Assembly (NCBI GenBank): GCA_044892525.1
Contig: CM097887.1
Span: 34,534,001-34,598,000, forward strand
Source of the DNA: Schmidtea polychroa
Lineage: Eukaryota
Direction: 5' to 3'
Length of the DNA stretch: 64,000 nt
This document shows positions 1 through 64,000 of the stretch, piece after piece. Positions within the stretch are counted from its first letter, which is position 1. Each line of letters begins with the position of its first letter. The notes beneath the pieces were generated by a model. The model ran no database searches. It was not told the origin of the DNA and was given only the letters and a program-made list of their open reading frames with translations. The translations under genes and the position numbers were made by a program.

Positions 1-432
1 TCTATCGTCTTTCGCTCTGTTTGAAATAATGTCTCGAACAATCTGTTCATCAGACATTCCAGGCCTAAATACACTTTTAACTAAACTTCTTACTCGTATT
101 TCGAAGACTTGGAATCTTTCATCTCTCTCTTGCTGAATTTGAGCTAGTTCCACAATCTTGTTAGTAATGGTTTTTCTTACTGTAAAAGTTTCTATAAACC
201 ACTCTTTTGCCATTTCATCGGTCATCTTCGCCATTTTCGCCGCTTCCCATAACATCGATGCCGCATCTGTCAACAAAAGATCCAATGCGTCTACTAGACT
301 TTGATCTTCTATTCTCAGCCATTCCATAATATCCTTTAGCCAAAGTTCGGCTTCAGATCCAACTTTTCCGTCAAACTTTCTGACATTAAAATTTAGCATC
401 TCACGTGCTTGTTTTGACAAGGAATCTAACAT
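1..432 (-). CDS. gag: Ty3/gypsy-type Gag, N-terminal part (runs off the window start)
   Basis: Open frame absent from the ORF track because it is open-ended: MLDSLSKQAREMLNFNVRKFDGKVGSEAELWLKDIMEWLRIEDQ...ELAQIQQERDERFQVFEIRVRSLV. It has the retrotransposon gag KFDG..WL and Q..DE motifs and lies just downstream of a PBS. The frame is also open to an ATG at 516. Confidence 0.8.
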   Translation of the reverse strand, partial: MLDSLSKQAREMLNFNVRKFDGKVGSEAELWLKDIMEWLRIEDQSLVDALDLLLTDAASMLWEAAKMAKMTDEMAKEWFIETFTVRKTITNKIVELAQIQQERDERFQVFEIRVRSLVKSVFRPGMSDEQIVRDIISNRAKDDR

Positions 433-473
433 ATTCTTAGTTCCTTTCTTTTTTCCTATCGCATTGATTTCCT

Positions 474-487
474 TGGCGTGGTCGCCA
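474..487 (-). promoter_or_regulatory. Primer-binding site TGGCGACCACGCCA (probably tRNA-Arg type)
   Basis: Begins TGG, lies immediately upstream of gag, and is identical over 14 nt to 28575-28588. It is complementary to a tRNA 3' end with a GACCACG acceptor stem and G discriminator. Confidence 0.75.
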
Positions 488-491
488 GTTA

Positions 492-744
492 TGATGTCTT
501 CAACTTCTAAATTCATAAGATCAATAATAAATGCAGTTAAAATATATTATCCAAAAAAACGCTAAAACAATATTATTAAAACAAACAACTTTCCATAACT
601 TATATAATTTATAATTTATAATGTTAAAAACAAATAATTTCATTTGTTTTAAAAAGTACATTAATAATTCATGAATTCATTAGTTCATAATAATTTTAAA
701 TTATTGTTTTAATTATATATCTTTATAAATTTTTTACTACACCA
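492..744 (-). repeat. Candidate short 5' LTR of the gag element (TGGTG...CATCA)
   Basis: TG...CA termini, a 4-nt spacer to the PBS and TATATAA near 601-608. The start TGGTGTAGTA fits the TGNTGNNGTA start of LTRs B and C. No partner LTR is in the window. Confidence 0.4.
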
Positions 745-809
745 TTTTGAAGTAAGTATTTATTAAGTATTTATTTATTATTTATTAATTATTTATTAAT
801 TTAAGAAGA

Positions 810-1228
810 ATGGCTACAGACGATGATGAAAATGAATCAATTGAAAAAGTTTATCAGAAAAAGACTCAGTTAGAACACATTCTTTTAAGACCAGATTCTT
901 ATGTTGGTTCAATAAAGCCAGAAGAAAAAACATGGATTTTCGATTATGAAGAAAACTGTATGATTGAAAAAAAAATAAATATAATCCAGGCATTTACAAG
1001 ATTTATGATGAAATCCTTGTAAATACTTCGGATAATAAAATAGGAGATATCAACTTTCATGTGCCTACGATGATATTTGGGCAGCTTTTAACCTCAACTA
1101 ATTTCAATGATGATAAAAAACAAGTTACCGGTGTCAGAAATGGCTATGGTGCTAAATTATGTAATATCTTTAGCAAGGAATTTACGATAGAAACGTCTAG
1201 TAAAGAATATGGAAAAAGTTTTAAACAG
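810..1228 (+). pseudogene. TOP2: DNA topoisomerase II 5' fragment (GHKL ATPase region), frameshifted and internally deleted
   Basis: IEKVYQKKTQLEHILLRPDSYVGS, DEILVN, FGQLLTSTNFNDD and RNGYGAKLCNIFS motifs. It ends at a GT donor after SFKQ (1229). Confidence 0.9.
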
Positions 1229-1636
1229 GTAAATATTTATTTTTTATTATTTTTATTCATTTATATGGATATGCGATGCACAATATATTTGTTTTTTAAC
1301 ACTGAGGCGTTCTATGTGTTAATGAATTTTTACTCTTTTGTAGCTGGAATTTTGATAGTCTAAATTTTTTTATTAAATTTAATTCAGTGCCTCATAGAAC
1401 TAGTTTGTGTAGCCTACAACATTTGAAAAAAATTGCTCTACAATGAAAATTTTAGAAGTCGACGAAATGTTGCATTCTAGAAGCATTGAACCACTACAAA
1501 TAGTTTATAACAATCAAACTAGGTCTATTTGTTGATATTGTTTACAAAATTTGAATAAAAAATTGAAATGATTGAGAGAAAACAAAGTACTATTGTAATT
1601 AGACTCAATAGAATATAGCTAGGGTTTTATCAATAT

Positions 1637-4600
1637 TGCTGTGTCACTACTCGGTTGACTATTTCTGCGTTCATTTCCTGGCCTAGGAGATGAATGTCCA
1701 TTTTGATTACTACTATGATCCCTTTGTCAACTCCGAGCAGAGTCTTCAGATAACCTACACTCCAAAATAGCACCCGTGAATTTCTTCGCGTTGGTGATGT
1801 GCTATGCCGTCGAGACGCCAGTAAGCAGGTGAGCCCCTGCCTTAGGACTACTCCTTACTGAGACCTCGACTTCCTACCCTCGACTGCCGATAGAAGGACT
1901 TACGTCTTATTCGAATTGTCCATCCACTTTACTACTCATCGATTTAAATGCAAACTGATACTTTAAACTCTCTCGGGAACACTACTTATTACAATCATCC
2001 AAACTACTCATAAATGAAAAACAAGTGAAAACAGAATCATTTATTGTAACATTGAACATGCGGAATACTAATGCGTTAGATACAACAGAGATATTGGGAT
2101 GAGCGACGATCAAAGAAGGTATAATGAGTTCAGTTAGACAGCCCATCGGATATCAAGATCAGTTCCCGGGAGCAATTCTACTTTCCCAATTCCTCGTCCG
2201 CTAATAATTCTTCTAAGTTAAAAAACTCGGAGGCATTCTCCTCCCAAGTCACTCCAGCGGCGGAGATAATTCGCCCGGAGGTCATTGATGTTGGATCTAT
2301 TGCCGCCGGAGGGGCGCTGGCTTCACTTGCTGGATTCGTCGGTTGTGCAATTTGTTTAGCGGCTATTCGCTCCCGCTGTTTCCTTTTACGCTCGGCTCGT
2401 GATAGTTGCCGGCGTTTTGGCTTCGAGGTTGTTGAGGTAACTGGAAGTGTGGGGGACGTAAGGACGATCGCCGAGGGCCCCTTACTTGTCCCAACGAAGA
2501 TAACCTCTGACCGTTTGGGCGAGAGTTGGGTCTCCACACAGTCGCGGCATGACTTCCTTGCAGGAGGAGACGACTTAGAAGAGGTGTCGTGATGTGGTGG
2601 GAAAAGATTGGCGGCCTCGTTGATCTGTATACTGACTATCTTTTTGGTCGTTGCTGCCTATAAGTACACCTTGTGTAGGGCTTCCAACTACTCCTTTATT
2701 AGGCTTCTCTGGGAGCGGCTCTCGGAGATTAGAGCGTCCCGACAGTGTTCGCTGCGATACAGCCTTTTCTGGACTTCCTTCATTTAAGTGGGACTGAACC
2801 ACGTCCCTTCTAACTCATCTATTTTCCGCTTATACCGTCCAATCTAGGTCTGTAGGTCTTTGATTATCGCATTTTTGTCCGAGCAGGAGAAGCAAGGACG
2901 TAACGCTGTCTTGGCAGTTGGTATCATGATGGCTGTAAAAATGATATTTAGATATAGAGTATATATTATCTGAATAAATCGCGCGTGGCCAATTAGCTAC
3001 TCTCAAAATACTCTACAAAAAAAATAGCTGCGTTAAGTGAAGAAAATTCCCTTTTCCGACAAAATCGTTTCCATCCTATAAGGGATTTCAAAGATTCGAT
3101 TAACTAGGTGATATCGACTTGACGAATGCAAAATCTTGGTACTCATGAATTAATAATTCTAGGTTTTGTTTCAAAAAAAAATGATTGGATTGTAGGCCGA
3201 CATAGATCCTAAAATCACCCTAGTTATCTCGGCAATTTCATTCTTACATATTCGCTACATTTAATAATTTTAATGAAAATAATTTGGTAATAAAGAGGTA
3301 TTATATATCAAAGCGGAATCTCTCTTGTGGGTCGATTATCCTCATCGGTATGAAATTGAAATGACTATTTAGGAACCCCCGGTGACTAGAGTGTGTAGTA
3401 CAGGAGAAAATCCGCATTTATATTTAGTAGTAGTGTAGACAACCCAAATGTTTATAGTGTGCCATTGCTCGATTGATTTACTATCAGTTCTGGGCATTTC
3501 ATGACCTCTCAATTTTTACTTAATGGTAGAAACAAGCATTAGTGAGTTGTACCAGACGGGTAGATAAAATTGAGGCGGCTAGACTCGCGAAATGTCAAAA
3601 ATAATCAACTCTATTCGACTAACATGTTGGATCTACTGATCTAATTTGCCAGGCTGGTGTTCACCTAATTCCGTTAAACCAAAAGAACGATTGAGGGAAT
3701 TTGAGTAGTCAGCCGTCTGCTGATAATAGCCGCGTTATCTGTAATGAGGGTAGTAATCTCTATCTATAAATCCGGGTGCTATTCCGAGTCACTGACACAC
3801 TCGTATGTCGATATACTGGTGGTGAATTGGTATGTGTACTTGGGACAGTCGCATGACAGCTGCCTAGTGGTATGAATGGATTTGTTAGTATTACATATCT
3901 CTTATCTAATATGAATTTTGCCTACTGTTGAATCACTTGTGAAACTGGATGTACTGAGTTTATCTGATGGATGTTAACTTCACAGACATCTCACCGTGTA
4001 TCTAGGTTTCCAAATTCTCACCGTGTGGCTAGTCACAGGAAATCGCTGATCTATGCTGCTGCGATCTCGCATTATGGATTTTTTCTCTATTGTCATGGTT
4101 ACGGGGATTTTTACTGATTATCTAAATGTTCACTGGAAGACAACAACAAGAAGAATTACTAACACTCGGCTCTTTTATTATGCTGTCAAGGTTGGAATTC
4201 ACTCGTTTGGTAGGCCACTGTACTCCTCGCAATTATAATACTACCTCGATGTATTCAATGTGCTGGATGGACGGTTTGTCGAGTTGTTGTTTTTTGAAAT
4301 AAATGTCGTTTAACGGTAGTTTGTATATTTACCTTTGGTATTATGTAATTTATCGAAATTTTCTGATGACCTATGCCTTTGGGAAATTCATCAAGATTGA
4401 GGGTAAGTGGAAAATGTAGATACAAAACGACAGTTACGGCGTTCCAGAACGGGAGTTTCGAAAGTTATTTTATTAGAGCAATATTTTCGGTGACGTATCC
4501 TATAAGATGACACAAAAATTGTCGACGAGTTCGTGAAAACTATGGTATAGATTGATTCAAATAGTATAACTGCTCCAAATCTCCCAAAAAGAACCTATAA

Positions 4601-4734
4601 TTCAGGAATGCGACACCCTCAATCACTGTACGAATCACCTCAAGCTTCTTACATCATTTATTCATCAACTTCTTTAACGCTATGTAACTACTACTTTTCT
4701 AGAAAATTTTCTATATGATTTAGTCGCACGTTCA
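1637..4734 (+). mobile_element. Long LTR, element A (about 3.1 kb, TGCTG...TTCA)
   Basis: Inverted homology to 14768-17492. Similarity begins exactly at TGCTG and both copies end TTCA, followed by a conserved leader. Confidence 0.65.
2178..2927 (-). pseudogene. LTR-embedded antisense ORF (249 codons, coiled-coil N-terminus), 4 in-frame stops
   Basis: Colinear 750-nt homologue of 16188-16937. Stops at 2844, 2784, 2688 and 2658 all align with Gln codons in B. Preceded by TTTTTACAG (2933-2941). Confidence 0.85.
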
Positions 4735-4865
4735 GCGACGGACCCGTGAGGAAGCCCCCACATTTCGGCCCGATTCAGCTGCGTGATTGAAACATTTCGC
4801 ACCCACCGGCTGAGCACCCGAAGGCTCCTCGCACCATGGTACGAAATGTTTCAACTCCACGTCCT
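4735..4865 (+). other. Conserved GC-rich leader at the PBS position of element A
   Basis: GCGACGGACCCGTGAGGAAGCCCCCACAT... is a close inverted match to 14638-14767. Confidence 0.7.
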
Positions 4866-5033
4866 CCAAAACTCGAAAATTCATAAAAACATTAATATCA
4901 AACATAAGTCATAAAAATCCTGAAAATAATACGTTTATTGTTAATCGATACATTTATACATTATCATTAATGAAATTAGGATCAAATGAAGAAAGTAGCT
5001 TAAATTTTTAATAGATTAATAAATAACCATAGA

Positions 5034-7630
5034 CAGCGCCGGTTCGAGATAATTATACGCCCCAGGCGAAAATTATAAAAATCGCCCTATTTTAAAAATT
5101 AGGTACAAAAATTATGATAAAATAAAAAAGTTTAACAAAAAACAATCCATTTATTACTTTATTTCATTTTTTTCGATTGACATATATATAAAAAAAACAG
5201 AATTTATAAGAATGATTTTTTCCTGGCTTTCATGTCTGCAAATTTTTCTATTGCTGCCTCCAAATTTAGGTTTGCTACAACATTATTTTCAATTGAAATA
5301 ATGGCCAAATTATTCAACCTATCTTCCGTCATAGTAGATCGCAAATACGTTTTTATTAGTTTTAATTTACTAAAACTTCTTTCACCACTCGTAACACTAA
5401 CAGGAATTGTTACGAGGATTCGTAAAGCCACCCACAGATTTGGTACTGTACTTTTCAAATTATTATCATTGATAAATTGTAAACATATTAAAGGATCTTT
5501 AACATCATCTGGTACCAATTGCTTCAATGATTCGATTTCCTCGCACAATTCTATTCCATTTATATCACTACTGGCCTCATTTGTTAATTTCAGATGTAAA
5601 TCTTTGCAACTCTTCAGCAAATCACAACGATTTTTATTATTGTGAATATTGAACAAAAAACCCCACGAATCTTCGAAATCTTTCATTTGCTGAAACCTTT
5701 CTGATATAGATATCAACGATTGATCCAGCATAACATTAAAAACATGATTTTTATAATATTTTTCTGGGTCATTTACATCTGGATTTTCATCGTCACACTC
5801 ATAACTAAATTGTTTTTGTCGCCTTCTGATTCTTACAGCTTTAAATTGTGCGTTCACGTTTAATAGCGCAGCGAGATCTTTGGCCGATTTTAAAGCATCA
5901 GAAAAACCGAAGTCTCTATAATTTTCTAGTAAAATCTTACAATTCCGAAGAAGCTCGATGGCGTTACTCATATCAAATGTAGCTTTTTGCAAGGATTAGC
6001 TGACAATATTAAATTTTGACAAAAGTACGTACCAGACAGATAATGTTAACAAAAACTCGAAATCTTCTATTTTTTCAGATAAAGAGCTAGCTTCTGAAAC
6101 AACTGCAGCATCTAATATTGTGTCTTGCAACTCATTTAATGCGTTTCTAATTTCCGTGATTTCAAACATAATTGCTTTAATGCATTCGATTCTACATTCC
6201 CACCTCGTTTCACTTAAAGGTTTAGGATTTAATGATTTAATATGTTTTTTCAATATATTCCATCGTCCAACAGATGCAGCAAACAAAGTATAAATTCTTT
6301 GAACATATCCGAAAAAATTTATGCACATTATTGAAGAAGAAACACTATCACCAATTAGTAGGTTAATTGAGTGACAACCGCAAGGCATAAAAAACGCTCT
6401 TGGATTTTCTTTTAAAATTCTAGCTTGCACTCCTTTAATTTTACCTTTCATATTAGCGCCGTTATCATATCCTTGGCCTCTACAGTTTGCTAATTCCAAA
6501 TTGAATTCTTCTAAACTTTCAGAAATATCATCATATAATCCTTTTCCAGTAGAATCAAAAACTGGTTTAAAGGATACAAAATGCTCTTTTATTTCCATAT
6601 CCTCAACATCATAAAATCTTAACGTTATGGAGAGCTGTTCGATATGGCTTATGTCAGGTGTGCAGTCTAAAATAATCGAAAAATATTTCGATTTACGAAC
6701 AGAATCCAAAATATGACTTCTTGTCATATCACCAAGTGTACTTATTAATTCGTTTTGTATAGTTTTTCCACAATAATGAACATGAATTTCTTGTGAGACC
6801 ACCCTGCGCAAATGCTCATTTAATGGTAAATCAAATTTTCCTAGAAGTTCAACAAGGCCTAAAAAATTTCCATTATGCGGAACAAATAACTTATCACAAG
6901 AACCCCGAAATGCTAAATTATTTTTTGACAAAAATAATGTTATGTTCATTAATCTTTCTAGTACCTTTTTCCAATTATATTTTTCTTGGACTATAAAAGA
7001 CTGCAAATTCTTATCAATAGTTTTATTGCCCTTTAATCTTAATCGAGTTTCTATCCAGTTTTTTTCACATTTTAAATGTGAAACTGACCGTTCGTGCATT
7101 TTCAAGCTGCCGTGAATATTTTTACAATCCCATAAACCAGATTTGGCTAGATTTGACCTTAGCTATGGCATAAATTTATATAAATATATTATATATTTTC
7201 CAATATATTTTTAAAAAATGATCTTAATCTTACCTTACCTCTTATATATTTATATTTTTAAAACAGAATAGGAATACAAATTTAATTTGAACAAACTGCA
7301 ACAACACAACACATTAGTTACACACTTGAAACAAAAAAATTGTTAAAAAAAACTGGTAGCTATAGCTGTTAATTTAACTCGCACATCAGTTTTTGTAATA
7401 CATACATATAATTTTTTTTTATTTCAATTTTCAATACATATCAGAATTTCTCAGAATTGGAAATTCGTATATTTTGCATGTACCTTTTTTTTGTTTTTTC
7501 TTATTTTCAATTTTTTTTAAAACGGTTGGTTTCATAGATAAATTTCAAAATATAAAGTTTTGGAGGCTTATTTTATAATTTACTTTGATTGTTTATAATA
7601 AATTTTGGCGCCCTCTAAAAAAAGGCGCCC
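5034..7630 (-). mobile_element. hAT DNA transposon (ZMYM1-like transposase), one end missing
   Basis: CAGCGCCGG terminus at 5034, GGCGCCC subterminal motifs at 7607-7630, and a transposase with LAFRG, DCTPD, RGQGYDNG and SGERSFSKLKLIK motifs. Confidence 0.85.
5204..7350 (-). pseudogene. hAT transposase, one premature stop (TAA at 5996-5998), with an upstream spliced exon
   Basis: The two track ORFs are in the same frame (NIVS*SLQK). A VLCCCSLF exon lies near 7240-7350 with a GTAAG donor. Confidence 0.85.
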
Positions 7631-7679
7631 TTTTCCAATACAAATCAGAGTTTCACTAAAAAAGCCAAGGATTATTCAC

Positions 7680-8060
7680 ACTATAGTGAGGGGTCTCGAT
7701 GGTCCTGGGAGTTTCAATACAAAAAATTTTTTTCAATAGAAAAATGCGGTCTTCAATACAAAAGCATGGATTTTTCAGACTTTAGTCTTCTTGGTAATAA
7801 ATAATAATATGACCTTGAAAATAATAATAATATTAATAATAATAATAATAGTAATAATAATAATAATGAGATATATGGCTCATTCGAAAGGTCTTGGATT
7901 GTGCTTTAAAATGAGCTATCGTTGAATAATTAAATAGTCAAATGACCTTGAAAATGGTCTCGGGAAAATGTTAATAACTATGCCAATATTAATGATGGTG
8001 ATGACCATTATAGCTCATTCGAAAGGTCTTGCACCAAGCTTCAAAACATCCCCACAAATA
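7680..8060. repeat. Unclassified repeat with TGACCTTGAAA and CATTCGAAAGGTCTTG duplications and an (AAT)n tract
   Basis: Each motif occurs twice within 250 bp. TGACCTTGAAA also occurs near 42997 and 53725. Confidence 0.4.
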
Positions 8061-8287
8061 TTTGTTTTAAAAGTTTTTTTTATTAAATTTATGAATTTTT
8101 TGAAATAATTTTAAATAAATTCAATTAATGTATTTCCATTCTTATCAACCTTCTTATCTATGCCAATTCTCAGTATTTACCTCTCATGATGTATGCGGCT
8201 ATAACGAAAATACACCCAAAAACACTCCATATACTACATTAATCAGGATCGAGACTAGACGAAAAGTCAAACGACGGAAACTCCACA

Positions 8288-9927
8288 ATGGATTGGGCAA
8301 CCATACAGCCAAACTTGGAAATGATCAGATTCATCTGCAAAAACGCGACAAAAGAAGTTGAAAACATCTGCAAAAATACATCCCAATTTCAGTGGAATAC
8401 GGTACGGAAAAATCTAGAAGCAATGAAATTATTACTAACATGGAGAGTACCGCACAGTAATAAATACGCGATAAACGTAAACGAATTTTATGAGAACGGC
8501 GAAAATGCGATGGTCAAAAATACATTAACTAAAGGGGGGACACCTAAAATTATACTAAGTGTATTAAATAGAGAAGACCTGAGATTCACAAGAAACCAGA
8601 ACGAACAACAACGAATTGGAAAATACCGCCGTATACAACTAAGAGAATTAGTAAAAGAATTGAACCGGAAAAGACACGCAGTAACCGGAAGGAAGGAATT
8701 CGAATTTGAGGCTAAATTAGCAAGAAACAGAGTACTGACAGCATACCGAAGATTGTTGAACGATATAAATGTCGAGGACGACATTTTAAACGACAGCGGG
8801 GGAGATAAATACGATGATAACGATGGAAAAGGTCGAAAGAAGGACAAAGAGAAAAGAAAACCGGAAGAGGATAACCCGGAAAATAAAGACCCAGGTACGG
8901 GAAAAGAGGGAAACAACCCGGAAAACAAGATGAAAGAGGAGGAAAAACCAAATAATGGAAAACAGAGGGTATGCCTACCTTTCACCAACAAAGAAATAGA
9001 AACAAATATGATACTAATGATAATTGTACTAACCATGATAGAGGTAGTAACAGCCCATGGAGGGACGAGAACGATAAAAGAGACCAAAGAAGCGGAAAAT
9101 CACAGGAGAGGAACTAAAGCAGGAAAAGAAAAAGCAAGTGCAGGAGCAACAATGGGATCTGAAAGAGGAATGGGATTTAAAGGAAAGATGTATACTAGGA
9201 AGATGCATGTCCCGAGCATATCAGAGATTAGTGTTGATAAACGAGGATACAGAACCGATAACGGAAGTAGGAATACAAGAAGCATACCAACATCGAAACA
9301 AAAAGAGAATAACGAAAGCCAAATGGAAAGAGGTGCACCTAGGAAAAGGAGGTGAAATAGTGATAACACAACTCCAACCAAGAAAAGAACACCGAGTTTG
9401 TATTTCAAGGCTAGGACCAGGAGAGAACTGCCTACAATATGTGACGCAGCAACAGCCACCAAAGAAATACACGGTCTGTATCTTGAGAAAAGGACCAGAG
9501 AAGGAATGCAGACGGTATCCAGGGAAAAGAGGAAAGAAAAGAAAAACTAATGACGAAGGAGACGACGAATGAAAACGCAAGAAAACCAACGAGAAAAACC
9601 AAGACAACTACGTATCAGAAGAAGAAATGGAAAAAATACGAAAAATGGCAAAAGAGGAAAAATCTGAAACAACGAGTACAGTGACAAAAAATGGAGACTC
9701 AGAGATCATCAGCGTAAAGCATGAATCAGCGGAATAATAATAACAGGGGCATTTTTAATCATAACGGGGGGAACAATAAAATCATCAAAGATAGACGACA
9801 TCGCGGAGAACTGGAGTTGACCAGAATCAGAAATTTTCAACATCGAATAAAAAGACCCAGTAAAATAAGTCAAGAGCAGTGGATGGAGACCTGGAGTACC
9901 CAGCGTCCCCCGAATCCACAAATATAG
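8288..9927 (+). pseudogene. Large accessory ORF of unknown function, broken into several frames
   Basis: Track ORFs 8288-9355, 9138-9572 and 9721-9927 overlap or continue in frame with the same A-rich codon usage. Confidence 0.55.
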
Positions 9928-10084
9928 AAAGGATTATGACTGTATATAATTGTAAAAAGTAAGTATATCTTATGTATATAACAGTATCATATTTTTATAT
10001 AAGCGCGGTATCATTAGTATATAAAGATCGGGAGAACCATATAAAATTAAATAAAACCAAGTTGAGAATGTATATAAATTAAGA

Positions 10085-10444
10085 ATGGAGCAAAGAAATA
10101 ACGAAATAAATCACAACACGACAACCGAAAATATGTGGAAGCAACAATGTGCCGTTTTAGCACAACCAGTATCTAGCCTACAAGAGCAAGGACTTACAAT
10201 GCAAAGGAACCTAGTTGATAGTCTAAACAAGGGATTTAGCTATTTAAAGATAATTGAGGATCAGAGGTCAATAATCGAACAAATGCAGAGAGAGATAGAA
10301 CGGATAACAAGATACAGCCAGAGACAGGAAGAAGAGTTAGTGAGAATGGCGGAAGAAGCAGAATACGAAGAGATGAAAGATTGGTCAGAATGGTTAATGA
10401 GCAGAGAAGAGGGCGGACAAGAGACCGACTCTTCTGAACCATAA
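10085..10444 (+). CDS. Accessory coiled-coil protein, 119 aa
   Basis: Intact ORF rich in Q/E heptads, bounded by AT-rich spacers. Confidence 0.6.
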   Translation: MEQRNNEINHNTTTENMWKQQCAVLAQPVSSLQEQGLTMQRNLVDSLNKGFSYLKIIEDQRSIIEQMQREIERITRYSQRQEEELVRMAEEAEYEEMKDWSEWLMSREEGGQETDSSEP

Positions 10445-10527
10445 ACAAAACCTAAACTAGATGTAAATAATGGTAAATAAAATATCGAACCTGTATCGAT
10501 AAGAACTATATGTATATAATTGTAGGC

Positions 10528-11832
10528 ATGGATAGACAACGAGGAGAGGAGTTTAACGAAATTATCGAGTTAGTCAGAAATTCCGCAGCAATCAGAATAC
10601 ACAAACATGTCATGTGCGGAATATGTGAAAAATTGTTAAAGGAACCCCATCAAACCAAATGCGGATGCAGATTGTGCAAAGAATGCATAAAAGAAACAAT
10701 AAAAAACAGACCACAGTGGTGCCCGATATGTAAAGAGACACTGATATCAAGTCTAGAAGATACTAACGAAGATAAAGCCGCAGTAAAGGACATGCTGAAC
10801 ACTAATCTAGGATGTAAAAATACCCCATGCGAATGGAGAGGATCGACATGGAAAGTAAAACAACACCTAGAGGAATGTTTGTATAGAGTCAGCCAGTGTG
10901 AGCGATGCCAGAAGATAATTCAAGCTAACGAGGAAAAGGAACATCAAAGCCAGTGTGAAGAGAGACTAGAAAGATGTGAATATTGTGGAGAAATAGACAC
11001 GTGGAAAAATCTCACCATCAAACATCACAATGTCCAAGAGGAAAAGGTATGTGTAGAATTCTGTGGTGAATGCCCGAACGGATGCAACAAGGGGGAAACA
11101 ATAAAAATAGCCCAGCATCTAAAAGAATGTGAAAGGAAAAGAATGATATGTGTATTAGGTAAATGGGGCTGTCAGAAATTACTACACAGAGGAGACTTAC
11201 CACATCATTTAACAGAAAATTTAATAACTCACGCAGAAATGTGGTCAACAAATGGAGACTGAAATAACCTCATTGAAGGCATTGATTAAAGAACTATTAG
11301 AAGAAAGAGAAGCATTCGAACAAGCTCGAGCAAACATAAAAATGCAAATAAATCGAATGGAAATCAGTAATGAGCAAGCCAAAGTGCTACATCAAAAAAT
11401 AACCGAAATAAATCTCAATGAAATACTGCCATATGGAAAATTACGGGAGTGAAAGAAAAAATACAAAAAGCAAAGACCGGGGAAGAGACAAGAATAACAA
11501 GTCCCGCATTCCTCTCTTGGAAGAACGGATACAAAGTGAAAATGAAGATATATCCTAACGGAGATGGAATCGGATTGGATACACACTTTTCGATCTTCTT
11601 CCTAGTATGTAAAGGGGAACACGACGAAGTAATAGAATGGCCGTTTCAGGCTAAAATCGATATCGCAATAATGAATGACCGAAGCATCCACGAACAAAGC
11701 TTCAAAACAACGGGAAATCAGCTAGCCAACCAAAGACCCCTGGAAGAAGGAGCAGCAACGGGAGCACCTACATTCATTTTGCAACAAAGGGTAGAGGATA
11801 TGGCGAGAGAAGGAAAGAGCAGAACCGAGTAA
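10528..11832 (+). pseudogene. TRAF: Intronless TRAF-family protein (RING, TRAF zinc fingers, coiled coil, MATH) with 2 frameshifts
   Basis: CGICEKLLKEPHQTKCGCRLCKEC...CPIC RING, CPNGC zinc finger, and a MATH domain WKITGV..ITSPAF..GYKVKMKIYPNGDGIGLDTHFSIF..GEHD..WPF. Frameshifts at about 11250 and 11430. Confidence 0.9.
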
Positions 11833-12025
11833 CGAGTGGGGATGATGTTGTATATAATAAATTTGTATATATCGGTGTATATAACCTATAAAATAGTATA
11901 TAATAGTAGTATGGGATCCGCAAATACAACAACCCAAAACTGAAGCGAAAAATCCAGGAAAAACATCAACTGAATAATAAAATCTAATATTGCGATAATA
12001 TTTAATTAGAATATATAATTTAGAA

Positions 12026-13046
12026 ATGACACAAGAGAAAACAACTGAAAGTACGACGACCCCAAGTAATGCAACCAAGACACAAATCCCCAGAGAATAT
12101 CATGAGAAATGGAACAAGGTGATGTTCCAATTAACCAACTTAACCCGCAACCACATCGAAGAAGCCAGGGAAGACGAGAGCAGTAGATATCGATGGTTGG
12201 TAAACAATCTGAGAACGGAAGCGGAAACATGTAAAAGGGCCGCACAATGGGCCTCGTTAGAAAATACTCGTCAAGAATCACATGTCACTACCTAAGGCAA
12301 CTGCTACAAGAATCGCGGAAAAGACTGACTGATGAGAATAAAAAACGAGAAACCGAAAAGCAAAAAGAGGAGAAAAAGATGCGACATCTATTGGCAGAAG
12401 CCAGGAAATGGAAACGACAGAGCAGAGAAAGGGAAAAGGAAATGAAGGAATTGCCTATGAGACTCAAGTACGAGAGCGAGCAAGGCAAATGGGAAGAGAA
12501 CCTAGTCATAAAAGAGGAACTAAAACGGTTAAGAAAGATTGCCGCCCGAAGTCAAACATGGCAAACCAAGGCCATAGAGTTTGAAAATAGGCTATGAAAA
12601 TCTCCATAAGAGAACATGAAAACGCAGCAATGGAAGAAATGATATTTCAGCAATCGGGACGAATCGTAGAATTAGTGAATAAAGTCGCCGAGCTAGAACG
12701 AGATGTCAATGGATACCAAGGAGCCCTGGAACAGCGAAACATGGTATTGACAGGAAAAAATAAAAAGCTGGAAAACGAAAGGAAAATGTATAGTAAAAAC
12801 ATTAAAAATCTGGAGATCGAAATCGAAAAATGGAAGGGCGATGAAAAGATAAAAGAACTGGACAGGCAATTAGAAGTGAAAGATGAGGAGACGAGATACC
12901 TCACCTATTTGCTCGACGAAGAGCTAAATATCACTCGAGCTCAACTACCCAACCTCTATACATCACAAAATCCTATAGCAGTCCACCTGAACCTGACAGT
13001 AGAAAGTGACGAGGGATACTGGGGTCAGGAAGAGACGTTTGTATAA
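12026..13046 (+). pseudogene. Long coiled-coil accessory ORF (about 340 aa), 2 frameshifts
   Basis: Track ORFs 12026-12295, 12247-12597 and 12594-13046 join by single frame changes. Confidence 0.6.
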
Positions 13047-13177
13047 TTGAAGTCAAAAGCAAAAAATAAAAATGGGAACTGTATCCCAACAAAAAAAAAT
13101 TAAGGGTATAAAATATGCTATAAATGTATAAGTATAAGCCGCATTGTAGCGCACTATTAATTATAAATATTATAGAC

Positions 13178-13798
13178 ATGAAGATTGAAGAGATAATAGA
13201 ACTCATGAGTGAAGTGGAAGGAGAGATTGAAGTGGAAACCACAGAAACACAAATACTAAAGAAAGAATTGCAGGAAGAGAAACGAGAAAACGAGAGACTA
13301 ATAATACATGGGAGACCGGAAAATAATTAAAGTACTAAAGAAAGAGTGCAAAGTACTAGGAAAAGTAAAGAGGGAAGCGGAAGAGAAAAATGAATGGTTG
13401 CAAGAACAACGAACACGAGGAAGAAATTGGGAAAAGATAGAGCAAGCTTCAAAGCAGAAGAAGTAATCCAAGACTATTGGAAAACAGAAGCGCAAGAGCG
13501 CCAAAGAACCATAAATAAATTAAACCAACAACTGAAAGAAAAACAACAGGAAAGTGAAGAAATGAAGAAATGGAGTCGCAAGTACGAAGAGATGGAAATG
13601 CGACATCAACAACAGCAGCGACAAAGAGGCAATGATCAGGAACCTGAACAAGATTTCCTACAAATCGTGTTAGAAAGAAATCTCGACAAAAAACGGGAAG
13701 AAATAAAAAAATTGAAAAAGGAGATACGACACCTGAAAAGAGAAGCCCGTGAAAAAGATCGGCAGTTAGAAATGCTGCCCGAATTAAGCTTGAAGTAA
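13178..13798 (+). pseudogene. Coiled-coil accessory ORF, frameshifted; homologue of 30166-30537
   Basis: RASFKAEEVIQDYWKTEA versus GASFKANEVIEDYWKTEA, and DFLQIVLERNLDKKREEIK versus DFLQLELRRNLEKKRKEIK. Confidence 0.75.
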
Positions 13799-14176
13799 GT
13801 TCAGTATGCAATTGCGGGACGCAATTTTGATGGGTCCCCGAGTGATTTGTTGGGCTGAGTCGAAGGGTATCTAAGAAATTAGGTTAAGCATAACTAAATT
13901 AAAATAAAAATAAAATAAACAAATTTACGAATAAAATAGAATAAGATATAAGAAAAACAATAATTAGAAAATAAGAATTAAAACAAAAAAATATAAAAAT
14001 AAGAAAAATTAAAATAGGACAACAGAATGACAAAAAATAACGTAAAATGCAGTAAATAATATGGAAATTAAAGAAAATAAATAAAAAATACAATAAAAAT
14101 AAAGAAAATAGGAAGAAATAACTAAAAAACAAGAAAAATAAATTAAAGCAATAAAATTAAGCGGTACTCAATTCTG

Positions 14177-14401
14177 ATTGGTCCGCACACATCAAAAATT
14201 ATTATATAGGCAAACGCAAAAATTATAAACTTACAGTTAAACCAAAAACTTTACAGACAACAGCGACCTACAGGAATTCGATTCAGAAACCAGAAACATT
14301 AGCACGTCGGCAGTTAAAAATCTACTCAGACTTCAACTAATACTTAATTCGATCCAGTACCTTCCGACTCAGCCTATAAATCTATTCAAACCCTTAGTAA
14401 G
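14177..14401 (+). promoter_or_regulatory. Antisense promoter (ATTGG 14177, TATATA 14203) and GTAAG donor (14397)
   Basis: The same three elements occur in the same order in element C (29207, 29189, 28905). Confidence 0.5.
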
Positions 14402-14767
14402 GACATTTTATTTTTTTTATCTTTGATTTATTTTAAACGGTTAATAATGATCATGTATATTTGCGAAATAATTAAATTTATAATTTGAAATGATTTTCTT
14501 TTCGTTTGATTCCGTAATAATGGGTAATTTATTAAATAATTTAGCTGCTTAATCGTAATCACTAATAATGAACGAGTTTTTCTAGATTTTTGTAATTGTT
14601 TTTATGGGTTATTATTTCATGATTTTAATCTCACGAGGAACGTGGAGTTTAGACGTTCCATACCTTGGTGTGAGGGACCTTCGGGTGCTCAGCCGGTGGG
14701 TGTGGGACGTTTCAATCACGCAGCTGATTCGGGCCGTAATGTGGGGGCTTCCTCACGGGTCCGTCGC

Positions 14768-17492
14768 TGAAGGGCACTCTAAAATGTCTCTGGAATGATC
14801 AGAAAGAAGGAGTAGAATCAATCTAATTTGTAGGAAAAGTAATAGCAGCGAATCACAGTGACTGAGCGAGTCAGAAGTCTTCGTATCTACAATAATTCTT
14901 CAAACTAAAATTCTCGTAATCTGAAAATTTAGTGTCACCGTCAACCGTAGGTCTAGATCTGTCATTTTCGTTAATAGAGTAAGCATCATCTGTCTGTAGA
15001 TTATTCCTTCACCTCGAAATTGCCACTCATACTCTGTTCCAACAATGAATGTAGTTTAAAAACCCTTATTCCGGTAGTAGAATAGCTATGTAGTGGAATA
15101 CCATACAATCATCAATATACAATCGAAAAACAAGACAAAATATGCAAAGACTTTTATTTGATTACATAAAAGGAAAACAAATTTCGACATACTTACCTAG
15201 AGATAGTGCATAAAAGTTCATATTTATATAAATTCCGAGAGGGTCGATATCCACGAGTTGAGATCGGTGCATGTATCTTGAATAATTGAATAATTCATCC
15301 ACGAAGCAATATATCCAACAGTTACGACGAGAGAGAATTTCCTAATTTAATTTTTCTGATGGACAGCAATCCAACGCAGTGTGAGGTAACATCTGAAAAT
15401 CCACGCAACATGTGAATCGGATTAAAATTCCATGGAATGAATACACACGCATACACGCGCAGGCACATATTGTGAAGTCCAGTAAACGGAACCCGTATGA
15501 GAATACCCATCAGTGATAACACTATCATGACTAAGCATAATCGCGCGAAAATAATTTTCCATGCATCACATGCATTAGAAATTTTGGTTATCTAAGAACA
15601 GTATGTAGACTCGCAGCGAATAATTATCATGAGAAATCATACCTGGTGCGTCGGGTGTAGTTTCAACTAATAGATAAAATCACTAGTCGTAAACAGATTT
15701 CACACCAGCCACGGAAAATCGACAGCAGGCAATTTGCCATTTCAAGTCCACATCGTTGGATTTTCTAAAAAATTAACGTTTATAATTAATAATTAATAGT
15801 AATTGATTTACCTATCTATCTATAAAATCCGCATATTGAAGGATTTCCGTTTATAAATTAGCCATGTATTTTAGTCTGAGCTCCTCAATGCTATTTACCA
15901 TTTTCGAGGCAAACCCAATTTGTAATAATTCCATAAACATGTAATGTTCATTTTCAACAATAATGCGTTACCTCCGTTTGACAGTCACTTGTTGCCGGTC
16001 AGTTTTCTTGTAAGTAAATAATCCCGAGGGAATGAATATCGATGAATCCAACGAAACTCCTCTTGCTAGCTACCTGTTTCTTTTCTATAGGAATACCTAG
16101 TTGACGAATAATTGTGTCGGGATGGTGACATTATAATTTGGTTTATCTTATAATTTTAGTTCTATCTTTTCTTCTTAGCCATCAGATATGTTACCCAATT
16201 CAAGACCTGTTCTCAAACCCTGTTTTTCTTGTTCCGACAAGAATGCAATAATCAAGGACCTCCAGACTCAGATCGGACGGTACAAAAAGAAAATAGACGA
16301 GTTAGAGGGGACCTGGTTTAGTCCCGCTCAGATGAAAGAAACTCAGAAAAAGTTACACCGAAGTGAACATTGTCGGGACGCTCTAATCTCCGAGAGTCTG
16401 GCCCAAAGAAGCTTGATAAAAGAGCAGTCCGAGGCGCTGCATAAAGTATATATCCAGGCAGCGGCCACTAGAAAGATGGTGAAAATCCCCATCGGCGACG
16501 CCGAGAATCTCTTTCCGGCACACCATGATACATCTGCCAAATCGTCGCCCCCTCCAAAAAGGTCTTGCCGGCCGTGCGTAGAAGCCCAACTCTCGTCGGA
16601 TCCACATGAAGTTGTTTTTGTTGGACATAGTCGAGTACTGCCTAACATCGCCTCTACTTCGGCGGCAGCCCCGAACAATGCATCGACCGCAAAGCCCAAG
16701 CGTCGGCAGTTATCCAGGGCCGAACGTAAAAAGAAATAGCGTGAGCGAATAGCTGCGAAACAACCCCAGCCCCTGCCGGATCTCGCGAGTAAAGACAATA
16801 ACGTCCCTGCCACAATTGACCTAACAACAGGGACACCAGGGCGAATCATATCTGCCGCTGGGGTAACGTGGGAGGAAAACGCCTCCGAATTCTTTGATTT
16901 GGACGAATTACTCGCCGACTCTGAGTGGGAAAAATGAGAATTTGCCCGTGAAATGACCTCATCCTTGGGAGAGTCCTGAATCAACTAATATCGTTTTTCT
17001 ATTACTGCGTTTTTCCTTATTCTAATTCTGTTGTATAAATTATTGACGCGTCTGTAGTGTAATGTTAGAAATAAACAATTTTCGTCTGTATAGGTGTTTT
17101 GTTTTTCGTTCATAAGAGATTTAACATTGAGTGGTAAATAGCATTGAAAGTCTCTGAGATTCGAGGAGTATTGTTCAATTTGCAATCCAAACCAAAGGTA
17201 TGGCGATGGGGTGACAAAATAAGTAGACGTAAGTCTTTCTATCGGCAGTCAGGGGTAGGAAGTCGAGGCCACAGTAAGGAGTAGTTCGAAGGTGATGGCT
17301 CACCTGCTTACTGGTGTCTCACCGGCATAGCACAGTTCCAACGTGAAGTGATTCACGGGTGCTATGTTGGAGTGTAGGTTATGTACGGGTCCTGCTCGAG
17401 GGTGACGAAATCGACGAGCGTAATCGAAGTGGGCATTCATCCTCTAGACTAAAAGTGGAACTAAAGGTGGTCATCCGAGTAGTACCCCAGCA
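14768..17492 (-). mobile_element. Long LTR, element B (about 2.7 kb, TGCTG...TTCA)
   Basis: Homologous to LTR A, with TG/CA termini at the homology boundaries. Confidence 0.65.
16188..16937 (+). pseudogene. LTR-embedded antisense ORF (249 codons), one stop at 16737
   Basis: The frame continues after TAG as RERIAAKQ...GVTWEENASEFFDLDELLAD and matches copy A. Acceptor TTCTTCTTAG ends at 16178; AATAAA at 17070. Confidence 0.85.
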
Positions 17493-17789
17493 TAATTTTT
17501 GGGGGCTCAGCCGGGATTTAGATTGAAATTTCCGTTGACTAGTGAGAACTTCACCGGGATTTTTGAATTTAATTGATTGATGAATGCAAATTGACTAATG
17601 CTTACCGAATCTTATCATAAAATTACGATTAGAAAATAATAAAATTAAAGATATAAATAAAGTTAATTTAATAATGGGGAAATAAGATAAAAGTAAAATA
17701 AATTATAACGATTTTAAAAAGGAAAATGTTTGATGAAACAACCATTAATTAGCTGTATATTATTAAGACATTTTCTTTTCCCAACAGAC

Positions 17790-18266
17790 ATGACGGAATT
17801 CGCAGAACAGATGCAACAATTAATCAACTTCATTGATATAGAAAACGATCCCATAAAAATGCTTATACACAAAAGAGAGAGGATTAAGAGCATACAACTA
17901 CAAACAATGGGACAAGCACCAGTCGTACCTAACCATATGTCAATAGCCATAGGTCTAAGTCGTAGAGATGGTAAAGTAAATCACGAAACAATATATCAGT
18001 GGTATCAGGAAAGATTGAGACACCCTGCATTGAATCTAGAATATCATCGACTACGAGATCAATTAGATACTATACCCGACATAATTGAACAGAAGATACA
18101 AGAAAAACTCACTAAATTACGAACCTGTCCGTCTTGCAATCTTCGTCCTATACGCGTACTGTTCTTACCTTGTGGACACCTCAGTCACTGTGAAGAATGC
18201 GTGAACGATTTAAAACGATGTATGATATGCAAGTATGAGATAAACTTTGAAACATTATATCATTGA
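17790..18266 (+). CDS. Protein with a C-terminal IAP/XIAP-type RING finger (C3HC4_3), 158 aa, no BIR domain
   Basis: CPSCNLRPIRVLFLPCGHLSHCEECVNDLKRCMICK. The ATG at 17790 follows the acceptor TTTTCTTTTCCCAACAG. Confidence 0.8.
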   Translation: MTEFAEQMQQLINFIDIENDPIKMLIHKRERIKSIQLQTMGQAPVVPNHMSIAIGLSRRDGKVNHETIYQWYQERLRHPALNLEYHRLRDQLDTIPDIIEQKIQEKLTKLRTCPSCNLRPIRVLFLPCGHLSHCEECVNDLKRCMICKYEINFETLYH

Positions 18267-18325
18267 AACATTATACATCTTAATGTTAAAAATTGATATT
18301 TTCTTTAACCGTATTTAGAAAAACA

Positions 18326-18393
18326 CCCACGGGCATTTGAAAAAGTCTCCACGGGCACTTTTTTGCCCGCGGGCTCTAGGTTGGGCACCGCTG
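18326..18393. mobile_element. hAT (Charlie-type) element end
   Basis: Ends GGTTGGGCACCGCTG and has repeated CCACGGGCA subterminal motifs. Confidence 0.5.
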
Positions 18394-18980
18394 AGATAAA
18401 GGAAACTCATATGGTTTATTATGGTGAATGAAATTGTTAAAGATACAATAACATCTATGAACATCGAATTAATATTGACGATTGAATATGAATAAATGTA
18501 GTCTTTGTGTGAAATACTATTAAAGCTTGAATTTTTATTTATTTTGTGGCGAATAAAATTTGGTTGTGAACTGAGTAGTTTATTGTTTTTATTTCTATTT
18601 TTAATTTTTGGATCAAACGAAAAGAAAAGTAAATTAACGTGGAATTAGTCCCAATATAGGCTGTAGGAGTACAAACCGAGCCACCTTCGGGCGGTACGTT
18701 CTATCATAAAGAAAACCAATTGGGAGGGGATAACCGATCAACCTAAGTGAGGAGCGTAGGGCGAGGTACCATCGCAAATGATAAAAAGTTTCTACGGTAT
18801 GACTGATCACCATGCCAATGTAGAAATGGATCATCGCGATCGTTTTGTGTTTTGAGCAAGGGGGAAAAGGGGAACCACTAGCGGTAAAGATTAAGTTGAC
18901 AAATTAAAAGTAGAGAGATAATGTAGAGTAAAAGAGGAAAGAAAGAAGCAGAAGCATGCAGAATGAGAAAGAATAAGATC

Positions 18981-19127
18981 GAGTTGTGAAAAGGTCCAGC
19001 CGGTCAGGGAAATTAAAACTGAGTTGTGAAAAGTCCAGCCAGTTCGGAGATATTAAGACTGAGTTGTGAAAAGTCCAGCCGGTCAGGATAATGAAGATTG
19101 AGCTGTTGAAAAGTGCCAGCCAGTCGT
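18981..19127 (+). repeat. Tandem repeat, 40-bp unit, about 3.7 copies
   Basis: GAGTTGTGAAAAG(G)TCCAGCC at 18981, 19021 and 19061, with a degenerate copy near 19100. Confidence 0.9.
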
Positions 19128-19140
19128 AAAGGCCTAGAAA

Positions 19141-19339
19141 AATAGTGAGATTTATTGCTACTAGTGAGAAGGCATTATGCCTACCGAAAAATAGCGTTAA
19201 GCTAATAGTGAGATAGCATTTATTGCTACTAGTGAGAAGGCATTATGCCTACCGAAAAATAGCGTTAAGTTAATAGTGAGATAGCATTTATTGCTACCAG
19301 TGAGAAGGCATTATGCCTACCATGAAATAACGTTAAGCT
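19141..19339 (+). repeat. Tandem repeat, 68-bp unit x3, with internal hairpins
   Basis: Units at 19141, 19204 and 19272: AATAGTGAGATAGCATTTATTGCTACTAGTGAGAAGGCATTATGCCTACC... Confidence 0.9.
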
Positions 19340-21339
19340 AATAATAAGACAGAATATTAAAGCTAGCTAGAAATGAATTGAATTAGATACGATAATTTGA
19401 AATTAGAGAGGATTAAACGAGCTCGTGGAAGGGGACGATAAAATTCTTTTAGAGAGAAAGAGAAACAGAAAAGGAAAATAAATTGAGATAATGGAAAAAG
19501 AATAGGTGGGAAGAGATGATGAGCAAAGAGGAAAATAAGTAACTAATTAAAGGGATCCTAGTGAAGTAGACACTCTACAGAATATTTTTCGTTTAAACCG
19601 GGGAAATACATTTTATTGGTTCCAGAGTAGAATCGAGTGAGAATAATAAATATAAAAGGATAAGTAAAGTAGCGACAATAGCGCAAAAGGATTAAGAAAA
19701 TAAGGGGGGGGGGGTAATAAGCAGTTACCGACGACGACCTATTCATATTATAATTGATAAAGATAGATAATTATTACGACCCTATAGATAATTGTTACTA
19801 CCCCATATAGATAATTAAAAATCGACGAAAAATACGGGCTGATGGGAAATTATAACCCGCGGAAGTGATTGCCAAAATAGGGGAAGCATAAACAGAGACC
19901 TAACCGGTGACTGTGTTTGAATGTTGCAGAAAGAATGATGAAGTCGTGTAAGCAGATGCAACACGAGATCATTTTTTCATTTTAGATACCAAACCAATCC
20001 AGTCCATTAAGCCCATCCAGAACCTGCACAAAGGGAATTCAAAGAAACCAACAACCAATCAGCGATAACCAATTCAGAACCCGCTCAGCAGGAATAACAC
20101 AACCCGAAGATTTCAAAAAACGGAAGACGATACAGATAACGACATCTCCAACTTCCAACGAATCACAGATATATTCAGTCTCGTTGTATTAGCAGCAATC
20201 AGCCAAGGACTCATAAACCTCCTCAGAATATCATTAGCAGAATCGTATAGAATACAGACACTCATCACGCGGCTCCGGACTCGGTACATCTGGTACCGGA
20301 TTCATGATTGGAACCGGGGCTGAACCTGGATAATTACGGCCCGGTTATCCGGAGTGGCCCAGAGCCCGACGCCCCGGCGTGGGTGAAGACGGAGCCCACT
20401 AATGACTTGTTGCGGGTTAGGGAAAAGTCGAGAGAGTCCGAGGCCGCTCCACGATCCTGAGGGGTGATTGAGAGTGCGACCCCTCCTGGGTAAAACAGAC
20501 ATTGTAACATTGTAGTATCTAAATAAATAATTTTCATCATCTGATGGGTATGTGATTGAATCTTGTGATTGTCCAGAACAAGGCGGTTGACAGAAGGGTG
20601 TTTGGGAAAGCAATCTCGATAAGGGACCGAAATAAATCGGACACATGCCTTCTAACGGCCGTCCATGAACCCATAGAGTTCTCGACAATTATAGCGCTCT
20701 TAAGGCGATCACTTTTTGCGAGTACTCAACCCCTTGGTACAGTACCAACGTTGATTACTCAACGGGTACCAAGCGGAAAATAATGTTGTATTCTGGGTTA
20801 CGCTGGTAACAGCACTAAATAATAATTGTTCGGACACCTGTAACCCACCAATGTAAACGTCTTATTTGATGATTTCGCACGGAATCTACTTTGACTAATT
20901 GTCAGATTTTAAATTCTTTCGCTACTCAGCCCCGTAAAGTAGATTCGTTTGATCGATTTTCATTTGCTATTTCTCTAATTTTTCCGGTTTCCTTTGATAA
21001 ATTTATTAATTTTAATTTATAATCAACAGTGTTGCTTTTAACTTTTTTACCCTAAACAAGATGGTGATGACAACATTTTTATTTTCTGGAATTATTTTTA
21101 TTTAAAAAAAAATTTTTCAATAAAAGTTTTATTTGACATAAATTTATCAGCATTAATAAAGATATACCAAGTGAGAAGAATAATTTTAAAAATTGTTTTT
21201 TAATTGATTTTTGATAAAATTTAGAGAATCAACTTTTTTGTGACCTGGAAAAATTTAGGTTAAAAGAGATAACAAATATGCCTCAATATTTCAATAAATG
21301 TGTCAATTTTGAATTTCAAATCCTATTTTTTTAATATTG

Positions 21340-22393
21340 AAAATTTATTTTATTATCTGTATTACCAAGAATTTCGTCATTGATTTTGTAAATGCCTGGA
21401 TTATAAATCATGAAAATCATGAGCCAAAATTATTATTGTTGACTTCAAAGATGATTCACCCTGATGATATTCTTATATTCTATATTTTGAATAGTCTCAT
21501 GTTAGTTGCTGTACTTATCATAAATTGGTTTAAGTTTTATTTCCTCATTTATTGGCGATTTACTGGGTGATTTATTCCATACTCTGAACAGTTTTTGTGC
21601 CACTTCTGGATAAAACTGAATTGCCGCTTTCAGTTCTTTATGTTTTAAAAATAATATAAATTTACTAACACATCAATAGTTTTCTTAATGGTGGTCATTG
21701 AAGAATCTCTAATTTTATTATCTGAAGCATTAACAAAAATTTCGTCATTGATTTTGTAAAGGTCTGGATTATAATTAATTTCTTTTTGAATCATACAGTC
21801 ATCGTCCAAATTTTGCATACTAAATTTTTCTAAATCTGGGTAAAACGTGACGCTGGTGAAATCATTGTCCTCACAATCACTGATAATTCTCTCATATTTT
21901 TTACTAAACGTTTCTAGCGTAAATTCCTTGCTAAAGATGTTACATAATTTAGCACCATAGCCATTTCTGCCACCGGTAAATTTTTTTAGAAATAAGTTGA
22001 GGTTTCCACCTGTCCAAATAAAATCTTTGTTAAATAATCATCGAAACCTTTTTCCTTTACAGCAAGGATTCCTTTCCCATTATTCCAAATTCTAATCATA
22101 TTATTTGGTCCATTTATATCTATCTTAATGCAAGACATTTCAGGATCTCTTATTTTATTATCTGAGGCATTTACAAGGATCTCATCGTAGATCTTGTAAA
22201 TGCCTGGATAATATATAACTTTTTTTTCAATCATACATTTATTTTCAGAATCGAAAATCCATAAAAATTTTTCTTCTGGCGTTATTGAACCAATATAATA
22301 ATTTTGTATCAAAGCAATGTGTTTTAACTGAGTCTCTTTCTGAAAAACTTTTTCAATTGACTCATTTTTATCCAAAAACTCGTCTGTAGCCAT
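21340..22393 (-). pseudogene. TOP2: DNA topoisomerase II 5' fragment, deleted and internally duplicated
   Basis: MATDE..IEKVFQKETQLKHI, YPGIYKIYDEILVNASDNKIRD, WNNGKGI, TGGRNGYGAKLCNIFSKEF and VTFYPDLEKF motifs. The YKI.DEI block recurs at about 21720-21790 and 21350-21410. Confidence 0.9.
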
Positions 22394-22452
22394 TCTATTT
22401 ATTTTCTAAATATTTTAAAATATAAACTTAATAATAAATAATTACTTATTAT

Positions 22453-25400
22453 TAGAGGTCTACCGATACATGTTTTTTTCGGATATCGCCGATATGAATA
22501 TATCGGTAAAGTTTTTTTGCCGATATGAGTATATCGGTAAAATTTTTCCTGTTATAATGGCTAAAATTGTTTGGGAAAAGAAAAATTACATATCATGGAA
22601 AATATTGTATATTGTATTTTACGGAAGAATCTAAATATAAAACCTGAAACAAAAGTATAGACCTAACCGGATAAACTCAATTATATTCTAGCACGATAAA
22701 TATTTGATAAACAACCGGAACACACAAATAGAGCAGATATTTAATAAATTGACCATTTTACTTTTTTGTTTTATATTTAGCTCTCGTACAAACCAGAAGT
22801 TTAAAATGGGCTTGAATTGCATATATTTTTAAAACTAGAAATCTAATAATTATATATTACTGTTTTGAAAATATCGATATAACGCCTATTTTTGAAACAT
22901 TTCATATGCCAACTTGGTTTAAAATGAACAATGTCTATTGATAAACAGTTATATGAAAGTATTTACCTTTAATAGGCTTATAAAAGTTTACCATGTATAT
23001 AATGTAAACTATACCAACCGTAATTGATAGGCGAAAAATTTGTGTCTAGTATCACAAACACTGCCTTTTAAAACTATAATTTTCTCTTAAACTTTACATA
23101 TTTTCTTCATTTTTAAATTTAAACATGAAAAATACAACCCTTATTTCTTCCGTTTTTTGAAATCTCTTTCGGAACTAATAAAGTATTCTGATATTAAAAA
23201 AAGAATAATTATTCGCTACACTAAAAACAAAGAAAAGAAAACATTATAAATATTTTTTTGTGAAAGTCATTTAAACTGTAATACGTGTTGTTGAATATGA
23301 TACCTTACAATATTCACCCTATATTTTGTTTCCGGGTATTAGAAATTAACTATTTTATTGATATGCGCATTACAGCAGGGTGTATGTTTCAGCAACCGAC
23401 GAAGCATTGTAAGCATGGGCAGTATTAATGATGCAGATGTCGACTTAGCACTTACCTCTTTTGTTATTTCTTCAAATGGATATAAAACATCAATAATTCC
23501 TTCCACCAAGAGCCACTGCGTTGGTGTTAGTGTCTGTATGTTATGCTCAACAGCATAGACTCCTAATACCAATTTTTGCTCTTGAATTGATTGCAACATA
23601 TGCAACGAAGAATTCCATCGTGTTTTTATATCCTGTACAAGTTTTTTTCTGCCATTCTCATCTTTTTGTGTATTGCTTGTAATTTATGTTGAGCAACAAT
23701 CGACACAGAAAAAACGATTTTGCGTGAAATTAAAATAATATCGTTGACAGCATCTTGGGTAAGTATTACGTCAAATATTACTAGTTGTAAGGTATGAGCA
23801 AAACAAGACATTCCTTCAATTTGCGCAAGTCTCAAGCCTTTAACAATGTTTGGCCCGTTATCCCTCAAGCATACATGTGCTCGATCCAAGCCAATGTTGA
23901 AGTCAGATAGCATCATAGTAGGCTTTCGAGGATTGTACTGGAAATCAAATGAATAAATTTTGGTTAGTTTCATCACCCGTCGCTTGAGACCACAGCCATA
24001 GGGCAGAATGTTTATCAATGAAAATAATATATCATTCTCCAAAGTATGCCGAATCGATGCGACGACATTAAATACATAGACGACAATTCCTATTGAATGA
24101 CATGATTTTTCGGCATTTAAATTCAACTTTGTCATTCGCATTGGAACACGGATTTAGTTTAGTTTATATGGAGATTATTTCCTCATCTCAACATATTGTT
24201 TTTTGTAGCCGAGATCGTGATACGAACGCGAGATTTGTAAAAGAGATGAGAGTAGAAAAACGGTTACTCAATCTTGGGGCAAATCATGATGACTCGATAT
24301 TCATTGACTTTCAATTTCAATCATCATTATAATCCACACAATAGATAAACTATTGTTTCCGACAACATTTAGTGCTGAATGTTTCGTCCATGTATTATGG
24401 TTAAACTCTTTTGTTGGTTTTCGAAGTTCCTCGTTTACTGCTTGGTATATTGCAGTAAACCTGTCATTGAAGCTCCTTATGCGAACTCCATCAGCCGAGA
24501 AAACTTTAGTCCTTACTCCATTTTTCATTTTGCTGATCATACTTTTGATGGGGTTTAAAAATGTACTATATGGAGGCAACTTTTCGATTTGATTATTCAA
24601 TGAACATACGTTATTATGGATGGATGTATTATCGTTGATTAAAATGAATCCAGATCTAGATTTGTTGGTACATTGTTATAAATCCGATTGCCTACTCGTG
24701 ATCTACCGAATCTCTTGTTCGTGCATGTATTAAATGAGTATTCATCTAAACAATTAGATTTACTGCTCACTCAATATCATTCAAGCAGACGTGTAACACA
24801 TGTCTGCCGAATATCTATTATTCTATTTGGATTCCTTTCTTTCACACAAGGCCTGATCCTTTTAGAAGCTATTAAATGATTATTTATGTATCTGGAAATT
24901 GTCTTTGTTGAACTTTGATTTGTTGCTAAAAAATATTTCAATTGGTTTAATGTGGAAAAATAATTTCTTTCGATATAGTCGAGTAATTTCTGTCCAATAA
25001 TTGTTGTAATAATTGTTTGCCTTTTCTTGTTTTTGGGGATAAATTTCCAATCTTTCTATATTTTATTATGATACTTGTTACAGTGTTCCCTTTAATAACG
25101 AGAATATGGCTTAGTTCGTAATAATCATGGCCATCTTCCATTGCATTAATAATCATTTTTTATCAGCAATGGTTACTCTAGATAGATATTTTATAAAATA
25201 ACTAAAGTTTATTGAAAAACTCACACATTTCTGTGAATTTCTTGAAATAAAATAATCGATTCAGAAGAAGCATCTGAAATATTCTCATACGTGTTTATAT
25301 TTAATTGTTTTAAATTGAAAAATTTAGCTTAATGGTCTCGATTAAATGGTCCATAAGCTTATTCAATGTCCAATTGTGTGTATTTTTGTAGACTTTTTGT

Positions 25401-25870
25401 GAGCCATTCTTGTGTGTGTTTATTTATTTTCTTCCAACAGCGATTTTTTCTATCTTTCAATGATGTAAGAAACTATTTAATGTCATCAGATTCGAGGTTT
25501 CGTCCTCAATTTGTCTGGCAAAATGTGTACAAAGATACTTTTCTGTGATGATTTTTTTGTTTTCATCGATGATAAAATCTGAATCTTCTGGCATTATTTC
25601 GATGTTTTTTTCGGGTCCAAATTCCTCTTCTGTCGTTGGTGTTATCATTGCTTGTTGTTGTGTTTGGTTGATATTATCGTCTAGCATCACGATCTCCATT
25701 TCTGTTATATTGTTTGTACTTGGGATCATGCTGGTATTGATATCTGATTCTTCATCAAATGAGAAGTATTCTTCTTGATCTAGGCCACAATTGTCTATTG
25801 GTCCATGATCTTTCTCGAGTTACTTTTCATTTCTGACATTGCTCTAGTTGGTGCTTTTTCTTCACTTATA
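22453..25870 (-). mobile_element. Decayed hAT (ZBED-like) transposon
   Basis: TAGAGGTCTACCGATA terminus with CCGATA subrepeats; CFAHTLQLVI and LYPFEEITKEVSA fragments; a BED-finger-like YLCTH...TSNL near 25480-25540. Confidence 0.7.
24160..25190 (-). mobile_element. Decayed Tc1/IS630-type transposase nested in the hAT relic
   Basis: HTH-like N-terminus (TVTSIIIKYRKIG), INDNTSIH and KLPPYSTFLNPI..MISKMK motifs. Confidence 0.7.
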
Positions 25871-25949
25871 AATAGTTATTCTATCTTTTGAATAGTCTCA
25901 TGTAAGTTGCTGTACTTATCATAAATTGTTTTAAGTATTATTTGCTTTC

Positions 25950-26132
25950 GAAAATCATGAGCCAAATTAATTACTGTTGAATTCAAAGATGATTCACCGT
26001 GATGATATGCTAATTTTCTATCTTTTGAATAGTCTCATGTTAGTTGCTGTACTTATCATAAATTGGTTTAAGTTTTATTTCCTCATTTATTGGCGATTTA
26101 CTGGGTGATTTATCCCATACTCTGAACAGTTT
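25950..26132. repeat. Direct copy of 21412-21594
   Basis: About 180 bp near-identical, with a further partial copy at about 25870-25935. Confidence 0.85.
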
Positions 26133-27207
26133 ATGGAATTCATTTTCGTCATTGACACTTGGCTCTACTAATGGATGTGGTGTCTCTATCGTTTTTTCTA
26201 CCATAGTCACTATAATGTTATGGTCTAATGAGTTTACCCAATGGTCAATTAAAGTTTACTGTTTATCAATTATCTTCCATTAAATTGACAATTTTCCTAA
26301 TTCATTTCCCTCAATCTTTTTTTTGCCATTTTGCCTTTATCATTTGCTTTAATTTATTTAGGTTAGTGCAGGCATGTATCTTCTACTTGGACACAATTGT
26401 ATTAAAAAATGATTATCATTTGATTCAACTGTTACTATTAATGCTTCGTGTAATCTTTCGTTTTTCCTCACTTATTCTCCATAATATTTTAACATCTCTT
26501 TTATCTCTATTTCTAATTCAAACACTTTAGGCACATTTTGTCTTTTACTAATACCGGTATCAAATTCCTTGGTCTCTTTATGTCAATTCCACTGACCTGT
26601 AATAATTATTACTCTCAAAGTTTCATTATCGTCATACCGTTACTTATTTAACGCTTTTTTAATTCATCTTTTAAGTTTTTACTAACTGGAAATAGCTTTG
26701 AGGTCATGTAGTGGTCTCTTCCGTATGTCAGAAAATTGGGAATCCTCGCTCGTTAATAATAATTTCTAGCATTTTACATCAGTAGTCAGCGAAATCTAAA
26801 CACATTAACTATAAAACAACATCATACATACATGCTAGTGACCATACCAATACTCATTGAAGTCTCAAGCATTTCAGTTAACTCATTCACGCCACTACAG
26901 GCCTATGGAAAAAACAACGGAATCCTTCACACCATTCTATCTGTTCATAGCAATCTTAAATTTATCTTCGGGGTCGACAGTTTACCTTTAAATTCATCAA
27001 CGTTTACTTGTATTATTATTTCCCTCTTTATGTCACTATATGACGCTCTATATTTGGTCTAATTTTCAGGGTTTTCCAGTTAGTTAATTAATTAAAACGC
27101 GATAAATGTTTCTTGGCATTACACTAAATCGAGTTATTTAACATGAAATGTTCAAGTTATTAAATTTTAAGTCATTTATTTAATTTATCAATTTCCTTAA
27201 TTTAAAT

Positions 27208-28574
27208 TGTTGCCGTAGCTCTCGTCATAGCGACGCGGCAAATTTAGCAACGAGGTGTTGACATCTCTTTAGAACGGTGTTATGTAGGTCACAAAAATAT
27301 TATTCTCACGTCGTATACTTTTTTCAAGATTTGTTTGTGCAAAGCCAACTGCACTTCTAAGAGTTCAGCCCTTTTTCGGATAGTTGTAGACGATTTATTT
27401 AATGCACGCTGCCTCGACATCTCGTTGGCATGCTTAGGTACGGAAGATATCAACTTGCTCATCTATCCCTGTGTGTAATATATGCCTGTCGGGGTGTGAA
27501 TGGATTTCCCCCAACTTATATCATCGTTACATAACTCTCTGTGTGTTCATTCATCGTGAATTCTAGCGTATCCGCATGTATGTGTTCTCGTGATTACCTA
27601 ACCCGGGTAGTAGTGTTCATTATCAGACGACATCGGAGGAAACGAGTAATCATCTCACTCATAATAAGAAATATTTTTAGGTTATCAAAATTCAGTCTCG
27701 ACGATAATTTTCCGATTTTATTAGAAATCACCAATTCTAATCAGCTTATTTTCTGTGATCTGTCATTCACTACCCGGACTATAATTATCATCATCTACTG
27801 CCGTCTCATCGTCTTAGTGTAGCTAGCAGCTGATCAACCAGACATCCTACAGATTATTTCCCGAGACGTCCAAGCAGGATTATCACTCCAGACTAGGGTA
27901 AGAAATTTGATTTATTATCGCGCGATGTTTACCTTACTGTCAGGCAAAATACTTATCACCGATAACGGTGATTCAAGAGCGACAATCAGTACTAAAAGTG
28001 CATCGACGATGGATCTAACTGCTAACGACTCTACCTATGGAAAATACTGGCCGAAGAAATTTGGTCTCTTAATTCCGTCATTCGCCACGAAAATAGAAGG
28101 CTTTTTTGGAAATAATCTGGTTCTTTGGCATCGCTATCTATCGAACGTCTAACTCAACCGTAGCACTCTCCTAGTAGAGATATTCATCCAAGACTCGTGC
28201 CTGACGACCTCAAGGCTTAACTGAAGTATGGGGAAACCTTCGTCAATCTCCCTTCTATGGATATTTATTCTAATTGCCCATCAATAGCAAGATACAGTGA
28301 TCTAAATGTCCTCGTAGGAAATTCTCAATGTCGAAAAGGAGTTTCGCAATCCCACTCGATGGAAGGATCAAAAAATACTCTGCCTCTCCGGGTTTCTTCA
28401 CCCCTCGCGACACACCGAAGGATGTTACACATTTCTGCCCACTACTCTTGGACCGTCGCGGAGGACCAATCGACCCACATCATTATAAAACAATTCTCAA
28501 TCAGTATGGAAAATACTCGAATTTATCAGACAATTATAAAATATTAAATGTAATGTTATAAATAAAGGTTTACC
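27208..28574 (+). mobile_element. 5' LTR, element C (about 1.4 kb)
   Basis: Starts TGTTGCCGTA at an abrupt GC shift. CCAAT near 28466, TATAAAA near 28484 and AATAAA at 28561, then the PBS. The 3' end reads TTTACC rather than CA. Confidence 0.6.
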
Positions 28575-28588
28575 TGGCGACCACGCCA
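28575..28588 (+). promoter_or_regulatory. Primer-binding site TGGCGACCACGCCA
   Basis: Identical to the PBS in front of gag at 474-487. Confidence 0.8.
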
Positions 28589-28904
28589 TCTGAGTCTCGG
28601 ATATGATGTCTCATGACGATAATCATTGTGTCTCAATTGTTCGAATCATACAATTACTCCATCCTATGCAAATACCCGATCCGAGTTTCTCATTCGTTCT
28701 CATACATTCTCTCCGCAATCCATCCAAGTTCGCCGCATCACATCCGATTCCCAGACGACATCGTCGTCAATACAATAGAGGAAGAGTAACACCTTTGAAT
28801 TACCAATTTTTATTGAAAATAAATTATTTTTATCGTTCATTATTGTATATCCAAATCATAAAAATTCATTATATCAAAATCATACAAATTCATCATTCAT
28901 ATAG

Positions 28905-29211
28905 CTTACCACAAACCTCTCTGAGAGTGTTGAAAAATAATATCAAAGGTGTCTCGAATGGTTTTCTAAGTCTAGTAATCTGGTTCCCTAAATTTCGATC
29001 TCTGTCCGTTTAATCTGAATGAATTTAATTCGATATCTAGTAGATGGTCCCTGTCGAATGAGCTGTAGTGTCTGTTAAGAAATGGTTCCTAAATCCTGTA
29101 GAGTTTTTTGGTTAAATGGTTAATAAAATTTATAACTTTTACCTGTAGAGTTTTTTGGTTAAATGGTACTCTACAGCTATTTCGCCTCTTATATATTATT
29201 TTTCGTCCAAT
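28905..29211 (-). promoter_or_regulatory. Antisense CCAAT/TATA promoter and GTAAG donor of element C
   Basis: CTGATTGG...TATATAAG and TTAACCAAAAAACTCTACAG (twice) match B 14173-14260. GTAAG at 28909-28905. Confidence 0.5.
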
Positions 29212-29544
29212 CAGGACACGACTTGTTTGTAATTTTATTATTTATATGTTTTTCATTATAATGTAATGGGTTTTAACGACCTTACTTGTTTTTTTATTAT
29301 TATTTTCTCAATTCTTATTGTTTTTCTCTTATTTTTCTGCGAATTTATTGCCATTTTATTGCACTATGATTTTTTGTTTTAATTAGTCCATGCAATTATT
29401 TAGGAATGGTTTTATTTTTATTTTATTACTTTAATTTCTCGTATATTTTCCTTAAATTTTGTTATTTTATTTCCCTTTTATTGTTAGCGGGTTAGATAAT
29501 TTTCTTTTTGTCCTATTTATTGTCTTAAAAGTTTTATTATTTTA

Positions 29545-30030
29545 TTAGTTATTCCTATTTCTTTTATTGTTATTCGATTTTTGCAGATGTCGTTCACTTT
29601 TGGGAGGGTGATTATCACGATTAGGGTGGTTTCGGTGATTACCACAGAGGAGTTCATGAGTGTCATTTGTTTCACTTGAATTTTTTGTTTTTTCGACTGG
29701 GTTTTGTATCTCCTGATGTTGGACTTGTTGCTCCAACTGATCGAATTGTTGGATTTGGCTCAGGATTCGTTTATTGATGACTTTGCACATGGGGTTGTTA
29801 CTACACATTAGTCTGATGTTGTTGACGTAATTTCGGTTTGCTCGAATATTGTCGATAAGGTTGGTTTTCACTATACTTGGGTAGATGCATGATGGGGTTA
29901 TTTGTTCGACCTTTTGGTTAGGTTTTCTGTTGTCTCGAATCTGTTCTATTTGGGGTTTTACTGGTTGCTGCCTTGTCAGTTCAAGAATTATCTTCATCAT
30001 CATCATCATTACGACCGTTTTGTTTCTCAT
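29545..30030 (-). CDS. Accessory ORF of element C, unknown function (N/Q-rich)
   Basis: Open frame with ATG at 30030 after TGTATAACAG. It is absent at the equivalent position of B. Confidence 0.55.
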   Translation of the reverse strand: MRNKTVVMMMMMKIILELTRQQPVKPQIEQIRDNRKPNQKVEQITPSCIYPSIVKTNLIDNIRANRNYVNNIRLMCSNNPMCKVINKRILSQIQQFDQLEQQVQHQEIQNPVEKTKNSSETNDTHELLCGNHRNHPNRDNHPPKSERHLQKSNNNKRNRNN

Positions 30031-30165
30031 AATACTGTTATACATTAATTATTTTTATACACATTTATACACATCGCATTTTGTTCGCTTTTAATTTTTT
30101 CGTTTCTTTTTAGGGTCTTTCTCTCGGATCCGCATTAATTTGGATTCTGCTTTTATGACCCTATG

Positions 30166-30537
30166 TCAGAGTTCGGGTAATATTTTCAGCTGTCTATTTT
30201 TCTCCTAGACCTCTTTTAGGTGCCTTATCTCTCTTTTTAAAGTTTTGATCTCTTTCCTTTTCTTTTCAAGGTTCCGTCTTAGTTCTAATTGTAGGAAATC
30301 GTTTTCTTCTGGGTCATTTTTCCTTTGGCTTTGTTTTCGATGTTTTGCTTCCATTTCTTGATATTTATTGTTCCATCTTTCCATCTCTGTGCTCTCTTTT
30401 AATTTTATTTTCAGCTGGTTTTCTAACTCCTTTATGGTTTCCTGTCGCTTTCCTGCTTCTGTCTTCCAATAATCTTCGATTACCTCATTTGCTTTGAAAC
30501 TGGCTCCCTCCATAATTCTTCCGTGATCTTTTCCCAA
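30166..30537 (-). pseudogene. Coiled-coil accessory ORF, homologue of 13394-13798, with a premature TAG
   Basis: The frame continues after the stop as EKNRQLKILPEL versus EKDRQLEMLPEL in B. Confidence 0.75.
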
Positions 30538-31656
30538 TATCTACCTATTTTCGGTGTGTGAATACGTGTTTGCATTGATGCATTAAAGCAAACTCGAATT
30601 CTTTTTAATTCTAGAACATTCTATTTTTGATTTTTGATGATTTTAATGGCAATTTTGGTTTTTATTTTAAAATTTTATTTTTTTAATTATTTTTTGTTAA
30701 ATTTGCCTGCATGATGGATTTCGCCATTGTTATGAATTGTTCTGGGTTTTTGTCTAGAATTTTCTTTTATTTTAGATTTTTCACAGTTCTTTTACTCCGT
30801 TCGAGTTTGTTTTTGTACTGTTGTGTTTAAGTCGATTTTCATGTGATACTTCTTGCATTTGTTTTAATTCTTAATTTAGATGTTTTTATTTTATTTGTTT
30901 ATTTGGTGTTATATATTTTCTATTTACGTAAGCTTACTGCTAGGTGTGCATGTTATGTACCACAACATTTCATCACTTTTGCAAGATTTTTGGGTCTAGA
31001 ATTCAGTTCTAGCCCAACACTAAATTTATCGAAAATAGTGTAACTGACAAGATATCAATTGCCATTGCATTCAGACGCCTCGACAGCTTCGATACAAAAG
31101 TTTGATCGAGACTCGGAAACACATCTTTAAGTGATCTCTGCTTCCTTAAAGCATATTTTAGACAAACACAAGAATAACTTTATATTTTTTTATTATTAAA
31201 TGATATGCCATATTAGAATGTTTCTGTACTATTTGAATTTTTGTACAATAATTTTATGTTTATATAACATTTTAAATAATATATTTTTAACTATTATTAT
31301 ATTGTTGTGTAATAATTGAATTTGTGTACAATACATTTATGTTTATATTTCATTTTGAATGATATAATTTTATGTTCCATTTTTATTTTAAAAAAAGTAA
31401 TATTATGCAATAAATAACAATAAATTATCACAAATAAGTTATTTTTATTATTTGTAGACATTAAAGAATTAACAATATTTCGTAATTCGATCGAATTACG
31501 AAATATTTAACTTGCGAATTCCGATTTTTTTATTTTCCTCGAAATTTGCAATCCCTACTCAGGGCAAACTGATAATTGTTGGTCTATTCCCAGAATAATA
31601 ATTTCTCTTCCTTTTATTGTTTATATTAGTAACGGTGGTGAATTATGAGGTTAATT

Positions 31657-31815
31657 CGCGTCTGTGTGCGCGTTGTATTCGAAGGTGTTTGTGTTTGTAT
31701 GCGCACTCAGACGCGATCAGTGTCATTTTTTGTGATGGAATTATCGGTTGAGTGTTCTCGCGTCTGTGTGCGCTTTTTACTTTTTTGAATTGATTTGTGT
31801 GCGCACACAGACGCG
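31657..31815. repeat. Twin 15-bp inverted repeats (two hairpins)
   Basis: CGCGTCTGTGTGCGC at 31657 and 31759; complements at 31701 (1 mismatch) and 31801 (perfect). Confidence 0.9.
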
Positions 31816-33677
31816 GACAATTGTCGAATTATTAGGTCATTTTTTTCGATTTTCTGGAATGTGGTAGAGTTTTTGATTTGTTTAAAAGATTTAGAATTTT
31901 CGAGGTTTGGGAAAAAATAAATTTCCTTGTAAGTGTACGAGTTGCCCTGTCAGCATAGATACCCTGTTCAGTGTCTCAAAACGTGGATGATTAAACAAAC
32001 GGTTTAGTAAATAATCAAAATTGAATTGAGACAAAACCACATAACATATAAAATGCACTATTTAAAAATGATAAATAACAACCGCAAGCCATTACACACG
32101 TAGCATATTTTAACGCATAAAAACACAAAATGAATCGCCAAAGAGACACAAAAAGGGAAAAAAATATCATCTTATTCGCGGAATAAGAGATATAGAAAAG
32201 CGATTGATCAAGTAATCAGAAAAGAGAAAAATTAAAATAGAAATAAAGAATTAAAACAAAAAATAAAAACGACCAATCAAATTGATCGGAATTTAAAATC
32301 AAAAAATAAGTATAAAAAATTATCAAAAAGCATATGATCGATTCTGATTGACTGAATCAGTTAACAAAACACTATATAAGGCGATGCCTCAGCAGAACAT
32401 TCACCACTTTCCAATTCCAAAGATCATTTTAACAGTTTGAATCATTTTTTGGAATTTTCGATATTTGTATTAAACTGTCAAACGATCAATCAATGAATTT
32501 TACTTCAAGTATTTAACGCACTGTAATTATGTTTTCTTATTGTATCCATTGTTTTTATACAATAATTATTTATAAAATTTGTCATTCTTAGTCATGAAAA
32601 TCTATTCGTTGTCCAATTTTGATTGTTATTTTATTTAGATGTTTTATTGATGATGCAGGTCCCCTAATCTTTGATATTATTTTTATACTTCATACTGTCG
32701 AGTGGAAGGTATACAGGAATGTTCACTGCTTATGTACGGTTAAGTGTCATCAGAAGAAGACTGTCACCGAGTCTCCCTTAAAGTCATCTCTGAATCTTAA
32801 TGTGATTTTAAAAACCAGCGCACATAAGACAGTAGTAGTGTCAAAAACAGCATCTCTTCAAATAACTAAAATCACCTCCAGATAAGCTATATCGATTTTG
32901 GCTATTAAAGATCTAGAAAATGTTAATTATGAATTTTATTATTATTTAGGCCCGTATAATGGACAATGGTCTTGTCAAATAAAATTTAACATTGTGAGCT
33001 GAAATTCGTAAAAATTCCCCAGTAAATTAATTGCGATAGTCAAGTGATTTGATAACTATTTTAGTTGGGAATCAGTATGATTTCCATTTACATGAAACGA
33101 TTAACAACGCCGTAACCTCTGGTACAAATGTAGAAATTTCAGAGTCATAAAAAGGGTTTTCTTTCCTTAACCCGTAGTTTAAATTTCGGCACTTCTTACT
33201 TCATCAAGCAAAGAAAAGGAGCAATAAAAAGATTGATGTGGGAAACCCCGAAAACGGGTAAATTCAGAGTAAATCATTATATAAAAAATAAAATAATTCT
33301 GGCTCATAAATTTCGATTCAAAATTTTGTTCGAATGGTAATCGAAAATGGATCGATGTAACTTGAACTATTTCGCTTTTTCAAAATACTATGATTCCTAT
33401 TGGTCTTGTTCTTATCATAATTATCATCATTATTTCCATTATTAATATTAGTTGCATTTATTAATATTGTTTTTATTTTTGAACATTAATTAGATGTTAA
33501 TTTTAAAATAGAAAATAAAATGTAGATGAAGGCCAAGAATTAACTAGCAAAGTAAACATTTAGTACAAAACTAGGATAATTAAGCCATTTCTGCGCCGAG
33601 TTATTGACCTTACACTGGTTTTAATATAATAAAATAAGAAAATATGAAGTCATGTTATATAAAATATATTAAAAATA

Positions 33678-36600
33678 TCACAACTCGCTACGTGTCTTTC
33701 CTGATTTTACCAATGACAAACCATTATTGATTAATTTCAACATGTCATTAAAATAGAGATCCTCAGAATCAGAAGATAGATTCATAAGTTGAGAAATTAA
33801 TTGATGAGCATGATTTAAGAAAGTCGTAAATTCTTCTTTACTAATATTATCACCGCAAATAGGATAGATGTTTAAAAGAGAATGAATAACTTTTTCGTAA
33901 TAATCGACAGACAGTTTGTGATTAGTATAAATCATCTTGTTGAATCTTGAACACCATCCTTCTTGGTATAGAATAGAGTTGATATTAATTCTGGAGAAAA
34001 TTTAAACAGTTAAAATAAACCAGCCAAAACTAAGGTAAAAGCAATCAATAATAAAACCTTAAGTTTCGAAAACCTTTAGTAAATTTTGTTTGCAAAGAAA
34101 TTATAGATAAATAATAAATTATAGCAAATACACCAATAACAAATTTTTGAAGTTGAAAATTGGAGTATTTTTTTACATTTTTTAATTGATTAACAATATT
34201 ATATTTTTGATATTTCATTAAAATAATGCAAAATTTCAAAAATGGAACGTGAAACATTTCAACGCAAAACGATTCAAGGGAAAGTGAAGTATTGGTGTAA
34301 CGGGTGGAAACAAAAGAATTGTAAAGGAGAAACAATTGTGGATTAATAGAAAAAACACAAAAATGATTAGAAAAACATGAAATATTAACACGATAAATAG
34401 AAAAACTAAAATGAGGAGGAATTTGCGTTGAAGGTAAAACAGTTTATTTAGAAGCCCCGAAAACTAAAGTTAATGGAAACATAAATAACAAAATATATAA
34501 TTACAGCGAAATGAAAAAAAAAGAATTTATAATGTAAAATAAGTTATTCTATCTAAATCTACCAGATTGAAAGTTAAAGCCATTTTCCTTGATCCTTTCA
34601 TTTTCACGTTTCCTTTACTTTGAAAATAACAGTATTTAAAGGAGAAAAACAGTGGGGAAACCTAAAAGCAAGACAATAAATAAATGAAATTCAGCTGTCT
34701 ATAGAACCTAATACTAAAACAACAGAGACTTCAATCTCAAACGTTGAAAAAAATTAAATTGTTATACTTTCTAAAAATTTTCATTTAAAAAAATTTGACA
34801 TATTACAAAATTGTTCTATGAAACTGAATGGCTTCGATTAAATCCATTTTAAATCTTTTTTTTGTGAAAATAATTTTCAATTTCGTTTAATCCATTTCTT
34901 TATCCAAATATATTTTGAAGTTCAACTCTTTATTTTGCAAGGATTCCGAAAGGTCATCATAACATTCAATATTTCTATCTAGTGATTCAAAAATGGCAAG
35001 TACCTGCAACTTGCGGGTCCATAATAAATCGAAATTAAAATAACACTATTGCTTTCTGTAATAGTACTTTTCTTCCAATCTCTGTCTCAATCTTTTCCTC
35101 TATCCTAACTGGTACAATAATACCGATTATTTTGAATTTTACTCTTTTAATAGCTAATCCGTCTTGACAAAGATATTTATTTGATATTTTGATTACTTAT
35201 CTCCTATACTATAACTATGCTATCACGATAATGCAATCTTATAGTTAGTAAAGAGAAAGTATTGTTATACATTTGTTGCTATGAAGATGGCAACCTACAT
35301 TTGACTATGGTGGCACTTATCTGCACATTTTGGGATTTATCAGTGAAATTATAAACAATTATAGATTGGATTCTAAAGATTATCTGAATAACAACAACGA
35401 ATTTTAAACAATGCTCTTATCGATCAGCACAATAACAATTTAATCTTCTCTTTACTGAAGCATACAGAATAAATTATCAAGCATTATTGAATAAACTCAA
35501 AATTACGATCGCTTCACTACTGGTTAAGTTTAATATCTGAACACCATTAGCTAGATTGCTTTCTTTCCTTTGACTTTGCAGCTCCTTTTCATTTATTAAC
35601 AATAAATTCACAAAACATCGAATGTTTTTTTAGTTAGAATTCTCTTGAAACCTTTTCTGTTTTTCAATTTCTTTCAAACATTTTATCGTTAGTTTTATTT
35701 CTTTTTCAAAAAAATCCTTTTATGTGTTTCCTACCAATTTTTTCTTCCAGTTTGTTTGTCGACTGATAAATTTTTGGTTCCTTAAGACTTCCATCTTACG
35801 AGCTTTTCTTTATTTTTAGTTTAATTAATGGCTTTTTAGCTATTCTTTTATTATTTCCAGAATTTTCTCTTCGTCCAACTTCTCATAGGTCTAAATTGTT
35901 TCTTGCAATTAATTTACTCATTTTAATAAATATTTTGTTTTCTCATTTAAGCAATCTCAACAATTTTAATATATAAACAAAAAGTTATGAAATGATTAAA
36001 ACAAAGAATGTAATGATTATAAATACAATTTCTAATGGCAAACTAGTTCCGAACTTATTTAAACTCTTATCGAGAGAACGTACAAAAATCGATCCAATCG
36101 ATTAATTCTAAAATCAAATATACCTGCTTACTCAGACCGAATATCGATTTCACCGCACGCATCAATTTGTTATTGCATCTTGTCATGAACCAATCAATAC
36201 CAACACCATATTATTGCATTATTCATTGTAAGATAGTAATTTATTTTTAGCGATTTAAATTGAATTTTCACATTTATCAATAAAATACAAATCTAACTTT
36301 TTATATTGATTTTGTCGCTCAGCAACTTCTTCAATTGATAAATTTATTCCTTCTGAATTCTTAACAAACGTTTATGATTAATTTGAAACCAATTCCACTC
36401 ACTCTTTCCTTTAACCAATCCGAAATCAATGTGACGATTTTTAACGATATCTTTGTATGCCCGAGTGTGGAATAGTGATCAAAGATATCGGCAAAAATTG
36501 ATATTCCCCCACCATTGAAAAACGCAATTTGAGCAATTGGGAACTGCCTTGTAGTGGCACTAATTGCAACCAGAATTTTATTAGTTAATGATATATCACG

Positions 36601-39600
36601 AGACTGTTTCAATTGCACTAGTAGACGAGTTAGAGTACCATTTTTGATCGCTTGCACTTTAACTTTCGAGTTACTATTATTAAATATAATAATACAAATA
36701 ATATTTAATTATTGGGTCTGAAAATATTTTAGGCTAATTTTGAAGTTTTTGATATGCAGTATTTGGTCGCCAAATTTGTTTTAGTCATTACAGTTTGGGC
36801 ACTTCCCCAACAACGAGTACGTATATTTCAAAGTAAACAATTTATTAAATAAGGATTCTCTAGTTAGTTTAATTTTGTTTAATAATTTATTTTTACTTCT
36901 TTTTTTGGTGATCATGAACTTTTCAATTTGTGATTTTCGTCTTTTTTATTGTACGAGGGACATAAATTCTACTTTTCTTGATACTTAAGTGAGATTTTAG
37001 TTAAAAAATTTTTAATGGTTATTTTTAGCCTTGAAAACCAACGCCAATTGAGATCAAGCAATCGAATTTCTTGATAAAAAAACATTTGGACCTATCACTA
37101 TAGAAACATAACCGATGAAGGCGAAAAGGTATTTTATCGTTACTCAAAAATCAAGTCTAGAACGAATCATTGTTCAGCAGCATTATTCCTTTTATATAAA
37201 ACCACTTCACTAGAGATCATAATTTACAAAACACAGGCCGAACACGATATTTGCGTTAATGGCAAATCAAAACGCGGAATTTCTCAGAATACTAGAGAAA
37301 AAATCGAAGATTAAATTAACCCCTTTACTGCGAAGGACGAGTATGTCTCGTAAGGTTGTGTATTGCAATTACGTATCTAATAAAATTATTTGATTGCTAT
37401 TGCACACATTATCAAAAATAACAATTTTTTTTCAAATTTAATCGATAGGTGGCGATATAATAAATAAATTTTTAGGACAGCTAATGGTGTAAAATGTTCA
37501 TAATTTTTCAAATTTTTGGAACACCGTGTAATTTTTGTTACATTATTGCTATTTATACAATGAACTTTCTTGCAATTCGTAATTTTTCAAATTTTTGGAA
37601 CCCTGTGTAATTTTGGTACACTGTGTAATTTGTGACATGTTGAATATCTTTAGCATACACTGTTCTTTTTACACTTCGACAATCTATATATGTACGGTGT
37701 TATTTTTTTGCAGTCTTTGGAACCCTATAAGTTTTATTATAAAAAATGTTTCGATTTAACAACATTACATTACCAAATTATCCTGTCACGCACAGCATTT
37801 CTATATTGCGAAATGGTTAAAATCAACGTTTACAAGTCACACAAAATAAGAGAAAATTTAAATGAATAAACTGTTAGAGAAATGCCAACTAATGGTCAAC
37901 TTAGAAATTTTCTTCGTGAGCGAAAAAATACAAGTTTGAGGGTACTCAAGAAATAAGTTTGGGTCGATTAGAATGTTGGTGTAATCAACATGAAACAATG
38001 TCTGAAGATATAGATAATCAATATATTTTTCAAAGCTATTTTAATTATGGAGACGAAGATGATGATGAAAAAGATCCATGTTTTCTTTTTGTAGTATAAA
38101 AAAAACCAAATTGAACTGGCAAAGCTATCCAGTTTTAATTGTATGAAGTTCGGATCGTGATCGTCAATTTCATCCATTTGCTTTATGTGTATCGACGAAT
38201 GAAAAAGCTGAAAATTTCGAATTTATATTTAAAGCAATTCAAGCTTATGTTAAACTAATGCATCTCAAGCAATAACTAATGGATTTTCACGCGTATTTCG
38301 AGATAAATTCGGAAGAATTATGTTCTGGGCGCATATAAAAAAAGAGCAGTTGAAAAAAAACTAGGAAACAATTTACAAAAAAGTATATTGTCTGATATCA
38401 ACTATCTTCAAACTAAAATGTATTCAATGCAGCTAGAAAATTATTTTTTACAAAAGTATGAAATAGAAAGTGATCTTATTAATTATTTCAAATATGAATG
38501 GATCAATCAACATCCTGGATGGTTTGAAGGTTTATTTATAAATCCTTCTACAATTAATGGTTTAGAATCCATAAATAGAGTTATCAAAGATCAAAAACCA
38601 TTACGTGAAATATTATCAATAAATGAATTCATAGTTTTAAAAATTGTTAAATCATGGTCGTTTGAGTGAGATTCAAATTATGTTAACTTAAAAACTTTCG
38701 CACTAGAACCAACAATTACATTACAACAATTACAATTTGTTAAACAAAAAGAATCCATTGAATATTATTTTACCAAAAGTGAATATAGCTATGAGATTAG
38801 CAAAAATAGTTACAATAATTATGTCAAGCATATTAAGAAATGTGGATAGGAATACACTAGATGAGTTTATTAAATCGTATTGTTCAATATGGCAACTAAC
38901 AATTCCAAAAGAAATTGATACTAATAATTTAAATTGGAAAAACGGTAGTTGTAATTGTCCATCATTTTTAAAAGAATATACTTGTAATTATCTTTTAGGA
39001 ATAAGATTACAAGTAAAGTTAGTGTTCCACTGTGTGGAAAAAGGAAAGAGGTAGTTGTTAGATAATTTAATTTAAAATTTGCTGTTTATTTGCATTTTTA
39101 AAAAAAATTTTACTTAATAATTTTACTAAAGTTCATACCCATTAAAAATTTGAAAGTAAAAATCAATATTTTTCAAAGGGAGTAGTGGTAATCCGTGGCA
39201 AATGAAATTTTGAAGATGAATAAAATAATTTTAAATTGATTAGTCTATAGAAAGATCAGTGGATCAAAAACAAAATAAGTTTCAATGCAGGCCATTAATC
39301 AAAGGGTACCCATCTGATTGCCAGATTAATGGGCTGCCGGGAACTTAGATAATGCAATAAATTCTTTAACCAGCCGAAGGAGATTAATGACCAAAAAAAT
39401 ACTATATAAACAGAAAGCGCCAATTGGTCGAAGAGAAAAAAAATTAAACTTATTAGGGTATTTACACAGTTATTGTGACTTTGTAAAGAATTTGGATATT
39501 TTGTTGGGATTTTAGTATTCCTTTGATTGCTGATCGGGGCGAGATTCAGTTCCATCGATAAACATTTAAATACCCCAACAGAAACTATTACATTTAATTA

Positions 39601-41357
39601 TTTTGCCAGTTTATTTTCCTACCAAGTCTATTTATCAAAATCAAAATGCAATACTAAATGGAAATACATCTATAAATGAATAGCAAGTGATCAAGGCTTT
39701 ATTGTATTTTTGGAATTAGATTAACAAAGGTTCATTTAGGTTCCCGGAACCAACTTTGAGAAACGCTGATCTTAACGATTAATTTATTAGTTTGAAGTTA
39801 CGAAAAAAAGCAATGGCTTGTAGCGAAAGTTAAAAAAAATCTTTCTTCGACACAAACATATTTTTATCTGTATTATTGATTTTTAAGGACAAATTCTGAC
39901 TATAAAGGCACATTTTATCGTATGACTTTAATCAGAGCACCTTTAGTTGCAGAACTTTTTTGACTATAAGTAAATATTAATATTGATTTAAAAGTGCAAA
40001 ATTGTGCTGAAAAAGGGTTTGTCATCAAAAGGCCTTATAAAAATGCGTCATACGCTTTGATTGATCAATTATTTCCCGCGTTTAATACAAAATCATACCT
40101 ACTAGCTCTTAACCATTTATCATCCCTGGCCCATTATAAAATTCCCAAAATCATTCCCAAACGACCTTTACAAGATTTTCCGGGTTACTCAATCATTAAT
40201 ACATTTTTAATAGAATATATTTTCTTTTAACAAAGACTTTTAAAGTTGATTTTAAAAACTCGACATTGGAACTTCAGATATCGATTGGAATCTTAGCAAG
40301 TTACGTATTCGATGGACTGTCATTAGAATGTCACACCTAGAACGGATCGGACAACCGAACTTATCCTAATTCAATACATAAAATCCAAAAATACATTTAA
40401 TAATATGCCATTCTATTTTCAAATTACAAATCGTCACTTAAATAGAAACAATAAAATAAATTAAATTTATGTCGGTCGTAAATTGAACAGATTTGAATAT
40501 AATAAAATATGAAAATTCTTTTTATTTCTGATTTATAGATGTGTAGAATATTAAAATTTACCCTTGAAGGGCACTGGACAAGCATGAAAGGGCTTCGGAT
40601 TTTAAATCGAAATCATCGCCATCCAAAAATCCATGCAATAATGTTAAACCATCCATATCAACAAAATTTTGAGCGTTATCGATCTGAATTTTGAATAATA
40701 GAGTAAATTAAATATATTTCATTTCTATACCTGATGTAAATAGTATTCAATATCTTGTAAAACAGTTATTTTCTTATTTTTATTAACATCTGACTGTAAT
40801 TCAATTAAAAGTTCCTTAATAATTTCCAAATCGGTTTTAAAATTCATTTGAGCAGAGGCCATTTCCTCTTTCAATTTTTCATAAGATCTAAATTTTGTAC
40901 CATTTATTTCTATGGAATCCGCTTCTGCAGAATTACTTCCACTATCATCTTTAATATTTTTGAGTAGTTCTTTTAATTGTGTAGGTGAATAACTTAATGA
41001 TTTTAGATCGGTTTGGTTTGCCGTTTCGTTGACCAAGATCATGCCTAATAAATTACTAAACAGAAAATTCGCTGTTCTAAATCCTACCTGAATTTACTGT
41101 TTCATCATCATTACTCATTAATTTGGCTTCAGTTACTCCAGTTTGGAAATTTGAACGAATATGTAATCCAGATGGAATAATTTGATTAGGTTTAACAACT
41201 TGCCACTCTTTTGTTGGAATGAATTCTTTTGTTGTAGTTTCTATTTAATCAATATTGCACATTATTTAGTATAAATTATTAAATTACCATTGTTTTCAAT
41301 AGAATAAGAAAATGAAAGTGATAATAATATGATATTAAAAAATGTTTTAGAAAACAT
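33678..41357 (-). CDS. SIL1: SIL1 nucleotide exchange factor for BiP, 434 aa, 7 exons: 41357-41288, 41240-41088, 41044-40731, 40683-40562, 36673-36403, 36359-36298, 33990-33678
   Basis: Signal peptide, FIPTKEWQ..SGLHIRSNFQTGVTEAKL, LQDIEYYLHQIDNAQNF, EGWC and a C-terminal RSEL. All introns are GT-AG and phases join to 1305 nt. Confidence 0.93.
37030..39054 (+). mobile_element. Decayed MULE/SWIM-type transposase in SIL1 intron 4
   Basis: N-terminal GEKVFYR..CSAALFLLY..HD, a central PSTINGLESINRVIKD, and a SWIM-like CNCPSFLKEYTCNYLLG. Confidence 0.7.
37320..37816. mobile_element. Non-autonomous piggyBac-like insertion with TTAA target duplication
   Basis: TTAA|CCCCTTT...AAATGG|TTAA. Removing it rejoins the MULE reading frame (IED*IKINVYKSHKIRENL). 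Confidence 0.65.
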
Positions 41358-42042
41358 TGAAAATTAGAATTTGAAAACTTTCTATTAACAGTTTTAAAAC
41401 AAAGTCACTTTATTTTCAATTTTACATTTAGCCATTTCTTTACTCAAAATATAATGTTTTTTTTGTATTTTATGTATTTTATGAAAGCTAGTGATATTAA
41501 ATTATTGAATGAATTATAAATGCAAACTTAAAATAAGCTATTAACGTTTTTTAATTAATTTCGTTCAAATTTTAATAAATATGTATATAGAAATTTAATA
41601 TTTTAATATTATTGGCAATATTTTTTAGTTATGTTGGCTTTGTAAATTTTAGACGACACCTTTTCTTAACTAACAAATATCTTAAATAAACTTAAATTTT
41701 CCTAAAATTATTTCATTGACAACTAAAAATGATTCGTAGCAACAGAGAGTAGAAAATTTGGTAATGCAATTATGATATTAATATCATAAGCGGTGTTAGT
41801 TCTGTATACTAGTGGGAGGCTATCAGAAAAAAGGTAACCCAAATCTCAAGGACTGCTAATGCCCTGGCGCGCCTCTGAGTTCATGGCTTTCTATAAAAGA
41901 TATTTACATCATACCTATCGCTTGTCCCATTATTACGCTTTTCATTTAAAGATCAAATCATTTAAGTTTGATGAAATTGTTGGGCTTTGTTTTTTTAATG
42001 AATCGGAAATACATAACATAAAAACAGCAATATAAAGAATGG

Positions 42043-43036
42043 GTGTTTCTTCGACCCAAGTGCTACTCACTCCAAGGCGATAAAAACACTCTAAAAGCCA
42101 AAGGAATAAGACTTACAAACTCTAATCTTACAGATGAAGTCTATAAAAAAGTGTATACTGGTGGTGGAACAGTGAGCATCCCACAAAAAAGAATAGGAAG
42201 TGTCAATCATCAGTTGTATAATTTCATGACCGAAAAACGAGCTCTCCAATGTTTGGATGATAAAAGGTATTGGTACAATTGTAATGAAAGTTATGCCTAC
42301 GGTCACTATAAGATTCGTCAAATGCATATTGCAACTGCTATGTCTAGAAATGAATGCAAATCGAAACAATCACTTTAACAATTAAATTTATGTGAATAAT
42401 AAAATATATATTGTGAATTGTTTGACTTAGTTAATTAAAATGTGTTTTATCATTTAATTATTCATTTGTCCAATTAATTTAGATAATTAGTTTCAAGTAA
42501 GAAATATTATTTTTGTGTTTATTTTATTTATTTATTTATTTTTTCCGAAAAATTTAATATCCAGTTTATCTAAAATTAACTCAGCGTTTTATTTTATAAT
42601 AAATTAAATAATTTCTAATTAAAATTTTATTCAAATTGAAATATTATTGTTATAATTTACCTCTTGTTAGAATATAATGTAAATGTAAAATTAAAAAAAA
42701 AATAATAATAATAATAAATAAATAAATAAAATAATACTAAAATAAAAACATAATAAAATAATTAATTAAGAAAATAAAAAATAAAATAAAATAAAAATAA
42801 TAATAATTAAATAGCGTAAGTAATTAAAATAAAATATTAATAAACTAATAAATTAATTAAATGTAATAAAATAAAATAAAACATAATAAAATAATTAATT
42901 AATAAAATTAAAAAAAAATTAAAAAGAAGTAATTAAATAAAATGTTAATTTAAAAAAAAATGATTCGATTGGTCTATATTTGATCTTGATATTCCATGAC
43001 CTTGAAAGTGCGCTGGAGTCCTTACTATTCACTACT
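42043..43036 (+). mobile_element. Polinton/Maverick remnant: protein-primed PolB C-terminus and element end
   Basis: LRPKCYS..KAKG..KRALQCLDDKRY..AYGHYKI, then an AT-rich tract, TGACCTTGA, and a terminal ACTACT at 43031-43036. Confidence 0.7.
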
Positions 43037-43537
43037 AACGTTTACTAGAAAATTTTCGAAAGCTATTAAAAGAAGATTCAATATCAATTCAACAGGTTGA
43101 TCCGAAAATAATGAACAATTTTAATATTATAATATTATAGAACTTTCTCTGGATATTCTTTCATTTGTTTTATTTGGCATTTAGAAATGTGCAATGTTTA
43201 TTTATTGATTTAGGCTTTTAATTTAAATTATTTAAATTGACTTCAGAATCACAATTGATATGAGAAGAATATATAAAAGATCAACCATAAAAAACATGGT
43301 TTTTGAAACTCTCTCTTAATCACTCTCTTAATTTCAACATATTTTCGATTTAATTACGTTATCTCTTTAATCTGCAGTTAATATAGAAATAAGAATTTAT
43401 ATTGAAATAAAGAAATAACACTAGATTTGACATATCAATATTTTTTAAATTAACCAACTTTCCGCCTAATTCCAGCTCAATCCAATGCGAAAAGTAGGTT
43501 AATTTGGCCTCACAAAATTTGCGTGGCACATACAAAC

Positions 43538-44992
43538 TAGGGATTCCAAAAATACCGACTTTTGCAATACCGGTATTACCGAAAAAATATTTTCTATCAA
43601 CGGTATTACGGGTTTTTACCGGTAATACCGTCTTCTTTTATTCAACTTCTATTATTAATTCTCCCAATTGTTTCATTTATCATTAATTTGTTAATTAATG
43701 GTTATTAATAATTAATTAATTTGATAATTTACGTTAGTTAATTACTTTCATAATCATTAAACTTATCAAATTTTATAAAAGATACACAATAAAATATTTT
43801 TGAAAATGTTTTATTAATCGATAAAATTGAATAACAAATAGGAGGTCAAACAGTTTATTAAAACTAATTATTACATTATTACAATACATACATTCAAACC
43901 ATTACATTACGTTTATTAAATCAAAATATTTTATAAAAAGAAACAGAAAAAAATAGAATGAATTATTTACAATATTTTTTTGTATTTAAATAGGATTTTA
44001 GAAAAACCCAATGTATCTAAACTTTCGTCCGCTAACCTAGACCTTATTATCGTGCAAATTAATCCTGGGGCTGAAAAGGCTCTCTCGGACTCTACACTAG
44101 TAGGATGAATGGTTTTTAAATATTGGTAAACCATTTCTAAATGTTTACCACGAATGTTTTCCTCACAAAAAGTTTTCATTTCTTTGCGAATCGTAGTTTG
44201 TAAATTCGATCTTTCATTTCGCACATTATAATGAAGATTTTGATGCATTTTTTTATATAATTTTTCTTTTAATGAACAAAAATTGTTGTCACTCGGCATA
44301 TCTTCATTTAAAAAAACTTCTTCAGGATTTTCATCATCTTCATTTTCATTTTCCTCTTCATATAAATTTAATTTCTGTATCAATTCTATTATTAATTTGG
44401 TTATCATTGTTTTCGAAGGTAATTTAAATATGCTGTGATCTTATTGTGATTTTGTTGTTCTGGGTTGTGTAGAAATTGTAACCTTGATCTGTTTTCTTTT
44501 ATTATGGTATTGCATTTATTTTCATTGAGACAAAAGATAAAAAAATTTAATTTCACGCAAAAAAATTTTTATTATCTTTGTATAAATTTGGCGACTCTTT
44601 TGAGAAACAGACCGAAAAAGATCTTGCCTTTCCGGCCGGCCTTTTTTACCTGTTATTCAAAAGAGCCGTCAAATGTATTGGAATTACTTCCGACGACCAT
44701 TCTCTGACTCCAATCCGTCCAGATAAATTAGATATATTGGAGGTCATAAAATATAAAAGCTTCTTAGAAATGTACACACATCTGTTTTGTGTTGATGTAG
44801 ACGTAGACCATGAAATTGTAGTCAGCAAAGAAATAGGACTTAAAATATAATTAAAATATATCATTTTTAAAGAAATTAATAAATTTCGGTAATTACCGGT
44901 TTTTTATTTTGTAATACCGGTAATACCAAAGATGCAGTTTTCATCAAAAACAGGTAATACCGAAACCGGTATTACCGGTAATGGAATCCTTA
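43538..44992 (-). mobile_element. Internally deleted hAT element, 1455 bp
   Basis: TIRs TAGGGATTCCA / TGGAATCCTTA, 8-bp TSD ATACAAAC, and dimerisation domain PTSVESERAFS. Confidence 0.92.
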
Positions 44993-45067
44993 ATACAAAC
45001 TTTATCAAAGTTAATATAGAGAGTAAAAATAATTTATTAAAATCAACTAATTTTTATTCAATATAAT

Positions 45068-46636
45068 TACGGTTGCGAGGTATCCGGTTTTGAACCGGAC
45101 AGTCCATTTATTCAACTAATTGTCCGGTGGAAAAAAAATTAGAAGGACTAGACGTACATTTGTCCGGTAATTCTCCGAACGCTTTGAAAATTTTGAAATT
45201 CAAAATTTTTATACCGCAGTAGGCTATCGAAAATTTTATTTTATAAAAATTGTAGTTTAATAGGAAATGCAAAATATTAAAGTATTATTTAAAGTTTTCT
45301 GCTGGTGTAGTAAAGTGATAAATATAGTAAAGCTGATAACGCTAGTCTGAATTATGAAATAAACAATTTCGTTTTTCAAAAATTATTTAATGAAGAAAAT
45401 AAAACCATTATTGCAGCTCATTGTAATGATCATATAATTTATAATTGTGCTTTGAAATTATTATCCTTCGACATTGTAAACGTTGTATTTAAAGTGTTTG
45501 CTGAGTTTTCTAATTCAGCCAAAATGCGATAAAATTTGAAAGAATGTTATGAGTTTTACGAATCAGAATTTCATGAAGTGGTTCGACATAGTCCTACTAT
45601 ATGGCTATCTTTATTGAAAGCAGTAATTCGCTTGCTACTAAGCTGGCAGCCGCTCACATATTATTTTTTAGCTTTAGGTGAAGACGAATGTCCAAGACCA
45701 ATGTGGAAAATGATATCTGATCAAGAAAATGAAATGTCGCCAGTAGATGAACCTACAATTTCTAAAATTTATATCTATTTCGTTCACTCATTTATGCATT
45801 CTTTTCAAAGTATTTTACTAATTCTAGAAACTCGTACAACTCTGGCATGTGATCTTTATTTAATATTTGAAAATTTCGAGAATCGTTGAAAAATAACATG
45901 AAAACCGAATTTTTTGGCATGAAAGTAAAATTTGCCATGATGAAAAACTATTTAGATCCATCTCAGGCGAATAAATTTATAAAAGAAGCTTTAAATATAT
46001 ATCCTAGAGCATTTAACTATTTGGGAAAATGAGTTGATTTCCAGAATTCTCCTTATATGCACTTTCAAGCTATGAGCCTTGCAGATGGTAAATATCTATA
46101 AGTCTGGATGAAATTTTGAAAATTTGGATGTTGTCGCCATTGAAGGATGAAGTTCCACCAGACAGTTAACAGGCCGAAATATGTGCATTGAATCCGGTAA
46201 TGGAGACACTTGAAGGAACATCTTCTATTGAAAAGTGGAACTATTTCTTTCAAAAAGAGTTTATTGAAAGAGTTTATTGAAATTTATTGAAAATAGCTCA
46301 GTTAGTCTTTTTGATTCCAGTTTCGAATGCGAATGTTGAAAGAATTTTTAGTGTGATGGGCAATCTATGGACTAACGAATGTAATCGGATGTCGTTGAAT
46401 TTAGTAAAAAGCGAGCTTTACATCTTCTTTAATATTTCTAATACATGTCAAAATGTAAAAGAAATATTTTCTAATAAAAAAACTGCTAAAAGCTGCTTTG
46501 CAGAATGAAAAATATAAAAATTAATAAAAATATCATATATTTATTTTAAAATTTAGTTTTATTAAAAAATAGCATAGTCTAAAGTTTATTTTAAAATTTT
46601 GTCCGGTATTCTTTAAGGTTTCACCTGGCAACCCTA
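45068..46636 (+). mobile_element. Decayed hAT element, 1569 bp
   Basis: TIRs TACGGTTGCGAGG / CCTGGCAACCCTA, TSD AATATAAT/GATATAAT, and PVSNANVERIFSVMGNLWT. Confidence 0.88.
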
Positions 46637-46959
46637 GATATAATTATTATAATAGAATTTAATTAATTGCATTATTTATGCTAAAACATTAATTATAAAT
46701 TATCTATAAGTGTAATTAGGGGTGTGTTGCCAAAGAGTTAACAACCAGCTCGCTAAAAAAACCAAATAATTTTATATTTTAATTATATTGAAATAAGATT
46801 ATACATATAATACATTAAGCATACATTAATACATAAATATAAACAGTATTACAGCGGGAAATGAAGTAGGCATATGAAGCCCTTATTAATGCATTAATAT
46901 AAGCTCCACATGCCTACTTCATTTTCCGAAAACTTCTTCTCGGACCTTGCCAATCTGTG

Positions 46960-47950
46960 ATTTTCATTTATCCACGACTTTACAATGGGTGTTGCATCGA
47001 AATGGCTTTCCCAATAAATTTATGAACATTAGATCTGCAATGTGATCTATTGTTAAGCTAGTTCTTAATTTTGTTACAATTGTATTCATCAAAATAAATC
47101 TTTGTTCGGCTTCTGCACTGCTAACTGCTATGGTGTTAGTTATTTTCTTTGCCTTCAAAATTGTTTTAGGCAACTGAATATTTCGTGACTGTATGTTAGC
47201 ATCAACAAAATCACGAAATTCGTTGATATCAATGTTAAATTTTAGAAATTCAGCTAATTTAGTAACTTTTTCTTCCCCTTTCAGCCAAGGTGAAATTATT
47301 TCATCAAATGGCCATGTTCCAAGGTTCTAAAACGTCAAAAATTTGTATAAATTTCTCATAATTATTATCAATATGTCTATTATTTAACTTAATATGGGTA
47401 TCACATAACAGTCTAAGCTTCATATTCTGGGCAACACTATCCAATAATTTTTCTTTTGGAATAGAATTAAATTTTTTTTTGTTTTCGAACGGTACACATT
47501 TGAAGTCATCTGAAATAGTTAAACTTGGAACTTGTATTTCATGCTTTCCAAAATCAGTTTTTCGCATTTCTATTGCTCTTATTGAACGTCTAATTAATTT
47601 GTCGGCTCTCGATATATTAATTGTTCGTGATTGCAATGCATTTGAAAGAATAGAAAGTTCTTCTAAAATGTTTATCATCAGTGCCGAATCTTTGATAAAA
47701 TTTATATTAGCTAATCTTTTAGCCATTCCAGTGTATGATGCAGAGTTGATAAAATGTTTGTATAGTGCAGGATATGCTCGCCACACCGCAGTAGTAGATT
47801 TTCAGCTGCAGGCTGCCCAACGAGGACCTAACAACGCAACCAATCTTAATGATTTTGATGTTCATTTCTTTGGAAACGGTTTCCAATTCATTTTGGTTTT
47901 TGCTGGATTGATGATACATAGTATATACTTCTTTATTTTATAAATAATTG
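46960..47950 (-). mobile_element. Decayed hAT transposase (KIAA1586/ZNF862-like)
   Basis: WRAYPALYKHF, LEELSILSNALQ and AVSSAEAEQRFILMN..RTSLTI motifs. Confidence 0.75.
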
Positions 47951-48499
47951 ATTTGCTCAAACTTATCATTCTGGTTTTATTCTTCAACATTCATTTCCTT
48001 GCATGACTTCTACTTGAAATTTAGACTTTTCTGTCAACCCTCAGTATTTAACATTTTTTTCATAATATATAATATTTAGTGTTTTTTCAAGGCCTGCGGT
48101 ATTAGAAGATGGTCTGGTAGTAGGATAGACTGGGAGAATACATTAGTTGGTTTTGCCTACCGACCACATTAACTTCTACACATCCTAATAACAAAGAGGG
48201 ATCTAGCCGACTTTGGTAGGTCAAACATTAATTTTGTTTGAAAATCCTGCATTTTGTTTCTTTATAATAATTTTCTCTAATGGGACCATATCAATCATGG
48301 TTACTAGCTCTGAGATTTGGAGAAAGTATTTCATAAAATTATCATTTTTCCCCGACGTACTCGATCTTTATATTAAAAAATGGCTAACTAAAAATTGATA
48401 GGTTTTCACGAAAATTGCCTGAAATTCGTTGGTAAGTAATTTCCTTAAACTTATAAGTAATTTTTTAAGATTTATATTTGAAAAAATGACAGGACTAAC

Positions 48500-49120
48500 T
48501 GAAAACGCTATGTAATAAAAAAATATGGCAGTGCCTAAAATTTAACTAATACACTTCCTAGAAAATGAAAGGTTGGAATGATTAAATTTATTAGTTATAT
48601 AATTCTTATAAAATTGGAAACAATTATATATGCAACATAAAAATAAAAGTTTACCGATTTGGTTATATTCTGCCACTGAAAGATCTAAATAATTTGAATG
48701 TCGTCGGAATTTTTTTGTTAACTCATTGTTTCCCATATTTTAATTCCTTCTTAAAAATAGCCACCGATGTAATTTTCAGCTTGGATGGCACACAAAAAAA
48801 GGTATTAGTAAAATCGGAGATCCTATTCCAATCAATCTTAAAACAAGGATACCTTAAAGTTCAGCAACTTTAAAGCAACCTTAGGTAGTTATGTTACGAT
48901 ATACATGCAATTCTTAAAGGCAATATGATCTTTGATCTCAGACGTAAATATTTTCTTGAAGTATATCATTGGTGTTTCAGTTGGATTGTGAAATTGTTTT
49001 GGTATATCACCACGAAAGTCTATCACGTCATAATAAATTTGATATTTCTGTCTCATATGCTCATCCAAGTTGATCCAATGGAATTGCATATTCCTCGGGA
49101 ATTGGCTGATCCTCAACAGA
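48500..49120 (-). mobile_element. Decayed piggyBac (PGBD-like) transposase fragment
   Basis: TPMIYFKKIFTSEIKDHIA and KKFRRHSNYLDLS resemble PGBD N-terminal blocks. Confidence 0.55.
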
Positions 49121-50003
49121 TGTTTGAAAATCTAGATTTTGTCTTGAATAATTTTTGAATAAATTTCATATTAAATCACTTTTTCGTAGTTTTTCGACAT
49201 TTTATGGCTTGTCTTGGATTTTTAACATTTTCAATTTTAAAATGATTTTTTAATTCTGCATTCTCGCATGTTATTAAAGCTTTTTGTTTTCTATTTTAGT
49301 AAAATTTCTTGATTTTTTGCTTGTTTAAAATGGGTTTAGATGTTGTAAACTTGAATTTACCATGTTTTCTCAGTATTGTTTTATCGTGCTTTACTAACAA
49401 GATAAAATCAAGTTTCAGTTTTTGACCCCAACAACATGTTACATAGAGGAAAAATTTGATTTTTAGTCATAATGAAAATAAATTAAATGTTAAAAGAAAA
49501 CATCAAATATAGTTGAATACTTTTTAATTTTTGAAAATAATCTATAAATATTTTTCAACTCCTAATACAAATGTAATGTTTAATTATGGTAAAACCAACA
49601 TTTAGACATTTTAAAATTCTTTACAATAAATTTTATCCAGCTCCTTAAAATTTTAAATATTATGAAATTTTATCAATTAAAATTTAATTAAATAGACAAA
49701 TATTTTAACCGCCATTAATATTAACTGAAATTTTCATTTTGTTGACTTTTGTTTAAATTAAAATTTTACCATGCATCTACTAATGTGTATAAATTTCAAA
49801 TGCGATCAAATATTTTGTTGACATTTTTGAATGCTCATTAAACAAACATACAAAATAAAAATATTCAATAGATGAATGAAATTAAATGGCAAGTTAATAT
49901 TAACAATAAATGAATGCAAATGTAGATGTTAGATTGGTAAACCATCTATTTAAAATTTTGTATTAATTTAATCTCCATTGTTAAATTTTTTCTTTGTAAT
50001 TAG

Positions 50004-52010
50004 ATGTTGCTAATGTTAAAATGGAAATTTTGTCATGCTATTTTGTGGATTTTTGTAGTCGTAAATTTATTTCGACAAACCTCTTCGGCTAATGTTCACG
50101 TTGCCGGTTGGGATTTTAATGAAGTGAAAGATTTCTTTATTATTTCATTATTTGTTTTGTGCTTGTTGATTGTGAAATTTATCCATTTCAAAGTCCATTG
50201 GATAAATGCCTTTATTCCGGAATCTTTTATTCTTTTGGCAGTGGGAACAATTTTCGGTTTAATATTTCGATTTGCTACAAATTCTCAAATTCAATTTACT
50301 ATGAATCCGAATCTCTTTTTTTTGATTCTTTTACCACCGATCGTACTGAATAGTGCGTATGAAATGACAACGAGATCATTCTACAGGGTGTTCGGTATAT
50401 GTATTATGTATGCAGTTTTGGGGACGGTTTTTAACTTTTTATTAATTGGCTTTACCCTCTATGGCGTAACAACTGGAGGGGTTCCTCTTTATGGAGCCCC
50501 AGAGTTAAATTTAACACTGAGACCAATTTTACTATTTTCATCACTAATTGTCGCTGTAGATCCTGTTGCGGTTTTGGCTATATTCAACGACATAGGCGTG
50601 GAACAAGAATTATATTTCATTGTTTTCGGAGAATCATTGTTGAATGATGCTGTTACTGTCGTTCTGTATGACATAATGAAAGCTTTCCTTGGCACTGAAC
50701 CGATAAGTTCCTTGCAAATCGGTCTTGGAATTATATCATTCTTTACGGTAAGTTTAGGCGGGCTTTTGATTGGATTAATATTTGGAATAATAACCTGTTT
50801 AGTAACTCGAATTTATGATAATAAATTTGAAGTGGCATCCATTATTCTTTTAGCCTATATTAGCTATATTTTGGCGGATACTATCATGTGGTCGGGAATA
50901 ATTGCAATTATTGGTTGTGGAATTGTCCAAGCAGAGTACACTTTCAACAATATCTCACCCGAATCATTAATAATTTTAAGGAATGTTGTAGAAATGTGGG
51001 CAAATTTAAGTGAAGGGGTAATATTTTTATTTTTAGGAGAAAGTCTTTCTCACATTGAAAGAGGATGGCATTCGGGATTTGTTTTTTGGTCATTGTTTAT
51101 ATGCATTCTAGCTAGAGCGGCTGTTTGTGGAATTCTTGCTTTGGTTAATAATTTGGTCAATCTAGAAGACAGAAAAATTTCAATGACGGAACTTATTATT
51201 ATCGTTTATGGAGGTCTAAGAGGAGCAGTTGCGTATTGTCTCGCAGCCCTGATCGATGCTAGAAAACTCGACGGAACTACTGGTGCAGATAAAGCATTTA
51301 ATAGGGAACTTATAATCACAACTACTCTCTTTATTATTCTTTTTACTATTGGAGTTCATGGTCTTACAATGAAACCCTTAGTCAAACTGCTAAAAATAAA
51401 AATCGCCAAAGTTGAAGATCTAAGTTTATTCAAAACGACTAATGTCTATCTAATTGATACTGCACTTTCGGGAATTGAAGGAATCTCTGGTGATATTGGG
51501 CAAAATATAATTCGAGAGAAAATTATGAGATTTAACAATAATTATCTACGGAAATTTCTCCAAAGACGTTCCGCTGCATACGATGACAGTCTCATGAAGG
51601 TTATTGACAAGATGTCTCTAGCTATGCATTATGCAATTGTAAAACCAAACGAATCTGATGAATATTTGCATGAAATTCCCGAAAGACTCCGATATAATCA
51701 ATCCATGAATTTCTATCCCTTTTTTATTGGACATGATGAGAAAAATAAAAATGAAGATTTAAACAATCCAAATGAAAGCTCAGTTTCTATAACAACTCCC
51801 AACGTTCCTCATACTTCATTTATTGAAGCTTTGGCAAAGACAAGAAGGCGGAGTCGCATCGCATCCGACACAGCAAGTAATCATCACGGTTATTTAAAGG
51901 AAATGAAGAAGGTTCTCCATCAAAAACATAAAACTATTACCGAAAGATATGGCAGCATCCAATCAGAAAGTCTCCACAACGACTCGCAGATAAATGAAAC
52001 TGTTCTTTAA
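50004..52010 (+). CDS. SLC9A: Sodium/hydrogen exchanger (SLC9A/NHE, NHE1-5-like), 668 aa, intronless CDS
   Basis: FFLILLPPIV, AVDPVAVLAIF, FGESLLNDAVTVVLY and YGGLRGAVAY motifs, about 12 TM segments and a cytosolic tail. Confidence 0.95.
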   Translation: MLLMLKWKFCHAILWIFVVVNLFRQTSSANVHVAGWDFNEVKDFFIISLFVLCLLIVKFIHFKVHWINAFIPESFILLAVGTIFGLIFRFATNSQIQFTMNPNLFFLILLPPIVLNSAYEMTTRSFYRVFGICIMYAVLGTVFNFLLIGFTLYGVTTGGVPLYGAPELNLTLRPILLFSSLIVAVDPVAVLAIFNDIGVEQELYFIVFGESLLNDAVTVVLYDIMKAFLGTEPISSLQIGLGIISFFTVSLGGLLIGLIFGIITCLVTRIYDNKFEVASIILLAYISYILADTIMWSGIIAIIGCGIVQAEYTFNNISPESLIILRNVVEMWANLSEGVIFLFLGESLSHIERGWHSGFVFWSLFICILARAAVCGILALVNNLVNLEDRKISMTELIIIVYGGLRGAVAYCLAALIDARKLDGTTGADKAFNRELIITTTLFIILFTIGVHGLTMKPLVKLLKIKIAKVEDLSLFKTTNVYLIDTALSGIEGISGDIGQNIIREKIMRFNNNYLRKFLQRRSAAYDDSLMKVIDKMSLAMHYAIVKPNESDEYLHEIPERLRYNQSMNFYPFFIGHDEKNKNEDLNNPNESSVSITTPNVPHTSFIEALAKTRRRSRIASDTASNHHGYLKEMKKVLHQKHKTITERYGSIQSESLHNDSQINETVL

Positions 52011-54657
52011 ATTTTATTTATAATTGATAAATTTGATTCAGCAATATTTTTCCGTTTAAATTTCTTTAATAAATATATATTTACAGAAAATATTATTAAA
52101 ACAAACATTAAAAATTATCTATAAATTTTAATAATCTTCTAAAAAATTTCTCAACGAGTTTCCCATTTTTACATTATGCAAATAAAAAATGAAAGTTTAA
52201 TTTTAAATAATTTCTTAATAAAACCGCAATTTATTAGTGGATCAAAGTAAAATTTCACTGCAACGTATCATGAAACTTATTGAAAGTGTTTCAAAACTAG
52301 TTATTCTGATTTACTAAAGTAATTTACATCGTCTTTTATTTTTTCGACATGCCTCTGGAATTTATACCGTTATAATGGAAATAATGATGTAAAATTGTTA
52401 TTTTGTTGTCTTTCCATTTAGACTGACTACTGTAATGATGAATACGGTGTTTCCTATTTTTGTTCAACTGACAAATTGCCATCATAACGGAAGGCAATTA
52501 ATTTTGATGGTCACAGCTGTAAAATTTCAAAATTGGATTTAGCTGATCTTCCAGTTGATTAGCTTACTGCTTCCAATCAACCATCTTCGGAAGGTGAAAG
52601 TGAAACCGATTTTGTTTATGAAGAATCAAACAGCCGAGATTGGAATCATTCAATGATTTTTGTAGGGAATTAAATTTCAATAAATTATTGTCCAAGAAAT
52701 ATCTTGCAGTATTTAAAAATGGCCAATTCTTAAATAAAAAGCCTTTGGTAGTGACAGTTCGACAAGTCAATAAGAGAAGTAAAGACGTTATTACTTTCCT
52801 TTTTAATTTTAATGACTTCAATTTTGTAATATTATTGAAGGCTTGATGAAGTACCTTGTGTCTCTTACACAAGTAATGCTTGGTGCATATTAATTGATTT
52901 TTCAACAAGTATTAACCTGTCCTAATTTACAAAAACAATCTACCTTCTATAATACCAATTTTTCACTGAAATAAAGTCTGGATATGGTCTGCTTGGGTTT
53001 ATTTTGAAATAGATTTCTTGGTACTTATTGAGAAGATTGCATTTCCTGTTCTTTATATTTAAATTTTATATTTTATGAATAGCAGCGGGCATTACTATTA
53101 AGTTTGAATATTTTATAATAAGGACTTTAGAATCGAATAAAACTTATAAATGATATATCAATTAATGTTTATTACATATTTACCGCAAAGGAAATGAAGT
53201 TATTTGTTTGTTTAAATATTTTCATTAAAAAACGAATAAATTCATTTGGACATTTGTACAATATATAATTTCAAATATTACGAGTTTTTCTCAAATAAAC
53301 AATACCTGTCAATCATTGAATCACTAATCACCATGATTTTATTATGTTATTTTGTTTTATTAATTAAAATATTTTTAATCCATTTGTATAATAATACATT
53401 TATATTAATACATTTGTATTCAAAAAACGAAATTTATGCATTAAAACGAGATACTAGAGGAAATAAGGGGTTGATAGTAAAAATAGATAATAAAACAGTT
53501 GCATGTCACTGGAAAACCTTATGACATAATTACGAAGTAAGATGGAGCCTATGGAAACTTTCTCACAATTACGATACCAAAACTTTTCTTTTTTGAACCT
53601 TTTGATGATTCGGCTACAATCAAGCTCAAATTAAAAAACTAATTATACCTTGAATTGTATTTTGAAAACCCTTTTTAGGTGTTATTTTAGCGTGGAAAAT
53701 TGCAATAAAAAATATTTTTATAATGACCTTGAAAATTCCCGTACTTGAAATGAACCAATTAAAATTGCGGGTTTGTCTCTGATACGCTACGATTACGGTT
53801 CCTGTGAATGTACAATTAAACCTTTACACTCACACATCAATTTTGATGCTCGTTCAAAAATCTTTTAACATTTGAATATTTTTTAAAATTTTTATATTCA
53901 ATTTAAAATGATTTTTATATATTATAATTCATATAATAATCTTCTAGCTCTCATGACCACTCTATTACATGACCGCGGAACTATACAATTTATCTATTAA
54001 AGCTTGATCTTAAAAATGTGAAATTTAGTATTAAAGTGGCATCAAAGTAAGATCTTTCTGAAAGTACTGTATTTATTTATTTATTATAATAAAAAGAAAG
54101 AGAAGTCGAGAATCAAAAGAGATTTTAACCTGTGATATTGAATACTTAAACAAACTATTAATCATGTAATCATTAATAATATTTAATAGTGATTTCTCTC
54201 CCAAAAGGTATAACAAACACAAAATATTCGTAAAATAATCGAATTTTGTAATTCGAAAAAAGAATGATAAAAATGGGAGAAAAGGTTGCATTTGTGTTGA
54301 TCAATAAAATTTCATTTTTGTTTTTATTCGTAAGCAGGCTTGGAGTTGGATTAATAATTGTTAATTTCTTATTACAGAGAAAAAACAAAAATGTATTAAA
54401 AGCTTTATCACAATATGATACAAAGGCCTAGAGAAATATTATAATCAGGATCGGAATGTAAAGATTGCAATCCTTTATCAATTAATTTCTGTTTTTGAAA
54501 CTAAAATGGTCAAAGAAAAACTATGAAAACTAACCAATTCGGAAAAATAATCAAAATAATAATAGCAAAAATAAATAAATAAAATCAAAAACATTTTAGC
54601 TTTAATTTGAAACTAATGAATTCAAAATTTAATTAAGTTCGAAATTTCTATTTTCCA

Positions 54658-57600
54658 TTATTTTTTTGGAATAAAATTTTCCGTTCGAAATATTGCTTGC
54701 ATTCCTTCAAAGCAATCTTCAACGTCGATCATAGGATTATCCAGTTCTGATGCTCTTGTAAAATCTCTGTGGCAATAATTCGGTTGGTTCTGTTTCTGAT
54801 TATGGTCTTTATCTGGTTTGTAAACTCCAGTATGTACCAAAATTGCTATTTAAATAAATTATATATATATATATATATATACAAATAAAAAACACCAATC
54901 TTACAATCAATTTGTTTTGCAGTTTGAGGCAAAAACTCGGCTTCTTCTGGAACAACACGAGAAGAAGACATGGATGCCTGAACTCTCAGCTTTTGCCTTT
55001 CTTCTTTTGTTATTTCTTTTCCACCTGACATTCTTCGAAATCTCTTAAGGTAGTTATTGTAAAGATTTGCTCCAAGTATGTCTACAGCAGGGTTATCACT
55101 TAATTGTAAATATATTTATGAATAAGGTAAAATATATAATTAGATTATTACCCGAAAAAATAAAGCGATTTTATTGGAGATTTTATGCCCATTCTCTTTG
55201 CAACCAATGAAATCGTGTGTTCGGCGAATCGAAACGTAATTTCAGACGGCTTTCCTATTATGGCTGTATAATTCAATGGGTGGCCAGTTATTTTCTTAAT
55301 GAAAATAGCATATAATTCATAAATATTTCATAAATATTTAAAACTTTTTAGAGCCTAGTAAAGCAGAGGCTATACAGATATATGTCTTTGCAAATGTTGG
55401 GATTTTCTATTTAAATTTTTTTTCTTAAAACCTGAAAAGTAAGTCTTATTTAAATTAATATCCAATTATTGCTATCTGGTACTCAAAGGCAGTTGATATA
55501 ATTAATTTAATATTTTAATTAGATCTAACATGAATGTATAAATAGAATTTAATAATAAATTATAAATATCAGCATATATTACTGATTTATAGTCTTCAAG
55601 CTCTCTTTTTTAAAAAAATTCATTATTAAATAATTAATATATGAAGAAGATTAATTAACATAATTAAACAATTAACATTATTAAATGTCAAGGTCGCATA
55701 ATATAGAAAATATTAGTAAATAAAATGTGATTTCTAATTTGACAGTATTTGACATTTTATTACAAATTTATTATAAATAAATATTTCAAATATTCCCTAA
55801 AGCAATTATTTCCTATTAAAATATCAAAAATTAATTATCTGAAAGAATGAAAAAATAGATAATATTATTAAATTAATTGCTTAAAGAAAAATTGTAAATA
55901 CAATGTATTTTTTATGTCTTTCAAACTATTGTAAAGAACTTTGATATCTGAAGAAGAAAGATTTTATTCTAGAAACAAAGTCAGTTATCAAAGCCCCTGG
56001 TACTAAGAAAAGTGCTTTATGGAGTTCGGTAAAGAGTTTCACATCATGATTGAATAGAAACATTTATCAATTACTGTTATTTTTGTTCTTTGTGAAAGGT
56101 TTCCGAATCGCTTTTTGCAGTTCTCGGAAAGGGAAAAGTTTTTTGTTATAGATAATTTTTAATATTATTGATTAAATTTTTTGGGCGGCGTAAAGTTATG
56201 AAATATTTTTTTTGTTTATATTTAATTTAAATAATTGAATAATTTAAACTAATTAGCTCTCTTTTAATAAATTCAATGGAAAAAAATATCCAGTGGTGAA
56301 ATTGGAAAACAATTTCTTATAATTGTTAATGATTTTTCACATTAAATTATTAATAATTAAAAAATAAAGTTTACATAATAAAGTTAAGATAATGTACTAT
56401 TGAATGACAACTTAACATTATTATTTATCAAGGCCACACGAATAGGGGAAAACTTATTATTAACATATATAGTAATATAATATTAATGGCGGTTTAAATA
56501 AAATATTTTATTTATAATTCAACTTTTCCAAGATTAATTTCTATAAATTGTTTATTAAGAAACCATAAATGAAATTTTATTACCTGATAAAGCGTTTCAA
56601 GGCATAAAAGAAATGCTCCATGTCCAAATCTGAAATAATAAAATGTTAGATTGAATAAACTTTTATAAATTGACATTTCAGACTTTTATATATTTTTTAA
56701 TTAAAATGTATACATTCCAAATTATAAGATAACGCCAGTCAAACATTCTTTTCACGATTAATTTCGACAGTTTTCCTGTCATCATCAGGAGGGATATAAT
56801 ACTCATTAAATTAAGGATTTTAAACAAATTTAATTATATATAAAATTTTTTTTTCATTTTATAAAAAAAAATATATTATCTTTTGAAAATTTTAACATTT
56901 AAGATAATGTAATTTTCTGCGAGAATTTAGTTTTTTCCGTTGAAATTATGGATAATGAATGTTATCTTATGTAATTTACTATAATTAGGCCTCACCTGCT
57001 GGTGGCCCTATTTATAAATAAAACACTATATTCAATTACCACTGCTAACATATTATGTACTAATAGGTAATTACAAATATATAAAAGCCGATAAACATGA
57101 AAAATATTTAAATATTGTTATTGTGGCTCCAAACGAAATTATTTATGGCTCTTGATACATTAAAGGTTGTGAATCTAAGATTTAAATAAAAACATTAATG
57201 AAAACGTGTAAAATTAAAAAAATATATTTGTAAACTTTTGCTGTTCTTGGAGGGTTTCAAACAACCGAATGAAGCCATTGAGTCTATTAAGTTAAAAAAA
57301 ATTCTATTAAAGATAAATAGTTTTACAATTATTACTTGAATATTGAGAAACCCTTTAGACTTGTATGCTTTCAATTGAAATGAAGTACAATAAATATCAA
57401 GTTTTGTCGACAGAATACGAAGAAACAAAGCTATAAAATCCCCACAACCACCTTTATATAATGTATTAGCAGGATATAGTTAACTTTCTACGCCAATACC
57501 CAATATATGTATTGCATAATCCCCATGCGACAAAGAGTGATATAATCATACACACTTAAAAAAAAAGCACGTAAAACTCAAACATTTAAATTAAGAGTAA

Positions 57601-58626
57601 AATTAATTAAAAATTAATTAAAATTTAAAATCAATATTTTGTGGGGAATAAGGTATGAGTGGATAGTAAATAAAAGGTTAGAGACGAATATATTAATTAA
57701 AAAATGATGTGAATTCCCCAGATAAAAATATTAAAAAATATAAAAATTAATTAACTTATTAAATAATTATTCAAAGGTTTTTTGATAATCCCGAATGTCG
57801 TAGCTGTCTATCAGTTTGAGGCTCAATAGTGAATAATAAGATTATTCTAGAACTCGAGATCCACAGTTGGGATAGATCACCTAATTCAGTAAAGTGCCTT
57901 GGTGAAAAATAACTGCTATTTGGAAGATCAGTGATTTATTTTGGAATGGTAATTAACGGCTCAAAAATTTAGTCAATAATTGGCTTATATACCAAATAGT
58001 ACAAAAGTAGAGGCAACAATAGACCAAATGGAGAAAAATATTAAGAATCCCAAAAATAAACTAGAGAGAATCCATAAAAATTATAGAAACCTCATTCTAG
58101 TTATTGTTTCGCCCAAAGCATCAACCGTTCGAAGTGTCATTTGAGAAGTTTATATTTTGTACTCACTTTGTATAAGAATGAGGATAGTCCTTGATTTTGT
58201 GAATTTGTTATATACAAAAAATAATAAACATTGCTACAAACTCTTTAGTGTAAATTATTTTTAATTGTCAGTTAACTAAACTTTTATTATAAATAAATTT
58301 GTCAGAATTTGTTTATTCGTATTAAAATTAAAACAAATTATTCATAAAATATCATATAAAATCACCTTGGTAAAACTGCTTCAGCCATGAAAACCAAATC
58401 CATATTGCAAGCAAGAATTGGTAAATGCTTTTCAGGATAACTTTCAGGGGAAACATCCGGTTTACCATTTGTAACAAGCAAGTCAATGATTAATTGCAAG
58501 TAAGACTCCCAATTTTTAGGTTCCCCCATGAGAATAATGGCTTTTTAAGTTATATATTATTGTGGAATTTTCACATTATGAATTACCTTCTACTGGCTCT
58601 AGTTTCTTTTCTTGGTAACCCCTAGC
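54658..58626 (-). CDS. HDHD5: HDHD5/CECR5 HAD-family hydrolase, 3' exons: 58626-58587, 58540-58366, 56629-56584, 55294-55152, 55098-54896, 54845-54658; 5' exons not located
   Basis: [69 protein letters not shown] and ILVHTGVY motifs, with consistent GT-AG phases. Confidence 0.9.
56749..56796 (-). ncRNA. Minimal type I hammerhead ribozyme motif (Penelope-like)
   Basis: CTGATGA-T-GACAG-GAAAA-CTGTC-GAAA-TTAATC, with a palindromic stem III and AUC site. Stem I pairs poorly. Confidence 0.6.
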
Positions 58627-60310
58627 CTAACAAAAAATACAGTGTAATTATAAGTAAACAAATTTTTAAATTGCAAAATATTTTTGAGAAATATACATTG
58701 AAATAGTAATAGAAATATATTAATAATTAATAAGAAATAATCAACTGAGACTTAAAATATTTTATTGATTTAATTTTATATCACTTTATTCAATCACTTC
58801 ATTTAAACAAAATATCAAATATCCCCCACCCAATAATATTTAGGGGAGGAGATCTCAAGCCAAAAATCCCACGGGTCATACTCCTTATTATACACTAATA
58901 AACTTGATATTTAATTATAATATTTAATCACACTATTTAAACAACAAAATATAACGGTTTTAAAGATCAAAAAGAACCATTCAAATTAGTTTGTTTAGAA
59001 TTCCTTCGTCCTAATTTTTCTTAATATATAAACTGTCTGTTGTACTGATCATCCTCCATGAATCTGGTCTCTCAATTATTTCAGAGTTCTATTTACTGTA
59101 CATTCTATACATGATCTACTATATCAATATTAGGTAAGTTGAGAGGTAACTTCGAAATGCGGTTGTGAAAGTGACATGCTTATTATAAATACAAAATTCT
59201 GTATAAAAATTTTAATTGGTGTATATGTTGATAAAAGTATGTCATCACTTATCAAACACAATCATTTTCATAAAATATTAAAACGTACCCCATGGTATCA
59301 AAATGTTTATTCATCCATTAATAGGAAGCTCAATATAAAATGCCCGTTTAAAGGTGAATTGTTTTTATGAATGAATTTGCTAAAGAGGTTTATGATCTAG
59401 TCACCAATGCCTCTTTTAATAATTATCAAAACTCCGAAATAAAATTTTCAAATTTGATATACCTTTCTGAGTGCGGCTATACAAACACAAATTTAGGTTC
59501 ATCATCCTAACACTCACTATTAAATTTATATATCTATTTAGTGAGTGTAAGGATAATGGGCCTAAACCTTTGTTGATTTTGCCGTACTCGGAAAGTTTTA
59601 CAGATTTTAAATGCAAGATAAACAAGTAGTTAGGGAATTTAAATTATAGGATCGTTTCTAATTCATATAAATTACACAGTCAGTTTATTAATAAGATTAA
59701 AACTCTTGTTAGATTGTGTTAAAGATCTCGTTTAACAATTTATATATAATGGATGTAATGTCATATACATTGGAGAGACTACCCATCATCTCTGTGTTCG
59801 ATATTGTGTACGTTATCAACTGAAAGTATCGGCCGATATTAGTGAGCACAATAAGGACGGTATAAGTAAAATAGGTATGTCTGATATTAAAATTTTATTA
59901 AAAATATTTAATATTTATTGTGAACATGTAATTTGTCAAGCTTTGTTGATAAAATCATGGAATCCAAAAACTAATGTTCACAAAATGCTGTGAACACTTG
60001 CATTTTTAATGTTTTAAAATAGTCTGGGTTGTAAATTGTGAATATGTGGATTGATATTGTTTTAAATGTATTGAATTATTAAGTTACATAATTTTTAAAT
60101 TTCAATTTTTTAAAAGTTTATAGATTGTTAAAATTAAAAATTATATTAAAATGAAATTATAATTAAAATATTTTAAAATCTTTAAATACATTTATTATAA
60201 ATTGTAAAATAATTTATTATTTTAATAAAAATTAAAAAAAAATATTTTTATTAAAAAGAAAAAATTAATATAAAATGTTCCTAAAATCTATAAAATCTAT
60301 ATTTTGTCTA

Positions 60311-60343
60311 TCCTACCTGACGATGACAGAACAACTGTCGAAT
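60311..60343 (+). ncRNA. Truncated second copy of the hammerhead motif abutting (TA)n
   Basis: CTGACGA-T-GACAG-AACAA-CTGTC-GAA followed by a TA microsatellite (60343-60368). Confidence 0.45.
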
Positions 60344-61289
60344 ATATATATATATATATATATATATATTGACAAGTATATTTAAATCGTGTCACATTCC
60401 TTTTGAACAATTGGATTTTATTTAAAAACAATTAAATATGTGTCCTTGACAGTATTTTGATTTGAAATTAATTGAATTTCCATTTACCTTTTTAAAGTTT
60501 ACTATCATTTAATTATTATTTCAATAATGTTATTATTAGAACTAAAGAACATGTCAAAATATTTTGTTTTACCTTTTACCGTTAAGATTCGTATTTTAAA
60601 TCAAACTTTTTCTAATTTTTTAGTAATAAATAAATGAGTATTATTATGAATTTAATTTTGACTTTGTTTTATTAATTCGACTTATATCGGGACTTGAACA
60701 TTTTGTTACATATTGAAATAAATTTTTTCCCCCAATTTCACCACTGATTTCTTTTCCATTGACATTGTATTTATTAAAAAGCTTGACTAAATCAGTAAAT
60801 ATATTGATGTTTTTGATATTCTCGAAGTTTCAGCACTGCCTTTTTCAAGTGAATTTGATCAAGACAGTGTTTCGTGCCATGTGTATTCTCAAAAACATGC
60901 GTAAAAATAAATGGAGTTTAAACAAAATAATGATTTCATTGATGTGAAATAAATGAAACAACATTAAATATATAATATTGGAATTATATTAATATTTTCT
61001 CCTTGAGTACATTAACAGCAAATATTTAGACTTTTACATACAGAAAGCAATAGGCATTCACAACTATTTTTGGGTGACTGCATTTACTGATTTATATTCA
61101 AGATTTATAATAAATATTAAAATAAATTTTCATTGTAAATATTTTCAAGAATTTTTCAAAAAATTCTAAGTAAAAAAATTGAATTCAAAATTAATATTTT
61201 TTATTTTTTATAGTTATTTTATAATTATAAAATTTAATTTTAAAAATTGGAAAAAAATGGAAATCACAAAGTTATTGTAAAATATACAC

Positions 61290-62320
61290 TATATACCTGA
61301 AGAGTGCTCTGATAACGAAAAGCGAAGGAGAATTTTTTAACAGCAAAAATTAGCATTCATTAGTGATAGTGAAAATGTTTCTTCTCCCTCAGAAAGTGAC
61401 AGTGAAAATGAAAATATTTTGAATTTACAAAATTAAAGATTTCTGCAATTACCATGCAAATGGAATTCAATATAATCAAACTGAAATTTCGGCAATAGAG
61501 CTGTCTGGAAAAAAACAAAAGAAAGCTCTACCCCAAAGCTTCAAATATTTTCAAGACGTATCGAATACCACTAGATTGACAAAAAGATTATATAAAAGTT
61601 GAAGTAATTAGAGCGTTTTCTTTGATAATCGACGATCGTAATATATAAAACTTGCACATAGCAATAAGCTTTTCAAGTTTTGGGGGAAAACGGACTTTAA
61701 AGGATGAAAATAATTAAAGCTTTCATCGCATTATTGAATGGATCAGTGTCTAAAACTTAAAATTTTCATATTTATGGAGTAAGAAATGGAGACCAAATTT
61801 TTCTCAACAACCATGACTAGAAATAAGTTTATAGGTATTTTTGGAATTTATTCATTTTATTTATTAAAAAGCTTGACTATGAATGAGTATATATATCGAT
61901 GTTTTTTTATATTCATGAATTTTTGGCTTGCATCAGATGTTAAGAATAAATATTTTCTTTTAGATTTTGTTATATTTGGGGAGAGATGGAACAAGTAAGT
62001 CATCAACAGCTCTTAGTGAATTCATTGTATGGAACCATTAACTATGAAAACGAGAATTTTAACTACCGACATTTTTTTTACAAGCTTAACACTAGCATTC
62101 AAATTACTATGAAAAAAAGACTACATTAGTTGGAACTTTACAGGAAACAAGGATAAAGTTTTTGTAACAAAAAAATAGCATGGATCTTTTTTCAACATAA
62201 ATTTATAAATAAAATGACTGTGATTTTACAATTAATAAAATTAAACCGGCCAAGAAAGTTTTCTTATTGTGTTTAAAACATAAATTTATAGAAATACGTG
62301 AAAATATCTAATAAGAAAAT
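61290..62320 (+). mobile_element. Decayed piggyBac (PGBD4-like) transposase
   Basis: Acidic N-terminus SDSENVSSPSESDSE, FSTTMTRNKF and FWLASDVKNKY motifs. Confidence 0.65.
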
Positions 62321-62588
62321 GAACTCACCTGTAAATTATTTTAATGTCAATGAAACATTTTAATATTTTTTAAAAATCCTAATTTAAATTCAGCATTTAT
62401 TGATTCAATAAATACTCGAATTACAGAGAAAAAATAACTTTAAAATTCCAATTGTAGAATAATTAATATCGAGTTTCTCATATATTAGTATGACCTTTGC
62501 ATTTAATAGTGTTAATATTTCATATAATAATATTAATTTTTTTATTAATTGTTTTTTTTCATCTAATTTCATATATAATGAATTTATA

Positions 62589-62843
62589 CAGTGGCGGAAC
62601 TTCAAAATTTGGGCCCCCGTGCAATGTAAAATATTTCCACTTAATTTTTTCGGTTAAAGTTTAATACATAGTTATTCACAGCAGCCGCATTTCAATGATA
62701 GTTTTATGTTTGTAGGCAAATATAACTGCGGGAAAAAAGTTTCAGAAAATGATTGTAAATATTTTTTTAATAATAATTTTGGGCTCCTTATAGCTGGTGG
62801 GTCCCAGCAACGCAGGGTCCTGCGTCCACTAGTTACGCCACTG
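62589..62843. mobile_element. hAT-type MITE, 255 bp
   Basis: TIRs CAGTGGCGGAAC / GTTACGCCACTG and a perfect 8-bp TSD AATTTATA. Confidence 0.93.
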
Positions 62844-64000
62844 AATTTATAATTATAGTTTACTTGAATTATAATAGGAAATGACTAATATATTACTCGC
62901 CTCCTCCAAGTTAATTAGATATTATGTATATGTAAATTATCTAGTAATTTTATATTTATCTAGATTTCTTTTATAATAAATTTTTTTCTTTAGACTTTTT
63001 TCTTCCAGACTAATAATTCATCTAAACTATAATTAACAGCTAATTGTGTACGAAATTAAATGAAAAACACAATTAATTGAAAAAATTAATATTATTAAAT
63101 GAAATATTAACACTATTAAATGTAAAGATCATACACAAGCTGACATTTTTTCTGCGGTGCAACTCAGAACATTGAACACAGTATGGGGATAAATGTACAA
63201 AACATAAATAAAAAGTTACACGTAATAAAACAAATACAATAAAAACTTTTTATTTAAAACATAAATAATTCCAATAAGGGATTTATTTTAACTTAAAACT
63301 TTAAACGTCTTTATGCAATGGTATGAATCATTTTAGTTTTCACCGTAGTTTTCAATTACAATCTGAACAAGGAAATACTATAGAAACTAGATTAATTTTG
63401 ATAATAAACGAATTATTAATTCTGGGACATTTTTATAAACCTGTAATTATGTCAGGGGCAAAGTTAGAATCCCGGACGAATGGTCTCCTAATCCTATAAA
63501 ATAAAAAAACAAATATTCTTATATCCTTAATAAACCCTAACTGTTTTTTTGGAATTAGTTACTTTAGAATGAAAAAGTTTTAACATTAACCTTAATCTAA
63601 TTTATCCAAAATTCATGCGCTTTTAATGTAAATATAAACTTACATATTTTACATTATATAATTAAATAATTTAATAAACATTGACATGTAAGAAAATCAG
63701 GCTAATTTACGAATGTCAATTAATAATATATAAACTATGGTACAATTTAGTTGAAATGCTGAATGACACTTTTATAATCAAAAGTATTCAATCTAAATTT
63801 TGTTTATTTGAATTAATAAAATAATTGGATTTTATTAATAATATTTTAAAATCTTTAAAATTAAATTTTTTAAAAAATTTAAAAAATTTTAATTTCAAAA
63901 TATTTAATTATCAATGATAAAAAAATAAAAATAAAAATTTTGAAGTATAAAAAAAATTGAAATTTTAATTTTAATAGAATAATAAATAAAAATTATGCAA

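Follow-up and report, generated by a model that had tools for sequence, protein, structure and literature searches.

A conserved protein-coding gene, probably carried in sense orientation within the LTR of a likely Burro-like planarian retroelement

The window analysed here (the whole 64-kb stretch of DNA) contains two copies, A and B, of an ORF that is a protein-coding gene under strong purifying selection and long conserved. The gene probably lies inside an LTR and on the sense strand of the element. A conserved RNA block with a predicted hairpin is located upstream of the ORF in both copies, within what is predicted to be an intron. Our main reading, to which we give a probability of roughly 35–40%, is that the product is a nuclear, RNA-binding, Rev-like regulator that would act on this hairpin. 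Positions of all features are collected in Table 1.

Table 1. Features of the two LTR-like units and their surroundings, in window coordinates.
Feature	Position	Strand	Remarks
LTR-like unit A	1632..5030	-	5' part truncated beside hAT transposon
U5-like conserved non-coding block A	1632..1907	-	begins with donor-like GTAAGT; homology to B stops at 1637-1632
AATAAA of A	2040..2045	-	
ORF copy A	2178..2927	-	249 codons + stop; premature stops at codons 28, 48, 80 and 90
Acceptor-like site A	2933..2945	-	short pyrimidine tract, AG at 2934-2933, 6 nt 5' of ATG
Structured RNA block A	4731..4866	-	fold z -5.8
hAT transposon, transposase frames	5204-7162		adjoins unit A
TRAF-like gene (RING, MATH), frameshifted	10477..11832	+	in A-rich ORF cluster 5' of LTR B
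Charged coiled-coil-like ORF	13394..13798	+	stops 12 nt 5' of LTR B
LTR-like unit B	13810..17497	+	~3.7 kb; left end from contig loose ends, right end from A/B homology and primer site
Predicted promoter (reversed CCAAT box, TATA-like motif)	14174..14210	+	also in relic C, 29212 (-)
Predicted end of short first exon	14250..14256	+	contigs of other copies continue with donor-like sequence, absent in B
Structured RNA block B	14635..14771	+	long hairpin and second hairpin; fold z -2.5
Polypyrimidine tract and acceptor-like AG, B	16160..16178	+	predicted acceptor
ORF copy B	16188..16937	+	249 codons + stop; one premature stop, codon 184
AATAAA of B	17070..17075	+	predicted LTR poly(A) signal
U5-like conserved non-coding block B	17225..17492	+	77% identical to A; donor-like GTAAGT at 17229
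Primer-binding site	17500..17519	+	20 nt; reverse complement resembles a tRNA 3' end and terminates in CCA
Accessory ORF, IAP-type RING finger	17790..18266	+	directly 3' of primer site; acceptor-like tract upstream
Relic C	29100..30540	-	homolog of the 13394-13798 ORF, AT-rich repeats, CCAAT/TATA, donor-like site; B-like order

Conservation of the ORF

Copies A and B are both 750 nt long, as the earlier note had stated, and their pairwise alignment extends without a gap over 250 codons at 67.7% nucleotide identity, with the same residue or stop at 170 of the 250. Identity at codon positions 1, 2 and 3 is 0.77, 0.82 and 0.44 respectively. The 244 comparable pairs of codons yield a saturated pS of 0.755 and a pN of 0.182; these values and the 750 nt free of gaps bear out the purifying selection on a protein-coding gene that the note had proposed. 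Omega is 0.015 between A and B for codons 17–92. Bootstrapping places omega at 0.04–0.15, with dS finite in only 431 of 1,000 replicates. In the tail (codons 219–249) pN is 0.10. The count of 27 synonymous, 9 non-synonymous and 4 nonsense differences given earlier for a 72-codon block is reproduced exactly by codons 19–90, 20–91 and 21–92 (three of the 14 blocks of this length that were tried). The 1.4–1.8-kb spacer 5' of the ORF is unalignable between A and B (score 26 against a shuffled mean of 25.5).

Contigs of public runs were placed on positions 13400–18400 at 85% likeness. In run X2 the summed contig depth is 1,096–10,504 in the four ORF bins and 53–316 in the seven spacer bins; as summed depth is no copy number, this is taken only as an indication that many diverged copies retain the ORF. 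A contig identical to the window has a depth of 14. Among the 12 indels of other copies that were listed (of 56), all lie outside the ORF, and two of the 15 joints listed (of 34) remove parts of the ORF in some copies. At one nearly invariant column of the family, B deviates from all covering contigs (depth 3,032 of 3,032, run X2), and no variant falls on codon 184, the stop of B, among the 40 variants listed of 714. The description of the gene as functional applies to the family and not to copies A and B, both of which carry premature stops.

Two other explanations of the frame and its stops were rejected. A gene in the antisense frame is not needed, as the minus frame that shares third positions has an omega of 0.18, as selection on the sense frame would produce by itself, and the relatives align to the sense frame only. 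A changed genetic code does not account for the premature stops: host and element ORFs terminate in TAA, a 668-codon host ORF exists without need of read-through, and the terminal TAG of A is aligned with the terminal TGA of B.

All five premature stops are the result of one type of single-base transition on the coding strand. Stops make up four of the 13 changed codons in the stretch 17–92, where about 7% would be expected (P = 0.01), and five of 80 over the whole ORF, which is ordinary (P = 0.37). At codon positions 1 and 2 of the conserved blocks, A has the transition at 9 of 56 sites and the complementary change at 1 of 62 (P = 0.006, post hoc). Third positions have no excess of the stop-making transition (4 against 7).

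The LTR-like unit and the orientation of the gene

The ORF-bearing unit of ~3.7 kb is probably an LTR. Units A and B share three colinear blocks: 4956–4731 with 14550–14771, the ORF, and an end block that reaches 1632 in A and 17497 in B. Unit A meets unrelated DNA at 1637–1632, matching the end of the A/B homology, and in B the primer-binding site, putatively the complement of tRNA-Pro, begins 2–7 nt past this end (the 64-kb window has no tRNA gene with which to compare it). Contigs of other copies connect 17491–17819, from the primer site to the RING ORF. On the left, contigs come loose before 13810 (10 in run X5 and three in X1, agreement 0.67, among the 24 loose ends listed of 847). Within unit B the CCAAT/TATA motifs, the AATAAA and the conserved end block follow each other on one strand in the order of an LTR.

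This arrangement argues against a reading in which the ORF segment belongs to the interior of the element as an accessory region, or to a non-autonomous or BEL/Pao-type repeat, the real LTR being shorter or elsewhere. We regard that reading as improbable: it has to set aside the 20-nt primer site at the end of the homology, the change to unrelated DNA in A at the same place, the divergence of contigs at 13810 and the succession of promoter, poly(A) signal and U5-like block, and the ORF closes at its own stop with no ubiquitin or host-gene piece inside. It would fit with the fact that no full element is seen, that no polypurine tract was found abutting 13810 and that the termini (AATT..AATT or ..CAGCA, the left end maybe ~10 nt further out) are not clearly TG..CA. 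It would also fit with the element-like DNA and genes that flank B on both sides. If the unit is an LTR, element genes on both sides require either that two elements in tandem share this LTR or that an insertion is nested; the same succession of coiled-coil ORF and promoter block in relic C favours the shared-LTR tandem for B. A homolog of the ORF of A and B does not follow the promoter block in relic C. As B and A are inverted with respect to each other in the window, they are not the two LTRs of one element. The earlier placement of the gene is supported as a placement inside an LTR-like repeat.

LTRs are usually non-coding, and antisense genes within them are mainly known from complex retroviruses (HTLV-1 HBZ). 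The earlier note had called the gene antisense and drawn the analogy to HBZ. The primer site sets the plus strand as that of the element RNA at B, which makes the ORF sense and removes the basis of the analogy. The A-rich strand, the promoter motifs, the TRAF-like gene and the gene for the IAP-type RING finger all agree with the strand of the ORF. A gene read from the LTR against the direction of the element, as in HBZ, is extremely improbable. Copy A is indeed opposed to the plus-strand gene cluster at 8243–13800, but A is a separate inverted unit in which RNA block, ORF, AATAAA and U5-like block are colinear with those of B; at B, the ORF shares its strand with the primer site and with all element genes, and no primer-like start was found past 13810 on the minus strand.

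The location of the gene within the LTR depends on the transcription start. If the promoter near 14200 is the LTR promoter, the ORF would lie in a very long R region, and we lean towards this placement because the TATAAAT at 17034 in B, which would serve a more downstream start, is not kept in A. If a start near 17065 were used, the ORF would lie in U3, like sag of MMTV.

The motif AG/CCATCA precedes the ATG in both copies, with the G at 2933 in A and 16178 in B, and AATAAA is found past the ORF in both (Table 1), in agreement with the earlier description. The polypyrimidine acceptor described there stands for B, whose tract passed the acceptor filter, and is weak in A, whose tract is short and failed it. 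Splicing of the ORF mRNA is predicted from these motifs. No GT..AG joint into 16178 occurs among the 15 joints listed of 34, which is uninformative either way, and two runs guessed to be RNA are uninformative on expression (in X1 every one of the 30 bins is covered and the profile is DNA-like; X6 leaves 14903–16739 uncovered).

The window is AT-rich eukaryotic DNA full of nested transposons, and cargo and base composition fit a planarian host. The element is likely to be a Burro-like giant retroelement, a link that rests on its cargo. The MATH domain of the TRAF-like gene is matched by PF21355 (E = 2.2e-21) and has TRAF2 as its best PDB match; the gene is tied to LTR B by position, in an arrangement that is partly repeated in relic C. 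The RING finger of the accessory ORF is IAP-type (E = 1e-9) and closest to cIAP/XIAP. The downstream element part of B breaks off near 18300. Planarian Burro elements carry TRAF/MATH and IAP-related cargo and separate accessory ORFs (PMC6431247; PMC13465017). The element in the window resembles Burro/GYPSM1 in having TRAF/MATH and IAP-type RING cargo, a multi-kb LTR and an AT-rich host, and in its separate accessory ORFs, which are also found in the Dugesia tigrina element (PMC6431247). It differs in its LTR gene, as the section on Burro names no gene inside the LTR (PMC6431247). The IAP cargo of Burro combines BIR and RING, whereas the window has a RING and no BIR match in the frames scanned. 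Burro has a giant gag-pol with a gypsy-type RT and an internal region of up to 25 kb; no gag or pol was recognised in 59 window frames and 18 long frames, and we therefore call the element Burro-like and not Burro. Rfam gives no match at the gathering score in the 64 kb, and five matches around B are at chance level (E 1.5–8.9). A search for such elements in other hosts confirmed none of 32 pattern stretches in viral contigs and found none in metagenomes; three viral 18-mer matches were rejected as 20-nt chance matches.

The protein family and the conserved RNA block

A structure prediction, suggested in the earlier note, was run on B with the premature stop read as X. The model (pLDDT 62.9, pTM 0.28) has confident helices at residues 13–40 and 46–96, in support of the coiled coil proposed there, and is disordered in the rest. 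It has no fold match at E ≤ 0.001 in BFVD and PDB, and none of the Atlas matches (0.89–0.91) is informative. The PDB sequence search has a best match of only E = 0.019, Pfam gives only a Rootletin coiled-coil match below the cut-off, and no bZIP family is found at E ≤ 0.05 with copy A or B. The REV family matches one of ten proteins with 19.1 bits against a cut-off of 22, which may be compositional. These domain and fold searches agree with the remark that no known domain is recognisable.

The basic patch and the acidic-aromatic tail noted earlier are present in the translations of both copies. The patch has nine K/R in 15 residues, and the 30-residue tail has 8–9 acids, seven W/F/Y/L and an LxxLL motif. 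Given the helices, the patch and the tail, the suggestion of a nuclear regulator remains plausible. Past the basic patch, a leucine-rich export signal was searched for in A and B with eight consensus patterns and gave no match.

A single-sequence word search found no relatives among 1,051 candidates. The 183 residues of B ahead of its premature stop, used as query against 1.84 billion representatives, gave eight matches at E ≤ 0.001 (E 2e-7 to 9e-4, 29–38% identity), and a profile search added a further five, for a total of 13 relatives (30–42% identity) in public gene models. Twelve of these are models of 224–848 amino acids that attach the family segment to a host domain with no relation to it, such as subtilase, symporter, actin or MCM; the remaining one is a 94-amino-acid fragment. 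We read the fused models as probable gene-prediction chimeras at insertion sites. In three of them differing host exons are joined to the same four residues ahead of the family start, as would be expected from a shared acceptor just before the ATG. Fused in this way to unrelated host genes in public planarian-type models, the family is unrecognised there as an element gene. An alignment of ten sequences has nine invariant columns, which are in the helical core. The family plan consists of the helical core, a low-complexity linker, an Arg-rich patch of the RRRRERRR type (up to 11 Arg in 15 residues in the relatives) and, where present, the acidic-aromatic end.

The RNA block of ~135 nt is 88% identical between A and B, although neutral sites are saturated. 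Folding is weaker on the opposite strand (z -1.7 and -2.7). Of the predicted pairs, all 50 are kept in both copies and three are changed on both sides; this covariation is weak, coming from two sequences only, and 65 of 500 shuffles do equally well. Block B lies between the donor-like site of other copies (past 14256) and the acceptor-like site at 16178, i.e. inside the predicted intron, so that it would be carried only by unspliced RNA. A 13-nt near-copy of the primer-site sequence is located in block B (14684–14696). The block may instead be a signal for replication, packaging or reverse transcription.

A Rev-like reading, its rivals and its meaning

The helical core, the basic patch and the hairpin in the predicted intron together suggest a logic like that of HIV Rev acting on its response element. 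The LTR promoter near 14200 would start an RNA with a short first exon, and splicing into 16178 would remove the hairpin to give the mRNA, whose end would be set by the poly(A) signal of the LTR. Via its helical N-terminal part the protein would form oligomers, with its basic patch it would bind the hairpin of unspliced RNA, and the acidic-aromatic tail would recruit a host export or expression factor. The retroviral proteins Rev, Rex, Rec and Rem carry an export signal rich in leucine, which in most cases lies C-terminal to the arginine-rich motif (PMC5568270). The planarian gene resembles these systems in its helical or coiled-coil part, its arginine-rich motif and, by prediction, a structured RNA in the env/LTR region (PMC5568270); it differs from them in having no export-signal match and no homology above the cut-off. 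As the export signal was searched for and not found, the product is not classed as a member of the Rev family.

A retrotransposon precedent and functional model is offered by CERV, the spliced accessory protein of the gypsy-type element Cer1 of C. elegans, which is needed for the export of unspliced RNA (PMC10309623). CERV is likewise a lineage-restricted accessory protein with a helical zipper part and a basic NLS (PMC10309623). The planarian gene, here likened to it by description, differs in that its 249 amino acids are encoded in one coding exon located wholly in the LTR.

The tail is at odds with Rev, since it lacks an export-signal pattern and since an activation domain would account for its acidic and aromatic residues and its LxxLL motif. 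A somewhat unlikely alternative, almost as probable as the Rev-like reading, is that the protein is a transactivator that stimulates transcription from the LTR promoter, the RNA block serving replication or packaging. The helical core would then dimerise or bind DNA, the basic patch would be an NLS and the tail an activation domain. Foamy-virus Tas and Tax follow such a logic. The composition of the tail with its LxxLL in both copies, its conservation (codons 219–249), the acidic-aromatic ends that are also found in relatives and the failure to find an export-signal consensus all agree with a transactivator. The searches found no DNA-binding fold or family, the Arg-rich patch of the relatives exceeds what a plain localisation signal needs, and the position of the hairpin in the predicted intron would be a coincidence.

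It is quite unlikely that the protein has a host-directed accessory role, for example as a nuclear antagonist of silencing or cell death, in which the placement in the LTR would allow solo LTRs to express it. The element does bear host-modulating cargo of the TRAF and IAP types, and the B-IAP of Burro1 protects stem cells (PMC13465017, citing Lee et al. 2026). Such a role has no counterpart in similarity to a host family, Pfam giving nothing beyond the Rootletin match, and the family appears only in fused gene models.

Other accessory ORFs are comparable in part to the gene interpreted here as Rev-like. The sag ORF of MMTV is a sense accessory ORF that lengthens the LTR and overlaps U3, and encodes a superantigen (PMC9147501). 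It shares with the planarian ORF the sense orientation and the unusually long LTR (PMC9147501); the planarian ORF differs in lying 3' of the best promoter candidate, possibly in R, and its product looks nuclear. Additional antisense ORFs are present in plant LTR elements (PMC7264820); they and HBZ are, like the planarian gene, extra conserved ORFs of uncertain origin. The planarian gene is unlike both in being sense, in the LTR and without a bZIP match. Parts of its product resemble HBZ, which has a basic region and an LxxLL motif.

Retrotransposon LTRs are treated as non-coding, and studies of the accessory genes of Burro have focused on domains captured from hosts. Gypsy-type elements with accessory regulators and LTRs with sense ORFs are already known separately; what appears to be new is a conserved orphan gene inside a probable LTR, paired with a conserved RNA structure. 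In the literature searched we found no LTR-borne gene in planarian elements, although the primary Burro papers may already annotate the ORF, nor any complete orphan gene lying between the promoter and the poly(A) signal of an LTR and downstream of a conserved RNA structure.

If the LTR gene is real, solo LTRs would not be inert. More speculatively, and in our view rather unlikely as a whole, the LTR would be a self-regulating unit with its promoter, an intron containing the response element, a spliced Rev-like gene and the poly(A) signal, with an R region of almost 3 kb. If this is true, every solo LTR could supply the regulator in trans, and a switch of the Rev/RRE type would have evolved on its own in a third lineage of animal retroelements. 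A conserved gene in the LTR, together with the RNA structure, offers a starting point for tests of how an element of 30 kb with heavy splicing gets full-length RNA expressed and exported in the stem cells of planarians.

Substitution bias and public relatives of the ORF

All five premature stops in the two ORF copies, A (2927-2178, minus strand) and B (16188-16937, plus strand), are accounted for by a single type of transition on the coding strand. At the conserved first and second codon positions of copy A this stop-making transition shows a strand bias (9/56 vs 1/62, a comparison chosen after the fact), and the third codon positions of the same copy show no such bias. Transcription-linked or deaminase damage is a possible cause. 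Among the 13 public protein relatives of the ORF (P0003-P0015), 12 are gene models that join the ORF family to unrelated host genes; these are probably annotation chimeras, genuine exonisation being conceivable as their source.

Other elements in the window

Features of the window outside the ORF copies
Feature	Position	Strand or orientation	Remarks
A-rich ORF cluster	8243-13800	sense	at least 6 ORFs, with frameshifts; 370-codon frame, TRAF-like gene, three charged coiled-coil frames
DNA topoisomerase II-like gene	753-1211, 21345-22448, 25877-26135	inverted and direct copies	several decayed fragments
TGGCGACCAC motifs (2)	487, 28575	-, +	primer-site-like; another LTR family
hAT transposases	5034-7162, 23339-24153		decayed
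Sodium/hydrogen exchanger frame	50004-52010		PF00999; 668 codons, unbroken
U5-like block	17225-17400 (B), 1907-1732 (A)		conserved donor-like GTAAGT at its start
Primer-site near-copy (13 nt)	14684-14696 (B), 4819-4807 (A)		within conserved hairpin

The 370-codon frame has ankyrin-like features in Atlas (score 0.97, but just 113/256 shared) and no match in Pfam. The decayed fragments, which a sequence motif marks as topoisomerase II-like, give an HATPase_c match (E 0.001). One of the two TGGCGACCAC motifs is followed by an open frame that continues past the window start. The first hAT transposase adjoins the truncated 5' end of LTR A; a single terminal-repeat-like end was detected. The exchanger is the sole clear host gene recognised in the window.

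The LTR-like ends and a probable short variant

The U5-like block, the conserved non-coding right end of the LTR-like units, carries the highest contig depth within the contig-covered region 13400-18400 (51,648 in the public sequencing run X2; depth is not copy number), and support for a fold is mixed, with z of -2.3 in B and -0.8 in A. A strong acceptor-like tract lies immediately 5' of the ATG of the RING ORF (17790). In two runs, a single contig apiece over 14761-17227 passes straight from the 5' RNA block into the U5-like block, omitting 2,465 nt, the ORF included. These joints point to a short LTR variant without the gene, which probably exists as DNA. The near-copy of the primer-site sequence, found in the hairpin of both units, could serve as an additional place for the primer tRNA to bind.

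What the first reader, a model, noticed from the sequence alone, without database searches (positions are those of the whole stretch)
8288..17492. Long-LTR retroelement family with an antisense multigene cassette downstream of the PBS
Seen: at least five genes (a large unknown ORF, three coiled-coil ORFs and a TRAF) lie head-to-tail on one strand, followed by an A-rich tract, a promoter, a conserved leader and a 2.7-kb TG...CA repeat. The same layout recurs in C, where a canonical PBS and a CCAAT-TATA-AATAAA LTR fix the element sense as opposite to the genes; LTR end to CCAAT is about 590 bp in B and 630 bp in C. D has an antisense RING gene in the same slot. Established: antisense extra ORFs in plant Tat-lineage elements lie between pol and the 3' LTR. 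Giant gypsy elements with extra ORFs (Burro) are reported from Schmidtea mediterranea and are the obvious comparator. Inference: a virus-like retroelement carrying host cell-death or immune modulators between PBS and gag. Whether this arrangement is already described must be checked.
Basis: partly seen in the sequence, partly recalled or inferred. Interest (0 to 1): 0.9.

Follow-up and report, generated by a model that had tools for sequence, protein, structure and literature searches.

The report
Retroelement pieces; genes sense, not antisense
This is therefore a mosaic of decayed retroelement pieces with sense-strand TRAF and IAP-RING accessory genes, of the kind already described for planarian Burro elements, and not a new antisense cassette.

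Summary
Same-strand ORFs at 8288-13798 include a TRAF. They are followed by an A-rich tract, a CCAAT/TATA module, a leader motif shared with locus C, and a 2.86-kb repeat (14635-17492). That repeat has a second, inverted copy at 1637-4866.

The antisense interpretation fails for this locus:
- Seven bases after the repeat lies a 20-nt perfect complement of a natural tRNA-Pro(CGG) 3' end. It is on the + strand, the strand of the genes.
- The repeat carries a ~249-codon ORF on that strand, under strong purifying selection (dN/dS about 0.05).
- It also carries strand-specific RNA hairpins with compensatory changes.
- An intact IAP-type RING ORF follows the PBS in sense. Further on come the window's only G-run (polypurine-tract-like) and a diverged repeat-like block, also on +.

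The repeat therefore behaves as a + sense LTR. The cassette lies upstream of it, not downstream of the PBS.

Locus C's "canonical PBS" is a 14-nt near-palindrome with only an 11-nt tRNA match, which is chance level.

No paired LTRs, target-site duplication or gag-pol occur in the window. TRAF, RING and coiled-coil accessory domains in sense are already published for Burro/GYPSM1. Interest is moderate to low.

The parts
8243..9355 (+). Long ORF of unknown function (ATG at 8288, 355 aa; 370 stop-free codons), with a K/E/G-rich C-terminal half
   Evidence: Longer than any stop-free stretch in 300 shuffles. No homologue, Pfam family or solved relative. AlphaFold2 model unusable, pLDDT 39.
10085..10444 (+). 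Coiled-coil ORF (119 aa), preceded by a TATATA-37 nt-AAACCAA module at 10018-10060
10510..11832 (+). Intronless TRAF gene (RING, TRAF zinc fingers, coiled coil, MATH). Broken: the reading frame changes twice.
   Evidence: Pfam RING and TRAF-mep_MATH; TRAF6/5 in PDB; frame map; tblastn with relatives. Best relatives are 43-44% identical stand-alone TRAFs of about 390 aa.
11890..11940 (+). Second promoter-like module inside the cassette: TATA boxes, then AACCCAAAAC at 11931, 95 nt before the ATG at 12026
   Evidence: The strict motif occurs only 4 times in 64 kb, always in the cassettes and on the gene strand.
12026..13046 (+). Three abutting coiled-coil ORFs in different frames. They may be one broken coiled-coil gene or separate small genes.
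   Evidence: only weak coiled-coil-type Pfam hits
13394..13798 (+). Last coiled-coil gene of the cassette (134 aa), conserved in locus C
   Evidence: 68% nucleotide identity to 30506-30211. Differences by codon position 28/19/45%.
13880..14165 (+). A-rich tract with many AATAAA
14177..14256 (+). Promoter-like module: CCAATCAG on the opposite strand (14177-14181), TATATA (14203-14208) and the leader motif (14237-14256). Shared with locus C.
14635..17492 (+). Repeat copy B, read as a long LTR in + sense (2858 bp, ends in CA)
   Evidence: Homology to the inverted copy A in three blocks. No third copy in the window.
14635..14771 (+). Conserved 137-nt block that folds into two long hairpins
   Evidence: 88% identity between A and B. 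Every A/B difference within the predicted stems preserves pairing, including 3 compensatory pairs. Energy -62.5 and -65.9 kcal/mol on this strand, against -40 and -44.8 on the other.
16188..16937 (+). LTR-borne ORF of about 249 codons, preceded by a splice-acceptor-like polypyrimidine-AG that is conserved in copy A. Broken by one premature stop.
   Evidence: Codon-position differences 21/15/53% and dN/dS about 0.05 versus copy A; break count; no homologue or family
17070..17075 (+). AATAAA, present at the same place in copy A, about 135 nt after the ORF stop
   Evidence: Direct reading
17225..17492 (+). Conserved, structured 3' block (U5-like) that ends in CAGCA
   Evidence: 77-87% identity between A and B; consensus fold with pair-preserving changes
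17500..17519 (+). Primer-binding site: perfect 20-nt complement of the CCA-tailed 3' end of a tRNA-Pro(CGG)
   Evidence: tRNA-Pro genes in loci L017 and L044. Unique in the window, 0 expected.
17790..18266 (+). Intact 158-aa ORF with an IAP-type C-terminal RING and no BIR domain. A polypyrimidine-AG lies directly before the ATG.
   Evidence: Pfam zf-C3HC4_3; cIAP1/2 and XIAP RINGs are the best solved relatives
18970..19343 (+). Two tandem-repeat arrays (40/79-nt and 68-nt units)
19686..19714 (+). Polypurine-tract-like run ending in G11, the only G-run of 8 or more in the window
20633..20800 (+). Diverged homologue of the repeat's 3' block, preceded by AATAAA at about 20522. Possible remnant of another LTR of the same superfamily.
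   Evidence: nhmmer E 0.14 window-wide and 0.003 in the targeted 1.5 kb, with 0 of 40 control chunks hit; alignment
1637..4866 (-). Repeat copy A (3230 bp, TG...CA), with no PBS or PPT beside it. Solo or truncated LTR.
2178..2927 (-). Copy A of the LTR-borne ORF. Broken: 3 premature stops and up to 6 single-base indels relative to copy B.
29096..30537 (-). Locus C: coiled-coil gene (30537-30205), A-rich tract, CCAAT/TATA (29211-29189) and two copies of the leader motif
28575..28588 (.). Locus C's PBS-like 14-mer, a near-palindrome readable as TGGCG on either strand
   Evidence: 11-nt match to human tRNA-Arg(UCG) on the + reading. 0 of 121 prokaryotic matches lie at tRNAs, which is uninformative.

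Best explanation
The region is a mosaic of decayed pieces of long-LTR retroelements of the planarian Burro type. Every polarity signal I could test in locus B points the same way, along the + strand.

**What each part is**
- The 2.86-kb repeat B is an LTR in + sense. Its long U3 begins with a structured RNA block and carries a spliced accessory gene of about 249 codons. This works like the LTR-borne sag gene of MMTV. An AATAAA follows, then a conserved, structured U5 that ends in CA.
- Seven bases later, tRNA-Pro would prime minus-strand synthesis at 17500-17519.
- The internal region opens with a sense-strand IAP-type RING accessory ORF behind a splice acceptor. Tandem repeats, a polypurine tract and a diverged LTR-like block follow.
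- Copy A is a solo or truncated LTR in the opposite orientation.

**The cassette**
- The multigene cassette (unknown ORF, coiled-coil genes, TRAF) lies upstream of this LTR on the same strand. It is therefore neither antisense to it nor downstream of its PBS.
- It is most simply a separate, older fragment of a related element. It carries its own repeated TATA-AAC(C)CAAAAC promoter modules, and the LTR element landed in the leader of its last module.

**Shown versus inferred**
- Shown: the strand of the PBS, ORFs, RNA folds and G-run; selection on the LTR ORF; the domain identities.
- Inferred: the U3/R/U5 borders, the splicing, insertion of one element into the other, and that the TRAF and IAP-RING proteins modulate host ubiquitin, NF-kB or apoptosis signalling.
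For: - **PBS.** It is a 20/20 complement of a natural eukaryote-type tRNA-Pro(CGG) 3' end plus CCA. It is unique in the window with 0 expected and lies 7 nt after the repeat's terminal CA.
- **LTR ORF on the + strand.** Codon-position differences are 21/15/53% and dN/dS is 0.05, against 1.2-1.8 in the other two registers. The acceptor-like YAG before the ATG and the AATAAA after the stop are present in both copies.
- **Structured 5' block.** It folds at -62.5 and -65.9 kcal/mol (z -3.2 and -4.7) on this strand, against -40 and -44.8 on the other. All stem differences preserve pairing. The 3' block is also structured.
- **RING ORF.** It is intact, IAP-type and on the + strand.
- **Polypurine run and second LTR-like block.** The only G-run of 8 or more in 64 kb is on + at 19704-19714. 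A repeat-like 3' block follows on + at 20633-20800.
- **Composition.** Purine-rich skew on + runs from 8.2 to 20.3 kb.
- **Promoter modules.** They recur inside the cassette at 10018, 11931 and 14240. The module at 14.2 kb is therefore one of a series rather than an LTR promoter.
- **Locus C.** It lacks the repeat and any comparable structured block after the same leader.
- **Literature.** Burro/GYPSM1 carries RING, Smc-like, MATH_TRAF_C, BIR and BCL2 motifs in sense. It also has an upstream accessory TRAF ORF in a Dugesia relative, tandem repeats, and LTRs that bring the element total above 30 kb.
Against: - There is no direct LTR pair, no target-site duplication and no gag-pol remnant in the window.
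- Repeat B and the LTR-like block at 20.6 kb are far too different to be the two LTRs of one insertion.
- No PPT abuts either repeat copy.
- The TATA candidate inside the repeat (17034) is not conserved in copy A.
- The 7-nt LTR-PBS spacer is on the long side.
- The tRNA-Pro gene used for the test comes from metagenome contigs, not from this organism.
- Both cassette copies are followed a few hundred bases after the same leader by a PBS-type sequence. Simple independent insertion does not explain this.
- No sequence-level link to Burro could be tested.
Confidence: 0.6

Rival explanations
1. The repeat is a 5' LTR read on the - strand, a PBS and conserved leader follow at about 14771-14635, and the cassette is an antisense multigene unit lying between the PBS and gag.
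For: - It explains economically why both cassette copies sit next to LTR/PBS-like sequence at similar spacing, 590 and about 635 bp.
- The cassette has its own TATA modules and many AATAAA on its strand. An antisense unit would need these, and they would be awkward inside a sense genomic RNA.
- The + strand 11-mer in locus C equals the start of a known PBS type.
Against: - In B, the only statistically real PBS is on the + strand on the far side of the repeat.
- Nothing at 14771-14750 on the - strand begins with TGG or ends a tRNA-like sequence.
- On the - strand the LTR's PBS-proximal 1.4 kb would be unalignable between copies, while the 'leader' would be 88% conserved.
- The repeat's ORF and its RNA structures are on the + strand.
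- Locus C's motif is palindromic and its tRNA match is chance-level. Its + reading implies G at tRNA position 61, where C is near-universal (established tRNA knowledge).
- In C, AATAAA lies 8 nt from the proposed LTR end.
- Locus C's - strand stays A-rich well past the motif.
Confidence: 0.07
2. The unit made of A-rich tract, CCAAT/TATA and leader is itself the LTR that owns the PBS, or is the promoter-bearing part of a larger composite LTR. The 2.86-kb repeat would then be a nested solo LTR or an LTR module. The cassette would sit in sense either at the 3' end of a tandemly joined element or inside a giant U3.
For: - In C the leader ends in CTCA, followed by GA and then TGGCG on the gene strand. 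This is a canonical LTR-PBS junction if read on that strand.
- In B the leader also ends in CTCA just before the repeat.
- The promoter and leader are conserved between B and C.
- C shows the same layout without the repeat.
Against: - It requires the repeat to have landed within a few bases of a PBS by chance.
- No target-site duplication flanks the repeat.
- The polyadenylation-type signals lie upstream, not downstream, of the TATA.
- The same promoter module recurs inside the cassette, so it looks like a gene promoter.
- No second copy of the unit exists in the window.
- Genes before an LTR and a PBS after it would require tandem elements at two independent loci.
Confidence: 0.2
3. The cassette is not retroelement sequence at all. 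It is a compact array of independently transcribed, intronless genes: a fast-evolving host gene cluster or the relic of a DNA-level mobile or virus-like element. Retroelements and DNA transposons later inserted into it.
For: - Each gene is preceded by a TATA plus initiator-like module and followed by AATAAA.
- No gag, pol, LTR or PBS belongs demonstrably to the cassette.
- Two diverged copies show coding-type constraint.
- The nearest TRAF relatives are stand-alone proteins with the same start.
Against: - The TRAF, RING and coiled-coil accessory content is exactly what is published for Burro elements.
- The strong A-rich sense-strand bias continues into the neighbouring retroelement part.
- The TRAF is frame-broken, as in a decaying repeat.
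- No hallmark gene of any DNA element was found.
Confidence: 0.15

Closest known systems
Burro / GYPSM1 giant Ty3-gypsy-like elements of Schmidtea mediterranea and relatives (Grohme et al. 2018; Arkhipova and Yushenova 2019, PMC6431247)
   Same: - Long LTRs.
- Host-derived accessory domains of the ubiquitin and apoptosis type (RING, coiled-coil 'Smc', MATH_TRAF_C, IAP-related) carried in sense.
- An accessory ORF upstream of gag in one relative.
- Tandem repeats in the internal region.
- Decayed copies with stops and frameshifts.
- An AT-rich genome context.
   Different: - No gag, protease, RT, RNase H or integrase is present in this window.
- No BIR, BCL2 or ankyrin domain was found.
- Accessory genes here are separate small ORFs with their own promoter-like modules, not parts of one 4873-aa polyprotein.
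- I saw no description of an LTR-borne ORF in the one review I could read.
- Sequence similarity could not be tested, and the host organism was not identified.
MMTV-type LTR-encoded accessory gene (sag in U3)
   Same: An ORF lies inside the LTR in sense. A splice acceptor sits just before it and the polyadenylation signal just after it. The gene has been under purifying selection.
   Different: There is no sequence or fold relationship. The protein here is a coiled-coil, low-complexity protein of unknown function. This is an analogy of layout only (my own knowledge of MMTV, not tested here).
Plant Tat/Ogre lineage elements with extra or antisense ORFs
   Same: Very long LTRs and extra ORFs of unknown function.
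   Different: Their antisense ORF lies between pol and the 3' LTR. Here no ORF could be shown to be antisense to the LTR/PBS polarity.
Non-autonomous LTR elements (LARD/TRIM-like)
   Same: The stretch 14635-20900 reads LTR, PBS, short internal region without gag-pol, polypurine tract, LTR-like block.
   Different: The two terminal blocks are far too dissimilar to be one element's LTRs, and there is no target-site duplication. A chimera or nested remnants are more likely.

Membership tests
LTR retroelement (general) | PBS complementary to a tRNA 3' end immediately downstream of the 5' LTR | tested here: met
   The site at 17500-17519 (+) is a 20/20 complement of tRNA-Pro(CGG) plus CCA. It lies 7 nt after the repeat's terminal CA.
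LTR retroelement (general) | Two direct, near-identical LTRs (TG...CA) flanking an internal region, with a 4-6 bp target-site duplication | tested here: not met
   The two copies are inverted, 9.8 kb apart and alignable only in blocks at 69-88%. No target-site duplication was found; the 8-mer shared by the flanks has P = 0.17. Only copy A has clean TG...CA ends.
LTR retroelement (general) | Polypurine tract immediately upstream of the 3' LTR | tested here: inconclusive
   A unique G11-ended purine run lies at 19686-19714 (+), about 0.9 kb before a diverged repeat-like block. No PPT abuts repeat copies A or B.
Ty3/gypsy (Burro) elements | gag with CCHC knuckles, and pol in the order PR-RT-RH-IN | tested here: not met
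   No such Pfam family was found in any ORF scanned. Only the 44 reading frames submitted in those four calls were scanned, so short remnants could be missed.
Ty3/gypsy (Burro) elements | Accessory domain set reported for Burro: RING/AIR1, Smc-like coiled coil, MATH_TRAF_C, BIR, BCL2-like, ankyrin | tested here: inconclusive
   Found: RING plus TRAF zinc fingers plus MATH, coiled coils and an IAP-type RING. Not found: BIR, BCL2, ankyrin.
Ty3/gypsy (Burro) elements | Nucleotide or protein similarity to Burro1-4 / GYPSM1 | not testable with these tools
   No tool held those sequences. Protein searches with the window's ORFs returned no giant polyprotein.
   In B, the PBS, LTR ORF, RNA structures, RING ORF, G-run and cassette are all on the + strand. 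Locus C is ambiguous.

The most novel reading that the evidence does not exclude
The cassette may be a self-contained module of independently promoted genes (TRAF, coiled-coil proteins, an unknown 355-aa protein). Each gene would sit behind the same TATA-AAC(C)CAAAAC core promoter. The module would travel as a regular part of a retroelement family. That could be inside a giant U3, or directly upstream of an LTR-PBS junction in tandem or recombinant copies, alongside a second accessory gene encoded inside the LTR itself. This would be a virus-like retroelement that runs several of its own transcription units for host-signalling modulators.
Probability: 0.15. Interest if true: 0.7.

Novelty: new member of a known kind. 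Interest (0 to 1): 0.35.

Why it matters
If the antisense layout had held, it would have been a new way for a retroelement to carry intron-safe host genes. It does not hold here.

What remains is still useful:
- A clean, tool-based polarity call (tRNA-Pro PBS) for a long-LTR family.
- An LTR-borne gene with a strong signature of past purifying selection.
- A conserved, strand-specific structured RNA block.
- Recurring promoter modules inside a TRAF-bearing cassette.

These are concrete handles for annotating giant retroelements that carry ubiquitin- and apoptosis-pathway genes. They also bear on whether such genes are expressed from the element's own signals.

Tried and rejected
**Searches that found nothing**
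- Homologues of the 355-aa ORF and of the LTR ORF: none.
- Exact-sequence look-ups of window proteins and of the best TRAF relatives: not on record. The only relative with a contig is a tandem TRAF array in a metagenome scaffold, which is uninformative.
- The TRAF in viral contigs: nothing.
- AlphaFold2 of the N-terminal half of the 355-aa ORF, to test a Gag fold: pLDDT 39, unusable, so no fold search was run.
- Rfam at gathering and permissive thresholds, and tRNA genes in the window: none. A ribozyme or tRNA-like identity for the structured block is therefore unsupported.

**Ideas tested and dropped**
- Extension of A/B homology upstream of the 137-nt block: not significant, z = 1.3.
- Similarity of C's post-leader sequence to the repeat or to 17.5-20.9 kb: none. 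C also has no comparable stable fold.
- Target-site duplication around 14630-20904, and resumption of the leader after 20905: not significant.
- G-to-A hypermutation between the copies: absent.
- One large inverted segmental duplication, suggested by the TOP2 fragments beside both repeats: rejected. The TOP2 pieces are 81-94% identical, whereas the repeat's ORF is saturated at synonymous sites, and the flanks do not align.
- Polinton-like or other terminal-inverted-repeat reading of the two inverted copies: rejected. The middles are unrelated, there are no hallmark genes, and a PBS is present.
- Decayed CCHC knuckles at 9380-9530: the twice-repeated C-x9-C-x2-Y motif does not fit the CCHC spacing.
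- Testing C's 14-mer against prokaryotic tRNAs: 0 of 121, uninformative.
- The Grohme et al. 2018 paper is not held in the library.

The PBS call rests only.

Full report
**Layout.** The window is AT-rich. It carries a purine-rich + strand from about 8.2 to 20.3 kb and a purine-rich - strand from about 24 to 32 kb.
- Within the finding's span, the + strand holds a 355-aa ORF (8288-9355) followed by several coiled-coil ORFs and a TRAF.
- The TRAF is secure. Pfam finds RING and TRAF/meprin MATH domains, and the best solved relatives are TRAF6 and TRAF5.
- The TRAF is intronless but broken: its RING/zinc-finger part and its MATH part share a frame, while the coiled-coil piece between them is open only in another frame.
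- The 370- and 261-codon stop-free stretches exceed anything seen in 300 dinucleotide shuffles, so these were real genes.
- The last coiled-coil ORF (13394-13798) recurs on the - strand at 30537-30205 at 68% nucleotide identity, with third-position-biased differences.
- After it, both loci show an A-rich tract, an inverted CCAATCAG, TATATA and a shared leader motif. That motif occurs three times in the window against 0.03 expected.

**The repeat.** Self-comparison shows that 14635-17492 (+) is related to 1637-4866 read on the - strand.
- The copies are inverted relative to each other.
- They align only in three blocks: 137 bp at 88%, about 750 bp at 69% and about 270 bp at 77%. An unalignable 1.4-1.8 kb lies between the first two blocks.
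- Homology does not extend further upstream, and there is no third copy in the window.
- The middle block is a gene. Differences between the copies fall 21/15/53% on codon positions 1/2/3. dN/dS is about 0.05 in that frame and above 1 in the other two registers.
- The ancestral ORF is about 249 codons. Copy B has one premature stop. Copy A has three, plus up to six single-base indels.
- In both copies a polypyrimidine-AG sits just before the ATG and an AATAAA follows the stop.
- The 137-nt block folds into two long hairpins. Every difference between the copies within the predicted stems preserves pairing, including three compensatory double changes.
- That fold is far more stable on the ORF's strand (-62.5 and -65.9 kcal/mol; z -3.2 and -4.7) than on the opposite strand (-40 and -44.8). 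The 3' block is also structured.
- Rfam recognises none of this.

**Polarity of the retroelement.** Seven bases after the repeat's terminal CA, the + strand reads TGGGGGCTCAGCCGGGATTT (17500-17519).
- I scanned a 16-mer from its reverse complement against metagenome contigs. Two of the 120 hits were the exact 3' end of a eukaryote-style tRNA-Pro(CGG) gene with no encoded CCA.
- Once CCA is added, that tRNA's last 20 nt are the perfect complement of the window sequence.
- The site is unique in the window, with zero expected.
- This is a genuine primer-binding site, and it reads on the same strand as the cassette genes.
- Downstream, on the same strand, lie:
  - an intact 158-aa ORF with an IAP-type RING (cIAP and XIAP are the best solved relatives), again directly behind a polypyrimidine-AG;
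  - tandem repeats;
  - the only G-run of 8 or more bases in the whole window, ending a purine-rich tract at 19686-19714;
  - after an AATAAA, a diverged homologue of the repeat's 3' block at 20633-20800 (E 0.003 in a targeted search, no hit in 40 control chunks).
- The order LTR, PBS, sense ORF, polypurine tract, LTR-like block, all on the + strand, is the canonical retroelement layout.
- The two terminal blocks are too different to belong to one insertion, and no target-site duplication is detectable.

That model placed a PBS at about 14771 and made the cassette antisense, downstream of that PBS.
- In locus B that model would leave a perfect tRNA-Pro site unexplained on the wrong side and the wrong strand.
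- It would also put the repeat's selected ORF and its strand-specific structures in antisense.
- It would require the LTR's PBS-proximal 1.4 kb to be unalignable between copies while the adjacent 'leader' is 88% conserved.
- The cassette actually lies upstream of a + sense LTR.
- In locus C, the 'canonical PBS' is the 14-mer TGGCGACCACGCCA, a near-palindrome that reads TGGCG on both strands.
  - Its + reading shares 11 nt with the PBS type that matches human tRNA-Arg(UCG). By my own calculation, an 11-nt match to one of about 50 tRNA ends is expected once or twice per 64-kb window.
  - The implied T-stem would start with G, where C61 is nearly invariant (established tRNA knowledge).
  - The - reading gives a textbook CA-NN-TGG junction.
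  - C's supposed LTR has no second copy in the window.
  - C is therefore ambiguous at best.

**What the cassette is.** It has no demonstrable LTR, PBS, gag or pol of its own.
- Its genes are compact and intronless.
- At least at 10018, 11931 and 14240 they are preceded by the same kind of module: a TATA box followed 30-45 nt later by AAC(C)CAAAAC.
- The strict form of that motif occurs only four times in 64 kb, always in the two cassettes and on the gene strand.
- The 'promoter and leader' before the repeat is thus one of a series of gene promoters.
- In C the same leader is not followed by the repeat or by any comparable structure.
- The simplest reading is that an LTR element landed in the last leader of an older cassette-bearing fragment.
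- It remains unexplained why both cassette copies run into PBS-type sequence a few hundred bases after that leader. A composite or tandem LTR arrangement, or a cassette inside a giant U3, cannot be excluded.

**Comparison with what is known.** The one detailed description I could read is Arkhipova and Yushenova 2019, PMC6431247.
- It states that Burro/GYPSM1 elements of Schmidtea mediterranea exceed 30 kb with LTRs.
- They carry RING (AIR1), Smc, MATH_TRAF_C, BIR, ankyrin and BCL2-like motifs inside a 4873-aa sense polyprotein, and they contain tandem repeats.
- In a Dugesia relative the TRAF part is encoded as an upstream accessory ORF. Decayed copies with stops and frameshifts occur in another species.
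- The gene content that made this finding look exciting is therefore already described, and in sense.
- I could not test sequence membership. No tool held Burro sequences, the 2018 genome paper is not in the library, and protein searches returned only stand-alone TRAFs at 43-44% identity from an unannotated source.
- The host organism was not identified.

**Verdict.** The retroelement and immune-modulator reading is reasonable and matches a known family type. The antisense, downstream-of-PBS architecture is not supported and is contradicted in the locus under review.
- Three features deserve a note for annotators: the LTR-borne gene, the structured 137-nt block (whose apex carries a 10-nt identity to the anticodon arm of the same tRNA-Pro and a near-copy of the PBS core), and the recurring promoter modules.
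- The finding as a whole is a new member of a known kind.

Noticed in passing
window 5034-7162 (-): hAT-family transposon. ORFs carry DUF4371 and the hAT dimerisation domain, separated by one in-frame stop. One terminal repeat is identifiable at 5034-5048. It lies 167 bp from repeat copy A.
   Followed up: partly
window 753-1363 (+) and 21648-22448 (-): Two intronless, decayed fragments that look by eye like the N-terminus of DNA topoisomerase II, 81-94% identical to each other in inverted orientation. Each lies beyond the outer end of a repeat copy. The only Pfam hit is a weak, sub-threshold HATPase_c match (E 0.0012, 19.7 bits against a cut-off of 26.4) on one fragment. Their flanks do not align, so they probably belong to another repeat family.
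   Followed up: partly
window 23342-24675 (-): Fragments of DNA transposases: a weak, sub-threshold DDE_3 (Tc1/IS630-like) match at 24304-24675 (E 0.00018, 21.9 bits against a cut-off of 28.6). ORFs at 23342-24153 look hAT-like by eye but have no Pfam family.
   Followed up: partly
window 21412-21597 and 25950-26135: A 186-bp direct repeat at 94% identity, 4.5 kb apart, bracketing the TOP2 fragment and the transposase fragments. A partial extra copy lies at 25877-25946. Its nature is unknown.
   Followed up: no
window 50004-52010 (+): Intact single-exon ORF of 668 aa encoding a Na+/H+ exchanger (Pfam Na_H_Exchanger, E 1e-62). Presumably an ordinary host gene.
   Followed up: partly
window 14675-14700 (+) and 4825-4800 (-): The apex of the first hairpin of the repeat's 5' block contains CTTCGGGTGC, identical to 10 nt of the anticodon arm of the tRNA-Pro(CGG) found in L017. 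It is followed by a 13/14 copy of the PBS core. This may be chance (about 0.015 expected) or a primer-related element.
   Followed up: partly
window 43967-44407 (-): A further weak match to the hAT dimerisation domain (E 0.002), suggesting more hAT debris in the right half of the window.
   Followed up: no
window 9380-9530 (+): A twice-repeated peptide motif (V/T)VCIxRxGPxxxCxxY lies just after the 355-aa ORF, in another frame. It does not fit the CCHC zinc-knuckle spacing.
   Followed up: no
L017 and L044 (metagenome contigs JAAUYJ010191715.1 and JAAUXV010021989.1): Both contigs carry the same eukaryote-style tRNA-Pro(CGG) gene whose 3' end matches the window's PBS. The source organism of these contigs was not examined.
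   Followed up: no

Follow-up and report, generated by a model that had tools for sequence, protein, structure and literature searches.

Giant gypsy-like LTR retrotransposons have been described from Schmidtea mediterranea as Burro1/GYPSM1 and Burro2-4 (Jurka 2007; Grohme 2018; as described in PMC6431247), and the motifs of Burro/GYPSM1 given there are MATH_TRAF_C, BIR, BCL2 and RING. The same paper reports a Burro-like element of Dugesia tigrina, in which MATH_TRAF_C lies in a separate accessory ORF upstream of ORF1. TRAF/MATH cargo of planarian giant retroelements is thus already published (2007/2019), and the core idea pursued here is already known. Another cargo product, the B-IAP of Burro1 (Lee et al. 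2026, Dev Cell), protects stem cells, according to a second-hand statement in PMC13465017.

On the host side, planarian TRAFs are required for cell survival, and TRAF-like contigs are mostly partial (PMC7586133). The planarian TRAF expansion amounts to 121 MATH domains (PMC6109357), and it has been read as a matter of host immunity or regeneration, its significance being called unresolved (PMC8807557). Passages of PMC6109357, PMC8807557, PMC7586133 and PMC7958881 on the subject draw no transposon link to the expansion, and those of PMC8532177, PMC11410931 and PMC13238120 contain nothing further on TRAF cargo. In such passages and in literature listings we found no paper tying the expansion to Burro-like elements, a point that Grohme 2018 or Lee 2026 may already state. 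Element-borne TRAF copies may inflate the reported expansion, which would need a recount if many planarian TRAFs are element cargo or debris. Next to the Burro1 IAP, the locus described here would supply a second cargo gene that manipulates the host.

We examined a window of DNA, the whole stretch of 64,000 nucleotides analysed, whose GC content is low. We consider it probable that its TRAF gene is a dead copy of an accessory gene belonging to a family of giant, Burro-like LTR retroelements, the host being a planarian-like flatworm; that the TRAF is element cargo at all is very probable. The gene lies in three pieces.

10528..11262 (+): TRAF piece 1, RING and five zinc fingers, with the first frameshift close to its end
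11228..11452 (+): TRAF piece 2, a coiled-coil-like helix in a different frame, between both frameshifts
11422..11832 (+): TRAF piece 3, the MATH/TRAF-C domain, ending short of its last beta strand

The frame of piece 1 starts at ATG 10528 and encodes 244 aa, with N-terminal structures of TRAF6/TRAF5/TRAF2 as its best PDB matches (E 5e-15). The RING occupies residues 30-68 of this ORF (Pfam zf-C3HC4, E 1.7e-4) and has all 8 of its 8 ligands, Cys replacing the usual His. Beyond the RING, five zinc-finger ligand patterns are all intact and align to the fingers of TRAF6/TRAF5; Pfam zf-TRAF gave no score on this piece. Piece 2 is predicted to be a single 52-residue helix, homologous to the corresponding coil of a full-length relative, P0004. 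The MATH domain (11422-11829) is matched by Pfam (E 2e-21) and by TRAF2 (E 1e-21), and its fold resembles TRAF3/1/2 in Foldseek with TM ~0.8. TRAFs work by trimerisation through coil and MATH and by ubiquitination through the RING.

In frameshift-aware alignments, nine relatives are all colinear with the window TRAF. P0004 residues 32-454 run colinear with 10597-11819, leaving no room for an intron. The TRAF at 10528-11832 is thus real and intronless, with a RING, five zinc fingers, a long helix and MATH. A sequence-only reading had called it a complete intronless TRAF; the architecture and the lack of introns stand, but completeness does not, because the last MATH strand is missing. Vertebrate TRAF2/3/5 and the planarian Smed-TRAF-2A/B (PMC7586133) share the domain order and the MATH fold, but the window TRAF differs from them in sequence (~30-37% identity), in the Cys-for-His RING, in its element-type composition and in three lesions. 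The intronless state itself is weak evidence for capture, because the window also holds a host gene that consists of a single 2-kb ORF.

50004-52010 (+): Na/H exchanger (NHE), 668 aa, single ORF, intronless host gene

Nearly all named matches of this exchanger, among the best 120 listed, are from flatworms, at ~40-50% identity. The exchanger thereby places the host among flatworms, and with the low GC and a primer-binding site that fits an S. mediterranea tRNA, a planarian is likely.

Upstream and downstream of the TRAF, the following features lie on the same strand.

8200..14200 (+): A-rich, strand-skewed block holding the TRAF; AT skew mostly +0.3 to +0.6, abrupt left end
8288..9355 (+): 355-aa ORF, function unassigned
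9941..11903 (+): three spacers flanking the TRAF and the ORF upstream of it, with TGTAHATA and GTATATAA sites, eight of each and some of them overlapping
10085..10444 (+): 119-aa charged ORF immediately upstream of the TRAF
12026..13046 (+): series of broken, charged ORFs that resemble coiled coils, downstream of the TRAF
13394..13798 (+): ORF with a homologue at 30540-30208 (-); pN/pS 0.26 (CI 0.17-0.38)
14175..14256 (+): promoter-like stretch, candidate U3/R boundary; CCAAT-like, TATA-like, then a 17-nt motif
14235..17496 (+): LTR-like segment without the skew, a candidate R-U5, with an inverted homologue at 4992-1632 (-)
16188..16937 (+): ORF with one internal stop, lying in the LTR-like segment; pN/pS 0.24 (CI 0.18-0.31) against the inverted copy
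17500..17519 (+): primer-binding site (PBS); TGG together with 17 nt exactly complementary to the 3' end of a tRNA
17790..18266 (+): 158-aa ORF directly after the PBS with a C-terminal IAP-type RING; best PDB matches cIAP2, cIAP1 and XIAP
18970..19353 (+): internal tandem repeats, 40/79-nt and 68-nt units
19702..19714 (+): G-rich polypurine tract, candidate PPT, the only one in the window

The homology between the LTR-like segment and its inverted copy ends at 17496, and the PBS starts 3 nt on. The primer tRNA is a proline-type entry of S. mediterranea in Table S1 of PMC7962491, and 0 of 100 shuffles match. Its row is labelled ARG-ACG, but PRO-CGG_tRNA_1 has the same body and an end with a single base different. 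ARAGORN detects no tRNA within the window. 17496/17500-17519 is an LTR end with its primer-binding site, in an orientation in which the TRAF is sense. The LTRs claimed by the earlier reading are borne out to the extent of this one end with a PBS, but not as a pair: direct repeats with a target-site duplication are absent from the window, which holds only an inverted, diverged copy.

Segments near the TRAF are repeated in the window at 69-88% identity, and these repeats stop short of the TRAF itself. Between copies, the ORF at 16188..16937 and its counterpart at 2918-2181 (-) are under purifying selection, and so is the ORF at 13394..13798; pN/pS is given because dS is saturated for both ORF pairs. 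As two neighbouring ORFs show such selection, the accessory ORFs of the family were functional. The ORF at 16188..16937, whose class is unassigned, is preceded by a pyrimidine tract and AG.

Within the LTR-like segment, a GC-rich block at 14635-14771 (+) is 88% conserved against 4731-4866 (-), whereas the ORF common to the copies is only ~70% identical. A second conserved block lies at 17225-17409. Both blocks are possibly packaging or other RNA signals; Rfam gives no match over the whole window or over 13800-21200.

The TGTAHATA and GTATATAA sites, eight of each, compare with 0.5 and 0.3 expected, and 0 of 2000 shuffles reach these counts. We take them to be Pumilio-element-like or TATA-like; the CCAAT-like and TATA-like boxes at 14175..14256 are likewise named by us from consensus. 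A bacterial promoter scan returned nothing informative. Of 8 ORF starts, 6 have a YAG no more than 9 nt upstream, compared with 33 of 160 other ATGs (p=0.002, post hoc), a pattern suggestive of separate spliced mRNAs. The short ORFs of the block 8200-14200 are on the same strand as the TRAF and have no Pfam match. For the 355-aa ORF at 8288..9355, Atlas gave only ankyrin look-alikes of low recognition, which were dropped as a lead.

Compared with Burro1/GYPSM1 and Burro2-4, the locus shares the flatworm host, the LTR element, the MATH_TRAF_C/RING/IAP-related cargo and the internal tandem repeats. However, the MATH of Burro1 is inside a 4,873-aa polyprotein, whereas here a stand-alone RING-ZF-coil-MATH gene lies upstream of the LTR end and PBS. 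The Burro gag-pol polyprotein, with gypsy RT/IN and in-frame env, is also absent here: gag, protease, RT, integrase and env have no match among the 299 scanned ORFs (of 521 with at least 40 aa; the scan passed over short ORFs and the majority of ORFs antisense to known genes). As for the apoptosis/ubiquitin cargo of Burro, the locus has the TRAF and the IAP-type RING, but Pfam finds no BIR in the ORF 17790..18266 and the scanned ORFs show no BCL2 domain. The D. tigrina element is alike in its separate MATH_TRAF_C ORF, a comparison made by its published description, which comes without the full domain content or the LTR position. With the polyprotein missing and the comparison to Burro made by description, we file the locus as Burro-like, not Burro.

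Composition ties the TRAF to the element. At its four-fold sites (n=120) there are A 67, T 12, G 18 and C 23, which does not differ from the element ORFs (p=0.61) but does from the host NHE gene (p=2e-6) and from hAT transposase (p=3e-6). Together with the PBS, the LTR end, the candidate PPT, the repeated neighbours and the strand bias, this codon bias supports the earlier proposal that the gene is retroelement cargo.

A full-library search gave 1762 matches, 150 of them listed; word-index homologue searches were insensitive, with 1 match for piece 1 and 4 for P0004 including itself. Element-like biased residue make-up is found in 10 of 153 relatives, 9 of them in the group of the window TRAF. 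A tree built from 45 of the 154 proteins by a quick search without bootstrap unites the window TRAF and seven relatives in a clade with SH-aLRT 97, and two more, including P0004, join at 90; shared composition may attract branches here, with P0002, P0003 and P0033 flagged. The group is nested within TRAFs that have the Cys-for-His RING but an ordinary composition. All seven clade relatives are truncated or mis-joined, with an intact MATH domain in 0 of 7, a broken state as expected of decayed repeat copies. From their composition we infer an element origin, and this clade of biased, broken members agrees with the earlier suggestion that the TRAF is multi-copy. When the non-TRAF heads and tails of six relatives were compared with the other ORFs of the window, the sole sensible match was the P0011 tail to the MATH end. 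P0004, a full-length TRAF of 469 aa whose composition is element-like, branches as the sister of the broken clade and is a candidate intact element-borne TRAF.

Where in the element did the TRAF sit? The TRAF-bearing remnant is truncated and lies within a nest of hAT and Tc1-like fragments. A further copy of the family is found in the window.

5204-7162 (-), 43970-44440 (-), 46281-46505 (+) and 24304-25159 (-): pieces of hAT transposase, with a remnant of Tc1/mariner type
26900-30547 (-): third copy of the family, more distant than the others; it has a homologous ORF, an additional ORF of another kind at 30048-29548 and a duplicated promoter motif

The 17-nt motif of the promoter-like stretch recurs in this copy at 29096-29159, within the stretch 29096-29215 (-). 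With close to an even chance, the TRAF would belong to the 3' accessory region of an upstream, gag-pol-deleted element, in tandem or nested with a second element that supplies the PBS. Consistent with such an arrangement, the strong coding-strand A skew ceases at ~14200, at the promoter-like site, transposon fragments are nested in this region, and the third copy has a different ORF beside its promoter. Against it, the interval from the TRAF to the LTR-like segment shows no PPT.

In another placement, the TRAF block would be the U3 of a very long LTR (at least 9 kb, left end lost), the 2.2 kb from PBS to PPT a non-autonomous internal region, and 19715 onward the start of a truncated 3' LTR. 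The TRAF is upstream of the promoter-like site and the LTR end, and the five spacers between 9928 and 14240 contain no purine run of at least 11 nt; the only G-rich tract comes after the PBS, and the A skew returns after the PPT. On the other hand, the A-skewed sequence past 19715 has no match upstream or elsewhere in the window, a PPT between TRAF and LTR end may have been deleted, and the Burro sizes in PMC6431247 (internal at most 25 kb, total >30 kb) imply shorter LTRs. We hold this placement as tentative, somewhat below an even chance. A bolder form of it is doubtful: an LTR of at least 9 kb would hold a cassette of accessory genes, a full TRAF E3 ligase among them, expressed as spliced subgenomic mRNAs with Pumilio-type spacer elements, and the amplification of such LTRs would account for much of the TRAF expansion in planarians and leave TRAF genes in solo LTRs.

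With the TRAF as cargo of a Burro-like element, the following history can be proposed. Long ago, an ancestor of the element would have taken up the spliced mRNA of a host TRAF; the captured gene would then have acquired the A-rich strand bias of the element and been copied along with it, kept by selection while spreading. In intact copies, the TRAF may be made from its own spliced mRNA, as the YAG before most start codons would allow, though this step is weaker. The intact protein would be a trimeric RING E3 ligase and adaptor acting on host TRAF/MAPK survival or innate-immune signalling, and it may keep element-bearing stem cells alive, alongside the IAP-type RING protein of the element. Because host planarian TRAFs are needed for survival and the Burro1 IAP reportedly protects stem cells, a survival function is our best guess, at a little short of even odds. 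B-IAP is alike as a captured apoptosis regulator, its counterpart here being the IAP-type RING of the ORF 17790-18266, but no BIR is found with it. In vertebrates, it is through the BIR that TRAF2 is bound. As none is found in the IAP-type ORF, direct pairing of TRAF and IAP is unsupported here.

The TRAF cargo could instead be a neutral passenger or a dominant-negative decoy. In the alignment, the segment facing the TRAF2 serine cluster, which has a role in receptor binding, differs, and most relatives are broken. Against this, RING, fingers and MATH core are conserved despite a long-shared element codon bias, and a full-length biased relative exists in P0004. We hold this reading as unlikely.

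Nor does the origin of the gene look like that of a single processed pseudogene, the case named beforehand as fatal to the cargo idea, or of an intronless host TRAF paralogue, lying by chance among transposon fragments. It is true that no second TRAF copy exists within the window, that intronless host genes occur here, and that the RING His-to-Cys change is common to host-like TRAFs (19 of 76 matched proteins, with normal composition). However, the codon bias differs from that of the host gene, there is no poly-A tail at the TRAF (longest A run 5 nt), the TRAF and its neighbour are flanked by the same spacer motifs, and the clade has several broken members. Because an element-type codon bias goes with a grouping among seven biased, broken relatives, a lone processed pseudogene is disfavored, and we regard either variant as quite improbable.

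The cargo TRAF of this locus has no uninterrupted reading frame. Eight of nine relatives place the first frameshift at 11236-11263, and all eight relatives that reach that point place the second at 11385-11450, so both frameshifts reported from sequence alone are located. The added claim that nothing else breaks the gene fails, as a third lesion ends the MATH frame early. The stop at 11830-11832 comes 23 residues past the G-x-P-x-F motif, where the median of relatives is 35 (n=25). An alignment to the 147-position MATH profile reaches only position 126-127, whichever frame is used, and the last MATH strand of the relatives has no counterpart in the window copy. Mini-introns as the cause of the frameshifts were rejected, the GT..AG span at the first break being only ~14 nt. 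The copy is most likely dead; at most, its possible product is a RING and zinc-finger fragment without the MATH domain. The decay is recent, since all zinc ligands are retained. Long-read assemblies may contain indel errors, and the conserved zinc ligands would suit a gene intact in the animal, but three separate lesions, broken adjacent ORFs, a truncated element and an unbroken 2-kb host ORF in the same window make assembly error very improbable.

Other fragments and repeats also lie in the window.

1-546 (-): fragment resembling gag on the edge of the window, matching Arc1 capsid only weakly (E 0.7)
753-1211 and 21345-22448: inverted copies of a further repeat family

Weak HATPase and topoisomerase-like Pfam traces occur at 21989-22405 (-) and 25879-26034 (-), with the repeat family of 753-1211/21345-22448.
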